Shown one piece after another: positions 1 to 64,000 of a stretch of DNA of 64,000 nucleotides. Source of the DNA: Prorocentrum cordatum (Eukaryota); the NCBI GenBank assembly GCA_963575745.1, contig CAUYUJ010000115.1, positions 248,001 through 312,000 of the forward strand, read 5' to 3'. The stretch's first letter is position 1. Every line of letters begins with the position of its first letter. The notes under the pieces are model-generated. The model ran no database searches. It was not told the DNA's origin and saw nothing but the letters and a program-made list of their open reading frames with translations. Made by a program: the position numbers and the translations under genes.

Positions 1-814
1 CGCAGCCAGGGGGGGCCAGCGCCGATCCAAGAACTCCGTGCGGAGGTCAGAAAGGCTATGCTGAATGCCGCCCTGCCTCCGTCTTGAGCAGGGACCGGGC
101 GACCCTGCATTCCTGCCGTCGGGGCGTTGACCTAAGGAACGATAAAAACATAGGAACGAGGCCCCTTTTTCCACATAGGTGAAACTTCGATTTCCAATGG
201 AAAACCTCAGGAAGCCTGAGGCAAACTGCAAGACAATCAAGGAACACCGAGCCCCTCCCCAACGAAGCTCCTTCTTCAGCGCCCCGACTGTATAGGTCTA
301 CCGCGACATGATCTTAGAGCCCCCAAAAAATGCCAAGAGCAAAAACAGTGTTCTCAGAACATAGAGAAATGCCCGACGCGTTAAAACAAGACGGCCCCAG
401 CCAGAAGTGCTCTGAGGGCACTTCGTGCAGCCACAATCCTGGGCAAACCCGAGTGCCTGGCGAACCCGAGTCCTGGCAAACCCGGGTCTTACGCTCCCCC
501 GAACAAGGTCCTAGGATCACTCTGTGGCACGCCTGTAGGCACGACACCGTCGACGCTGGCCGCCGGCAGAGCTCCGCAACCCCCCGAACCCTTCCGCACC
601 ACAGGGGCGGCACTCCCGCCGGCGGCCCGCCTCTCGGCTGCGCGCGCTAAGGAAGGGGCCCCAGGACACAGAAATAAAGACACACAAATAAACATATGTC
701 CCATATTTTCCCATGTTTTCGGGGTTTCTGTCTTTCCCCTCACTTCCCATATTTTCCCATATTTTCTTGGGAATCGAAGATTAATTGTGTCTGTGTGTTT
801 CTTCTCCTCCTGAG

Positions 815-1183
815 CTAAGGGGGTATGGGCGGAGGGGGAGGGCTTCTTAGAAGACGGCCGCTTCTTAGACGGCGCCGGCCCTTCTCAGGAGAAGCATCGG
901 ATCCTCGGATCGTCGGAAGGTCTGAATCGAATCGGACCGAGCCGGCCAGAATCAATATCGAATCGGGTCGAGATGGGCTATGGAACCTGGCGTGCGCACT
1001 GGGGCGCGACCCGCTCCGGCTGCGACTCTGGCGGCATGGCCCACGTCTTGGCGGCGCGCACAAGGGGGTATGGGGGAAGGGGGGAAGGCTTCTTTGAAGA
1101 CGGCCGCTTCTTAGAAGGCGCCGGCCCTGCATCTCTAGACAAGGCCCGCGCCTTCTAAGAAGCAGGGTTGCTTCTAAGAAGCC
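815..1183. repeat. Dispersed repeat built from near-palindromic CTTC(T)TAGAAG units, with an internal direct repeat
   Basis: AAGGGGGTATGGG...GGCTTCTT(A/T)GAAGACGGCCGCTTCTTAGA occurs at ~817-870 and ~1062-1116. Similar CTTCTGAGAAG/TTCTCAGAAG units occur at 59320-59455. Confidence 0.6.
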
Positions 1184-1694
1184 TTCCTCCCTCCCCCTCT
1201 ACCTTCTTGTCTTGCCATCGCTCGGACGTCCATTCCCCGTGCATTTGTCGGTGTCGTGCGTGCTTTTTTGGGCCAGATGGTCCAGGATGATCCTCGATGG
1301 TCCTCGCTGAGACAAAACGCACACGTCCGATGCTAAGTTGCGCGCGTGGCCGAACTCCATCGAACATATATCGAATAGGCATCGACATCGACATCGATCG
1401 GAACGAAGTGCACCCTGCAACGGGGCCGATTGTGCGCCTGTGCGCCACCCTGCGCCTCGCCATTCCTCCCCCCCCTCCCATGTCTCCGAGGGTCTCTGCG
1501 AGAGGTCCTCGGAACTGCTGCGAGGCCTCCGGGAGCCCAGAAACAACACGAAGGGCGCAACAAAGAAACGTCCCAGAATCTTCATCCTCGGCCCACGACC
1601 CTCGAACCTCGAACCCCGTGCCTCGACGACGACGACGGAAACGACGACAAGAGGGACGACGACGCGGACGACGACCAGGTGCCAACGACGAAGA

Positions 1695-1702
1695 CCAGGT
1701 GC

Positions 1703-1747
<45 letters not shown>
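1695..1747. repeat. (GAC)n microsatellite
   Basis: Direct reading; similar tracts at 26420-26540. Confidence 0.9.
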
Positions 1748-1748
<1 letters not shown>

Positions 1749-2174
1749 GCCGAGCCTCCACGATGTTCTTCTCGCTCAGGCTCTGTATGAGGCCACGGTC
1801 CTCCGCCAGAGGGCGCGGGAGCCCGGCAGGGGGCGCGCTCGGGCTGGGCGCTCTCGCCCACGGCGCCTTAACCCTCGCCGCGGAGGGGCAACGCCACGGC
1901 AGGCTCGCGCGGCGCTTCGGCGCGCGCGAAGGTTTTTGACACCCCGTCGATCGTTCAGTCCTGAGTCGATCGCGGACCCGATCGCTCAAGGTCGAATTCG
2001 AGAGGGCCCGGTGCTGTGGTGTGACGACAGCGACGTCAAAAGGCACACGATTTGTGAACCACACTCTTCGGCTCGCCACCCGGGAACCATTCTGATGGGC
2101 GCGCAGACCGCTGTGGATGCGCGCGGACCTGGGGAGCGGTGAGAACCCCGAAACGCTGTTACAGTGTCCATCGG

Positions 2175-2348
2175 TACACGTCGTTCATTTCTAATCGTGC
2201 TCAGTTCTAATTGTGCTCGTTACTAATTGTTCCTGGCCCCCTGGTGGCCAGGAAGAGGCCCAGGATAGAACAATTAGAAATGAAAGAATCTTGCCCCCCC
2301 CCAAAAAAAAACAAAGAACTTCAGAAAAAATAAAAGTGAACAATGTCC
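2175..2348. mobile_element. ~170-bp MITE, family A, copy 1
   Basis: Begins TACACGTCGTTCATTTCTAATC and contains the core TTCCTGGCCCCCTGGTGGCCAGGAAGAGGCCCAGGATAGAA. Homologous copies at 25618, 27756 and 61476. Confidence 0.75.
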
Positions 2349-3294
2349 TGGCCTCCACCGAAGACGCAGCAGAGATCTTCTCAGGAGGCCGGAGGGCTTC
2401 CGAGAAGTGCCACCCGCCCTCTGCGGAGGCCTCCTCCTTCTCGCTTCCCCTCCTCGCTCGCCGCCGTCAACCTGGAATCGGCGACGCGTCGCCGAGAACC
2501 AGATCGGCGACCGGACACGGCCCTGGCCGGAGTGGGCTACGAGGCCCCCGCCGGCGATCCACGCGCGACTGGGGGTCGATGCATCCCCCCCCCTGAGCCT
2601 ACCCCCTGGAAGGAGCAACTGTCCTTAGAAAGTTCAGGGTTCGCTTGGGACCGGCTTCCTCTCAAAACGGCCGGAGCCCTCTCGAAGCCGTCCAAGAACC
2701 CTCCAGGAAGGGTTCCAAGGGGAAGTTCGGAGGGTTTCGGCAGGGTTCGGGACGGTGGGCTTTCTAAAACTATCGGATCATAACTCAGGTCTCTGGCGGC
2801 CGTTCGGGACGATGCGGGCACCCCCGATACGCCCTCGGCGAGATGCAGCTGCTGGAGCGCATCCCGAGGCTGGGAAACGTCCAGGTACCGACAGGAACGT
2901 CCGAAAACCTCGAGCCTCGAACCCTGTCGAACCCCCTTTCAGCCTATCCCCCTTAACGCTGGCCCCTCACCGCTGGCTCCTCCATCCTTGCCTGACAAGT
3001 GGGTGCGCGAGGTCCACACGGAAGACGTGGGGCAGACGGCTCCAGGGCCCCATCGCATGGGGGAGCACGAGAAGGAGAATAAAAAGAATAAGAAGGCATA
3101 CTAATACGAATGAGGAGAAGGAGCAACAACATAATCATGATAGCATGACCGCAAAAAAAACTGACGGAACCACGAGACCCCAGCCTTGCCGACGGAGCCA
3201 TGAGACCCATGCCTTGCAACGCAGGTAGGCACGACCTACGAGATCAAAGACAGGTATGAAAAGATAGCAAGAATCACCCCCCTGACAAACAACA

Positions 3295-4132
3295 AATCCG
3301 CCGACCCCCGCTTGCCAGGGGGGAACGGCGTGTGAGACATCTGGCTGCCCCCCCCCCCCCCCCTCCCCCTTCCCTGGGGTCCAACATGCCGTTCTAGAGG
3401 GGGGAGGGGGCACGAGCTCGTCAACGCACCCACGGGGCCTCGGGAGCCCCCAAAAAGCCTCAAGACAGCCCAGCAGGGCCCAGACAGAGCGCCAAGACAG
3501 CCGAAGAGAGCGTCATGATGGCCCAGGGTAGCCCCACGACGATCCAAGATGGCTTCAACATGGCCCACGATGCCCCTAAGACAACCCACAAGCGCCTCCA
3601 GAGGATCGCCGAGAAAGCCCCACGAGTCCAAAATCACAGCATTCCGTCGGGGAAGCGTGAATGTTCAGCAGCACATCCGCATCCTCTTGAAAGCGAAAAC
3701 GACGGTCCAGATGGCCAAACAGATCGCCCCGAGACGGCCAGTGCTGCCTCCAAGGAAGCCCCAAGACCGCCCAAGAGGCCCCAAAGACAGCCCCACGCCC
3801 CCCGGGGCCCCCGAAGGCGGCCCAAGACGGCCCCTGAGGGCCCCGAGACGGCCCCACGGGCCACCCAAGAAGCCCCCGAGGGCCCTCCAAGAAGCCCCAG
3901 GAGGCCTCCAAGACGCCCCCAAGACGCCCCCCAAGAAGCACCCCAGAGGCCCCCAGGAGGCCCCAGAAAGCCTCCCACATGTCCCCATGAGTTTTCCAAG
4001 AGGCCCCAGAGAGGCATCCCAAGAGACCCTCAGGTTCATCCAGGAGGCCCCTGACCCAAGATGTAACTTCCACGATCGTCTCAAACACTCACTCCTTGTG
4101 AGGGTCGGCGGAATGGCGCAAGCCACTTGAAT
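3295..4132 (+). mobile_element. Non-autonomous element with 11-bp sub-terminal inverted repeats, a 3' mini-hairpin and AAT ends
   Basis: TCCGCCGACCC at 3297-3307 and GGGTCGGCGGA at 4102-4112 form a perfect inverted repeat. The right arm is followed by the hairpin TGGC-GCAA-GCCA and then CTTGAAT. The interior is degenerate CCCCAAGA-rich repeat. Confidence 0.55.
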
Positions 4133-5329
4133 CCGCCCACCCACCGGGCTGAGGGGCGTGTGGGATTTAATTACAAAGCTTTAGCCCCCCCCTTTTTCCC
4201 CCCCCAGAGGCCTCCGCCATTCCGCCGCCCGGCTGCGGCAATGCCCTTTTTCGGTTTCCAAAACGGCTCCACGACGGCGTCCAAGACAAGCTCGAACTTG
4301 GTATCGTTCTGAAGACGCTGCCGGGGCGCCTGTGGGCTCCATTTCGGCCCGGTCGGGGCCCCTTCTTGGCCTCCAATATCCGCTCCCGGAGCCCTCGACA
4401 GCGCCTCTGTTGCTCATTCTCGCCGACACGTGGGGATGCCAAAAAAACAGAAGAAATACTATGGTTTTGGCCTGATTTCGGCTTCCCCGGGGCTGTCCAG
4501 GACGCTGCTTACAGTTGACTTCCGGGCTCGCGTGCGTCATTTTTCATCACTCCCTTTTGTTCGCCGTTTTTGGGCGCGCTCCGGGGTCCATTTTGGACGC
4601 TGCGGGGCCCATGTTGGGCCGCAAAACGGACCCCAAACCAGGTCAGACCCCGCGCGGTTTTTACTGCAAGACGGACGCGGTTGCGACCCAACGCGGAAGT
4701 GCTGTCGCTTGAGCCGCCCTGGGCTTCCCCCAGACCGCCTCGGGGCCTTATAAGCCTCTTTTGGGGCCCTTTTCGGGTTCCTCTTCGGCCCTTCTTGGCG
4801 CCTTGCCGGCCGGATCACCGCCAGGGCAACCGTCGGGGCAACCAACCGCTCGGGCAACCGCCGAGACTAGCAACGGGAAAAGAATCCGGGCAACCGTCGG
4901 GACAAGCACCCAGACATCTACCACGGCACACCTCGGGCCAGTCATCTGGTCAGCCATTGGAGAACCCACTTCAAGAGCCACCTTCCCTGCCATCGGATCA
5001 ATCGACTGCGCAAGTGCGACAAAACCACGAGACTGCCACGCCACCGTATGACACAAGCCCACCACGGGAACATGCCACCTTTTCTACCATCGGATCAGTC
5101 GACTGCACAAGCGCCACAAAACTACGGGAATGCCACGCCACCGCATGACACCAGCCCACCACGGGAGCATGCCGCCATTGACACCTGCTGACGCCCGCAC
5201 ACTGACACAAAACGCTGCGCGCCCACTCACGTCTCTCAGACATCGGGCGCGCGTGACACCCGACACAGAGGAGCCCCAAGAGGTCAACGACGGAGCCTCA
5301 GCAGCACCCCGACAGGCCCCCCAGAGAGC

Positions 5330-5680
5330 AACGTCAACAGCGGAAGCACCACCAGCAGCGGCAGCACCACCACTGCGACCAGCGCCAGCAGCAGCAGCAC
5401 CACCACCACCACCACTGACAACAGCAGCGGCACCACAAGCAGCAGCAGCACTAACACCGGCACCATGAGCACCAGCGCCAGCAGCGCCAGCAGCGCCAGC
5501 AGCGCCAGCAGCAGCAGCAGCAGCAGAAGTAGGACCAACAGCAGCAGCGGCACCCGCACTGCACCGCACCACCAGCAGGAGCGACAACAGCAACACCAGC
5601 AGCAACACCAGCCGCAGCACCACCACCACTAACAGTAGCAAGCACGACAAACCTACTGTCGAACAGCCACGAAGCATGCC
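5330..5680. repeat. Degenerate (CAG/CAC)n trinucleotide tract
   Basis: Direct reading. Confidence 0.8.
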
Positions 5681-6231
5681 TGAGCATAGTAGGCGATAGC
5701 ATAGGAAGAGAGAAGACGGGACAAAAACAACCAAGCACACGACTTGTATGAATTCCTGCCTATGTTTATCCCGTCATGGAGCCGTCTTCGCCTCGTCCGG
5801 CGAGAACTGGAATGGGCGGGCGGTGAACGCGAAGCGTCTTGAATAGAAACGCAGGTCCCGAACGTGGAGGGGGGGATGCCCTTTTCCCTGTCCACGTGCG
5901 CACACGGCCGCTCGAGACAGCCTCCAGACGCGCGCGCGCGCACGCACGCACCGCGCAGGCTCCAAACAAGCCAGGGGGGCCGCGAGGCGGACGGGGCACT
6001 GCTGCCAAACTCGCCAGGAGGCGGCGAGGGGCGAGGGCGGGGCGACGCGGGGCGCCAGCATACGTCCCGATGGACGGCCCAACGACACAGGTCCAGAAGG
6101 ACGTGCAGAGGCGGCGAAGGGCGGGGGGGGGGGGCAACCGCACGGGCCGCGGCGGGCCACCTCACGTCCCAAGACGTCGCCACTGTGGTGCTGCTCCGCC
6201 ATGCTGCGTCCGAGCTCGTGGCATGACCTCC

Positions 6232-7760
6232 CTACGCGCTGGCCAGCAGGCGCTCGTAGGCGGTGTAGACGTCCCAGGCCACACTCTGCACGCGGAAGCT
6301 AAAGTGCGCGACGTTGAAGGCTGTGAAGATGCACTGCTCCCGACCTTCGGCGGAACCGCGGGTCGTGATCCCAACCTCGTCCCCCTCTGGGTCGAGAGCC
6401 AGCCGGCGCACGTGGTTCCACTCTGACCAGCGCGCGCCGAAGAAGTTGATCGAGAAGCGCCCCTGCCCGGCCTGGCCGGTCCTCGCCGCCTGCTCCCGGC
6501 CATAGACGATGCACCCGTCCCCCTCCGTCCACGAGAAGTTCTCGTGGTGGCGCAAGAAGTACTTGTGGAGGTCGGCGGCGCGCCCGCTCCCGTCCAAGAG
6601 CCAGCCGAACTCGCCCAGGCGGCCCTGCCAGCTGGGGTACTCGTCAAGCCCGCGAATCCGATCCGCCAGCTCCCGGATGTGCCTGGCCTGGTAGTAGGCG
6701 GCGACTCCGTTGTTCACAACGTTGGCGTGGACCACGAACTTCTCACGGTGCGACCGGATGAAGTCCACGTAGGAGTCGAAGCTGGACCTTAGCTGCCCCG
6801 ATACGCAACACGCAACACGAAGCGTGCTGATACGGAGCTCAACACGTACACTGAAAATGTAGGTATGACGCGATGCGTTCACCAAAACGTCGGCCAATAC
6901 GCTGAGCCAGCACGCAACAGATTGGCAAAGACGTGTTCAGCACGGTACGTGTTGCGCTTCAAAACGGGCGTATCGAGGCAGCTAAAAGGGGACACGTCGA
7001 TGTAGACGATGTCGTCGTCTGCTTTCACCAGCACCGTGTTGTCCCGCCCTGCCATCTCGGACAGAGGCTGCCACCGAGGGCGGGCGGCGCCCGCCTCTGG
7101 GGAGGCGTAGAACTCGTACACGTCGGCCCAGCCCCGCCCCTCCACAGCATGGGACATGAGCTGCCACTCGGCACCGCTGCGGTTCTTGGCGGCCCCGTGG
7201 AGCCAGCGCGCGTCCTCCCTGTCCCGGGCGTAGTCCCACACGTGCACCTCGTGCACGGAGCACTGCCGCACGAGCTCGTCCAGGTAGTGCAGGAGCATGT
7301 GGATGTAGCTGCGCCGCCCCGCGAACACGAGCAGCACCGTGTACGTGCTGTTCCTCGAGAGGGTCAAACAAATCATAAGCATAATAGCCTGTCGTAGCTC
7401 CGCGCGGACTTCTTGGCTCTGCGCTGGAGCCCCATGGCGGCCTCGCCACTGGTGCGCGCACAGATCCAGGAAATCCACACGAAGTTCTGAAAGTTCATCT
7501 TCATGCCATGCTGTTCTTCCTCGGCCTGACTACCTGCCACCCCAGCCCAACCCGAAATCTCAAATTTCGGCACGGGCTTCATATGTGTCCTTCACTGCTC
7601 CGGGACGCCCCCCCCCACTGAGAATGGCGAGCAACTTGGGGCCTCGGGGTTGGGTCGGGGTGGTTTGGTGGGTAGAGACGGTCCTCGTAAGGTTGCCGAG
7701 GCACTCCCTCGGCGACGCCGCGCGCTGCGCGACGAAGCGCACCCGCTTCAGGCCGAGCAT
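6232..7760 (-). CDS. Putative glycosyltransferase-like (DxD) protein; predicted exons 7760-7684, 7353-6994, 6787-6232
   Basis: Joining three ORF-track frames gives one continuous, non-repetitive protein: ...GNLTRNSTYTVLLVFAGRRSYIHMLLHYL...VHEVHVWD...VLVKADDDIVYIDVSSFDSYVDFIRSH..FVVHANVVNNG...*. Both junctions keep frame (phase 2). The start codon is uncertain and further upstream exons are possible. Confidence 0.75.
6788..6993 (-). mobile_element. 206-bp GT-AG intron with terminal inverted repeats (introner-like)
   Basis: TTAGCTGCCCCGATACGC (6789-6806) pairs with GCGTATCGAGGCAGCTAA (6968-6985) at 17/18. GGAC is directly repeated at 6784-6787 and 6990-6993. Splicing restores the reading frame. 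Confidence 0.75.
7354..7683 (-). other. Predicted 330-bp GA-AG intron
   Basis: Donor AG|GAccgt and acceptor ctcgAG|G; CGAGGA is repeated at both junctions; frame is preserved. GA donors are known in dinoflagellates. Confidence 0.55.
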
Positions 7761-9337
7761 CCCCGCCGCCCCGGCCTCGGCGGAGCTCCGGGGGGACACG
7801 CCAGTCGCGAGCTCGCCCCCGCCCCGCGGCGGGAGGATTAGACGCTCGTTCCGGGGACACTTCTGGGGCCACTCGCTCAACTCGGGCGTCCATCTTGCGT
7901 CGAACGCCCATCGACCTGAGTCGAACCTGGGTCGAGCTTGAGCCGACCTTGAGTCGAGCTAGAGTCGGAGTAGAGCCGAACCAGAGCTGACCCAGGGCCG
8001 TCACGTAGCCGGATTTTGGATACCCTGAACCTAAACATGTTGTCATCTCTCGGGGACGCATCTTTTGCTTCCGCCACCTTCCGCCGCCCTTCCGCCGACC
8101 TCCGCTGACGGAGGCGGCCTTCTTTTACCTCCGCTGACCTTCCTCCACACTTCCGCAGCCTTCCGCCGAGGAAGAGATGACAACTCCTGCGATCCTTGAA
8201 GGCAAGGCCATTTCTGGAACGCCTCAAGTGGGCCCCAGGAAGGTCCTCGGAGCGAGCATCTAAGGAAGAGCTCCGGCGCGCAGGAGCAGGACCCGCCCTC
8301 GTCGAAGGGGCAGACCCTACCCCGCTCGACGCAGTCGCGCTTGCACTCGGACTCGCGGCTGTCGGAGGGCGCCAACTATGCACACACCCACACACACACA
8401 CTGAGGGGCAACGATAGGGGGGGTAGGCATAGGGGGGGAAGCAATCACCTGGAATCAACGACACGTCGCTGACAGATCGGCGAGTAGGCCCCCGATAGTG
8501 AGTCCGCATGTTCTTGGGCAGGTTGGGGCTGTTGGGCCCCTATCGGCGATCCACGGGCGATTGGGGGCCGATGCATCCCCCCCTATGCCTATCCCCCCCT
8601 ACGGTTGCCCCTGACACTCTTTTTGGGGAGCCGCGGCCACAGCACGCAGTGCCCAGGCGTGGAAGGCCGGAGAGCAAGAGAAGAAAGACGCGCGCGCGCG
8701 GCTGGCCCCGCAGGAAGCTGGGGCACGGATCCACGCGAGGGGATCGACCATGCCATGCGCACGCCTGGGCACGGGCAGCAACGAGGGGAAGCTGCCAGCA
8801 GGCCAGCGACGACAGTCATCATGTGGATGGGCCAGGCAGGGTGCGAAGTGCCACCGGCAAGGCCGGCGAGGACAAAACGCGAGGCAGGACGGGAACGCCC
8901 GCGCGGAAGCACACACACACACAAACACACGCACACGCACCGACCCCGACCAGGCCCATCGCGGGCCCGAGGTCGGTGAACATGCCTCCCTGACCAAGCC
9001 TGAAGTCGGGCCTGTCCTCCTACAGGGGAATTTTGGACGAGAAATGAAAAATAGTAAAAAATACCTCAAAATGGCAAAACAATGCTCAAAAATCGTCCCC
9101 CGACTATTTTCTTACTATGTTTGAATGTTCCCCGTGCAGAGGGACAGGCCCGACTTGAACCAAGCCAGGAGGGCGTGTGCGCCGCTCTCTTGGGCCCAGG
9201 GCGCGCCTGGCCAGGCCCCGGTGCCCCGTGAGAACGGCTGGCGCCCTCCGAGGCTGGAGCCGCCGCCGTCTCGGCGAGGCCCTGCTGATGGGCCTGCTTT
9301 CCACCACCACCACCATACGTTGCAGGGGGAGGGAGTC

Positions 9338-9615
9338 CTCCTCCTCCTCCCTCCTCCCCTCCTCCTCCTCTTCCACCACCTCCCTGTCCTCCTCCTCCTC
9401 CTCCTCCTCTTCCTCCTCCTCCTCCACCACCTCCATGTCCTCCTCCTCCTCCTCCTCCACCACCTCCATGTCCTCCTCCTCCTCCTCCTCCACCACCTCC
9501 ATGTCCTCCTCCTCCTCCTCCTCCTCCTCCTCCTCCTCTTCCTCCTCCTCCTCCTCCTCCTCCTCCTCCTCCTCTCCCCCCCTCCAACCCATGGTGGTGG
9601 TGGTGGTGGTGGTGG
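9338..9615. repeat. (CCT)n / (GGT)n microsatellite with a 33-bp internal higher-order unit
   Basis: (CCT)n interrupted by recurring CCACCACCTCCATGT. Confidence 0.85.
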
Positions 9616-9984
9616 AAAACGGGCCCATCACCTGCGGCCCAGAAGCAGGTCTCGGGGGGGCCCTGCTGGCGAGCGCGGGGGCTGCCGGGCCGGGCCCCGG
9701 CCTGGAAGAGCTGGGAGTCGCAGGGCCCGCCGCGCGCTGCGCGGGCGGAGGCCAGGTAACAGGCCCAAGACCCAGACCCCCTCGCGCCGTGAACAAAGCA
9801 GCACGGGACGCTTCACCTTTTCGGCTACGGTCGGACTTGATTGAACAGGACACACGAGAGGACAAACGACCCTTTCCGAGGGGCACACTGCCACAGGAAT
9901 GTAGGAGGCATGGGTCGCGAGACACAGGACACGAGGGTACCCTTGAGCTGGCAGGGTCGACCTACTAATCCGGACCGCCTGTAG

Positions 9985-10155
9985 ACGCAAGGGTGACCCT
10001 GGGCAAGAGTGACCTTTGGTGCGCGGCTTTTGGGGGGCGCGAGGGGGCCAAACCCAAGCGCGCAGCCCGCCGCTATCGCGTCGCGCTCAGCGATCGGGGG
10101 GGCCCCAGTGATCCCGCACCAAAGGTCACTCTGGCGAAGGGTCACTCTTACATGT
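9985..10155. mobile_element. MITE family B, copy 1 (long terminal inverted repeats)
   Basis: Perfect 18-bp inverted repeat AGAGTGACCTTTGGTGCG (10006-10023) / CGCACCAAAGGTCACTCT (10115-10132), extended outward by GGGTGACCCT / AGGGTCACTC. Confidence 0.7.
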
Positions 10156-11039
10156 AGTCGAACTCTACGTTCGGCCTCGAGGGGCCCATGCCCGGCCTCG
10201 GGAGCGTCAGGCATCGACTCGGAATCAAGAGCTGGTCCCTGGCAAGGGGGTCCAGACCTCCTCCTAGGTGCCCACAGGGTGAGAGATCTGAAATCACGGC
10301 GGCGGGGGTCTGGGGACAGCCCAAGCCGCGGAAAGAAAGCGCCCGCTGCGCGCATGGCGGTGTCGTGTATGGCAGGTACCGGAAAAAAGGGGCGTGCGAT
10401 CACGCGCCCACGCGGCCCGCGTGGCTGCGCATGGCGCCGCGGTCGCCGGGGCGAAGGCTGCGCCGACCTGGGCCCAGCCTGCTGCGGACCCCACTCCCTT
10501 CCTTGCAGCTCCAGTCCCCCCCCCCTCCCCTCCGCTCCCCTCGCGCTCATGCTCGCGCCGCAGGCGTCAGCGTTGCTTCACGACGCAGGCCCTGGAGCTC
10601 TCGACCCTCTCCAAAAGGATCGTGGCTCGACTGCCCCGGGGCCCGAGCGCGGCCCCCCGGACGCCGAAGCGGGCGACCTGAAGACACGGCACCGCGGTCT
10701 GGAAGCCGAAAACGGCGAACCACCTGCAGGGCCCGTTCCCCTCAGTACCGAATCGCTTCATGACGGCCACCCGGATGGGCCACAGGCCTGCACACGCAAG
10801 GCCATGATGATTGCAACTTCTTCGTGGCCTCTCAGAGACCTCGGAAGCCCCTGCTCTGCACGCATGCCAGCTCTCACGCGTCAGCGGCTGAGTCTCACGA
10901 CCTGCGCAATCGAATCTGAGTCGATGAAGCGTTGGAAAAGCAGCCAGAGGCTTTTGGAGGGTAGCAAAGGCTACCCATGTGGGATGAAAATCGCCTGCGA
11001 AGAACCTTGCAGCCGTTAGCGAACATGACGCTCGTCCAT

Positions 11040-11187
11040 GAGGGGTAGCGATAGGTGGTGGCCTTTGGTGCACGGCGTTTCTAGGGCCGCGAGGGGACCA
11101 AACACGAGCGCGCGAGGCGAACGGGAGTCCCCAGTGGGAGGGCACCGAAGGTCACTCCGACGAAGGGTCGCTCCAACGTGTAGTCGA
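11040..11187. mobile_element. MITE family B, copy 2 (diverged)
   Basis: GTGGCCTTTGGTGC ... GCACCGAAGGTCACTCCGACGAAGGGTCGCTC..TGTAGTCGA aligns with copy 1. Confidence 0.6.
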
Positions 11188-12119
11188 TCAATGAGCGGTT
11201 GAGGGCCGAGGCATCCCAAACCCCTGAGCCTGTCCGCCACGCACGTTGCACCTGACCTACCTCTGGCATGAGATGCTGCCGTGTGCGACGTAGGCGCCCA
11301 CCAGCGAAAGACCCGAGAGGGCCCTCCCGGCACCCCGCACCTCAAAGCTGGCGGACGACTGGCGCGGGAAGGAAGCGCGAAGTTCTGCGAAGCAAGCGCA
11401 ACGTCTGTGGAAGGGCCCACCACTTCCCCATCAACCTTGCAGTGCGGGGGCGGAGGGCTTCGTGTTTCGATGTCTTGCTGCCTACTGCAAGCTCGTGCGA
11501 TGACCAGCCCGGCGTTAGTCTCTTACACCAAGTGAGTCGCTTAAGCTTGAGCGATCGGCAGATTCTCGATTGCCAGATCATTCCATATTGGCCGATGATG
11601 GGCCACTTTCGGCGCTCAATCTTGAGCGCCCGCGCTGGGGTCGCAACGCATCGACACGACACGAAACCAACGTAAACCCAACATGGGCGTTCACTTCGCA
11701 ACCAGCGATACCTCCAGAGGCCTCCTAGATGGGGTCCGAACAGATGGGGTCGGAGGATCTCGCCGCATCGCCGATACATCGGCGACGTCGGCGATGCATC
11801 GGCGACGTAGGCGTAGAGAAAACTGGGCCCCAAGCCGCATCGCCGATGCATCGGCGATGCGGCGCTATCCTCCGACCCATCTACTCGGACACCATCCAGG
11901 AGGCCTGGAAGTGGGCTGCCCAACCTATATATATATATATATATATATGTGCGGGCTGACTGTGCCTCCCGGCGCGGCGCTGGTCCTCCTCCACCCCCTC
12001 GGCCGTGGGCTGCTCGGCGTCGGTCCCGGCGCCGCCGATGCTGAGGCGCCGCCGCCTCGCGGTGCGGGGGGGGGGCGGGCTTCGCGCCGCTGGCTGGGCC
12101 TCCCTCCTCCACTTCGCCA

Positions 12120-13370
<1,251 letters not shown>

Positions 13371-14749
13371 GACACATGAATTTTCGGAGGTCCGCGCGGA
13401 CAACAGGGGATGTGTCGACCCCTACCCCAGGCGCTGGGAGGTTTTCGACTGGACCGCAAATTTGGGGCCCAACCCTGGGATATGCGAGGGGGGGTGTCCA
13501 TCCTCAACAAGGGTGCGTCCGAAGAGCCCACAGGGGGTGTACCCGAGGGTTTCCCCTCTTTTCTGAACCTCTTCATTCTTCGTCAGAAGGTCGGGGGGGG
13601 GGGGGAGAAAAATCGCCTGCGATCTTCTGCGACGCCCAGCCCTGCGGGAAGCATGTGTGGCGTCGAGAGCTTCTCCCTCGGGTGGCCGACTCCGGGGGCC
13701 TCGGGAGCATTGCTCAGCGCGTCGCGGCGGCGGCTCCCGCGACACTCTTCTGCCGACGCAGAGAAGTCGCCCCGTGGCCAGGGCCAAGGAAGAGGCAAAA
13801 GCGGAAGAGGAGGAGAGGGGAGGGAGGGGAGGGAGGAGGAGAGGAGGAGGAGGCAGAGGCAGAAGAGGAGGAGGAGGCAAAAGCAGAAGAGGAGGAGAGG
13901 GGCAGGAGGAGAAGCAGCAGCAAGAGCCAGCACGAGCGAGCGCGCGGGCGTGGCCAGCGACAGGCGCCCGCCGCCGGCGCTCCGGCGCGCCGCGGAAGGC
14001 GCGCGCCCTGGCCCGACCCGGCAGCGGCCCCGGCGGCCACGCGCCCCGACGACGACGGCGATGGTTATGATGATGGTCCTCCTCCTCCCCCGCCCCCTCC
14101 CCCTCCCCCTCCTCCTCCTCCTCCTCCTCCTCCTCCTCCTCCTCCTCCTCCTCCTCCTCCTCCTCCGCCATGGCGCCCAGGAGTTCCGCGAGCTCGCAGC
14201 CGCCGAGGCGGGCCACGGCGGCCGCGACGCGCCGCCGGAGCTGCCGGAGCCGCGACGCGCCGTGCCCTGCGGGCTGACAGCGTGCCGCTCTGCTTCGTGG
14301 GGCGGGAGGGTGGGAGAAGCTCGGGCATCGTGCTCCGCGTGTCCGGGACGTGCTCTGCTGTCGCACCGAAGCCTGGTGGGCCAGAACCGGCGGCGCGACA
14401 CGCTGAGCTAGCGTTCCTGACCGTCTACAAAAAAGCGCCCAGGAAGGGAAGAGCCAGACCTGGGGAATGAGATCGGGATCTCACGAGTCCCACGTCTCGG
14501 GATCAAGCTTCCCCGAGAAACACTACCTCCGACCGTTGTTGCGCCTGTCACACATCAGCTGGCCCTGCGAATCGAATCGCATCACCATAAAAACCGTGAG
14601 ACACGGCCAGGACGAGGAGAAAGCTCGCTCGCGCCCTCGCGCCGCAGGCTGTGGCAGCACATGGGCGTGTAGATTGGCATATCGACTATGAAAAACAAAC
14701 ATGGCGCACTTCATGTCGCCACGTGTAGGCGTCACTGACTGCATCTAGA

Positions 14750-16440
14750 CATTGTGGTGGACGAAGTGGAAGTGCTCGACTCTGTCGAACTGGATACCGA
14801 GGCGGCGAATAGTCCCGAGGGCAAGGAAACCTGCAGGAAACAAAAGGACGACCCGCCAACACACCCACCCAGAGCCCCCCCACAGCCAAAAAGCATCCAC
14901 AGAGCTGGGCTTGATTGACTCCCCTGGTCGTCCTCACGCTACTGAGGCGGTGGTGGCTGCCTAACTGTGCGGCTGGCTGAGCCTGCACTAACTGCGTGCT
15001 GTTCCACACCATGATAACGGAACCGTCATGCTGTCCGCAAGTGGCTGACCACAAGTCCGTGGTGCTGGATAGCTCTGTGGTGCTCGACTTTGTCCAGGTG
15101 GACGCGTTGGTAGCTCTCGGCCCAGACGAGATAGCGGGGTGGTGCTCGAGACCTTCGTGGTGAACACCGTGGTAACGTTCGACTCCATAGTGTTGGGTCC
15201 CGGCATAGTGCTAAACCACCCAGTCATGGTGGACAACAATGGCAGCGTGACAATCCGTAATGCTTGATGATATCCGGCTCCGTGTCGGTGGACATTATAA
15301 TGGTACCTGGCATCCTAGTCGAACATGTAGGGCACCGCCACGGGTAGCCCAGCGGGATCAACAGTAACAACGTGGTGATCGCCTTTGTCGTACTGTCTAC
15401 CGACGTAGTGTTCACCTCCGTCGTGGTGGCCAGCATGGGAGCGCTCAGTGACGTTGTACTGGATAGCGACGTGGTGGTCCCCTCCGCCGCAGCGGTGACG
15501 GTGGTATCGCTTGATTCCCAAGTGCTGGACGCCGACGAAAGGCTCGACTCCGTCATGGTGAACAATGAACAACGCGGTAGCGCCCAGTTCCGTAGTGCTG
15601 ATCACCGACGTGTTGCTGTACTGGGTAGTGGTGGACGTTGTGACCGCGTTCTTGGTCGTGGTGGGCCACATGGCGGCGCTCGAATACGTAGCACTGGGTA
15701 AGGACGCACGTTTCAACTCCGTCATGGTGGACGCCGTGGTAGCGTTCGACTACGCAGTGCTAGAAGCCGATTGGTACTCGACGCCTTCGCGGTGGCACAG
15801 GATCGCCCGAGGCCATTGCACTCGATGGAACTCGACTCCGTCATGCTTGCCACCCAGCAGCACACATTCCGTAGTGCTTGGTAGTGTCGAGGTGTTGAGC
15901 ACCGTCGTGGTGGGCACCGTGTGAGCGCACGGCTCAGGAGCGAAGGATAGCGACTTGGTGCGCGTTTCCAGTGTCGTGGGTAGCGTGGGAACGCTCGAAC
16001 CCGTAGTGCTGGATACGGACTTTGTACTCGAAATCGTGTGAAAGGCCACCATGGTCGTGCCAGAGCCCGTGGTGCTGGATACCGACATTGTGCTCAACTC
16101 CGTCGTAAGGCTCACGTCGGTAGGTGCCGAAGACGATGTGGTGTTCAAATCCGACGTGAAAATTGCCCTGGTACAGCTCGATTCCGTAGTGCTGGCAAGC
16201 CACATAGTGCCCAGCTGTGTGGTGGTTGGTGTATGATGTTTGACCGGCGGCCGAAGAATGACCCACGATTAAAAACATGCCGTCGGTCCCACAACTCTCC
16301 GTCGGCGCCGTGGTGGTTGAATCCGTCGTGGCGGATGCGGTGGGAGTGTCCGACTCCGTGATGCTGGTCCCTGTAGTGGTGCTCACCTCCGTCGCGGTGG
16401 GCAGCATGGTAGAGAACGATTCAGTAGCGCTGAAGCGACA
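14750..16440. pseudogene. Degenerate coding-like repeat region (Thr/Ser-rich on minus, Val/Asp-rich on plus), fragmented
   Basis: Recurring TCGACTCCGTCATGGTG and GTGGTGCTGGATA motifs. Several short overlapping ORFs show STTES/TMTES or VVLDS repeats. Confidence 0.35.
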
Positions 16441-16899
16441 CAATGGTACAGAACACTACGAAGAGTGACCTTTGTTTCATCTTCCTGGAACAGATTACCG
16501 TCGCTTTAACATCTTTCCGTCGGTGCCGTAGTGCTCGACGCCTCTGGTCCCTGGAGGATCATGACGTATCGGATGTCTGGGGCAGAAGCTGGAGAGCTCG
16601 AGGGGAGGGAGGAGGGAGGGAGGGGGGAGGGGAGAGGAGGGGCAGGGCCAGTCAGCATAGAGCCGAGCAATCACATCGAATCGACGTGTTCGTCAGATCG
16701 AGCTGCATTAGCACGGGGTCGAAATCGGACCGCATCGGCTGCGCCAGGCATGCACAGCAACGCCAAGTATACAGATCGGGCCGCACCGAACCGTCGAACA
16801 TAACAGTCCAATCGGATCGGGCTGGCCAGAACCAGTGTCGGATCGGATCGGATCGGCATCGACCCTGGCGGGGATACGCTTCCAGGAATCAGGAGCCGC

Positions 16900-17178
16900 C
16901 TGGCGATCCCCCAAAAAAGCTCTAGAAGGGCTCTCATGGGGATTCCAGGAGCTGGGACTCTCTGCCCCCCGTCCCTCCCCCCCGAGTCCCCCTCCTCCTA
17001 CTCCTCCTCCTCCTCCTCCTCCCCTGCCTCCTCCTCCTCCTCCTCCTCCTCCTCCTCCTCCTCCTCCTCATGCACGTCCTCCTCTTCCTCTTGACCTCCC
17101 TCCTCCTACCCTTCCTCATCCTCCTCGTCATCATCGTCAACATCACCATCACAACGCCAAACATGATTAGAATCACGG

Positions 17179-17245
<67 letters not shown>

Positions 17246-17528
17246 AAACATCATCATCATCCTCAACATCATCATCATCATCATCAGCAGCAGCATCATA
17301 ATCATCATCAGCATCATCATCAACAGCATCAGCATCATCACCATCACCACCAGCAGTTTCATAATCACCATCATCGGCAGCATCACCACAACCATCATCA
17401 GCAACATCTTTAGCATCGTAATCAGCATCATCACCATCAGCATCAGCATCAACATCAGCATGGTCGTCGTCATCATCATCATCATCATCATCATCATCAG
17501 CATCATCATCATCATCATCATCGTCATC

Positions 17529-17560
<32 letters not shown>

Positions 17561-18185
17561 CCTCCTCATCATCATCAGCATCATCAGCATCATCATCATC
17601 ATCATCACCGGCATCATCATCATCAACACTATCATCATCAGCATCACCAGCATCATCAACATCACCACATTCATCATCATGTTCATCATCTGCATCAGCA
17701 TCACCACATTCATCATCAGCATCCTGGTCATCACCATTATCATCATCATCATCAGCAGCATCAGTAGCATCACCATCAGCATCATCAGCATCAGCAGCAG
17801 CATGATCATTAGCATCGCCATCAGCATAAGAATTGCCATCATCAGACTCAGCGTCATCATCATCATCATCATCATGGTCGTCATCAGCATGATCATAATC
17901 GGCATCGTCATCCTCATCACCAGCATCGTCAGCAACAGCAGCAGCATCAGAATCATCAGCATCATCAGCATCATCGTCATGCTGCTGCTGCTGCTGCCGC
18001 CACCGCCGCTGCTGCTGTTGCTGCTGCTGCTCATGTTTAGTCAGCATCGGCACCGCAACATTTTGGCACAACCCATCTTCAGCGCAGAGCTGAGCGGCTC
18101 TTAAGGCCGGTCTCTGGACAGCAACTTCCAGAGGCGCTGAGAGGAAAAGGCTCGCTGATCCCCTCCTGCCCCTTATCCTGGGCTC
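16900..18185 (+). repeat. Upstream flanking repeat of the Penelope-like element: block A + (CCT)n/(CAT)n tract + block B
   Basis: Block A (CCCCAAAAAAGCT...CTGGGACTCTCTGCC, ~16907-16966) recurs at ~23321-23378. Block B (CTCATGTTTAGTCAGCATCGGCACC...CCCCT(T/G)ATCCTG, ~18030-18180) recurs at ~23154-23305. Confidence 0.8.
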
Positions 18186-18222
18186 CCCCATGGCAGAAGC
18201 TCGGAAGGGTGCGGCGAGCACC

Positions 18223-18244
18223 TCCGCAGCCATTTTGGCTCAGG
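18223..18244 (+). other. Dinoflagellate spliced-leader relic
   Basis: TCCGCAGCCATTTTGGCTCAGG matches DinoSL DCCGTAGCCATTTTGGCTCAAG at 20/22. A weaker second relic (CCAGCCCGGTTTCAAG) follows immediately. Confidence 0.85.
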
Positions 18245-18278
18245 CCAGCCCGGTTTCAAGCGCGCTTGGGCCGGGAAA

Positions 18279-19439
18279 ATGGACCGGGGAGCCGCCGTGC
18301 CGGCGGCTGGCGCTCGCGTGCTTTGGCGCTCGTCCGCTGCCCGAAGGGAGGCCCAGAGGTGGGCCCATGTCTCTCGAGAAGCTCACGTTCACGATCTTCG
18401 TCACCAACTCGAGTTCTGGAAGTCTCGGTGCGAGTCCATCGGCCAGATTTTCGGGGACCCCGAGCTTGTCGACAGGCGCCTGGCAGTGGTTCAAGTGCTG
18501 GCGCGCCAGCTGGGCAAGAGCCAAGATGCCATTCCTCCCGTGGACGTGCTGAGGCGGAATGTGGCGATGCACGCAGTGAAGGTGCCGCATCCGCTCAGCA
18601 CGGCCGCCGCTGCCGACCGTCGCAGTGCAGCGCAAGGGCCTCGCCTGGGCCGCGCGGATGCTGCTGAGGGCGTGCCCCCCGCCCAAGACCGCAACGGCGG
18701 CGCAGAGGGTGCGCAGGCGGAAGGGGGAGTGTGCGTCGTGGACGTGCCTGCTCTCGACCCCTCGGAGCAGGCGGCGGCGTCGGACCCTCCATGCCCGGCT
18801 GCTTCTGGAGAGCATGGCGTCCTCGACTCGCACGCCGAGGACTCGGGCGAGCCGCTCTCTTCCAACGATGCCGTCACGGAGTTTGGGGGGGCCGTGCAGG
18901 CGCGAGCGCCATCGGCGAGTCGCCGCCCGCCGAGCTCCTGCCGCACGGCTTCGGCGACCGGCTGGTTCCCGGAGCTCGGCACGCTCTCGACGCTCTCGAG
19001 GAGGCGAGGCCCTCCTCCCAGGGCCTGGAGGCGGGCTGGCGCCTCGCCGACTTGGAGCGGTCGGCGCCCCTGCTGGCCGTCGAGGTGGTCTTCTCCCAGG
19101 GCCTGGAGGCGGGCTGGCGCCTCGCCGACTTGGAGCGGCCAGCGCCCCTGCTGGCCGTCGAGGTGCAGAACGCGGAGCCGCTCCCCGAGGACGGCGAGCG
19201 GGCGAAGAGCTGCGCGGAAGAGAGGGAGGAGCCGCAGCAGTCTCGGCCTGGCCTCTCTGGTCCCCGTGGGGCTGCCGCCCGATCCAGGCGAAGGGCTCCT
19301 GCTCGGGCAGGTCGCAGTGGGCGATGGTTCGCCCAGCCCTCCGCGTGGGAGGGGCCTGCCGCTGTACGGTTGCCCCTCGGCTCCCTCGACGACGTCGGCC
19401 TCGACTCCTGCTCAGAGTGCGACGTGTTCTGACTCCTGA
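18279..19439 (+). CDS. Element ORF of unknown function, containing a 78-bp tandem duplication (19015-19166)
   Basis: 386-aa ORF directly after the SL relic. Its N-terminal part looks protein-like (HDLRHQLEFWKSRCE...VLRRNVAMHA). Confidence 0.4.
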   Translation: MDRGAAVPAAGARVLWRSSAARREAQRWAHVSREAHVHDLRHQLEFWKSRCESIGQIFGDPELVDRRLAVVQVLARQLGKSQDAIPPVDVLRRNVAMHAVKVPHPLSTAAAADRRSAAQGPRLGRADAAEGVPPAQDRNGGAEGAQAEGGVCVVDVPALDPSEQAAASDPPCPAASGEHGVLDSHAEDSGEPLSSNDAVTEFGGAVQARAPSASRRPPSSCRTASATGWFPELGTLSTLSRRRGPPPRAWRRAGASPTWSGRRPCWPSRWSSPRAWRRAGASPTWSGQRPCWPSRCRTRSRSPRTASGRRAARKRGRSRSSLGLASLVPVGLPPDPGEGLLLGQVAVGDGSPSPPRGRGLPLYGCPSAPSTTSASTPAQSATCSDS

Positions 19440-19777
19440 GCCTGGTGCAGTGCATCCCCCAGGTGCTGTACTTCGATATCTTCGTCCTGTTCCTCTTCTG
19501 AGCAGGAGTATCATGGGTGGAATGTGTGTGCAGCTGAGGCAGAGTCTCTGCCCTGGTGCCTTCAGGAACGCTACTGTGCGCGCAGCTGTAGCGAGGAGTT
19601 GCCGTCTGGCTCATGTGGTGATGCCTGTTGAGGTCAAAAAAGGGTGCGGCGAGCACGACATCTCCTACTGGCCCGGCGTTCGCAAGTGTTCTATCGGACC
19701 TGGATTCTGGACCAGGTGGCAACTGCGACCGATCGCCGCGCAGGCAGGGGAGAAGAGGCCAGGGTACTCCAAGTGCT

Positions 19778-21186
19778 GACGATCCAATTGCCCGTCAGCC
19801 CGCGGACAACCAGGCACGGCTACACAAAATGGAGGACATGTTCGCCAAGATCATGGAGGCAAACATCAACATGACGTCCGCGATCGCCCAGAACCAAGCG
19901 CAACTCCAAAACTTGATAAAAACACTGGCGGAGAGCTTCCAGGGCACCGTGGGTGCCACCCAGCAGGCCCTCGCCAGCGCAGCGGACTCCACAGCCACTG
20001 CGGCAGCGGCGGCAGTGGCCCTGAGAGCAAACCAGACCTCGAGCCCGCCTGTCATCGTGCAGGGGGCTCCGAAGCAGAAGATCCCAAAAGAAGTGAACGT
20101 GGCCCTAGAGCCCTAGAGAAGGCCAAGACTCGATACGAGACTGACCTACACAAATGGGTTCCAGCCCAAAGACAGCACCCCAAGTTGGAGATGGAGCTCC
20201 AGCTGTTCGACGAAGGCGGAGGTAGGTACCCGGCAGGCGTCAAACCCTTCGCCGCCTCCGAGACGCTGACGGAGCTCGACCTGCCCGACGACGAGGTGAT
20301 CGCGAGCAGCAGCCAGATCACCGTCCAAATCAGACAGGGTTCAACGCGTCGTGAAACAATGGCGTCTGTTCGTGGGTCTTGTTTCAAACACATCAAAGAG
20401 TTAGAGGAGCGATCAGCTGAGAGGAAGATGTCCGACGCAAAGCAGGCAGCGCTCAAGATGACGCTCGCCAACACCGTGAAGGACATCATCAAAGCAGCCG
20501 CCAAAAAGGACAAGGCGTCAGCTCTGGGACTGGGCGAACCCATATATGAACCCGTCCCCGAACAGGAAGCTGCTGCCAAGGCAGAGTCGCTGTACAAGCA
20601 GGCAGCGCATCATATCTCCAAAGATATCGAGACCAAAGTGAGCGAGGCCAAGAAGGCGAAGGACAAGGAGGACGCCAAGGAGCAGGCCAGGTTGAGCATG
20701 GACCCGGCCAGCCTCCTCAAGAAGGAGATCAACGCGGAGATCATGGACAAGTTGGGCGAAAGCAATGATGTTGATCTGGAAGGTGGACTTCCAGACGCAG
20801 CTTTGGGGTCAGAAGCTGGAGCAGAGGATCCAGCTCGCACCTTGACTCGATTATGCGACGCAGCGTCTGTCAAAAACGGTCGCTCCTGGCGGCGACGCCG
20901 GGGGAGGCAAAACCAAAGGCAGGCATGGACGAAGACGGCAGGGGCAAGGGAAGGGGCCCCCAAGAGACGACGTCCGAAGGCAAAGGCAAAGGCAAGAAAG
21001 GTAAGAACGGCAAGAAAGGCAGGAAAGGCAAAGGCAAAGACAAGGACAAAGGAATTGGCAAGGGCTCCAGGAAAGGCAAGGAATCCACAAAGGGCAAGCA
21101 CCCAGACAGGAAAACGGAGAGCGTGGCACGAACGGAAAATCCTACGCGAGACGCTAGCTCCGGGAGGACGTATCACAGCGAAATGA
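19778..21186 (+). pseudogene. ORF1-like coiled-coil protein with a Lys/Gly-rich tail, broken by a stop and frameshifts
   Basis: Fragments LHKMEDMFAKIMEAN...LQNLIKTLAE, KHIKELEERSAERKMSDAKQAAL... and KGKGKKGKNGKKGRKGKGK. Confidence 0.55.
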
Positions 21187-21299
21187 CATCCGATGGATGT
21201 GGCGCATGACGTCTGGGTTAAGCGTTGGGGATTTGCTTACCATCTTGGAGTGGCCATCTCACCAACATCGGGTTCAGCTATACGATTCGGTCTTTCTCA

Positions 21300-23090
21300 G
21301 CATGCGACGGCCAGCGCACCATGGCCGATCAAATGTTACATATTACGTCGGCATCGTAAGCACATGTCTATATCTAGAGCTCTTCACTGCTTGTTCTCTT
21401 TCCGACGGCAATTGCAAGATCCTGCAAACAAGATGAACTGGAGGTGGTAATGTTCATCATCTTCCTGGACCTCCCCGAGCCCTCCGAGGCCCCCCGGCGC
21501 AGAGACCACCAGCCTTCACCAAGGAGGCCGAAGCCAACACCAAGCCCAGCTGGCTTCCTATGAAGTGGTGGGTGCCACCTGTCAGCCAGCAGCTCGTGGC
21601 CGCCATGTGGCGGGCAAGGGCAAGTGCACGGTACTCAACACGATCGTACTCTAACACGGGGCCGTTGGAGAAATACGCGTTGTAGCTACTCCGCAGCAGC
21701 AAGATTGCGGCGATCCGGAATGACAAAGATTCAAGTTTTTCGTTGGTGCTGAAAACTGATCTTCCTATCATTGCAGACCGTGTTTTGCAGGTACGCAATA
21801 CACGTCAACCAGCCGGCATGGTATGCACAACGCGCGTGCGCGATCTTACAACATAATCTGTAAGTGGGTTGGCGAGAGGTTGGACGATGACACGTAGGAC
21901 CCCGCACTCTTCAAGAACGCAATGTTTGCAGGCAGCACGGCGCGGAGCAGGCTGCAGACCTTGGTCAAGACACAGAAGCCTCAGGAAGATGTGGTTGTTC
22001 GAGCTGTTCACGCCTCTTCGCGATACATGTTTTCTGGGCTCAGTCACTGCTTGGCGCGGGAGCTCAGACGCAGCGATTCGCATCATGTCTTCTGAAGGAC
22101 TCACAAGACCTGGTGTCCAGGATCAAACATATTAGGCATACGAGTGTTGAGCGGTGGCACATTGCCACAGTCGACGTAAAGGTCTTCTACTTGAATGGCA
22201 CGCCCGATCAGATCATAGAGGCAATCCTGACATTATGGACGGTTGACGACCCTATGAAGGAAGTCCTGCATCGAATTCTCGATTCCGTTTTGCGTCATCA
22301 ACATGTTGACGACCCTTGGGAACGGTCTGACAACCTCACGCACCAAGTGCTGAAGGATCAGGGATGGGCCTGCCACATTCCGGCGAGGTTGCGGACTGCA
22401 CGCTCGTGGCGCTCATTGAGCGGCGCGTCGCAACGGCAGGGGCGGGCGAGAAGCTCGCCCACCACGGCGTCAGAGCTTATTGGAGGTTCAGAAATGACAT
22501 ACTACTCCTGAGTGCGGGACAGGCCTCACGCACGCTGTCGCTCTTCAGGGAGATGTGGGCGCTAGCTCACGTCTACCGATGAAGATCACGTGGGCATGGC
22601 GCGAGGTGCATGTATTGGATCGGATCTGGTGGTGGGGAGAGAACATGATCATGTTACAGTTTCATATTTTCTAAAATCATCCTCCCTCACCCCGCCCCTC
22701 TCCCCCTTCAGTGCTCAACCGCTCCACGTGCACAGCTCGTGGCCCAAAACCTTTGCACATAGAGTAAGTCGATTGTGTAGCACCCGAGGCCTATATCAAC
22801 AATCGATTGCCAACATAGTAGACTTCGAGAGAATGCTGCAGACGAGTACACGCTCCACATGTTCCGGCAATATGCACCCGTAGCTGAGGCGCACGTTTCT
22901 CTTCAACTGGCGTCGAGCGCCCTCGGCGCCGAGAGGAACCCAAAAGAGAGTGTCTCACCCAGTCCTTGGATCGTGGCGTGAGCAAGCTTTTCGTTCGCGA
23001 ATCAAGGACCTCTCCCGAGCCATTGGTTTAAGCTGGTGAAGTTCGAGCCCCTCCACCCTAAGACGTCTGCAAAAAAACTTGCACTCAAGC
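21300..23090 (+). pseudogene. Penelope-like reverse transcriptase, frameshifted
   Basis: Motifs in PLE order: RNDKDSSF (~21716), VKTQKP..VVRAVHAS (~21964), TVDVKVFYLN (~22167), GMGLPHSGEVAD (~22361), YWRFRNDILLL (~22478), LKSSSL..PLSPFSAQPLHVHSSW...RVSRLCS (~22670-22780). Confidence 0.75.
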
Positions 23091-23134
23091 GAATGAATGG
23101 TGTAGACGGTTTTCTGTTGTTGTTGGTGCTGCTG

Positions 23135-23622
23135 TGGTGGTTTGCTGTTGCTGCTCATGTTTAGTCAGCATCGGCACCACAACATGTGTGGCACAAGACA
23201 TTCTCAACGCAGAGCTGAGTGGATCTTAAGGCCAGTCTCTGGACAGCAACTTCCAGAGGCGCTGAGAGAAAAAGACTCGCTGATCCCCTCCTGCCCCTGA
23301 TCCTGAGCCTCCTCTTGATTCCCCAAAAAAGCTGTAAAAGGGCTCGCATGAGGATTCCAGGAACTGGGACTCTCTGCCACCAAACCCTCCCACCCGCGCC
23401 CCTCGTCCTCCCCCGCCTCCTCCTGCTCCTCCCTCCTCATCCACGTCCTCCTCATTCTCCTGATCTCCCTCCTCCTACCCCTCCTCTTCCTCCTCGTCAT
23501 CATCGTCAACGTCACCATCCCCACCCCCAACATAATCATAATCACCATTATCATCATCAACAAGAGCATCACAACAATCAGCATCATCATCAGCATCATC
23601 ATCAGCATCCTCATCAGCATCC

Positions 23623-23664
<42 letters not shown>

Positions 23665-24564
23665 GCAGCATCATCATCATCAGAATCACCGGCATCATCA
23701 TCACCAGCATCATCATCAACATCACAAGAGTCATCAACATCACCACCATCATCATCATCACCATCATCGTCATCAACATCACAACAATCATCATCAGCAG
23801 CATCGTCACCATCATCAGCATCATCACCATAAGTATCATCAGCATCAGCAGCAGCATGATCATCACCATATCCATCATCATAAGAATTGTGATCATCAAC
23901 ATCAGCAACATCACGATCATCGTCGTCATCATCATAATCGGCGTCGTCATCCTCATCACCACCATCTTCATCCACAGCAGCAACATATTCATCATCATCA
24001 GCATCATAATCATCGTCATCATCATCGCCGGTGTCGTCGTCGTCATCGGCATCACCATCATCATCATCATCAGCAACAGCATCATCATCATCGTCCTCCT
24101 CAGCACCAGCATCAGCATCAGCATCTGCATCAACATCAGCAGCAGCATATAAGCATCATCAGCATCCTCATCATCAACATCATCAGCATCATCATCGTGA
24201 TCATCATCATCGTGATCATCATCAGCATCATCAGGATCGTCATCATCATCCTCATCAGCATCACCATCATCGTTGGCATCGTCATCACCGTAGTCACCAT
24301 CATCATCGTCCTCGTCATTATCATCGTGCTCATCATCATCAGCATCATTATCATGATCGTCATCATCATCAGCATCATCATCATCACCATCGCAACCACA
24401 TTCAACATCATCGTCATCGTCGTAATCATCACCGAAATAATCATCATCATCGTCGTTATCAGAATCCTTAACATCATCATCATCAACAACAACATCAGCA
24501 TCAGCATCAGCATCAGCATCAGCATCAGCATCATCATCAGCATCAGCATCAGCATCAGCATCAG

Positions 24565-24633
<69 letters not shown>

Positions 24634-24690
24634 TATCATCATCTGTACCACCATCACTAACCCAATCACCATCACCAGCATCATCATCCA
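23135..24690 (+). repeat. Downstream flanking repeat of the Penelope-like element: block B + block A + (CCT)n/(CAT)n tract
   Basis: Homologous to 16900-18185, including landmark interruptions inside the microsatellite (17068-17165 vs 23437-23535). Confidence 0.8.
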
Positions 24691-25617
24691 TCTATCCTGC
24701 CCCCCCCTGAGGGGAGCCGAAAATGGAGGACTGCCACAGGGGGGGAGAAACGCCGACCTGTAACCGACGATACATCGCCGATGCATCGTCCGTAGGCCGC
24801 CGCCAGGGAGACGGACGACGCGCTCCTGAGCAGGTTGGAGACCCAGGCCACGATCGGCGAGGAACAGGGCATTTGGGGCTGGTGCTTCCCCCCCTGGTCC
24901 AGCCCTTTGTGGTCCTGGGACACGACAAGGCCGCCGTTTTTCCGCTTTCGTTATATGCTGTTTCTCCCCCGACTCCGGCGTCGCTAATTCTTCGGTCCCG
25001 TCGCCGTCTCTTTTCCGGTTCCGGCTCCACCTACCAGCCCGGAGCATTATCTTCCGTTTCGGCAAGCCGTTGTCTTGCCGCCTTCATTCTTGGAACCGAT
25101 GAAAACACTCTTGTAAACGGTTAAATGAAAAACGCTCTCACACATAGAAACTATATTAATATATACCTCTCTATATATATATATAAAGGAGCCGAACTCC
25201 ATACAACGACGCCTTTGTCTGGCCTCACACTGAATCTCGAACAGAAAAGCGGATCCTGGTGTATACGGGATCCTGGTGTATACATCATTCGCTGCTTCCC
25301 CGGGACAACGTGGAAAAAAATACACACCACACCACCCCGACGTCGTCTCCGACCTTCAAAAAAGTCCTGGGATTGAAAGACCGCCCGCCACTGGTAATGT
25401 ATATGCTCCAGTTTCCGAATATCTGTAGACATATAGATGTAGATATATAGTCATATATATATGTCTTTAAATACATAAACATATATATATATATATATAT
25501 ATACATACATATGTGTGTATGTATACCTGTATGGATAGATGCAAACCCAATTGTTTTCCGCAAGATCCAGGTTTTTGCAAGCGCTGGAAAACCGACCCTG
25601 CCGTTTCCAAGAGCTAC

Positions 25618-25788
25618 TACACGTCATTAATTTCCCATCGTGTTCATTTCTTCTTGTGCTCGTTTGTAAATGTTCCTGCCCCCCCAGTGGCCAGGAAGAG
25701 GCCCAGGATAGAACAAGTGGAAAGGAAAGGATCCTGGCCCGCCAAAAAATCGAAGAACACTCGAAGGATTAGAAATGAACCATGTGTA
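25618..25788. mobile_element. MITE family A, copy 2 (both ends, TA-flanked)
   Basis: The right end GATTAGAAATGAACCATGTGTA is the reverse complement (20/22) of the family left end TACACGTCGTTCATTTCTAATC. Confidence 0.75.
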
Positions 25789-26420
25789 CGGTGCAGCCAC
25801 GCCGGAGGGCGCCCCCGACCTGCCCACCCCCCCGCGCCCCGCTGCCGCGCGGGCGGGGCCTGGCGTCGCCCCCGCCGGGCGCCTCTGGCTTGCCGACGCC
25901 GCACCCCATGGCTCCTGTGGTGGCGGCGTGGCGCGCGAGGCCGCGGAGCGCTGCGGGCGGATCACGAGATCGAAGGGCTGAACCTAAGCGGTGTTTTTCG
26001 TTCTCGTTTTCGGTTCTCGTGTTCCCTCGTGTTGTCTCCAATCCGCCTCTACCGCAAAACGAAGTCGAACCAAAAACGGCCCACGAAATCGCGAAAACAC
26101 CGTTTAGGTCCAACCCTGCGAGATCGAAGGTCGACGATGCAGGACCCCAGTGAGTTGGCCTTTGCGCATGCGGGACCCCTCTTTCCCTCTCTCTTTCCAT
26201 TCTCTCTCTCTCTCTCTATTCTCTCTCTCTCTCTATATTCTCTCTCTCTCTCTCTCTCTATTCTCTCTCGGGCCCTGGGTCCTCCTGACAAGCCCCCCCC
26301 CAGCAGCGGTCGCTGCTGGAGGGATCAAACCAATGAGCCATGCGGCCCCAGGGGTGAGAGCCACCGGGCCTGCTGGCTGGTGGGAGATCCGTAAACGCGT
26401 AAGGAAAAACGGCAGGCGAC

Positions 26421-26452
<32 letters not shown>

Positions 26453-27569
26453 ACGGACAAAGACAAAGACGACGACGACGACGACGATGACGACGACGAC
26501 GATGACGACAAAGACGACGAAGACGACGACGACGACGACGAGAACAAGAGGGAGGAAGAGGACAGGAGGTGGGGCGGCGGCTGCGGCCGCTGCAGAGCGC
26601 GCGGGGCACCAGGCGGCTTGCGAGCGGCGAAGCCAGCGTGGCAGGACGCGGCGCTGTGGTGCGGCACCGCAGAGCTGTGAGCTGCACTGCGGCCGCACTC
26701 CGCCGACCCGTGGGGGGGGACGGCGCGAGGGCCTTTGCCCCCCCCGCCCGAAGGCAGCCCCCCGGGCCAGCCCGCGGCCCCCGCGGCGGGGGGCCCGCCG
26801 GGGGCAGGCAGAGGGCTCGCCCCGAGGGGCGGGGGCCGGGTGGCGGCACGGCGGCGAACCCACCGGGCGGCGGGGGAGGTCTGCGCCTTCCAGGCGGCGG
26901 CCGCGTGGAGGGTGCTCTGGGCCCGCCCCCCCCCTGCCCCCGCCCACCCCCCCCCCCCCCTGCCCCCCCCCCTGCCCCCCCCCCCCGTCACCCTTCCCCC
27001 TTCCTTCCCCCTTCCCCCTCCCCCCCCCCCCTATCCCCCCATCCCCCTGCCCTGCCCCTTTCCCCCTGCCCCGTTCCCTCCCGCCTGACGCATCCGCACC
27101 CCCTCCCCCTGTTGGCGAGTGCGATCGCGGCTGTCGTCGGGAGCGCGGCAAGCGGCGGGAACTGTTGGCGGCTCCCTGGAAGCTGGGGCCGCGTCGTCGC
27201 TGGATGCAACGTCCTTTGGTGCATCGGTGGGGTATGGTACGATCTGGGTGGGCATAGTGGGGTCGATGGTGGCACTCCTTGTTCTGCTTGAGCTGGAGGT
27301 TCGCGCTGCTGGTGCTACGTGTGCTGCGTGGTGATAGCCAACTCCGTCTCCTCTCCTCCTTTTCCTCCTCTTCCTCCTCCTGCTCTTTCTCCTTCTGCTT
27401 CCCTCGCCCCCACGCGGGCCCCAGGGATGGCCCGAAGAGGCTCTCCAAGGCCGCCCTCTTGCTGCAGAAATCTCTCTGTTCACCCTGGTTGCCCACTCTG
27501 CTGCACTACATGTGTCTCTCCGTCCCCTGCCCTCGTCACCTCTCACGGGCGACAGTTACGAGTGGGCAT

Positions 27570-27755
27570 GTGGGGAGACGCGAAGCGTGAAGAATGGGGT
27601 TATTGGTACAGGGCAGAGGGGTAAGGGAGAGGGAGAGGGGACCGGGGCAAGCCAGGCGCGCCGAATGGGCTGGTGGGGAGACGCGAGGCGTGAAGAATGG
27701 GGCTCATTGTACAGGGCAGAGGGGTAAGGGAGAGGGAGAGGAGACCAGGGCAAGC
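27570..27755 (+). repeat. ~103-bp tandem duplication carrying the GTGGGGAGACGCGA(A/G)GCGTGAAGAAT hairpin end motif
   Basis: Copies start at ~27570 and ~27673. Confidence 0.75.
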
Positions 27756-27885
27756 TGCACATCGTTCATTTCTAATCGTGCTCATTTCTAGTTGTGCTCG
27801 CTTCTACTTGTTCCTGGCCCCCTGGTGGCCAGGAAGAGGCCCAGGATAGAAGGACTAGAAATGAAAGGATCTTGGCCCCCCAAAA
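27756..27885. mobile_element. MITE family A, copy 3 (right end missing)
   Basis: Aligns to copies 1, 2 and 4 over ~130 bp. Confidence 0.7.
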
Positions 27886-29358
27886 AGTTGGCGAGGGAGA
27901 GGGGACCAGGGCAAGCTAGGCGCGCTCCTGCCTGGCATCCGGGACTTTCCCGCCCCGCCCTCTTTTTCCGGGTGCGAGGCTGCGCCTGGATATCTCCGCC
28001 GACGGGTGCCCCCTCACGACCCCCATCGTGCGATGCGCCATCAGAGAAAGGCTGCGTACACGGGAGGAGGAGGAGGAGGACGACGACAACGAAGAGGAAG
28101 AAGAGCAAGGCTGCGTACACTGGAGGGGGAGGAGGACGACGACGACGGGGAGGCAGAAGCAGAAGAAGAAGAAGAGGTGGCGGATACGAAGAAGAGGGCG
28201 CAGAGAGGAAGGAGAAGGAGGGAAGATGGGAGGAGACGGAGGAGCGGCGGCAGCCGGAGCAGGAGAGGGGGACCAGGACTCGGGCGGGAGCAGGAGCGGG
28301 GGGGAGCGGGAGAGGAGCGGGAGAGGAGCGGGAGAGGAGCGGGAGGGGGCGGGAGGGAAGGGGGCGGCGACGACGGGGGCTCGACGCGGAGCCAGGCGCT
28401 GGAGGCGGGTGCGCCGCCCCGAGCGGCGGGAGCAGAGCGCCGCGGCAGCCAAGCGAGGCCAGCTCTGCAGCGGCGCCGCGGCACATCGTCGGGGGGGAGG
28501 GGGGGGGGGGGGAGGAGTGCTCAGAGGGGGCCAGGTGCAGGGGGGCAGGGAGGAGACGAGACGGGGGAAGGGCCAAGCCCAAGAGGTCCGTCTGGGCCAC
28601 CAAGATCTGGGATCGCCTCGGTCGTGGTGGGTACGGGCAGGTCTCTTCTCGGCGCCTGCTGCGCGTTCGTGAGGTCCGCACGATGGTGCTGGAAGTAGGT
28701 TTTACATGTGTGCTTGCTCCTCGGAGATTCTCTGGTGCGCAAGGTCTTGCCCAGGAGAGCCGAGGAGAAAGGGGGAGGGCAGACCAGGCAGCAGGATGCG
28801 CTCAGACGCATCGTCGCGCCCCTCGCGCGGGCACCTCCCCCACCTGCGCTCCTTTTTCGACGTCGGCGCGCCGTGGTCAAAAGGTCGCACTCTCATTAGG
28901 TGTCGGCTCGAGCTCCCCGGGGAGCGCCAACCTCTCGGAGGGCGACCAGGGAGGGAGGGAGGGCGAGGCGAAGGGATGGAGGGAGCAGGGAAAGAGAGAG
29001 AGAAAGAGAGAGATGAACACAGATATAGAGAAGGAGAGAGAGAGAGAGAGCGAGAAAAAAAAACACATATACCATCAGACTCCGGTTATGCAACAACAGA
29101 AACAGCATCTACCACGGCGTCCCGTATTTCTGCTTAGGCTGCTGGTCTCTGGCATCAGGGCAGGGTTTGACACTGCATGAGCGCATGGCTTGGCATTGCC
29201 TGGCGCTGATTGGCATTGGCTGTCAATTCTAGGGAATTGTTTGGCCCCAAGAGGGCCCCCAAAGTGCCCCAAGTGGCTCCGCAAGGACCACAAGAGAGAC
29301 CCAAATTGACTCCAAGACATCTCCGAGAAAATACTTCCGGGACGGTTGTTACACAACA

Positions 29359-29445
29359 TGCTTCTGCACTTCCCTGGTCAAGGCAACTCGCCTGGCGATC
29401 TGCTTCTAGATGAGCTGGTGAGGATCTGCGAAGCATCAAAAATTA
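29359..29445 (+). repeat. Uninterrupted copy of the repeat end into which the giant LINE inserted
   Basis: TGCTTCTGCACTTCCCTGGTCA..CAACTCGCCTGG..ATCTGCTTCTAGATGAGCTGGTGAGGATC|TGCGAAGCATCAAAAATT aligns with 30889-30956 joined to 57348-57365. Confidence 0.75.
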
Positions 29446-29639
29446 CTCGCCCCAAAAAGGCGGCAAGAAATAACGACTTAGTCGGGCATGTCCTCTCCTA
29501 CAAGCGGATTCTGGGTGATCATTCTTTTGCGCCAAAAAACGCGTGGATCTCCCCGTGTGTGCATCTATTTGAATGGACCCGTCCGCCGTGAGTGTCTAGA
29601 CGCAAAGGGCCTTCGGATATAAACGTGCGTGATGTATAA

Positions 29640-29890
29640 ACCGGGTTTCGTATGGCTGATTGCGAGTGTCAGTTAGTCTGGGTATGAGAGAGCCTGAATA
29701 CGAGTGGGTCTAAGAATGCGTGAGTCAGATAATGATCGAGTCTGAGTGAGAGTGGTCTGAGTGTGGGTAAGTCAGGGTGTGAGTGGATCTGAGTGTGAGT
29801 CTAATGGGTTCGAGTCTGAATCAGAATGGGTTTGAATACGAGTGAATGGGTGGGTCTGAGTGCGAGTGGCTCTGAGTGCGTGTAAGCCTG
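29640..29890. repeat. Degenerate (GAGTCT/GAGTG)n satellite, left part
   Basis: The same repeat type resumes at 57365. Confidence 0.75.
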
Positions 29891-30956
29891 AATCCCACCA
29901 GCCCTCTGGGAGTAGGTGGTTTAGGGAGTTTCCTCTTCCACCCCCCTTCTTCCCTGTTAGTAAGCACCTCCGCCCCCATCCGGCCCGCAGCCAACCAGGA
30001 ACCATGCGCACACCACGAAGGCTCCCCCCTCACAATCCCTGTCAAAAAACAATACGACATGCACATTGCAAGACTCACCCTGCAAACACCCTCCACAATC
30101 CCAGTGAAAAACTATACGACATGCACATTGCAGCAAAATCTGGACAGTGCGTTGGCGCCCTGTGAGCACGTTATATTGTTGCTTGACAGTCATGGCGGGG
30201 CACCCTTAGTGAAGCCGCTTTGTGCAGGACCGCCATCCGTGTCAAAAACAATGCAAAGCGCACGTTGCGACAACGTCGTGGGTTTTGTACTGGCCTCCCG
30301 CGTTCATTCTGCATTGTTTTTTGACAGGGGCGGCGGTGGTGCCCGCATGATGATGCTTGCTGTGCGCAGGCCCAGAACAATGCTGACGCCCCCCACATCA
30401 GCATCTGGACCATGCGGACAGGGGGACATCACGTTTTTTACAAGGATGGCACACCAACCGCATGTGGAGCCGGCGGCGAGTGTCGCGCACCTGGCGTCCG
30501 CGTTGGTCCCCAGCGGCTGTCCATCCAGTGGCGACCCCTGGCTATGCCGAGACTCGGATGCCACTTATGTGGTGGGAGGGCGGGTGGGAGTGAGCTTGAC
30601 AGCTTGGCCCCCAACACGTCCCAAGAGTCCACCAAGAAGCGCCCAAGAGATATCCCAAGAAGCTCCGAAAAAAAACATCCACGAGACCTCTGGCCCTTTT
30701 GCTTACTCTCCTCCTCCTCCTCCTGCTCCTTCTTCCTCCTTATACTCCTTCTCTTCCTCCTCTTCCCCCCCCCCCCCACCCCCACCTCCTCATCCTATTC
30801 ATCAGCCTTCTCCCCACTCCCTCATATATCCATCCAGCCTCCTCCTTCTCCTTCTCCCTCCGTCACACGGTTCGGCCTTCCCCCTACTTGCTCCCGCACT
30901 TCCCTGATCACCTCAACTCGCCTGGACATCGCTTCTGGATGGGCTGGTGGGGGATA
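29891..30956 (+). mobile_element. AAT-bounded non-autonomous element with an 11-bp sub-terminal inverted repeat; its 3' hairpin end is displaced to 57335-57364 by the LINE
   Basis: AAT followed by CCCACCAGCCC (29894-29904) pairs perfectly with GGGCTGGTGGG (30941-30951). The displaced end reads ACGC-GAA-GCGT-TTATAAT. Confidence 0.65.
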
Positions 30957-32617
30957 TTTTTGATCGCAACCGCGTCGAGGGAAGTCGGGCGGCGTCAGAG
31001 GCGTTGGTGGGGATACTTTTGATTCGCGGCCCGCAAGGAGAAGTCCAGAGGGCGGCGTGACCGAGGCTGGGGCACAGCGACAGATAATTGGCGCGACATC
31101 GCGCCGAGTGCACCTGCAGATAATTAAAAAGAGACGGCCACGGTTCAGCCCGCGGGTGGAAGCGAACCGAACGCGAGACCAGCCGCTGAACATGTGTCAG
31201 CTGAAGCCCTGGTGCCACCACGCGGACCCCGAAAGCCGCTGAGCGTGCGCCAGCAGAAGGGGGCCAGGCGGAAACAGGTCGGACCCGCAGGTGGAGTACC
31301 GACTGTCAGGGGGCGCGAGGAGAGATGGGCAGCACAACCTAAGGGGAAGCGTGGCGAATCCACTCACTTGACTCCCAGCGCGCGGGCCAGCGTGTACGCG
31401 GGCCACACACAAGCCACCGAGGGGGGTTCGGGCCACTGAGCATACTTCTCACGGCCCGCACTCCCAGTCAATGCCTGGGAAGGGTTATTTCAGCCAACAC
31501 AGGGGAGGGCGCCCGCGGTGGCCGCAGGTACCATGGCGGCGTGGTGCCTCCGCTCCCAGGAGGCACAAACTATGGCCAGAGCCAACATCTAGCTCAGACG
31601 GCAGGGCGGCGCCTTTGGCCGTCGACCCTGTCCACCGCGGGCCGGCAAGCGGCCAAACCATGAGTCCAAAATGCCGGCCGCACAATCTACACGCCCATGT
31701 GTATGGGGGTCAGAAGTGGTAGTCGCTCCTGCGAGCGACGACGTGGAAGTCACTGCACTTTGCCGACTCCAAAGGATGGGGCACATGGAGGGGCCGCGGC
31801 CAGCGTCCGATGCGTCCCGGCCCGCACACGGCACGGGCAAAGTGACTGGGTGGAGCGTGCCGAGAAGTGGGGAGAAAACGCCTTAAGCGAGCCTGCTCGG
31901 TGCTCCACGGGCCGCCAATGCGGCCAAACCGACGACGGGGCTATTTCAGCCGGCCGCACGGGCTAAAGGCCCACGAGAACGTAGGAACTATCGCGGTGGT
32001 GGGGGGTGCACCTCAACCCCAGGAGGTAACATCAGTCTGCCCCCGCGGCCCACTGCCTCGGTGAAACACGTCCTGTCGCTGGCTGTGCCGACAGGTGTGG
32101 CCGCTTAGTGGGAACCCAGTGGCCATGGGGTCCACCGCAACTCTTCTTGCCGGTGCGCGGGGGGCCCAGCGGTCGTCGCTCCCCTGTGGCGACGAGGAAG
32201 GGGGGTTAGCAGCCGATAGCCGCAGGTCTTGAGTGTAGAAGCAGTGGCGACGAGGAAGGGGGGTAGCAGCCGATAGCCGCAGGACAACTGATAGCAAGTG
32301 GCGACGAGGGATGGGGAGATGCAGCCGATAGCCGCGGAACTGGAAAGTGAAGCGAGAGGCGGGGGAGAGCGGCCAGAGCCGCAGGACATCGTCCGAGGTG
32401 GGACCGTCCTAGGGGGAGGACAATCCCTCGGTATACGGGCGCGGCAAGTCTTCCGCGAAGGGGGTCACTCGTTGTCCCGGGAGCCCAACGCCGTGCGCCT
32501 TGGCGGCTTTTGGTAGTGTCGGCCCTGCCCTAGTCGGGGGGGGCCCTGCCAGGCCAGCTGCCGGGCTACCAGCGCGCGAGTTCCCTTCCTCGCTGCCGCT
32601 TGTCAGCGTATTGCTCG

Positions 32618-34237
32618 TCACTTTTCGGGGCGGTCCTTTTCTCCCTGTTTCCCCACGTAGCGCCCCTCCATGAACTCTCCTGGTGGCCCCACCCTTCCCA
32701 GCGCGGCCTTGGGCGCCATGGGGCTCCAGAGCTGGATGCTCCCGACCAGGTGGTCTCCCTGTAGTCGGTGCACGCTGGCGGGGCTTGCCGGCTCTGGGCT
32801 TGCTCCACGGGTGCTGCTGCAAAGCCCCGCTGTGTGTGCTAGAGGACTGGGTCTGCTCGCGGTGGCTTGCCCTGTCGGGTGGGACCGGAGGGGTGGGTAC
32901 TGTCCTGCTGCTGTCGGACCAAGGGTATGGGTGGCCCTCGCTGTCTTGCCCCTTGGGTGCGCTGGTCCTTGCGCTGCGCTGTAGTAGGCTACGATATTTC
33001 TCGGTGACCTTTTGCCATCCACCCGGAGATGGTGGTGCCTCACCAACTTATAGGCGCCGTAGCCCGCAGCTTCCCACGCCCGCAGGAATTCTTCGCACAG
33101 CTCCATTGTGTTCCTCTTGGGGTCCGAATGGATGCTGACCCAAGGCAGACCTTGCAGGCTGCCTGCCCTGCGGACCCAACCTGTCCACGCCCCGTTGAAT
33201 GCGCCTCCGAGTGTCTTCTGTAGTCTGGTGACTTTCTCTTGGGCTGGCTCGTCCCTCTGGATGTCGGCCTCGTCGATGGACCTCATGTACATGGGGGCCC
33301 TCCCAGGGGGTCGTCTTGATGTGGAGGTGGGAGTGGCTCTGCCTGTGGGCGAGGCCGTCTCTCTGGGCTGCTGTCCTGCCGGGGGCTGGGCGTCGGGCGG
33401 GTCTCGTGCGCTGGCGCTGCGAGCTCCGGGATAGACTCCTGACGGCAGTCTGGCTTGCTCCCTTTCCCTCTTAGTTTCCTGTTGTCACGGACTTCTTCCA
33501 TGTCCTCCCGGAAGCGGGCCGTCGCGCATGGCGCCCAAGTGGCCGCTTCCTCCTTGGCGGGGGGGACTGTCCACAGCACTGTCCGCTTGTGGGAGCCATC
33601 TCTGTCGCTGGGGCCGTTGGTTTCGGTTTCCTCGGCCTGCTGCGGGGGACTGTCGACCATGGAGACGGTCCTGTCTGGTGGATTGTCCTCATCCCAGTCT
33701 ACCTCGAATGGGTTGTCGCCATTACCGTGGGAGTCCCCTGCCAGGGGATGGTTCCTCCTTTATCTCCTTGGTCGCTTTTGTGGCTCCTGGGGGCTGCTGG
33801 CGGAGGTCATCGCCAGGGGCGCGGCCGTCCGAGGCTGGTGGGCGCTTGCGCCAGGCAGCGGCGGGGGAGCGGTCTCCGGCGTCGTTGCTGCTCCCGGCGT
33901 TACGCTCGCCAGCGAGGAACTCCAGCGTTCCCCCTGCGAGATCGCCCTTCCTCCGGGATAAGAAGCGGTGCAGCGTGTCCAACGGCTGCCGTCGGGGGTC
34001 TCGTCCTCTTTGGCAGTCGAGCGCGACGGAGAAAGAGCGCCAGGCCTCCTGGAACTTCTCATTCCTTCCAACCAGCTGCGCGATGGCATTGGCTGCGGCA
34101 GTTCTATGTCCGTCCCGCGGAATGTGCGGGGGGCGTCCATGCTTGGGGATCTGGCCCCCGTAGATGGAGCGGAGGAAGCTCAGCAGCTGGTTGCGCGGCC
34201 ATTCCGATTCATCGCTGTCTTCACCCACTTTGTCCAT
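32618..34237 (-). pseudogene. 3'-terminal orphan ORF fragments of the element
   Basis: Protein-like segments in ORFs 33722-34237 (EKFQEAWRSF...RDPRRQPLDTLHRFL) and 32618-33292 (LCEEFLRAWEAAGYGAYKLV). Confidence 0.45.
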
Positions 34238-37073
34238 CCCTTTCCCCGCCGAAAGTCGACCAACGAATGTAGACCTCGTGGTTCCATTCCAGCAGAAACT
34301 TCACAAGTTTGCGGACTGGGCTGTACGACTGCCCCCCTTCCAGGCGGAGGGTCGCGTGCGCGGGTAGCTGGGGGGCGCTGGGTGGAGGGGGCGCAGGCAG
34401 AGCGCACCCGAATGTAGCATTGTCATTGGGGACCCTCACCGACCGTGACCCAAGCCCGGGGGGATTGCCTGCGGAGGAGCCCTCGTTTGCGGATGTGCTG
34501 ACAGGAGACGGGCGTGCACTCATGTCGTAGATGTCCCAATCCTCAGCGCCTTCGCTAGTCGCCGTGGGGGCGGGGCTGGGGGGGTAGATCACGTTGGAGT
34601 ACGCGTCCAGCACATTGTTGAGTGCGATGGGTGCGATGTCCCAAATGTGCACCAAGCATCTCCTGCAGGCCCAGCTGGCATTCCATTGCCATTTGATCCA
34701 CAGCGATGGCATTGCTTCCAACGCTGGGAGGCCTGTGCGGTCACAGCACTCGGCGCCTTCTTCAGGGCGCCAAACGAAGCACCCCAGGGCGGGCGTGCCT
34801 GCCGGCCATTCGAGACCTGGGGCGTGCGCGGGGGGGGGGGGGGGGGGAAAGTCGCACTTGGCCGAACGGTGCGCCTCTGCACCGAACCTGCCGTCTGAAA
34901 GCCTTTGCGGTGGCAGCGTGGCGCCTGCGCAGGTGGGGCGGTAGTGGCGCGTCGTACGAAGTAGGAGCCCCTTGAGGGAGACCGCGGCGGTTGTGTCATT
35001 TGGTTCCTGCCAACCCAGTGGGAGCCCGTCCAGGGATGGGAGTGTTCTTGCCCTCTTCTGCTCCCGATTGTCCAGTAGCCTGCGCTTGTGCTCCCGCAGT
35101 AACCATTGCATGGACTTCTTGCTGAAGCGCTCCGCGGGGTCCGGCTCAGGGAGAGAAATGCTTTTCTTTTCCAATGAGGCGACCCAACAGCGTTCGCAGA
35201 GCCATCTGCAGTTTTTCCCCTTCGTGTGCGCCTGCAGGCGGTTCTGGGGGAGTAGCTCTCGGGTGTAGTCGTCTTCCCAGGTGCCTGCGGAGCCATGGGG
35301 CCCCCCGCTGTGGCATCCGTCGCAGCTGCACGCGGCCCCCTTCTGTAGCCTACTGAAGCGCCCATCGTGCAGCGTAGTACCTGGGGCGGGTGAGGCGGGG
35401 ATGTCTTCGTCGAGGCGGTGGTTGGAGATGGCTATCCCTCCGCCTATGTACTGGAAGTCCTCCATGGTACGTGGGCATCCCAGCCCAATCTCCGACCCTG
35501 CCAGCGCAGTGTGAAGCAGGCAGATGGAGCACCCTCCGTCGTGCAACCTGTTCACGTCAGCTGGCTGCACAATTTCCTCTAGTACGCGTAGGGGAGCTTC
35601 CGAAATGAAATCGTGCGACTCCATCCCTGCCCAAGTCTTTGGGCAGCCGTGCTTGTCAGCAATCTTGTGGTGGTGGGCGAAAGTTGCCAGGGCACTCGTG
35701 TGGCGTATGACTTTGGCGAGCTTGGCGCGGAGATTCTCGAGGTCCGCCAGTTGGTGCCCCGACGTCGTGGCGAACTGCGTGCGAAACTCTTTGTGCGCTT
35801 CCTGCCACGGGAGGCACAGGCCCATCATTGCTTCGAAAATGTCCCCGGTGACCTCGGGGTTCGGGAAGGGCCATAGAGTGGCCCGGGGCTCAAGTAACTG
35901 CAGCATCATGACCACCAGTAGTACTCTGAGTGCGTGGGGGGAGAGCGGCTGTCCGCCAGCACTGATAAGCGCGTCTGTGAGCTCCGTATCGATCCCCTCG
36001 TGCTTGAACAAGGCGTTCAGGTTCTCCATACCTGGATGCAACCTGTGCCGACGGCACTTGCAGGTAGTAAAGCTCCATGCCGCTGGAAACTGTTGGAGCG
36101 TGTCGCGGGGGGCGCAGTGACTATTCCTCTTGGGGACCCGGTTGGAGCCCACCATGTGGGGTAGTGGTGGGAGCGACTCGTACGCGACCCCAAACTGCTT
36201 GTCGTTCCATGGCGTGCCGAGCCCGAGGAACCAGACGATGGCCGCCCACGTGAGGTTGTATACTAGGTTGATCGCGTCGATCCCGACTTCCACGTCAAAG
36301 CAGTAACCCAGATGGCTCCATGCTTTCCTGTCTAGACTGCCTGGCTGCCTGGGTGTGGCCTCCATTTGCCATTGGTGGGGGTGTAGTCCGGAGATGGTGT
36401 ACGGCAGGATGCCCATGAGTGGGTCGTCGACCAGCGCCTGGATGCTGTCCGAGAGGGCGGCCCCAAGCTTCGCCCACGAGAACTGCTCATCCAGTGGTGC
36501 TGCGATGCGGTCCGTGAACGAGCTCTCCAATTTGGCCTTGGCCTTCCTGATGGCGTCGCCCAGGCCTTTTACACTGTCGTCCCCGTCATGCGTGGAAGCA
36601 GCTGGGATCCAAGACTCCAGGTCCTTGATGGGGTCGAATCCCTCGTCACAGTGTAGGGTGGTCCGGTTGCCCAGGTCGTCCTCGTGGGAGCGGATCCAGA
36701 GCCCGGCCATCCTCCCAGATTCCGAGAGCTCCCTGAGGTGCGATCCCGCGACCGTGCCGAACATTCTTCCATCCCCGATTATGATAACGTGTGACTTGGC
36801 ACGCGCGATAGCGACATTGACCCTATTGGGATTGTCCATGAAACCCCAGTCGTGGAAGTAGTTGGACCGCGTGGTCAGGTAGATCACGATGTCTGCCTCA
36901 CCGCCCTGGCTGGAGTCGATGGTGGAGATGCTGAGCCTGCCGCTGGCCAGGTGTTTCCCAGCTACCTGGCATATCCCTTGGAATTGTAGTCCGATGCCGT
37001 TGGATGGGGAGCTCCATTGCTCGAAGACCTGTTCGTGTCCTCGCTGGTCCCGGGGGTGGGGAGGGGGTCGCAT
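34221..37073 (-). CDS. SF1 helicase C-terminal domain (AAA_12-like), possible RNase III-like domain and Cys-rich modules
   Basis: STIDSSQGGEADIVI and GFMDNPNRVNVAIARAK..IIIGD are helicase motifs V/VI. GDIFEAMMGL lies at ~35818-35847. Cys clusters CSCDGCH...WLCERC and CCDR...WACRRC follow. Confidence 0.7.
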   Translation of the reverse strand: MRPPPHPRDQRGHEQVFEQWSSPSNGIGLQFQGICQVAGKHLASGRLSISTIDSSQGGEADIVIYLTTRSNYFHDWGFMDNPNRVNVAIARAKSHVIIIGDGRMFGTVAGSHLRELSESGRMAGLWIRSHEDDLGNRTTLHCDEGFDPIKDLESWIPAASTHDGDDSVKGLGDAIRKAKAKLESSFTDRIAAPLDEQFSWAKLGAALSDSIQALVDDPLMGILPYTISGLHPHQWQMEATPRQPGSLDRKAWSHLGYCFDVEVGIDAINLVYNLTWAAIVWFLGLGTPWNDKQFGVAYESLPPLPHMVGSNRVPKRNSHCAPRDTLQQFPAAWSFTTCKCRRHRLHPGMENLNALFKHEGIDTELTDALISAGGQPLSPHALRVLLVVMMLQLLEPRATLWPFPNPEVTGDIFEAMMGLCLPWQEAHKEFRTQFATTSGHQLADLENLRAKLAKVIRHTSALATFAHHHKIADKHGCPKTWAGMESHDFISEAPLRVLEEIVQPADVNRLHDGGCSICLLHTALAGSEIGLGCPRTMEDFQYIGGGIAISNHRLDEDIPASPAPGTTLHDGRFSRLQKGAACSCDGCHSGGPHGSAGTWEDDYTRELLPQNRLQAHTKGKNCRWLCERCWVASLEKKSISLPEPDPAERFSKKSMQWLLREHKRRLLDNREQKRARTLPSLDGLPLGWQEPNDTTAAVSLKGLLLRTTRHYRPTCAGATLPPQRLSDGRFGAEAHRSAKCDFPPPPPPAHAPGLEWPAGTPALGCFVWRPEEGAECCDRTGLPALEAMPSLWIKWQWNASWACRRCLVHIWDIAPIALNNVLDAYSNVIYPPSPAPTATSEGAEDWDIYDMSARPSPVSTSANEGSSAGNPPGLGSRSVRVPNDNATFGCALPAPPPPSAPQLPAHATLRLEGGQSYSPVRKLVKFLLEWNHEVYIRWSTFGGERDGQSG

Positions 37074-39205
37074 GGCCCTGTAAATTCGCCTTTGCCATCT
37101 CCTTTATCCTTGTTCCTAGCCTGCCCGAGGGGGCCGATGATGCTGCGACCTGACTGGGGCCAGCACTTTCCGAGCACCGCGCACTGAAGTTGGTAGCCTA
37201 CCACGACCAGGACTGTGGTCCCTTTTTCCATGGCAGGCATGAGGGCCCTCACCACGTCCACCGTCTGCGCGGCCTCTGGGATCTTTGCGTAGCCAGAATG
37301 AAGATTGGAGGTGACCTCGACTGAGGGGTTGTCGATCAGGAGAAACCGGTGCCTTTCTTCAGAAGGCTGCGGTGGGGGTTGAAGGTCCCGTAGTAACGTC
37401 TCCATGTCGCCTGTGGAGGTATTGGCCGATTCAGCCAACGCCCAGAGCCCCCCTTCGCCCCAGGGTCGTATCTGCTGCCACGGTAGTCCTTCCACGATAG
37501 GTCTCTGCGCCAGTGGATTGGTGATCCCTGTCCGAATAGCCTCGTTGTAGAAGGCTACGTTCGGCCACGAAAGGAGAAGAGGATGCATACGGTAGCATAG
37601 GTTCAGTTGTACCACTGCAGGGTTATCCCCGCCTAGTGCATTGTACAGCTTGTCGAACATGGAGAGACACAGCCCCCTATCCGCCGCCTTCCTGGAGAGA
37701 ACCGGGGGGGGTAGCTGCCTGGGGTCACGAACCAGTAGCAGGTGTCTTCCCGACCGTATGACATTGACGAGGGATGCCGCCATGAGTTCGTGGGCCTGTC
37801 CCGCCTCGTCGACGATGAACAGAGCCGTTGGTACAAGCTTGAGCGACTCTGCCGCCTCGTGGGTAGCGATAACCAGCTTGGCGTCGCTCAGTAGCTGAGA
37901 GCGGAAGGACAGGAGCTCCTTGGTCGGCCCATTCTGGTTGGGAGGGTGGTCGCGGGTCCTCTGAAAGTGCCCCACTGGGGTCAGTGACGCAATCTCCGGC
38001 GCCACTCTGGCGTCCTTCGCGAGCCTGACACACCTGTTGGGAAAGCCGGTCTCACCAGCCAGCCTGTTCTCCTTGCGCGCAATCCCGAGCCCGATAGCGG
38101 GCTGATCGGCTGCCGCATTCGATCCAGCTGTGAGGGCCACCGACTGCCTCGCAGGAAGTGAACTAGCCCATGCGTCCATAGTGGCCACCGTGAATAAAGT
38201 CTTGCCAGTCCCTGGGGGTCCATGTACAATCGTCACGTGGTGTAGGATGGTGGCGGTCAGTGCTTTGGCCGCGTTCTCGTTTAGTCGGTGCCGTCTGGCG
38301 GCGTCGTTGAGGCTGTCAATGGGAGGAAGGTTGCGCACTCGCTGGAGGACCTGCCCGATAGATCCATCAACCTCATCGTCCGTGAACGGCGCGACTGCTT
38401 GCGCCTTCCTGTGACGCTGCAGCCTCGTATCTTCCAGAGCCGCTACGCCCGGTAGGCACCGCCCTCTGCTCTCAAGGGTGGCCCTCGCCCTTGCCAGGAG
38501 GGAAATGCTGCATGCCCTAGTATTCTCCACTTCGTTGGCCCTTAGCCTGTCTCTCCGCTGGGTGGTCCGCAGATTGAGGTAGAACGTTATCACATCCAGT
38601 GGAGAGCCCACCCATTCGTCCGATGCCTGCTGCAGCGTGTAGATCTCGCTGATGGCCTGGTAGATTCTCCAGCACTGCAGCTTCGACGGCGCTCTGTCCA
38701 GTCGGAACAGGACTTCTCCCTTGCTGCCTGCGTTTGATTCCTTGCCGAGAGCCAGAAGCTCCTCTGCCTGCTTGGAGTCGCACCATGCCAGGGCCTGGTT
38801 GGTGGGATACCTTGCGCCTTCCCTAAGCTCCATTACGACGCACTCGTTGCTGGGGATGTGGCCACCAGATTCCGGGGGCCAAATGAGCCTGAGGGAGGCG
38901 ACCTGGTCTTCTGTCGGATTGGTAAGGCTGAGGAGCAGCGCCCGTGACTGCGAGCCCTGTCCCCCGTCCATCCCCTTGAGCGACAGCCGGAATTCACTTG
39001 GCCATTGCAGGTGTAGGAGTGTCTTCCCGTCCTGGGGGGGGAACGCCTGGCGAAGCTTGTATTTATCGAGCGCGCGGCAAACCGACACCTCGTGCGTGGG
39101 GCTACCGCCACCTCCATGGCACAGCTCTGCTTGCGTGTCAGATCGGTTCTGGCTTTTACTGAGCCGTCCCATGTCGTCTCCGTGGGGGCCTTGGTCTCCG
39201 TCCAT
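36962..39205 (-). CDS. Upf1/DNA2/NAM7-like superfamily 1 helicase, N-terminal RecA domain (AAA_11-like)
   Basis: VHGPPGTGKT (Walker A, ~38198-38227), AGSNAAAD (Ia), IVDEAGQ (II), VRDPRQLPP (III; usual GD changed to RD), SMFDKL, LNLCYRMHP. Continues by frameshift into 34221-37073. Confidence 0.9.
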   Translation of the reverse strand: MDGDQGPHGDDMGRLSKSQNRSDTQAELCHGGGGSPTHEVSVCRALDKYKLRQAFPPQDGKTLLHLQWPSEFRLSLKGMDGGQGSQSRALLLSLTNPTEDQVASLRLIWPPESGGHIPSNECVVMELREGARYPTNQALAWCDSKQAEELLALGKESNAGSKGEVLFRLDRAPSKLQCWRIYQAISEIYTLQQASDEWVGSPLDVITFYLNLRTTQRRDRLRANEVENTRACSISLLARARATLESRGRCLPGVAALEDTRLQRHRKAQAVAPFTDDEVDGSIGQVLQRVRNLPPIDSLNDAARRHRLNENAAKALTATILHHVTIVHGPPGTGKTLFTVATMDAWASSLPARQSVALTAGSNAAADQPAIGLGIARKENRLAGETGFPNRCVRLAKDARVAPEIASLTPVGHFQRTRDHPPNQNGPTKELLSFRSQLLSDAKLVIATHEAAESLKLVPTALFIVDEAGQAHELMAASLVNVIRSGRHLLLVRDPRQLPPPVLSRKAADRGLCLSMFDKLYNALGGDNPAVVQLNLCYRMHPLLLSWPNVAFYNEAIRTGITNPLAQRPIVEGLPWQQIRPWGEGGLWALAESANTSTGDMETLLRDLQPPPQPSEERHRFLLIDNPSVEVTSNLHSGYAKIPEAAQTVDVVRALMPAMEKGTTVLVVVGYQLQCAVLGKCWPQSGRSIIGPLGQARNKDKGDGKGEFTGPCDPLPTPGTSEDTNRSSSNGAPHPTASDYNSKGYAR

Positions 39206-39934
39206 GCCAGTCTGGTCAGAATGATCCCCCTCTGTCGTAGGTCCTGCTCCCAGTGTTTTGGCAGATCAACTAACTCCTTCTGAGATTTTCCCCAGGGGGG
39301 CATGCAGACGGAACTGGGCTCCAGGGCGTTCCGCTGGCACGGAGAACATTTGCGCGATGGCCTTTGCTGCGGTATCAGCTGGGGGGTCTGGGGGCGTCAG
39401 CGAGGGGAGCGGGCGGCGGCTGCTGGCCCAGCCGAAGTCCTCCCCCCTTAGCGACCCGCCCCGCTCGGTGGGGTCTTGAGACGATGCCCTGCTGGATCCG
39501 ACCAGCCTGTCGCACAGGTCGGGGGGAGGCGGCCCCTCTGCGCTGTTGCGCGGGGGAGGCGGGCCGCTCCCTCCCAAAGTCCTTATGTTGAGCCATGGGT
39601 TGATACTCCCGCCACGTCGGTATAGGTCTGCCGGCCGCAGGCTGGCAGACGGGATCGTGTCGGTGGGGGTGATAAAACTGAAATCGTCGCCGCGAAATGG
39701 AAAGTCGACCGGTACGTGGTCCCAGTCATCCGGGAACGTCCAGCCCGGTAGGTGCACACGGCCCTCTTTCACGTCTGGACAATGGGAGTTCCCACCCTGG
39801 CCACTCGTGTCTCTCGAACTCAAGATTGGTGATGCAGTCTCTGATCCCCCCTCGGGTCCGGGCCCAGAGGTTGCCTGCCTGAGTATAGCACCTGGGGTCA
39901 GGCCATCCGTGCTCCTTCTGCTTGGCGGCCTCCA

Positions 39935-40015
39935 GGTAATGTTCGATACTCATGAGATGCGCCTTGCCGTCACAGTGCTTCTGACAGACATCGCACCACC
40001 AACACCACTCTTGGT
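39935..40015 (-). other. U1/matrin-type C2H2 zinc finger
   Basis: WWCDVCQKHCDGKAHLMSIEH in ORF 39726-40337. Confidence 0.6.
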
Positions 40016-40459
40016 GGAAGTGCGCCCATCGCATCCATGGGCATTCACGGGCCCGAAAGGGCTTGGTCGCACCTTCTGCACTGGGGCCACTCTTGCAGGG
40101 CTCGAACGGAGACTGCCATCTGACAAGGGGCTCATTGTTGTTTCTCCTCACCATCCCGTGGCGGCGCGATGGGGGGAAGCGCAGCCGATAGCTGCGGGTG
40201 CTGGAAGAATGCACAGGGGGGAGATGCTTGAGCCGACACGGCGCGGGCTCAGATGCTGCGGCGATCGGACGGACGGCGATCCGAGCGAGGGGGGCCAGGG
40301 GGCGCGGCAGGAGGGGGATGCGCGACAGAGTGGGCAACCTCAGCGGCCACTATGGGGTCGCACAGGCTGGCACCGCGGGGGGGGACGCAAGCAAAGTGGG
40401 CGGGAATGGGAGGGACGGACCCACTCCACTGAGTGCGGGAAGTGACGGCCGTAACGCCT

Positions 40460-40910
40460 TCCCTACGTAGGGCGTCTGCCCAATGCACCCCAATGGTGGC
40501 CAGACTGTCAGCCGCCTTGTTAAGTCTGCGCCTGACGGCTTGCCATGTGAGTACCCAGCCTGCCCCTTCGACCTGTCCCAAGGCCTCCTCCATCTGCTGA
40601 GCCAGGTGTAGCCTTCGGTATCTGGCTGCGCCAGCACCGCACCTTACCGCAGCTAGGTTGTCGCCGACAATCCGCGCGGTGCGGGCAGGACTGCTAATGT
40701 GGGGAAGCAGTGCCAGCCCGGCACGACCGCCTGCAACCTCGGCAATTTGGGCGTTGTTGCAGTCTGGGAGAGCGACTATGGCAATGGCGAGCACACAGGG
40801 TGCCCCGGTGCTGGGGTTGCGGTGCCAGAGTATGGCCCCGCCTCCGGAGACCTTCTCGCCTTCTCGCCTTCCCCGATGGATATTGCCCCCCCGTCAAAGG
40901 TGACCTCGTA
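40460..40910 (-). pseudogene. RNase H domain
   Basis: YEVTFDGG / (frameshift) GGGAILW...NNAQIAEV...IVGDN...WQAVRRRLNKAADSLA; all four acidic catalytic positions are recognisable. Confidence 0.85.
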
Positions 40911-41365
40911 AGGTCATTGGGTGGAGTGAGAATCGGGAAAAGGGGAGTCGCGAACGGTTATCTCGTCGCCTGGCTCAAGTCTGATGTTGGCCCTGAGAAT
41001 AGTGGTGCGCAACCGACATTCGCGGCAGAAGGACGACGACCAGCACGCGGTTGGAGAGTTGTCAGTCCTTGGGCATGGGAACCACCCTCTGCCGGGAGGC
41101 ATCCACGCAGCGCGGCTATGTGTGGACTGCGACACCACCAGTCTGTCATCTGGGTTGCAGTGTCTGCTGACAACCGGGAGCCTCCGGATTTCGCCTCCAG
41201 CACTGTCTGCGCGCCTTTGTGCATGGGGACCGGCAGCCCCGCAAATTGCCCCGGCCGGCGGGGGACTTCGGGTTGCACGTGTGGCAACGGTCACGCCGCA
41301 CGGTCCGCACGGCCGCTTCGTCATGTCTGCCAACCCTGGAGGGGTCGCTCTCAGCCTACTCGTCC

Positions 41366-42867
41366 TCATCGCTCCCTTCGTGGGGGTCCATGTCTGGGGT
41401 GCCCAGCCCGCGCAGGATGAGAGTGGCCGCGTCGCTTGCTAGCTTCCAGGGGGGTGGCAGTAAGGTTGACGCAGTAGCGGAAGGAGATCTGGTGTAACAC
41501 TTTGGCAAGCAGCGGTTGGTGCACGCCCTCGCCTGTGATAGCTTGGGCGAAGGTTGGCGGATCGCCGGGCCCACGGATGGTGTCCCAGACGAGGGCGGCC
41601 GCCGGGCACCAGTGCCAGCCGTGTTCGGTCGTGGCTTCTCCCAGCCCACAGAGTGGACAACGTCCGTGCGGCCCTCCCCTGATCGGCGGCCTCAAGAGCC
41701 CCCCCGAGCTAGCGCAGGCGCAAGCTTGTGCTCTCAGAGAGGGGGGGGGGGGGGAGTATCAGGGGGGAGCGTTTGCCAGAGGGCGAGGGCGCGGGGTCCG
41801 TTGCCGATGCATCTACTACACCAGGCAGCCCCCTCGTCATTCGGGCCGGCTGTGATCCACACTCTGCTGGCCGGCGCCCCGCAGGGACATCTGTGGGGCA
41901 CTCTTTCGTCATTCCCCCTGCGCCTTGCCGGGCCTGGCAGGCCGTTACTGAGCACCCTTAGCACGTGGTACGCACAGGTGAAGGTGACGCAGTACCGTAG
42001 CAGCTGCCACTCCTCACCCACCGAGGGCTGCCACCTTCTCCCTTGGCTGGTTTTTTGAAGCCAGGCGGTGAAGTGATGACTGTTCATCTGCGCCCAGGCC
42101 GCCACATAGGTGATTATGCCGTATTGCCTGCCCTCTAGTAGGTGGAGTCGTTGCCTCAAGGCGAGCAGGGCCTGGGCGGCCTTGCGCCCTGTGATCATTT
42201 TGGGCCGCGGGGGATGTGCCTCTGGGGCCTGGGCTGCTCGGCCACTCCAGTTCAGCAGCTTGTTCCATCTGGTGCTGGCCCGCTTCTTGAGTGCGCAGGG
42301 CCCCCAGAAGTCCCCGAGTGCGAACGCTCCTGCGGCAACAGCGCGGGCTCTTGCTGCAGGGCACCTGGGCGCGCCCTGCACTTGGAAGCGCATGCCAAGT
42401 CCGGTCAGGACTATGTCGGGGACCCAGGAGGCCCCGGCCAGCCCGAGGGCAGTTCTCAACTGGGCGCACAGTTCACGCTCCTGTGTCACGTCCGGGGGGG
42501 CGTAGCGTGCCGCGTAGGGGGTCAGAGAGACCAGGTACGCGTTCCACGCAGCGGCCGTCCTGGAAGGGGACACCTTGGCCAGGTGCAGCGCAAGGGATCT
42601 CTCCCTCATATCCTGGGGAGGGGGCGGTTCCACGTGCCCTTGCGCAAGACCTCCTCTTGCTCTCCTGTGAGTCCTCCGTTCAGCGGAGGTTCGTCGCCTT
42701 CTTCTGTTCTGGATACTACTACTGCCCCCAGGTACGGCCATTGCTCCCTCACCGCCGATCCTCCAAATGGGGTGTGCTCCATCAGTGTGCGCCAACATCC
42801 TTGGTCTCCCGCTGGTACGAGCGCTGTCTTGGACGCGCAGCTGCAGGCGCGTTGGTAGCATGTGCAC
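41366..42867 (-). pseudogene. Post-RT region with a CCHC zinc knuckle
   Basis: CPCG...WCSRC and CPLCGLGEATTEHGWHWC (Cx2Cx8Hx4C), typical of LINE ORF2 C-termini; frameshift at the G14 run 41741-41754. Confidence 0.7.
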
Positions 42868-43985
42868 CGGATGGGACCACGTTCCCCCATGTAGCTGTTA
42901 ATCAGAGCCTGGGTCAAGAGCGCAGGGAGTCCCGAGATGAGCACGCTGTCTGCATCCTGCTCAAAGTGTACGGGGACCTCCTCCAGCCCCGCGCGGATGT
43001 CGGGGGAGTCATCGGTGCGCGTCCCCCTGCATCTGTGCGCTTCGACCAGGAGCCCAGCGGCCTTGGCGGCCCGGGGGAGTGCGATTGCTGCGCGTAGAGC
43101 CTGTCTTGTTGTGCTTACAAGCGCGGCGAGGTCGTCTACGTACGTGGGGTCGTCTTCTCTTGTGATGGATGCAATGGCGCCTATGAGAGGGTCGTATCCC
43201 AAGCTCCACAGGAGGGGGGAGGCAGTGCCCCCCATGCCGACGGATCTGAGTAGGCGGCGCCCTGGCCCTTTGCACTTGCCCTTGCACGTCTTTACCTTCC
43301 GCTCGATAACCAATGCTTTTAGGGCGTTGAGTAGCCACGAGGGGAGTGCCCACCTCTGTAGAAGGGCGTCAACCCATTGGAGCGAAATCCTTTCGAACGC
43401 TTCGTTCTGATCGCAGAAGATGACGGCAGTGCAGGGGGCCTCGCCCAGACCTGAGGCGGCGCGCTCGATGTAGTCCTCTACCACCGCGTGATGCTGACCG
43501 AGTAGGGCGGCCCAACCAGGACCCGGTGCGCTTGGTGGTTTGGGGGTAGCGCTCCAGTGTTGAGTAACCTTGGTGGTGTTGGGACCACACTGTCCCCCTC
43601 TCTTGGCCGCTCGATTGGGACTTAGGAGTGGTTCGACGACTGGGCCAATAAGGTCGGCCAGGGATGATCCGTAGAGACGCCGTATGCAGGTGGGGAGTTG
43701 GAGCGGCCTCATGTCGTTGGGCCCTTCAGCGCCTGGTTTCTTCCCAATCAAGACAAGGAGGTCGACTGAGGGCCCCAGTACTTCGTCGATGAGGTTAGGG
43801 TTGAGGTCCGCTGCATACCATGCCTGGGCGAGGAGGCAGGCGACGAACCTTGCGCCTGGGCGAAAGGCTTCGCACGGGATTCCGTCGACCCCTGGCGCGC
43901 CCCCGCTGGGGGTGAGGACGGTGGCAGCCAGCTGTGCCCAACAGGGGGCAGGCCGACTAGATATGTCAGTGCCAGGGTGTCCCAA
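42606..43985 (-). CDS. Non-LTR reverse transcriptase
   Basis: APGVDGIP (domain 0), LVLIGKK, MRPLQLPTCIRRL, IFCDQNEAFERI, RSVGMGGTASPLLW, YVDD, and YLG in the thumb region. Confidence 0.9.
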   Translation of the reverse strand: MGHPGTDISSRPAPCWAQLAATVLTPSGGAPGVDGIPCEAFRPGARFVACLLAQAWYAADLNPNLIDEVLGPSVDLLVLIGKKPGAEGPNDMRPLQLPTCIRRLYGSSLADLIGPVVEPLLSPNRAAKRGGQCGPNTTKVTQHWSATPKPPSAPGPGWAALLGQHHAVVEDYIERAASGLGEAPCTAVIFCDQNEAFERISLQWVDALLQRWALPSWLLNALKALVIERKVKTCKGKCKGPGRRLLRSVGMGGTASPLLWSLGYDPLIGAIASITREDDPTYVDDLAALVSTTRQALRAAIALPRAAKAAGLLVEAHRCRGTRTDDSPDIRAGLEEVPVHFEQDADSVLISGLPALLTQALINSYMGERGPIRCTCYQRACSCASKTALVPAGDQGCWRTLMEHTPFGGSAVREQWPYLGAVVVSRTEEGDEPPLNGGLTGEQEEVLRKGTWNRPLPRI

Positions 43986-44769
43986 GAAGTACTGATCAAG
44001 GAGCCGGCCAGCCGAACTGGGAAGAGGGGGGGCGGAATGCCAAATCGAGCTGCGGCTGTCCCAAAGTACCTTACCAACCTGGTTGGGCCTGTCGTGCCAG
44101 TTACCGTCGTGGTCCCTTACCCCTAGAATGGCGTGGGTATTTTAATATATTTCCCGCCCAGTTCTGTAGTGGGCCGCGAGGGGGGAGCGTTATGCTCCTG
44201 GGCCTCGTCGGACGGGGGATAGGTGCATCGCCCTTCGCTGCGTGACCTCCGCGTCCCAAGTCTTGAGCCAGAGACCTGCCTGATCTGGGGTTAGGTCGTG
44301 TCCGTCCCATCCAAACTCGTGCAGCCACGCTGCCAGGGCCCCCACTGGGCGTGTGACTTGTTGTCTCTGGCTGGCTGCCGCAAGCAGCATCCCCGTTGAG
44401 GCTCGCGCTCTGTGCGACTTCCACTTTTTCCACCAGTCCTGTAGGGCAGAGGCGAGGGCGTGCCTCCCGAATCTCATGAGGGTGGGAAGGACTGGGGGGA
44501 GGAAAGTGCGGACTTCCCGGTGCTGGAGCGGGGTCACTGGGCAAGCGAGAGGCGTCGCCATCGTCGTTGTCCGGGTGATGGTCGGGGAACCCTCCTGGGC
44601 GGGCTGGCCTGATCCAGTCTGCGGGCTGGATTAGGCCACAGAGGTTGACGGTTGGCACGCCGAAGAGGATCTCCAGGTCTGCGTAGATCCTGCGGAGCTC
44701 CACGTGCGCGGCAATTGGGAGTTTCCTCAAATCTGCAGCCCTCATGGTGTCGTCCCTTCTCGCTCTCCC

Positions 44770-45470
44770 TGCGCCCTGGGGGTCCAGCGAAATGAAGGCA
44801 TGATCTGATAGAGTGAGCCGCCACAGCTTCCAGGGGTCGCAGGCGTGGATGTGGTTGATAGGGCAAGCACAGATGTCAATTTGGGATTCACTTTCCTTGT
44901 CAATCCTGGTTGGGCCGTGCATGTGGATGGCGATGGAGCCGGAGCTGGTTAGGATGTCCCTCAGGAGGGCCGCAGCCTCTACCTCTCCGTCCCTCGGGTG
45001 TTGAAGCTGCAGGTTGACGCCCCCTCCCCAGTAGGTGTCGAGTGGCCCCCATCGTTCCGCAGCCGATGCGATCTCCGCCAGGGTCTCTTCCTTCCTGGTG
45101 TGTGTGTGGGGGGGGGGGGGTAGATGGACACAAGGCGAATTCTCCTTTCGCCCTGCTGCACTATCGCTGCTACTGCACAACCCGGCACCATGTCTTGCTG
45201 GCCCGGGAGGGGAGTTCCGTGCGGGAGGAAAATCCCAACCCCACCAGCCAGTCCTCCTGTAGGCCCCAGGAATCCCGGGGAGGCAACAACCGTCCGCGCC
45301 GGGAACATGGTCTTCCACACCTCGGCCTCATGCTCGGACCAATGTGTCTCCTGAATGAGGGCGATTCTATGGTTCAAAGTGACCTGCGTTAGAAGGGCGT
45401 GCTTGACCTGGTTCTTGTTGGCGGTGCAGCTTCTGAGGTACCTAACATTCCAGCTAGAGAACCTGGGGAG
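44770..45470 (-). pseudogene. APE-type (EEP) endonuclease, frameshifted
   Basis: SWNVRYL, IALIQETHW, GGVGIF, LVSIYPP / (frameshift at the G13 run 45108-45120) GGGVN (GDFN position), PT, SQIDIC, SDH. Confidence 0.85.
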
Positions 45471-45885
45471 GGAAGTATGGGGGGTGGTGTTCACGGCGCG
45501 CATCGCGTCGTTAAGGGACAGGGTGCCACACAAGTCATCCCATGTGGGGTGCGTCGAGGGTGTATGGCGCAGCACCGCCCACAGGCTCCTTGGAGCCCGA
45601 ATGCTGCGGTGGCATCTTTCTTCCAGTGTCTCGTTGAGTGCGCGACGAGCCTGCTCCCAGGCGCGCGTGCGCATTCCCGCAACTCGCAGGTGCCGGGGAG
45701 GGGACCCCAACGCTCTGTGGAGCGTGTTGGGGTCCCTGGTAGAGTCTAGGGGCGCTGCATCTCTGGGAGAAGGGCTTCCTCACGTCTCATTTGCTCTGCG
45801 ATGTCGTCTGGGAATGGGTGGTTCTGAAGCTGGGCCCACGGGCGTTGTCTCCCTGCGTAGGTACGGGCTGCCACCCATGCTCTTG

Positions 45886-47214
45886 CTATTGCTCGCCCGT
45901 AGGAGCTGGGGCCCGGGCCATGGCACCGTGCTCCCCCGCCCTCCATGCTTGCATCGCAGTTACCACCCTGCGCTGGAGGCACCTCGGGTCGAAGTGTACG
46001 CCGACAGCGTCGTATAGCGCCCTGCCATTTATTCCGAGCCCACGGTAGTAACCCGCTAGGCCGGTGGCCCGGGCTCTCTCCTCTGCGTTAGGGGGTCTGA
46101 GCCCATGGGCCCTTCCTTCCTTGACCGGCCATCTACCCCAGGCCTTGACTTTTTCCTCTGCAGCAGGGCTCTCCCTTTCCTTCCCCGACATCACCAGTCC
46201 GAGGCCTTCCGTGCATCCTTTGAACCGTTGTTCTGCCCCGCAATCTGCAAGTATCTGCGCGGCTCCTAGTCTCAGCTCCGTCGGATCTCGTAGGAACCAT
46301 CTGTGGGTGCTGTCCTCGTTGTACAGGAGGCAGAGGAGATGAGTCTGGTAGCAACTGGGCGGTATGGCGTCTGGGTCGTCTTGGGCCACTCTGGACGGTG
46401 TCCATGCGGGTATTCTTCCGTCGGGCCTGTAAGCCCATCTGGGTTCCCAAGGGCTGAGGAGCCGGTGGTGCGTTATTGCTTTAGAGGGAGGGGGGAAGTT
46501 CGCCATCCACAGTCTCTCCCTTGGGCTGGCCACATGGTCTCCTGCGTTCATCTTGACAGCCCATTCCGGGCTGAGGTCGCCCATGGCGGCTCTCATGGCA
46601 TCTCGATGTGTCAGAGGCATGGAGGCCACAATTTCTACCACCACGAGTATGTTGACGTCTGGTCTCCTTTTGTTAGCGAGGTACCACGCTGTAGGGATGG
46701 CGAAGAAGTGGTGAGACTGTGCGCCTGCCAGTCCGTCCCTAACGGCGCACCTGCCTGCGGCCGACAGGTTGTTACATGGCGGTCCTGCCACTATTAGGAG
46801 GGTGCTGCCTTGTTCCAGCGAGTCTAAATGTATTTCCCATGGGGATATGTTGTCCTGGGGGTCCTTCCGTCTGAACAGGTCCCAGACGTCCTCTGCTATC
46901 TGCCTGTGCTGTGGGCCTCCGTCCTGCGGGTCTGGCGCACTGGCCCATCTGCGCGCAACCGCCTGAGCCGCCGTCCTGTTGTGCTCAACGAACACGGAAG
47001 TTCGGAGCCTGCTGACTGCGTCTAGCTTGTGGGTGAAGTCTCCTATCGCGAGCCTGGCGATACCCCACCCGTCGAACAGCGATACCAGATGTAACGGCCC
47101 CCCCCCCGTCCGAGGTGGACTGGGCCGCGGGTCCGACCCCTTCTGTTCCTTGTTCCTGCTGCGTGAAATCCCGTTCAGTCGGTTCCTGGACCTGCAGTCT
47201 GCCCGCGATGTCAT
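45886..47214 (-). CDS. C5 cytosine DNA methyltransferase, DNMT3-like
   Basis: Motif I LVSLFDGWG; motif IV AGPPCNNLS; motif VI VEIVASM (ENV position); motif VIII SPRERLWMANFP; motifs IX/X EERARATGL...LYDAVGVHF. Confidence 0.9.
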   Translation of the reverse strand: MTSRADCRSRNRLNGISRSRNKEQKGSDPRPSPPRTGGGPLHLVSLFDGWGIARLAIGDFTHKLDAVSRLRTSVFVEHNRTAAQAVARRWASAPDPQDGGPQHRQIAEDVWDLFRRKDPQDNISPWEIHLDSLEQGSTLLIVAGPPCNNLSAAGRCAVRDGLAGAQSHHFFAIPTAWYLANKRRPDVNILVVVEIVASMPLTHRDAMRAAMGDLSPEWAVKMNAGDHVASPRERLWMANFPPPSKAITHHRLLSPWEPRWAYRPDGRIPAWTPSRVAQDDPDAIPPSCYQTHLLCLLYNEDSTHRWFLRDPTELRLGAAQILADCGAEQRFKGCTEGLGLVMSGKERESPAAEEKVKAWGRWPVKEGRAHGLRPPNAEERARATGLAGYYRGLGINGRALYDAVGVHFDPRCLQRRVVTAMQAWRAGEHGAMARAPAPTGEQ

Positions 47215-47299
47215 TGGCCGCCTGGTTGGGCTCTAGGCGGACCGTGCCTTGTTCGTGCAACGACTGCACGGTCTCCCGAATGGTGTCGTTGTCTAGTCC

Positions 47300-50200
47300 T
47301 GCTACCTGGTAGGAGGCCAGCACCTGATTGGGTGGGGCCATCGGGGCAAGCCCGGTTTCGCTGTCCCTGTGCTGTGACCAGACCTGTTGCAGGACGTCGA
47401 TAGGTCGCGGAGCTGCAGTGGGTCCGTTGGGGGCGTGGGGGCTGGTTCTAGGTCTCACCCTCCTGGTTCTCTCCCTTGTCCCTTGTTGGTCGGCGAATGT
47501 GCGCGTGCGTCCTCTTACCGCTCGCGTCTGCGCAGGCGCTTTGGACGGGTCATCCACATCGTCATCAGGGTTGGGAGGTTGCCTCTCGCGGCCCTCGAGG
47601 CCCTCGTCCCTGTTCTGTGCCTCGGCCTAGGTTCTTGCTGGCCTGTTTGCCGATTCCGTCTGCTACGGCTCCTGCTGTGCGCCCTCTCAGCGTCCCTCCT
47701 GGTCCCGCTGCTGTCTGGGTTCTCACTCTGCTCTGCGGGTTGCTGCTGCGGTTCGGTCCCTAGGGCACTTCTTGCTTGCGGTCGCTGCTGCCCCGGAGCG
47801 CATGCCCCTCTCTGCTGTGGGATCGGAAAGGATTATGTCCCAGACGCCTGCGGTGGCTCCGGGGAACTCCCCAGGGTAGGCCCCCCCCTGAGATTGGGCC
47901 AGGTGGGATCGACCGATCTCAGTCTGGTGGGGCCGGAGCCCGGGCTATTCCCAGAGGCCACAGTATTCCTTCTATTACCTCCGTGGTTAAAGTGGAAAAG
48001 GGGGCTGCGGGTCCTCCTGCGTCGAAGTTCCCGCCCACAGCTTCCTGCAGGCGCGCGCACGCGTCATCTGCCGAAAGGGCAGCATTCTTTGATGTAGTGC
48101 TCCTTCCTTCCATTAAGGCTCCCCGTGCCGGTTCGGGGGTGCCGTGCCCAATAGGCCTTGAATGGGGCGAAGAGCCTGTGCGCGACGCGTGCTCTTGTGA
48201 ATACTTGTCGCATTTGCTTTTCGAGTTGCACCGTACACGTGCCCCAGCAGATGGCGCTTAGAACGGTTCTCCACTTCGCCTCGTCATTGCACCCCAGCCC
48301 ACTCCACTGCGCTGGTGGGCCTAGGGTGCGGAGCGTCTCTTCGGTGGTGTCGAGGAGCCGTTCCCAGTGGCGTCTCATGCAGGAGGGCAAGTGAGTGCTC
48401 GGCCGGGGGGCGTCTCCTCTTCCCAGCGGGTCTCCGGGCGGGGAGCGCGCGACACTGTCTGGGGGTGGCCTCGCCGCACCCGTCTGTACCACCGGCGTCC
48501 TCTCGGCCCGTGTCTCGCCTGCTGGCTGGCGACCGTCGGGATTGCCCCCCATCCTTACGTCTGCCCGGTCGCTACTCTCTGCTTGCAGGTTAGGAGGTGA
48601 AGCCACCGTGCGCGAGCCTCTCGCGCGTTCTGGCTGGGGGGCCTGTCTCTGCGGAAGCGGCTCCCCTGAGCTAGCTTACGCTTGCCGCTCCTGTGGGGGT
48701 CTTGCTTCCGAGGGCGGGTCTGAGCGCGGGGGGGCCTGCGTTCGCTGGCTCTGCCCTCTCGTCTGCTCGGTCTCGCGGCGCCCTCCATCCGCCTCCTGCA
48801 TAAGCTCGTCTGCAGCGCCCCCACTTAGGGAGGCGTTAACGGAGGAACCTCCTGGGGACGCAGAGGATGTAGCATTGCCTTCTCTGTTGTCACCTTGCCG
48901 TCGTCTCGGACTGCCTGATGCCGTTTGGGAGTCCTGACTGCTGTGGCGCTCTGCTTGCGGTGACCCTGCTTGCGCGGCTTTCCCTGGGCTTAACTGTCGG
49001 CCCGGGGGGTCGCCGGGTGGGTTTTGCGGTCCCCGTGGCACGCTTCGACGCGACGCTTGTGGCTCGCTCCGTTCTGTGCGGTGTACTCCCTGTGCGTGGC
49101 CCTGCCTGGCCCGCGCACTCTGCACCCCCGGCTCACCCGCGAGGTTCGCGCTGCTGTCCCTATGAGTCCTTCGGGGCCTGGGGGCCCTCCCTGGGTCGCG
49201 CCGCAACCTGTATTCGCTGGCTGCCCTTCTGAGTCTCTCATCTAAGGCCTGGATGCCTTCTAGCGTGCCTCGCACCAACCTGCATGCAGCGTCGCTGTCA
49301 ACGCCTGCTCCCCGGCCCCCGGGGACCTCAAGCCAGGGGTGGTGGGCAGTATATGTGAGGTCTGGCTCAGGTGATAGCCGCTGCGCGAACGGGAATTGTC
49401 TGGGGACCTCTTCCTTTATGCCTAATTCCCTGATGAGTTGGTTTAGGTGATCTCTTTCCAGCGTAGCAGGGTCCGTTAGTTGAAGTATCCAGATGGCAGC
49501 GCATAGGTCCCAATTGTATCTTCTGATGGGTCTGCCTTCGCCCTGTCGCCGCTGTTCGAGTACCAGCCTGGTTTGAATACTTCTTGCCAGGTCGCGCGTG
49601 CTCTGCTCATCGATACACGCCTGGAACTTACCGAGCATGCCTTGTGCGCACGCGACTGCGTCGCTGTCTGCTCTGACCAGTGCGCCGTCTGCCCGGGCGC
49701 TTATACGCATCTTGTGCGCGAGCACTTCAGCCAGGGGGGGTATGTTCTTGGTCGGGCTGGGCCTGGTAGAGAGTCGACTGCCGCATGCCTTCTTGGGGGT
49801 ATTATCGATTCTCGAGGCTGGCTAGTGCTGATCCCCAGGTCTTGAGGCGTTGGTCTGGGCGTCGACGCAGCGCCCAGCTTCGCTAGGCGCACGGCCCCGC
49901 GCAGCAGCTGCATGGCTACTCTGATCAGCGGTCGGCCCGCCCCACGGCTGGCCGCTCTCAAGTCGGCGTCCGCTGGCAGGGCGATGGTGATCCACATGGG
50001 GGTGGAGGTGCAGAGGTGTCCGTCTTCTCCGCTAGCAGTGACCGACACAGCTCCGCCCGCCGCCTCCGCCGCTGAGAAGTGTTCCCCTGGGTGCAGTATG
50101 GTGCTATAGTCCCGCAGACCGCCCCTGCCTTCCACCGTCACTCGCCTTGTGGGGAGTTGCCCTTCACAGGCGCATTCCACCTCGTGGAGCCAATCCTCTG

Positions 50201-52056
50201 GGATGTCCGGGGGGGGGATTCTTACCATGCTGTCTCCTTGTCCTCTGGTCGTTCCCCCAGGGAGTGGCCATGCTCTGGTGCGCAAGCTGGCTCTGGCAGA
50301 GCCGATCGCTGCCGAGAACATCCGTAACCTGGTGTGGCTTGGAATCCAAGGGTCGGGGCGCATTGGCCGCGTTCTGGGGGGGCCAATCGGCCTTCCTTGC
50401 CGACCGAACGCCGTGACCTCCAGCATCTGCGGTTGCACCGCTCTCCTTGGGGCCTGTCGCACTGTTTGCTCTGCTACGGCCGCGATGTGCTCCGCTTGTG
50501 CCCTAGGTGATCCTGCGTCCCCCCTGCTTTGCTCTCCGGTGGGGGGGGGCTGGAAGTATCCTAACCACCTGCGAACCTACTGCGATGCAGCTTGTTCCGC
50601 AAAAGGCCGCATATATCTTGGTCGCCGCCCCAAGTCGGACTCTGACCTGCGTCATGTGTTGATAGTCCCCCGTGCCCGGAAACCAAGCGAAGACTGCCGT
50701 GACTTGCTCGACCGCCCCTGCCCCGACTGTAGCCTCCACGGCCCTTGTGATATCTTGCCTGCTGGTCTGCCCCAGGTCGGCGAGGTTCCATCTGAGGCGA
50801 TGGCCTTCCTCAGGGTCCGAAAGTCTGATGAATGAGGGGCCCCCGTCCCATTCTCCTTCCAGGAGGATCCTTCGAGGGCAGCGCGCGGGAGAGCCGCTTG
50901 CTGATCCAAAGACTAAGGGGAGCGTCTCCCTGAGATATCTCAGCATGGGGGTCGCTATTCTTTCAGGAGTCTTTAGTAGGAGGACCCCACCCCCCTTGAG
51001 GCCCGCTCTGTACCCTAGGGCTGCTGCTGCCTCAGCCGCGGTTGCCAGCGCAATGCAGGTGGCAGCTCTGGACACAGGGATGCGCACGGAGTCCGATGCT
51101 TCCCTGGATCTCCAGGCGCTTCCGCTGGTGCCCCCGGCTAAGGCAGTCTGCGTCGCTACCTGCAGGGCCTCCATGTGGGGGTCGCTCTGTGCCAAGCCCC
51201 GTGCCGCTCCATTGTGAGTGCGCCGAATCACGTGGTTATATAGCGGCTCCAGCCCCTCCCTCAGGAGGGTCTCTACCCTAGGCAGGGAGATTTTAGCGGT
51301 AGCCCACTCAACGTATACGGCCGCTCGTCCCAGGTCATCAGTGATTCGCCTCCATCTTAGAATCTGGGCCACCGCAGCGTCGTTTTTCTGCTCAGGCGTC
51401 AGTATGTGTAGCGCATCGCTGGTGCCCAGGTCCTCACCACCCCAATGCACCACCACTGAGGGCGGGCATGCTGTTCATTGGGGGTGGCTAGCGATGTCAA
51501 ACTGCGCCGCCACCAGCTGCAACAGGGGGGGGCTGCTGCGCCCAGCTATGATCGGGTTTCCTACGGGGAGCAGGTGTGTGATCATGTTGGTGGCTCTGTA
51601 TCCCCATTGCGCACTGGCGATGGCGATGAGCTCGGTTGGGTCCGGGCCCCCCGGGGTAGGGACTCCATGTCCCATCAGTGCCACGACCTTGCAGGAGCTC
51701 ATTCCTGAAGCTGCCGCAGCCAGTGTGGCCTGCAGCTGGGACGCGCTGGCGTCCGCCACGACGATGGTTGGCGCGCCTTGCCCCTCGTCCTGGACGCCCC
51801 TACTGCAGGCGAGTTCTTTGATCTGCTCGTAGGCGCTCGGGCTGAACAATGCTATGGTGGTGCCCGCATCGTCCGCATGTCTGTCTCCAACCAACGGGGT
51901 TCTTGCAATAACTAGTTCAGCTCTTAGCTCCCTGAGTGCTGCCATCAGGAGGGGCGCTGGGAAGGTCCCCGGCCCTCTTCCACTGGAATATCCTGGGGGA
52001 TGCCTGGCAAGGATGGCAGCCCATCTGCCCTGTGTAATGCTTGGGGTTGCGTTCAT
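47300..52056 (-). pseudogene. ORF1-like / unknown region of the element (fragmented ORFs)
   Basis: ORFs 51475-52056 and 50503-51456 share a frame and are separated by one TGA. Further protein-like fragments lie at 49701-50462, 48676-49725 and 48064-48606. No family recognised. Confidence 0.5.
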
Positions 52057-53825
52057 CCTTTCGTGCTGTCTGGGTCGTAATCCATATCATCATCCACGTC
52101 CATGTCGTCAGGTTGCGCTGCGGGCCTCCTGCTGTCTTCAACGTGTTCCTGCATTCTCTGCACGTCCCTGACCGTGACGTATGCGTCGGGCCTCCGTATC
52201 GTCAATAAGTCCTCTCTCAGGTAGTCCAGATCCGTTGCTCTTGCATTTGTCGCAGCTGCTAGCTCCCCATATGTGATGTGAGGGCTGATTGGGGTTAGGA
52301 CCCCGCCCCTCAGCTGCAGCGTTGCCTGCGTCTCTCTGGGGGGAGGGTGTCCTGGGAGCAGCGCGGCTATGCTGCCTCTGCCATTTGCTCTGCAATAGGG
52401 GCAGCGGGCTGGCATGGCATTGTCTCCTCCTCTGAAGACCCCTGGCTGACTCAGTCTCCATTGTTCCAAGCATTCTTTATGGAACCTATGCCCGCACAGG
52501 CCAAGAACTTCCACCACCCCTCGGAGCCCCCCAGCGCAGATGGTGCATGTCTGTTCACCTTCCCCGGTGCCCCATGCCGGGATGCGATCTGGCTGGCCTG
52601 CCTGGAGGGCACCCTCTGCGTCGCACGGTGGATCAGCCGCACAGGCAATGGCCGAATAAAAACTCCCCGTGAGGATCCGTGTTGTAGCGCGTGCTTCTTC
52701 TTCTGTTAAGCACGCCTGAAGCGAAGTAGTTTTGAGAAGGAGACATATCAGATGGTTCCCGAAGGGGGGGTAGGCAGTGGGGGGCTGTCCCCCCCTTTCT
52801 TCCAATAGGCGCCTAATGTCATTTGGGGCATGCACGTCAGCGACTTGCAGCCATCTGGCGAGGACTTCGAAGGGCAGGTTGTCTACGCCTCGTACCTGGA
52901 GCACCGGTCTCAATAGGGGGCCGTAGTGGGGCGAGAAGCAGAGCCACATGGCTCTCGATATCCAGCTCGCCGGGCCCAGTCGAGTGCTGGTTTCTCTGAG
53001 CAATCCTTCTGCCAATGTCTGGGCCTCTGACCCGTTGAGGGAGGTGCGGTCCACATTATGTTGCCTGGTTCTGCCCGCCGCTTCGTCGTCTCTCTGCGTG
53101 GCGTCGAGCGTCCGTATCAAGGCGTCCAGGGTTCCTCCCCTACTGAATACCTGTGCGGCACCCCTGCCGCTGTCGCTGGTGTGTCCCCCAGGCTGCTGTC
53201 TGGTGCTCTCATGCCACGGGGTGGTGGTGCTTTGTGCCCTTCCTAGTGCGGGGGAGGTGGGCCGCTGTCTACCTGCTGCGCCGTCCCCGTACCCGCTGCT
53301 TCGGTCCTGGGTCCGAGCGTTACGCAATCGCGCGCCGCTTTCGACCGCTTGTCTGTCTGCTGCCAGCACCGCCTCCTGGAGTTGCCCGCGGGGGTCAAGC
53401 CACCGCATCATGCTTTCCTGCAGCGGGGGATCGATGTAACCACCCAGAAGGGGGGATGCGACTGTCCTTCCGATTTCTGTCGTCAGGCTGGCTGCCGCTA
53501 GTCCGAGCCTGCGGCGTGCCCCCCCCCAGGGTAGCGACTCCCACCTGCTGCCATCTTTCGCCAGCCCGCCTCGCCAGGGAGCTGGGGATCCCCGTGGCTT
53601 CAAACGCATACTCGAGTGTGGCCCTTCCTTCTTCTGTCGCTGTCCCCCATATGAAGAGTACCACCAGTCGACTCCATGCCATGTTTGGTGGAATGTTGTC
53701 GCTCGCAACCTGGGTGCGGATGTCCTGGATTTCTTCCAGCACTCTCCTGGCGGTTCCTTCACTTCTGCGGGGTGGGAACGCTGTCGGACTTGGCGCTGGG
53801 GTGCTCGTGGCGCGTGCGTCGCCAC
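52053..53825 (-). CDS. RING-H2 finger protein (putative E3 ubiquitin ligase) within the element
   Basis: CTIC...LCGHRFHKECLEQW...CPYCR (C3H2C3, ~52391-52548) and an acidic C-terminal tail. Confidence 0.75.
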   Translation of the reverse strand: MATHAPRAPQRQVRQRSHPAEVKEPPGECWKKSRTSAPRLRATTFHQTWHGVDWWYSSYGGQRQKKEGPHSSMRLKPRGSPAPWRGGLAKDGSRWESLPWGGARRRLGLAAASLTTEIGRTVASPLLGGYIDPPLQESMMRWLDPRGQLQEAVLAADRQAVESGARLRNARTQDRSSGYGDGAAGRQRPTSPALGRAQSTTTPWHESTRQQPGGHTSDSGRGAAQVFSRGGTLDALIRTLDATQRDDEAAGRTRQHNVDRTSLNGSEAQTLAEGLLRETSTRLGPASWISRAMWLCFSPHYGPLLRPVLQVRGVDNLPFEVLARWLQVADVHAPNDIRRLLEERGGQPPTAYPPFGNHLICLLLKTTSLQACLTEEEARATTRILTGSFYSAIACAADPPCDAEGALQAGQPDRIPAWGTGEGEQTCTICAGGLRGVVEVLGLCGHRFHKECLEQWRLSQPGVFRGGDNAMPARCPYCRANGRGSIAALLPGHPPPRETQATLQLRGGVLTPISPHITYGELAAATNARATDLDYLREDLLTIRRPDAYVTVRDVQRMQEHVEDSRRPAAQPDDMDVDDDMDYDPDSTKG

Positions 53826-56800
53826 CCCTTCTTACGTTGCCCTGTTGGCGTTCATCTCGGGCTACCGGGGCCCCGATTCCTCTCGCTCTCGCCCGCAGGG
53901 CTATCGCCATTCGCAGAACCTCCCCGCGCGGGGGTCCCGGGACCAGGCTGTATGCTATTAATCTCCCGCTGCCTATGGCGGCCGCCACTACGGCTCTGCA
54001 CGCCACTTCCGTTGCTTCAATCGCTTCGGGGCTTATGTCCGTCGCCCACGTCCTGTCTGCCGGAGCGATGGCGAGGGCCTGGTCGACGAACGCACCTCCG
54101 ATTTCTCTTCGGAGTCGATTCCGCGTCTCCGACCTGGAGGCCTTCGAAGCAGTGCTGGTACCTGGCCCTTGGGCCCCGTGTGCCCTGAGTCGGGCCTCTC
54201 GCTGCAGGGGGTTGTACCGGCATGTTGGCGGCGGGGGCGCTCAAGAGGCACCTCGGAGCCCAGTCGCGAAGCCGGCCGCCGAGGGGGCGTACGTTGTCGC
54301 ATGGTGTGCTGTGAGTGCGTCGTCGCCTCTATGGCCCATCCCGTCGGTGCACAGCAGAGCCTGGCCAAAGAGCCACCGCTGCCCAGAGCGCCGGCTCGCC
54401 CCATGGCCCTGGCGTGCCGGGCATTCGCCCTTCTGGCAGGCCAAGCCTCCCGAGGTTCTCCATTTCCGCCTCCGCCATGTGGCACCACGCTGCGATGGGG
54501 CTCGGATATCAGCCAAGACGGAGAGAAATTGGCGGTCTCTGACGGGTGACGCTCGTTGTCGATGTGGCTGGCGATGGGGGCGCAGCGGGCCCCCACCCTG
54601 GCCAGCTGGAACGTGAGCCTCGTGCCCAGCAGGTCCAGGGGGTGGCCGGGGGCTTCCAGCTCAGCGGTGGGGGAGCTGTCCGTGTCAGTGGTCCACGCTG
54701 ATCCTAGTCTGTGACACACGATGCAGCTGCTCGCGTCCTGCCTCATGCACCAGCATCCGCAGTTTCCACATCCACTCATGATCATTTGGGAGGTGCTGTT
54801 GGCGGGCCACGGTCCTGTCGGGCTGTCGCCTTCAAATTCTCTGGGCCCCACTATGCCAGGGGGTTGTGGTTCAGCGCTGTGAATAGCTGGTATAACCCAC
54901 CCGTCGCGGCCTAGGCCTTGTCGCGGTGTTGAGAGGACATCTGTACCGGCCTCGACCCAGCGCCCTCTGCTGATGGCCCAACGTCGGACTTCGCTGTGGT
55001 CCGGAAAGTGCACGGAGTTGTGGCAGTGCTCGTGGACTAAATGCTCGCAGATCCTGGCCTTTTTCGCTCCAAGTTCGTGTCAGTAGGTCCATTGTCCGCC
55101 GCGTCGGGCGCAGGGTCGCGCCGCCACCTGGACATGCCTAGGAGGGTTGGGAGGAAGATCTGGTCCGTAGGTTCGCACATCCCTATGTCCACGTAGAGGG
55201 CAGCGTGGTATAGATTGTCATATTCTGCTTCCGCCGCTAGGGTTTCCTCCTGCGTAGGCATATGAACATCTTGCATGTCGCCCCGGATGTCCGGGTCTTG
55301 TGCGAGACTGGCATAGCGCAACGCAAGCACCTGAACAGGGTCTGGCCCGATTCCACCCAGCCTAGCCTCGTGATCGGAGCCCGTGATGGACCACACCAGC
55401 CACGTAAGGTCTAGGTGAGCCATGGCTGTCGCGACGCTGCGGATGTTCCCTGCGCCCCTCCGTTCCGTTTGGCCCCTGTCGGGCCGGTTTTCTCCACCTG
55501 CCGCTGGGGGGCCGGCATTTCCCGGGGGGGCCCGAGCCAGCACCGCCTTATCAGCCCGACCAATCCTTCTTTCATTACTTGACTGCGGGGGGAGACCCTG
55601 CGCATCCCCCATGGCCCACCCCTAGGCTAGCGTCGCAAGAGAAGGGCTGAGAGGGGGCCTCCCCCCATGGTATTCCTAGGGTCCATCACTGCGGGGGCCT
55701 GGCAGGGAGCGTCGACATTACGAGACACCTCCCCTCCCGGAGACGGGGGGGGCCCAGACTGGGGGCCTTGTCTCCCTTGTTCGCGATAGTCCTCTCCTCC
55801 TGCGGGGCTGCGCGCCCTTGCCCTTGCACCTCGGGATGACCAGATGCGCGGCGGGGGGGAGGTTGGGCTGTGCCGACCCCAAGCGTCCGAGTCCGAGGTG
55901 CTTTCATCGTCGGCACCCCAGTCGTGTGCCTCCTCGAACGGGAGCCTGTCGTCTTGCTCGTCTTCTCCTGGGTTCGACTCTCTTCCCGAGTCTGCCCCTG
56001 CCCTGTCACCATGGCCGCGTTCAGCTTCGTGCCGCCCCCCCCCGTCTGCGCTGCCTCCCGTCGGGTTAAAGGGCACGGTGGGGGTTATCTCGAGGTCGTC
56101 CCCCGAGTCAGGCACTGGGATGGCCGCAGCTCGCTCCACAGCCGCTTCGTCTCGGGGGAGCCAAGCTGTGAAGGCTGTGGGGGAGGGCAGTGTCCCTCCC
56201 CTCCGCGTAGCTCCAATATAAGTGGCATCGCCCACCGTTGCTACCTCGGGGAGCACGGGCGCGTGCGCCTCGGCATCACAAGGGGGTCTATGTGCCGTGG
56301 CCAGGCCATTCATCGTCTTGCGGGGGGGAGCGGGAGGGGAGGTGCAGCCGATAGCCGCTGGATCTGATAAGTCGCACGCCACGGGAGGATGAGAGTGGGG
56401 GGAAGTGTGGCCGATAGCCACGTTAACTGGTGAAGTTGGAGGAGGAGGAAGGGAGGCGCGGCCGATAGCCGCTGGATCTGATGAAATGCACGGAGATGGG
56501 GGGTCACCGTCGGGGAGCGCTGGTTCTCTACTCGCCGCATCTCTGTCCTGGGGCTGTGGGAGGGCCGTCTCCGTTCTTGACGGTACTCCCCCAGTGCTGG
56601 ACACTCCGTCGCCCGAACTCTGGTCGACCTGCCGCACTCCAGGTGGCGCGGCACTTGAATCCTGCCACTCGGGGGGATGAGAAGAGGAGGAGGTGCGGCC
56701 GATAGCCACGGTTACTGTTGGATGAGAGAGGGGGAGCATTGACGCCTCGGTCCGCGCCGTCCTGTGGAGGGTCAGTGTCCACCCTGGCTGGGGGGGAGGC

Positions 56801-57190
56801 TCTGTCTACTGGGCAAGCTCCCAGAGCTGCCTCCCGAGCCTGCTCCCCATCCCTATTTCCGACCGTTGTGGGCCGAGGTGTGTCCTCTGCTTGCGCCCAC
56901 TGTGGCTCGTCCGCTCCACTGCGAGGAGAGGCGGGAGGTGGAGGGGGGAATGGAATGCGCTCAGGGTTCCTCTCAGGGACATGTCCCTCCACCAGCAACT
57001 GTAAGTTCTCTTCCCCCTCGCGCCTCGGGGGTGGTCTTGGATCTGTGCTCAGTGCTGGCTCGTCCTCGCGTATCGGCGCAGGTTGCACACTCTGCGGGGG
57101 AGATGTCTCCATTGGAACCAGTACACAGTCTCCCGTGCCGCGCACTGCTGGATCATCATCTCCAAGTATACCCTGGTGCGGATCAGCCAT
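53395..57190 (-). pseudogene. 5' ORF fragments of the element: Pro-rich repeats and Cys/His finger-like motifs
   Basis: DPAAIG/VAIG repeats (55627-56739), ICEHLVHEHC (~55020-55050), CGNCGCWC...CIVCH (~54710-54775). Confidence 0.45.
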
Positions 57191-57303
57191 CGCCTGCGTC
57201 GCCTACTGGGGGGAAAGCGGCCCTGGGCTGGAGGGTAAACGGCGTCCTGGCGCCCCCTTGAGCGGTGGGAGGTTGCCCCGAGGGGAGCAGGCCCACCAGA
57301 CGG

Positions 57304-57333
57304 CTTGAGCAAGGGCTTGAGCCGGGCTGCGGA
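57304..57333 (-). other. Tandem degenerate spliced-leader relics at the 5' end of the LINE
   Basis: The minus strand reads TCCGCAGCCCGGCTCAAG-CCCTTGCTCAAG, compared with DinoSL DCCGTAGCCATTTTGGCTCAAG. It abuts the TSD. Confidence 0.6.
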
Positions 57334-57364
57334 CGCTGGTGGGGATACGCGAAGCGTTTATAAT

Positions 57365-57600
57365 TTGAGTGAGTCTGAATAAGTGTGTGATGAGTCGGAG
57401 TCTGAGTCTGAGTGGGTCTGAAAACGAGTGAGTCTGGCTACGAGTGGGCTTGAGGGTGGGTGGGTCTAAGTGTGAGCATATGAATATATGCGTGCGTTAA
57501 CCTGAGTGTGAGTGAGTCTGAGTATGAGCATGATAGTACGAATCGGAATATGAGCGAGTCTGAGCACGAGTGAGTCTGAGCACAAATGATTCTGAGCCAT
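57365..57600. repeat. Degenerate (GAGTCT/GAGTG)n satellite, right part
   Basis: Continues the satellite at 29640-29890. Confidence 0.75.
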
Positions 57601-57749
57601 CCTCGCCCACTGGGACCCTTGGGGTGTTGAAAATCACTCGAGGTATCCTTTTAAAATATCTGAACGCAGACCAATCTGGCCACCAAGAAACAAGCAGACC
57701 ACTCGAGCCATCCTCAAGAGCTGGCCCCCCTGGGGTGTGAAAACCAGCG

Positions 57750-58143
57750 TCTGCTCCGAAAGCGGAGGATGTTGCGCTAGCAAACCGGCAAACCGCTCGA
57801 GACATTCCCGCCATTTTGACGCGAACGGAGGAGTGAGATACCCCTCTGACGGCTCCCCCCTGTGAGCGCCTCGCTCGAGACATCCTCAACATCTGCTCCG
57901 AAAGCGGAGGATGTTGCGCTGGCAAACAGGCAAACCGCTCGAGACATCCCCGCCATTTTGACGCGAATGGAGGACTGAGGTACCCCTCTGACGGCTCCCC
58001 CCTGTGGGCGCCTCGCTCGAGACATCCTCATTATCTGCTCCGAAAGCGGAGGATGTTGCGCTGGCAAACAGGCAAACCGCTCGAGACATCCCCGCCATTT
58101 TGGCGCGAACGGAGGAGTGAGATACCCCCCCTGCGGCTCCCCC
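57750..58143. repeat. 142-bp tandem repeat, ~2.8 copies
   Basis: TCTGCTCCGAAAGCGGAGGATGTTGCGCT... starts at 57750, 57892 and 58034. Confidence 0.9.
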
Positions 58144-58285
58144 TTGGGGGTGCTTAAACCCGCGCCTCTCTCTCTAGACATTCTCAGACTTCGCTCCGTC
58201 ATCATCGTCATCACCATCAGCATCAACATCAACCTCATCAGCATCATCAGTATCATCATCACCATCACCATTACCATCATAGAAC

Positions 58286-58460
58286 AGCATGACATGACAT
58301 ACCATGGCATTACATAACATACCATGTCATATCATAGCATACCATAGCATAGCAGACCCGATCATAGCATACCATAGCATACCTTACCATAACATAGCAT
58401 ACAATACCGTAGCATAACATGCCATACCATACTATGTCTCACCATAACATAGAATAATAT
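58286..58460. repeat. Degenerate pentamer (CATAN)n repeat
   Basis: CATAG/CATAC/CATAA units. Confidence 0.8.
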
Positions 58461-59954
58461 CTGAGCGTGACTCTGGGTGAAAAAGAAGAAGAGGAGGAGG
58501 AGGAGGAGGAGGAGGAGAGAGGTAAGTGAAAGGAGTCGGCGCTCGCAGCAATCATTCTCAAAAACAAACCGAAGATGGTCGAAACATCGCCCGCAGACTA
58601 TGAACAGGCCCGGCTGAAAACGAAGACCAAGGAGCCCGAGCAACGCCGAGAACGGCCCTCCAAGAAGCGACGCCGCACCCGGGAACCGTGGACCCAGGGA
58701 GCGCCCGAGCACCGCCGGGCGCTGCCTCCTTGTCGGGCGGGCGGTACTGGGGAGGTGACCCAGACGGGGGGGGGAAGAGCAGGGTCCTGAAAGGGCCTTG
58801 GAAGTCGATTTTGGGCACCTGCTGGCTCCAAAAGGGGCCCCAGAGGGCCCCTTCAGGGCCCTTCTCTTCACCCCCCATGTGGGTCGCCCCCCATTACCGC
58901 CCGCCCGACCTTGAGCCTGAGATCCCAGGATGTCTGGTTGATTCATAGCGCGGGAGCGTGACGCCTTCCATCGCAAAACCACCGAGCCCCAAGGAACCCA
59001 GGGCACCCTGGAGGCAAGCAAGGCGTTTCCTTTCGTGTTGTTTTGTGCGTTTTAATGTTTCATATATATATATATATATATATGTGTGTGTATGTGTGTG
59101 TGTTTTCTCACGTTTCTTGGCACCGGTCTCCACTGTCATCCGCTGCTCGGCTGCAGAGAGGGCGCGCATGGGGAGGCGGAGAGGGCGCGGGCGAGGGGAG
59201 GCCACAAAAGGGTGCTGCACACACACACACACACACACTCTCACACACACACAGATTGAACTCTGTCAGGCAACGCCTGCTTGCTGGCGGCGAGCGAGGG
59301 GGGGAAGTGAGAATGAGAAAGCCTTCTCAGAAGGCTCCGAAGTCCCCCGGCCTTCTGAGAAGTTGTCCAAGCCTTCCCCATAAGACGCAAAACACTTCTC
59401 AGAAGGTCGGAGGGCTTCTGAGAAGCCCCGCCGCCTTCGGAGAAGGCTTCTCCTTCTCACTTCCCGCCTGCTCTCCGCCGAGTTTGGGGAATGTCTCAGG
59501 ACGGGAAGCTAATCCCCAGGAAGGGATCGAGATCCCCAGGGGGGGGCGCGTCGCGTTCAAGATGCGCCGTCTGAGGAGAGGGAATGCAGAAAGAGAGAGG
59601 GAGGGAGGCTGGGGAGAGATCAGAGAGAGATGGCGACGTGGCAGAGTGAGGTCGAGAAAGTGAAGGCTCGACAGCGGCACAACGTGCGGTGCACGCGCCG
59701 CTAGGAACTGGTGGGTCAGCTGCGAGGCCAACTGATATCCTATCCCAAAAGCCTAGCAAGCAAGAATTGCCTTGCCAAGGCATCAAGCACGTGGCATCGA
59801 ACCGTCATTGTTCAACGCAACGGATGGCTGCTGCACGCGTGGGTGTCTGCTGCACCCACGGATGGCTGCTGTACCTGGAGACGGAGATGGAGACGAGGGC
59901 GAGGAAGACAGAGGACCAGGAGGCTCTCCCCTAATCACTGGATACTGGAATTTT

Positions 59955-60072
59955 CCAGTCGCGACCGACGAGATCGGTCGCTACCGACTTTGCTTCAAAT
60001 TTCGGTATCGGTCACAACCAGTCGGTCGCGACCGATTTGGAGTGTCGATCGGTCGCTACCGATCGCGACCAA
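59955..60072. repeat. Cluster of palindromic TCGGTCGCGACCGA units
   Basis: At least five variant copies in ~115 bp. Confidence 0.7.
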
Positions 60073-60242
60073 ACAAAACAAATATCCAATGATCTGGGTC
60101 TCTGGAACGTGGAGCCGGGAAGGCTCCGCCGGGGGGGGCACCACCCCCTTCCAGGGCATGGTGCGCTTGCTGTGCGGACGCCGGGGCAGGGATCACCAGC
60201 GCTGGGAAAAGCAACCAGGGGAAAAGAACAATCGGCTGGGCG

Positions 60243-60370
60243 CAGAAGCGACCCTGGGGCAATAGCGACCTTTGGTGCGCGCTTTTCGGGTGCCGCGGGA
60301 AAGGGAATGGGAGAACGGGGACCCCTGTCCGGCCGCACCGAAGGGCACTCCAGCGAAGGGTCGCTTGCGC
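60243..60370. mobile_element. MITE family B, copy 3
   Basis: AAGCGACCCT (60246-60255) / AGGGTCGCTT (60357-60366) is a perfect inverted repeat; inner GACCTTTGGTGCG / CGCACCGAAGGGC. Confidence 0.65.
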
Positions 60371-60524
60371 GAGTGGCCAAAAGGCCCACACCCCACACCT
60401 CCGACGTCGCATTTTTGTTGCACCGCGTGGCTCACTAGAAGTCTGGACTTTTCCCCCCGGGCCGGCTTTTCATCTCGAGCCGTTTTGCTCACGGCCCCGC
60501 GGCCTGGGAAGGGGCCGCCAGACC

Positions 60525-60990
60525 AACAGCAACAAAAAATAGCCCGCCCTCATTATCTTCACAACGACGGGCGGAGGAGAAGGAGGAGGAGGAAGAGGAG
60601 GAGAAGGAGGAGGAGGAGGAGGATTCAGCGGGATGAAGCAGGATTAAGCCAGATTAAGCTGGATTTCGGACCAGGGCGAAATCAGAACTTGACCTCCCAG
60701 GAGTTGCATCCGAGGAGGACGAAGACGACGAGAAGGACGAGGAGGAGGCAGAACAGCACGACGGAGAGGAGGAGGACGAAGAGGAGGAGGAGGCTCTCCA
60801 CCACCAGACCACCACCAACACGACAACAAAAAATGGCCCGCCCTCAGTATCTTCACAACGACGGGCGGAGGAGGAGGAGGAGGAGGAGGAGGAGGAGGAG
60901 GAGGACGACGACGACGAGAAGGAGGCGGAAGAGCACGACGGAGAGGAGGAGGACGAAGAGGAGGAGGAGGCAAACCACCACCAGGCCTCC
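60525..60990. repeat. ~293-bp direct repeat with (GAG)n tracts
   Basis: CAACAAAAAAT(A/G)GCCCGCCCTCA(T/G)TATCTTCACAACGACGGGCGGAGG at ~60530 and ~60823. Segment 60625-60713 is also homologous to 62255-62358. Confidence 0.75.
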
Positions 60991-61475
60991 ACTGGCCCGT
61001 GCCTGGCCGCAGGCCCCGGGCACACACCGGGCCCCCAGCCGGCAGCCCCCGTCACCATGCACGCTCGTGTCGTCGCCGGCCAGGGATCTCGGTCCGCTGG
61101 TTTTTCGGCTGGGGCCTCGCGCTGGAAAAAGCCAAAAAAGAAACGACGGGGGGGTGTTCGCCATTTTAGGCCTCCGGGGGGCCTTCCCGGGCCTCGGGAC
61201 CGTCAAAGAACGACTCGGGATGAAATACCGGTCCCGGGGCAAGGGTCCAGACCTCTGGGGCTCGACGTTGTGAAAAAATCAGGACGTCGAGCCATACGTG
61301 ATCAGACTCATACAATCAAGCCGTATAGTAAGGATGCGCGATAAGAACGCGCAGGGACCTTGGACGCCCATTCCGACACTTTGCGAGAGGGGCGCGGCCA
61401 GCGAGAGTGGCGAAGGATAGGCCGAGGAGGCAAGGAGGACGCAAAGGTACCATTGGGAAGGTTGCCCATCCTGAC

Positions 61476-61656
61476 TACACGTCGTTCATTTCTACTCGTG
61501 CTCATTTCTCAGTGTGCTCGTTTCTAATTGTTCATGGCCCCCTAGTGGCCAGGAAGAGGCCCAGGATAGAACAATTAGAAATGAAAGGATCTTGCCCCCC
61601 CCCCCCCCCCAAAAAAAAAAACAATAACTTCCTAAATATTATACATGAGCAGTGTA
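61476..61656. mobile_element. MITE family A, copy 4 (TA-flanked)
   Basis: Runs from TACACGTCGTTCATTTCTA to ATGAGCAGTGTA. Confidence 0.75.
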
Positions 61657-62389
61657 CTTGTGCAGGTCGACCGTACATGTCAGACCCTCACCTCCGTGTC
61701 TGTATGTCACAGTCACAACAAGGGAGCAGCAGCAAAGTGTGATGGCGCGACTGAGACAAGATGGCAAAACAGGCCCACGCTGAGCGGACACACATTGCCA
61801 GCTGACCGGCAAAGCCGCGCAAAGCCGTCGATGGCACTTGCCACCCGGAAGTAAATCTGATGGGGCTTATAGTAATCCCCCGGCTGAAAGGTGCATTCCT
61901 AAGAGGAAGCACTTGTCTCTCTGATTCTCCAAGCCCAAACCTGATCAACACCCGTCGATAGAATGATGTCGCTGAAAGCTCCCCTACAGTAGGGAGCACT
62001 GAGTTGTCTTTCCCTGTCCTCATCACCCTCCTTCCCCACCTCCCCAACCACCTCCTTCTCCTCCTCCTCGTCATCATCAGCAGCATCATCATCATTCTCA
62101 TCCACGTCCCCAATCATGATCCGCACCATCATCACCAGACACAAAAACACCATTCTGATCATCAGAATCATCATCAGCATCAGCACCACCACCATCACCA
62201 TCATCATTGGGGGCTGCTACGTCGGCATTTGGTCGCGAACTAAGCGAGATTAAGCCGGATGAAGCGGGATTAAGCCGGAGTGCACGGGATCAAGCCAGGG
62301 TAAGCCAGATTTCGGACCAGGGCAAAGCCAGAATTTGACCTCGCAGGAGTCGCATCCGAACAAAAGGTAGCGGTATCGGTACCTGTTCT

Positions 62390-62650
62390 CCTTCTGAGCC
62401 CCACTGCTCCCCAGACCTTTCCGGGATGCGCTCTGACCAGAATTTCGAGGCGAATCCAGCGGTGGCGACGACAGCCTCCCAGGAGGCCCAAAAAAGCGAA
62501 GACGAGGCACAGGGTATAGCGGTTATCGGTATATGTCTTCGTCTGAGCTCCCCTGCTCCTTGGACCTTTCCCAGGGTGCGCTCTGACCAGAACTTGGAGG
62601 CGAATCCAGCGGTGGCGGCGAGGGTTTCCCAGGAGTGCCAAAGAAGGCGA
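62390..62650. repeat. ~150-bp tandem duplication
   Basis: GACCTTT...TGCGCTCTGACCAGAA...GAGGCGAATCCAGCGGTGGCG...TCCCAGGAG occurs at ~62414 and ~62563. Confidence 0.75.
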
Positions 62651-64000
62651 AAACGAGTCGGGGACCTACTGGCCCCAGCCACCAGGTCAATCCAAACCTG
62701 GGTCAGTCGGGCTCTGCAGGATCCTGCAAGATCCTGCACGCAAGCCTGGAGCAGTGCAGCCCTGGCCATGCATGACCCTGCAAGACCTGGCGCTCTGGCT
62801 GACCCCCGTCTGCGTTGACACCCCTGCCCCAAGGCTCCCGAACGAGGCAAACGGTAGCGGTATCGGTACTGGTTTTTCTGAGTAAGACGAGGCCAAGACG
62901 ATGATAACATCGGGTGAGGATGCATCGGGCATCTCTGAGATCTGGCGGCTCTGGAAGATGCCTCGAGCGCCACGGACTTTTCACAGCGTTCCGGAACGCT
63001 CTGAGAGCGTTCTGGGACGCTCTGGAACGGATGTATGCGCCTGGTTTTCACTTCTCGCGATAATTCTCGCGATAACGGGCGCGGTTGGGGAGGGAGGAGG
63101 GGAGTTCGCCCCCCCCCCGATCACATCACGGTAGGAGGGAGCGCCAAAAAACCTAGGAAATCCCCATAGGGTCCGCGGGGAATCTTTACAAATGTGGACT
63201 AAATGGCGTGGCGTGATCCGGGAGGTGGGGGGGGGAGAGGGCCGATCACGGCCGTTCTCGCCAAGACCTTTGCAAAACAGGCTCGATCCTCGTCCCAGAC
63301 TCGTCCGACTGAGCTCCAGCTCCAGCCCCCCGACAAGGCCAGCAAGAAGCAACGCGCACCGCGGCGGGGCGCTCGGGGCCTCTCCCCGCAAGGGCTGTGG
63401 CCTTGCGGTGGCCGCCCGGGGGGCCCCCGGGGAGACGGCCGTAAATGTTGGCCCTCGAGAAGCCAGGGACTGCAGATCTCCGACGATGCGTTTTTTTCCA
63501 GCCCAGCGTTCTGCGCCCGTTTCGGCTTCCTTTGCCCAGACCTGCTGGCGTCCTGATAAGATGAAGATGGCAAGTTCTGGGCCGCTTCTTGATTGGGCGC
63601 GAAATCACTGGGAGCGATGATTTGGGTGGGGCAAAGGAGGGTGTCCTACTCGGCCTCCAAAGGCCCTCTTCTGGGGGTGGCCCCTTCAGGGGCCCTGAAG
63701 GGCCCCTTTTCTGCAGCCCTCGCTGCCCCCCCATCCATCGCCCCCCAATTACGATTCCTCCGAATTGACCTCTGGGAGCCCTTACCAGGCCCCGGGACCT
63801 TAACAAAAACTACTCAGGATGTAAAGTTGGTCCCAGGGGAAAGGGTCGGGACTTCCAGGGACCCCGTACTGATCGAAAATAAAATCTCATCGCATGTCTG
63901 AGTATTGGGCCCGAGCACCATCAGAAACGGATCCATGTTGTTCTGCGTCCTGGCTCCGTTCCTGAGGGGACCATCAGAGAGGGATCCAGGACGATGAGCC

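Follow-up and report, generated by a model that had tools for sequence, protein, structure and literature searches.

A probable third gene, encoding an Upf1-like helicase and a candidate RNase III-like domain, in a giant LINE of Prorocentrum cordatum

Introduction

Does a helicase gene lying next to a reverse transcriptase belong to the retrotransposon, and what would it do there? The question is raised by a 64,000-nucleotide stretch of DNA from Prorocentrum cordatum, a GC-rich marine protist, termed the window here, in which a reading of the letters alone (the original prediction) had placed a cargo module of zinc finger, helicase, and possible RNase III-like domain at 34221..40337. LINEs normally span 4–8 kb and carry one or two ORFs.

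A single insertion inside a host repeat

The module lies within a much longer unit, the ends of which are defined by the following features:

31017..57336, minus strand: whole element, a non-LTR (LINE-type) insertion of 26,320 bp, with a 12-bp direct repeat immediately outside both ends
31005..31016: target-site duplication, copy at the 3ʹ end, TGGTGGGGATAC on the plus strand
57337..57348: target-site duplication, copy at the 5ʹ end, followed by the right half of the target repeat (ACGCGAAGCGT...)
30957..31004, minus strand: 5ʹ-truncated second copy of the element 3ʹ end, about 48 nt, in tandem at the same target site (by alignment)

The element runs from 57336 (5ʹ end) to 31017 (3ʹ end), where the minus strand reads ...GCGAATCAAAA and ends in AAAA. 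The duplication is perfect over its 12 bp, and its only two exact copies in the window are those flanking the element. The empty site is represented in two contig sets, X1 (contigs from a public DNA run) and X2. At 30950-30953, the loose ends of X1 and X2 contigs share the consensus ATACGCGAAGCGTCAAGAATT, which follows straight after the left flank (94+31+12 contigs at these positions in X1 and 10+3 in X2). The sequence beyond the 5ʹ copy of the duplication agrees with this consensus in its first 13 letters and in 17 of 21 overall. The 48-nt tandem copy is skipped in two X1 contigs and one X2 contig, which join the left flank to the element 3ʹ end (30952 to 31017) and are read as further insertions at this site. 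No LTRs flank the element in a self-BLAST of the window (13 pairs of at least 120 nt). The locus thus holds a single insertion of the kind left by target-primed reverse transcription (TPRT), site-specific and inside a high-copy host repeat.

Related sequence is plentiful. Over 30.5–50 kb, 5226 X1 contigs align at 80% identity or more, a figure that reflects contig depth and not copy number, and all 30 bins of this interval are covered. By identity, 467 of these contigs fall at 99% or above, 978 at 95–99%, 1711 at 90–95%, and 2070 under 90%. Among the repeats of the window, a 9-nt microsatellite dominates. Separately, a relict spliced-leader-like sequence suggests a dinoflagellate lineage.

Organization of the element

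From 5ʹ to 3ʹ, the element consists of about 10 kb of 5ʹ ORFs, one with a RING finger, followed by a DNMT-like ORF, ORF2, ORF3, and a 3ʹ UTR. All parts detailed below lie on the minus strand:

45886..47232, minus strand: DNMT-like ORF upstream of ORF2, with FDGWG and GPPCNNLS motifs
40249..45785, minus strand: ORF2, with AP-endonuclease, reverse transcriptase, and RNase H (Pfam; tblastn of protein P0367)
40181..40195, minus strand: hairpin motif GCAGCTATCGGCTGC, 26 nt upstream of the ORF3 ATG
32618..40154, minus strand: ORF3 (tblastn of proteins P0117 and P0237 against the window; translations; alignment)
31017..32617, minus strand: 3ʹ UTR of the element, 1.6 kb, with three copies of the hairpin motif at 32209-32335 and cover by X1 contigs

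ORF2 maps onto residues 6-1805 of P0367 (1811 aa) at 50–60% identity in tblastn, although the window copy changes frame seven times in 5.5 kb. Its RVT_1 domain is recognized by Pfam at 7.1e-10, and Exo_endo_phos, RVT_1, and RVT_3 are all found in the intact ORF2 homologues P0372 and P0374. The DNMT-like ORF gives weak matches, to plant DRM methyltransferases in the PDB (E 0.046) and to Pfam DNA_methylase (E 0.35). When Pfam was run at E<=0.1 on another 42 minus-strand ORFs in the element, it returned only the RING finger and two chance-level matches, and the 3ʹ UTR holds no ORF of at least 70 aa with a homologue.

The hairpin motif matches seven times where 0.22 would be expected, always on the minus strand, and an eighth copy lies at 56421. 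In the hairpin alignment, every one of the 40 cells is paired, and one pair is changed on both sides; covariation support for the structure was nonetheless rejected, as the score is equalled in 78 of 500 shuffles. Rfam gave no match anywhere in the window at gathering scores.

ORF3 is one long reading frame

The start of ORF3 is the ATG at 40154 and its stop is at 32618, giving about 7.5 kb (about 2510 codons) and a protein of about 2500 aa. Three ORFs listed within the originally predicted span are, judged against intact homologues, fragments of this one gene, which reaches 1.6 kb beyond the lower coordinate of that span. The placement directly downstream of RNase H was correct in that ORF3 adjoins ORF2. 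It is, nevertheless, a separate ORF and not the tail of the reverse transcriptase polyprotein: 95 nt separate the ORF2 stop (TGA 40251-40249) from the ORF3 ATG. ORF3 would therefore be translated separately from ORF2, with re-initiation, frameshifting, or an mRNA of its own as candidate routes.

The extent of the gene is evident from P0117, an intact protein of 2541 aa that aligns by tblastn along the window from 40148 to 33017 in frames -3, -1, -3, -1, and -1. Similarity reaches E 8.5e-110, with 48% identity across 95% of the helicase region; the first Met of P0117 matches the ATG at 40154, and the C-terminus is common to both. A second intact homologue, P0237, has 2945 aa. In the representative protein search, 130 proteins were found at E<=0.001, of which 69 are at E<=1e-10.

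In the window, ORF3 changes frame at least three times (near 39730-39780, 37040-37100, and 34221-34570), and an in-frame stop interrupts it at 39266-39268. Either the window copy is a pseudogene or the assembly contains indel errors. Since related contigs carry indels exactly at frame breaks of the window (42608, 41438, 40853, and 34232), the breaks are private to this copy. A GT..AG intron at 37149-36977 (173 nt, phase kept) was considered and rejected: P0117 and P0237 read through it in frame, as a Gly/Lys-rich loop, which makes the feature of the window copy a frame change and not an intron.

From N- to C-terminus, ORF3 comprises a zinc-finger pattern, a superfamily 1 (SF1) helicase, a candidate RNase III-like domain, a Cys-rich region, and a low-complexity tail:

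39939..39998, minus strand: C2H2-type zinc-finger pattern C-x2-C-x8-H-x5-H, conserved in the window, P0117, and P0237
36771..38281, minus strand: Upf1-like SF1 helicase core, motifs I-VI (Pfam AAA_11/AAA_12/AAA_30/AAA_19; PDB search; motif coordinates; alignment)
36950..37162, minus strand: Gly/Lys-rich insertion loop between helicase motifs IV and V, in frame in P0117 and P0237
35487..36536, minus strand: all-alpha domain, probably of RNase III-like fold, containing DRKxWSHxG[YF]xxD (around 36294-36332) and GDxxEAxxG (35820-35846)
34554..35486, minus strand: Cys-rich region (CxxC, CxGC, WxCxxCW, CDxxP, CxxC), conserved in P0117, P0237, and the window

The helicase belongs with Upf1

All six helicase motifs that had been claimed for the locus are present on the minus strand: GPPGTGKT (Walker A, motif I) at 38198-38221, DEAGQ (DExx, motif II) at 37796-37810, QLPP at 37706-37717, YRMHP at 37580-37594, TIDSSQGGE at 36897-36923, and RVNVAIARAK at 36795-36824. 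The first two are also kept in P0117 and P0237 in the alignment. Motif III of the window helicase reads RD instead of GD, and its Gly/Lys-rich loop contains one of the ORF3 frame changes.

Family assignment by Pfam agrees with the motifs. The frame 36962-39265 matches AAA_11 (1.7e-19) and AAA_12 (6.9e-9), and the frame 34221-37103 matches AAA_12 (8.5e-16), all above the curated cut-offs. In bits, the window helicase scores 71.1 for AAA_11 and 58.5 and 36 for AAA_12, where the gathering cut-off of each family is 27; P0117 scores 90.5 and 99.6 for AAA_11 and AAA_12. The nearest solved chains in the PDB search are Upf1/NAM7 (1.3e-17), IGHMBP2 (2.4e-13), Sen1 (2.7e-12), and DNA2 (5.7e-6). Together, these comparisons support an Upf1-like SF1 helicase, as originally proposed. 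A specific affinity to MOV10/Armitage/SDE3 found no support: MOV10 rows reach only E 1e-5 to 4e-4, compared with 1e-17 for Upf1.

ORF3 shares all six motifs and the above-threshold AAA_11 and AAA_12 matches with the Upf1-like SF1B helicases (Upf1/NAM7, IGHMBP2, Sen1, DNA2, and MOV10). Unlike them, it has its own N-terminal region, a C-terminal extension of 1400 aa, and the Gly/Lys-rich loop that separates motifs IV and V, and it is at most about 30% identical to any named protein of similar length.

A candidate RNase III-like domain

Downstream of the helicase lies an all-alpha domain of 350 aa. The two motifs on which the original prediction had based a possible RNase III domain are where it placed them, GDIFEAMMGL at 35817-35846 (its first nine residues at 35820-35846) and WSHLGY at 36303-36320, both on the minus strand. 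Within the ORF3 family, the second signature is well conserved (G in 30/32 sequences, D in 23/31, E in 28/32, and A in 28/32). The first RNase III signature, ExLExLGD, carries the catalytic residues E41 and D45 in E. coli numbering. It had been called degenerate at best, which the family bears out: the corresponding region reads DRKxWSHxG[YF]xxD, with G at the E41 position. D81 is kept in 20 of 22 family sequences. The best local pairing by hhalign places G77 on E. coli E41, D81 on D45, and GDxxEA on D114/E117, at a probability of only 0.4%; if this pairing holds, the domain would keep equivalents of D45, D114, and E117 but not of E41.

Structure comparison with VIA-align ranks RNase III domains top, at low Z. 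The best match is an Entamoeba RNase III, also at low Z, and the top three include 9dei_B, presumably a chain of the trypanosome editing complex. Foldseek against the PDB, on the other hand, gave no match at E<=0.001 for either model, nor did it for the domain model against BFVD, and the ESM Atlas search gave no usable match. Sequence methods likewise found no RNase III: none of 75 family members gave a Pfam Ribonuclease_3 match at E<=10, and a Pfam scan of P0117 at E<=1 showed no Ribonuclease_3, PAZ, or dsRBD. The ORF3-family profile matched PDB sequences only in low complexity, and the two hhalign probabilities, 0.4% and 0.08%, are not significant (E. coli RNase III alone or an alignment of seven RNase III sequences as the counterpart). 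The RNase III claim is weakly supported, by the conserved second signature and the low-Z structural ranking, and falls short in every sequence search and in Foldseek. A very divergent RNase III-like domain is the slightly favored identity. It is a serious possibility, if not an even one, that ORF3 sits inside the LINE while these 350 aa form a lineage-specific helical domain, for example one that binds protein or RNA, with a resemblance to GDxxEAxxG that is convergent or due to chance.

Several known enzymes offer partial parallels. Dicer combines an SF2 helicase, a PAZ domain, and two RNase III domains. Like Dicer, ORF3 would join a helicase and an RNase III-type domain on one polypeptide; unlike it, ORF3 has an SF1 helicase and one candidate nuclease domain, with no PAZ or dsRBD in the Pfam search of P0117. 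In having a single nuclease-like domain with a GDxxEAxxG motif, ORF3 resembles the class 1 RNase III enzymes of bacteria and Entamoeba. It differs from both RNase III and Dicer in its noncanonical first signature and in the lack of significant sequence similarity. Trypanosome editosome endonucleases and their partners carry a U1-like zinc finger and an RNase III domain. They share with ORF3 a C2H2 finger of H-x5-H spacing alongside an RNase III-type domain, but the ORF3 finger lies about 1200 residues from the domain, sequence similarity is absent, and the setting of the editosome, mitochondrial RNA editing, is different.

The finger itself (WCDVCQKHCDGKAHLMSIEH), preceded by CPWxRW at 40026-40043, keeps C-x2-C-x7-8-H-x5-H in all three long members. 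The original prediction had named it a dsRNA-type or U1/matrin-like finger. The C2H2 pattern is indeed present and conserved, but no Pfam zinc-finger family matches the N-termini of window ORF3 or P0117 at E<=10, and the finger is a conserved pattern only. The Cys-rich region has no Pfam or PDB match and is poorly modelled (pLDDT under 50). For the C-terminal 849 aa, the sole match among PDB sequences is an antibody chain at E 1.2.

ORF3 as a third gene of the LINE

The best explanation overall, and a reasonably likely one, is that ORF3 is the third gene of a giant, site-specific, DNMT-type LINE, with a role on the element's own RNA as the most likely mechanism. This agrees with the cargo claim of the original prediction: ORF3 lies between ORF2 and the element 3ʹ end, within one unit bounded by the target-site duplication. 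A single-copy, intron-containing helicase had been named as the finding that would speak against cargo; the contigs instead indicate a multi-copy gene, and it is intronless.

An unlikely alternative is that ORF3 is an independent multi-copy gene or element, such as a retroposed host helicase family, that sits beside or nested in this LINE copy and is not part of normal LINE structure. That ORF3 is a separate ORF fits this account, as does the separation of the two genes among their relatives: no helicase is fused to any of 10 ORF2 homologues, the long ORF3 homologues contain no reverse transcriptase, and two scans of metagenome contigs and one of viral contigs yielded no second locus with ORF2 followed by ORF3. 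Decay also differs, with the seven frame changes in 5.5 kb of ORF2 set against at least three and a stop in 7.5 kb of ORF3, and the hairpin motif, which occurs before and after ORF3, might reflect a boundary created by recombination or insertion. The junction itself argues otherwise, as the 95-nt gap contains no target-site copy, A-rich tail, or LINE 3ʹ UTR. Moreover, ORF3 lies upstream of the family 3ʹ end, the end at which other insertions meet the target repeat. Related contigs cover both parts with no visible step at 40.2 kb, and a joint from 40.2 to 32.3 kb is absent among the 15 of 22 joints listed. Codon-position composition is also alike (GC3 0.72 in ORF3, 0.70 in ORF2, and 0.67 in the DNMT ORF), CpG o/e shows a uniform value of about 0.75, and the strand skew does not change between 32 and 56 kb. 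The linkage of ORF2 to ORF3 rests on this one insertion plus short contigs, none of them shown to bridge 40154-40251.

It is highly unlikely that the LINE lineage transduced a host gene on one occasion and that ORF3 is this passenger, now decaying and with no role for the element. The broken state of the window copy would suit a passenger, and so would the published DNMT-LINEs, which are described with two ORFs only (PMC5890265). Against it, the uninterrupted ORFs of 2541 and 2945 aa are only 33% identical yet keep the same domain order and motifs, which requires long purifying selection. Furthermore, the relatives are many at either E threshold, and several of the window breaks are back in frame in related contigs.

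Relation to known LINEs

As a third gene of the LINE, ORF3 would extend a known type: the element is a variant within a group of DNMT-carrying LINEs known from Symbiodinium. In that group, SymbioLINE-Dnmt (de Mendoza et al. 2018, Nat Commun 9:1341; PMC5890265) has a DNMT ORF followed by an EEP-RT-RNase H ORF, with target-site duplications, conserved UTRs, no poly(A) tail, and two ORFs described. The element has a candidate DNMT ORF in the corresponding place, and shares with it an ORF2 with Exo_endo_phos, RVT_1, and RNase H, as well as target-site duplications, conserved UTRs, the lack of a poly(A) tail, and reduced CpG. It differs in the added 7.5-kb ORF3, the RING-bearing 5ʹ coding part of approximately 10 kb, the total length of 26.3 kb, and site-specific insertion, and its DNMT match is weak. 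The word "helicase" has no mention in the main text and supplement texts of that paper.

Accessory helicases are known from other LINEs. In insects, LINEs of the TRAS/R1 and Jockey kinds gained SF1 helicase domains of viral origin (Lazareva 2015 and Morozov 2017, as cited in PMC6338049), for which links to RNA silencing or antiviral defence have been proposed. Both cases are LINEs with an accessory SF1 RNA helicase. Whereas the insect domains are alphavirus-like (Viral_helicase1) and fused to element proteins (PMC6338049), the helicase here is Upf1-like (AAA_11/AAA_12) and occupies a separate ORF together with an RNase III-like candidate domain. Within the literature searched, which included the SymbioLINE paper and its text supplements, no retrotransposon with an Upf1-type helicase or an RNase III-like domain was found.

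Possible function and significance

The original prediction had suggested that the element may have captured an RNA-silencing-type module, for counter-defence or for remodelling its RNA. If ORF3 serves the LINE, its protein may act on the element's own very long RNA. A 5ʹ to 3ʹ helicase could strip structure, proteins, or annealed antisense RNA off the 26-kb template, while the RNase III-like domain would bind, and possibly cut, double-stranded RNA. Such cleavage might trim the element RNA at hairpins and at its 3ʹ end; alternatively, the domain might destroy dsRNA that would otherwise trigger host silencing.

A bolder version, considered distinctly improbable, makes ORF3 a transposon-borne functional analogue of Dicer/Drosha, in which the SF1 Upf1-type helicase would feed RNA to an active, divergent, single RNase III domain that cuts the element's own RNA at the UAUCG-loop hairpins flanking ORF3 or shreds sense-antisense dsRNA. 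Were this so, hairpin cuts would release the ORF3 message and define the template ends, or else the host would be unable to make small RNAs against a 26-kb LINE.

With 26 kb and four modules, the LINE strains the presumed capacity of target-primed reverse transcription, and a helicase supplied by the element itself is an obvious candidate for making such a length workable. If the nuclease-like domain is real and active, the element would carry a transposon counter-measure, or a self-processing device, with the chemistry of host RNA-silencing enzymes. It would then be open to test in a lineage whose genomes are huge and rich in repeats.

An Upf1-like helicase gene within a LINE

The unit that carries the helicase gene ORF3 (40154 to 32618, minus strand) has well-defined edges. 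Exactly two copies of TGGTGGGGATAC (plus strand) occur in the window, at 31005-31016 and 57337-57348, and they enclose a minus-strand unit whose 3ʹ end at 31017 reads ...GCGAATCAAAA. Adjoining 31005 on the left is a second copy of this 3ʹ end, 5ʹ-truncated, 48 nt long and bounded by TGGTGGGGGATA. In a public DNA run (X1; 94+31+12 contigs) and a marine metagenome (X2; 10+3), contigs cease to match the window at 30950-30953 and continue with ATACGCGAAGCGT..., which is the window sequence right after 57346 (13/13 letters, 17/21); these contigs therefore represent the empty target site. Other contigs (two from X1, one from X2) fuse the left flank directly to 31017 and mark separate insertions of this 3ʹ end at the same target. 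Given the duplicated TGGTGGGGATAC, the empty sites and the additional insertions, the element is a site-specific LINE of 26,320 bp (31017-57336) with a 12-bp target-site duplication. The target is a short host repeat of high copy number, with a summed X1 contig depth of ~2500 at 30.5-31.15 kb.

ORF3 is placed between ORF2, the endonuclease-RT-RNase H ORF, and the 3ʹ UTR of this LINE family. The target-site duplication encloses both ORFs, the window contains no target copy, A-tail or UTR between them, and the 26,320-bp unit shows uniform GC3, CpG o/e and strand skew throughout. Moreover, 5226 X1 contigs align to 30.5-50 kb at 80-100% identity, covering 30/30 bins. The proposal that the helicase is cargo of the retroelement is thus supported, on the basis of this one insertion and short contigs; metagenome and viral contig scans yielded no second full ORF2-ORF3 locus. 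Indels in related contigs coincide exactly with the window frame breaks at 42608, 41438, 40853 and 34232, and these breaks are therefore private to the window copy.

Upstream modules of the element

A homologue of ORF2, P0367 (1811 aa, 50-60% identity), aligns to 45767-40333 across seven frame changes, and intact ORF2 homologues contain Exo_endo_phos, RVT_1 and a C-terminal RNase H-like RVT_3 domain. ORF2 ends at a TGA (40251-40249), with the ATG of ORF3 95 nt downstream. Above ORF2 lie two further coding features:

45886-47232, minus strand: a DNMT-like ORF containing FDGWG (motif I) and GPPCNNLS (motif IV)
47300-57190, minus strand: broken 5ʹ coding sequence of the element, ~10 kb, first ATG at ~57190

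The DNMT-like ORF gives weak matches only (plant DRM methyltransferases, E 0.046; Pfam DNA_methylase, E 0.35), and a RING finger (zf-RING_2, 3.1e-8, ~52390-52550) is the sole recognizable domain within the 5ʹ coding sequence. RING fingers also occur on some unrelated helicases met in the searches (P0012, P0130, P0146). One X1 contig (depth 50) and one X2 contig join 43838 straight to 45908, omitting 2069 nt in which the spacer between ORF1 and ORF2 and the endonuclease region of ORF2 lie; this joint may mark a deletion variant of the family that lacks the endonuclease.

ORF3 as a single, broken gene

Every motif named in the original prediction is present where it had been placed, and the finger, helicase motifs and tail lie on the minus strand, but the three ORFs into which they had been divided are fragments. 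These translate to a C2H2-like finger, to helicase motifs I-IV, and to motifs V-VI with a long tail, respectively. The intact homologue P0117 (2541 aa) matches 40148 to 33017 through frames -3, -1, -3, -1 and -1; its initial Met pairs with the ATG at 40154, and a stop at 32618 closes the frame that follows the aligned part. An in-frame stop interrupts ORF3 at 39266-39268. A 173-nt intron considered for the ORF overlap at 37.0-37.15 kb was ruled out, as P0117 and a second intact homologue, P0237 (2945 aa), keep this stretch in frame as a Gly/Lys-rich loop. Taken together, the homologue alignments identify the three ORFs as a single intronless gene of ~7.5 kb, of which the window copy (G+C of the window, 62%) is either dead or harmed by assembly indels.

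The helicase and its protein family

Judged by sequence, the predicted Upf1-like helicase is real. Pfam AAA_11 (1.7e-19) and AAA_12 (8.5e-16 and 6.9e-9) matches in the window ORFs all exceed the cut-offs, and the closest solved proteins are Upf1/NAM7 (1.3e-17), followed by IGHMBP2, Sen1 and DNA2. Among proteins of comparable length, only distant helicases were recovered (identity at most ~30%); among longer ones, P0117 matched at E 8.5e-110, with 48% identity across 95% of the helicase region. For the 849 residues C-terminal to the helicase, 1.84 billion representatives yielded 130 proteins at E<=0.001 (69 at <=1e-10, 10 at <=1e-30), nearly all short fragments; the long relatives are P0237, with identical domain order, and P0238 (1251 aa). 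In the relatives scanned, Pfam recognized the helicase alone or no domain. P0117 and P0237 share 33% identity, the finger, every helicase motif, the helical domain and Cys-rich motifs, and the retention of open frames of 7.6-8.8 kb at this divergence would imply long purifying selection on the ORF3 family.

The finger had been described as dsRNA-type and U1/matrin-like, a label that reflects likeness in spacing alone: C-x2-C-x7-8-H-x5-H is kept in the window, P0117 and P0237, yet even with the cut-off relaxed to E<=10, Pfam assigns it to no finger family.

A putative RNase III-like domain

The suggested RNase III-like domain receives mixed support. In its favor, the GDxxEAxxG signature is conserved in the family (D in 23/31, E in 28/32), and AlphaFold2, run with a 64-row family alignment, predicts residues 1-350 of the domain to be all-alpha (pLDDT 82.7, pTM 0.86). 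However, the comparison of this model by Foldseek, one of the checks originally proposed, gave zero matches in PDB and BFVD at E<=0.001. Pfam Ribonuclease_3 is likewise absent from P0117 at E<=1 and from 75 family members at E<=10, and the family profile has low-complexity matches only among PDB sequences. By hhalign, the probability is 0.08% against E. coli RNase III and 0.4% against a seven-sequence RNase III alignment assembled from E. coli and phage-collection records. The top local pairing, non-significant, sets SHLG[YF]xxDxxxGxDAxNxVY on ERLEFLGD...LY, placing D81 (conserved in 20/22) on the catalytic D45 and a glycine at E41. An RNase III-like fold is marginally favored, and catalytic activity is considerably less probable.

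Candidate hairpin motif and other repeats

The 15-nt motif GYRGCTATCGGCYRC occurs eight times, always on the element sense strand (minus strand; first base):

56709, 56472, 56421, 56358: four copies at 56.7-56.3 kb, the last ~35 nt upstream of an ATG
40195: one copy, 26 nt upstream of the ORF3 ATG
32335, 32280, 32223: three copies directly downstream of ORF3

Its sequence would allow a hairpin of 5 bp around a UAUCG loop, and the variants retain pairing (C-G, U-A, U-G; G-U, G-C, A-U). Pairing is kept in 40/40 cells, which 78/500 shuffles equalled (non-significant).

Just beyond the element 5ʹ end are a 142-nt tandem repeat (57750-58150, copies 93% identical) and an ATG/GAT-rich microsatellite (58200-58400). 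Elsewhere, 12287-14500 is a long tandem array of period 9 nt (sometimes 12 nt) with strong GC skew and reduced G+C. A ~130-nt repeat in four copies of one orientation (2175-2308, 25616-25749, 27755-27886, 61474-61603; 83-94% identity) may be a small interspersed element, and a two-copy repeat of ~1.1-1.3 kb (16893-18186, 23142-24384; 75-90% identity) is overlapped by long open frames on both strands. The 21-mer CCGCAGCCATTTTGGCTCAGG (18224-18244, plus strand) has 2 mismatches to the dinoflagellate spliced leader (chance expectation 0.01) and may be the relict leader of a retroposed gene; such a sequence would be in keeping with a dinoflagellate host.

Relation to known elements and proposed function

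The nearest described system is SymbioLINE-Dnmt, in which a DNMT ORF precedes an EEP-RT-RNase H ORF, target-site duplications are present and a poly(A) tail is lacking (PMC5890265); the present element resembles it in its endonuclease-RT-RNase H ORF, which lies behind a putative DNMT ORF, and in its target-site duplication. The main text and three supplement texts of that report mention no helicase. Insect LINE helicases, as outlined in PMC6338049, are SF1 domains of viral type, fused to proteins of the elements themselves, whereas the ORF3 helicase is Upf1-like and has its own ORF. In full-text literature searches, none of the matches listed pointed to a transposon bearing either an Upf1-like helicase or an RNase III domain.

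ORF3 is probably translated separately from ORF2. Re-initiation or a separate message is conceivable, as is an ORF2-ORF3 frameshift fusion, since the ORF3 frame remains open for 100 nt ahead of the ORF2 stop. The simplest interpretation is that the product is an element-encoded RNA-handling protein. Its 5ʹ to 3ʹ helicase would free the 26-kb RNA template of structure or annealed RNA, and its putative dsRNA-binding, possibly dsRNA-cutting, domain may act in RNA processing or in the removal of silencing triggers.
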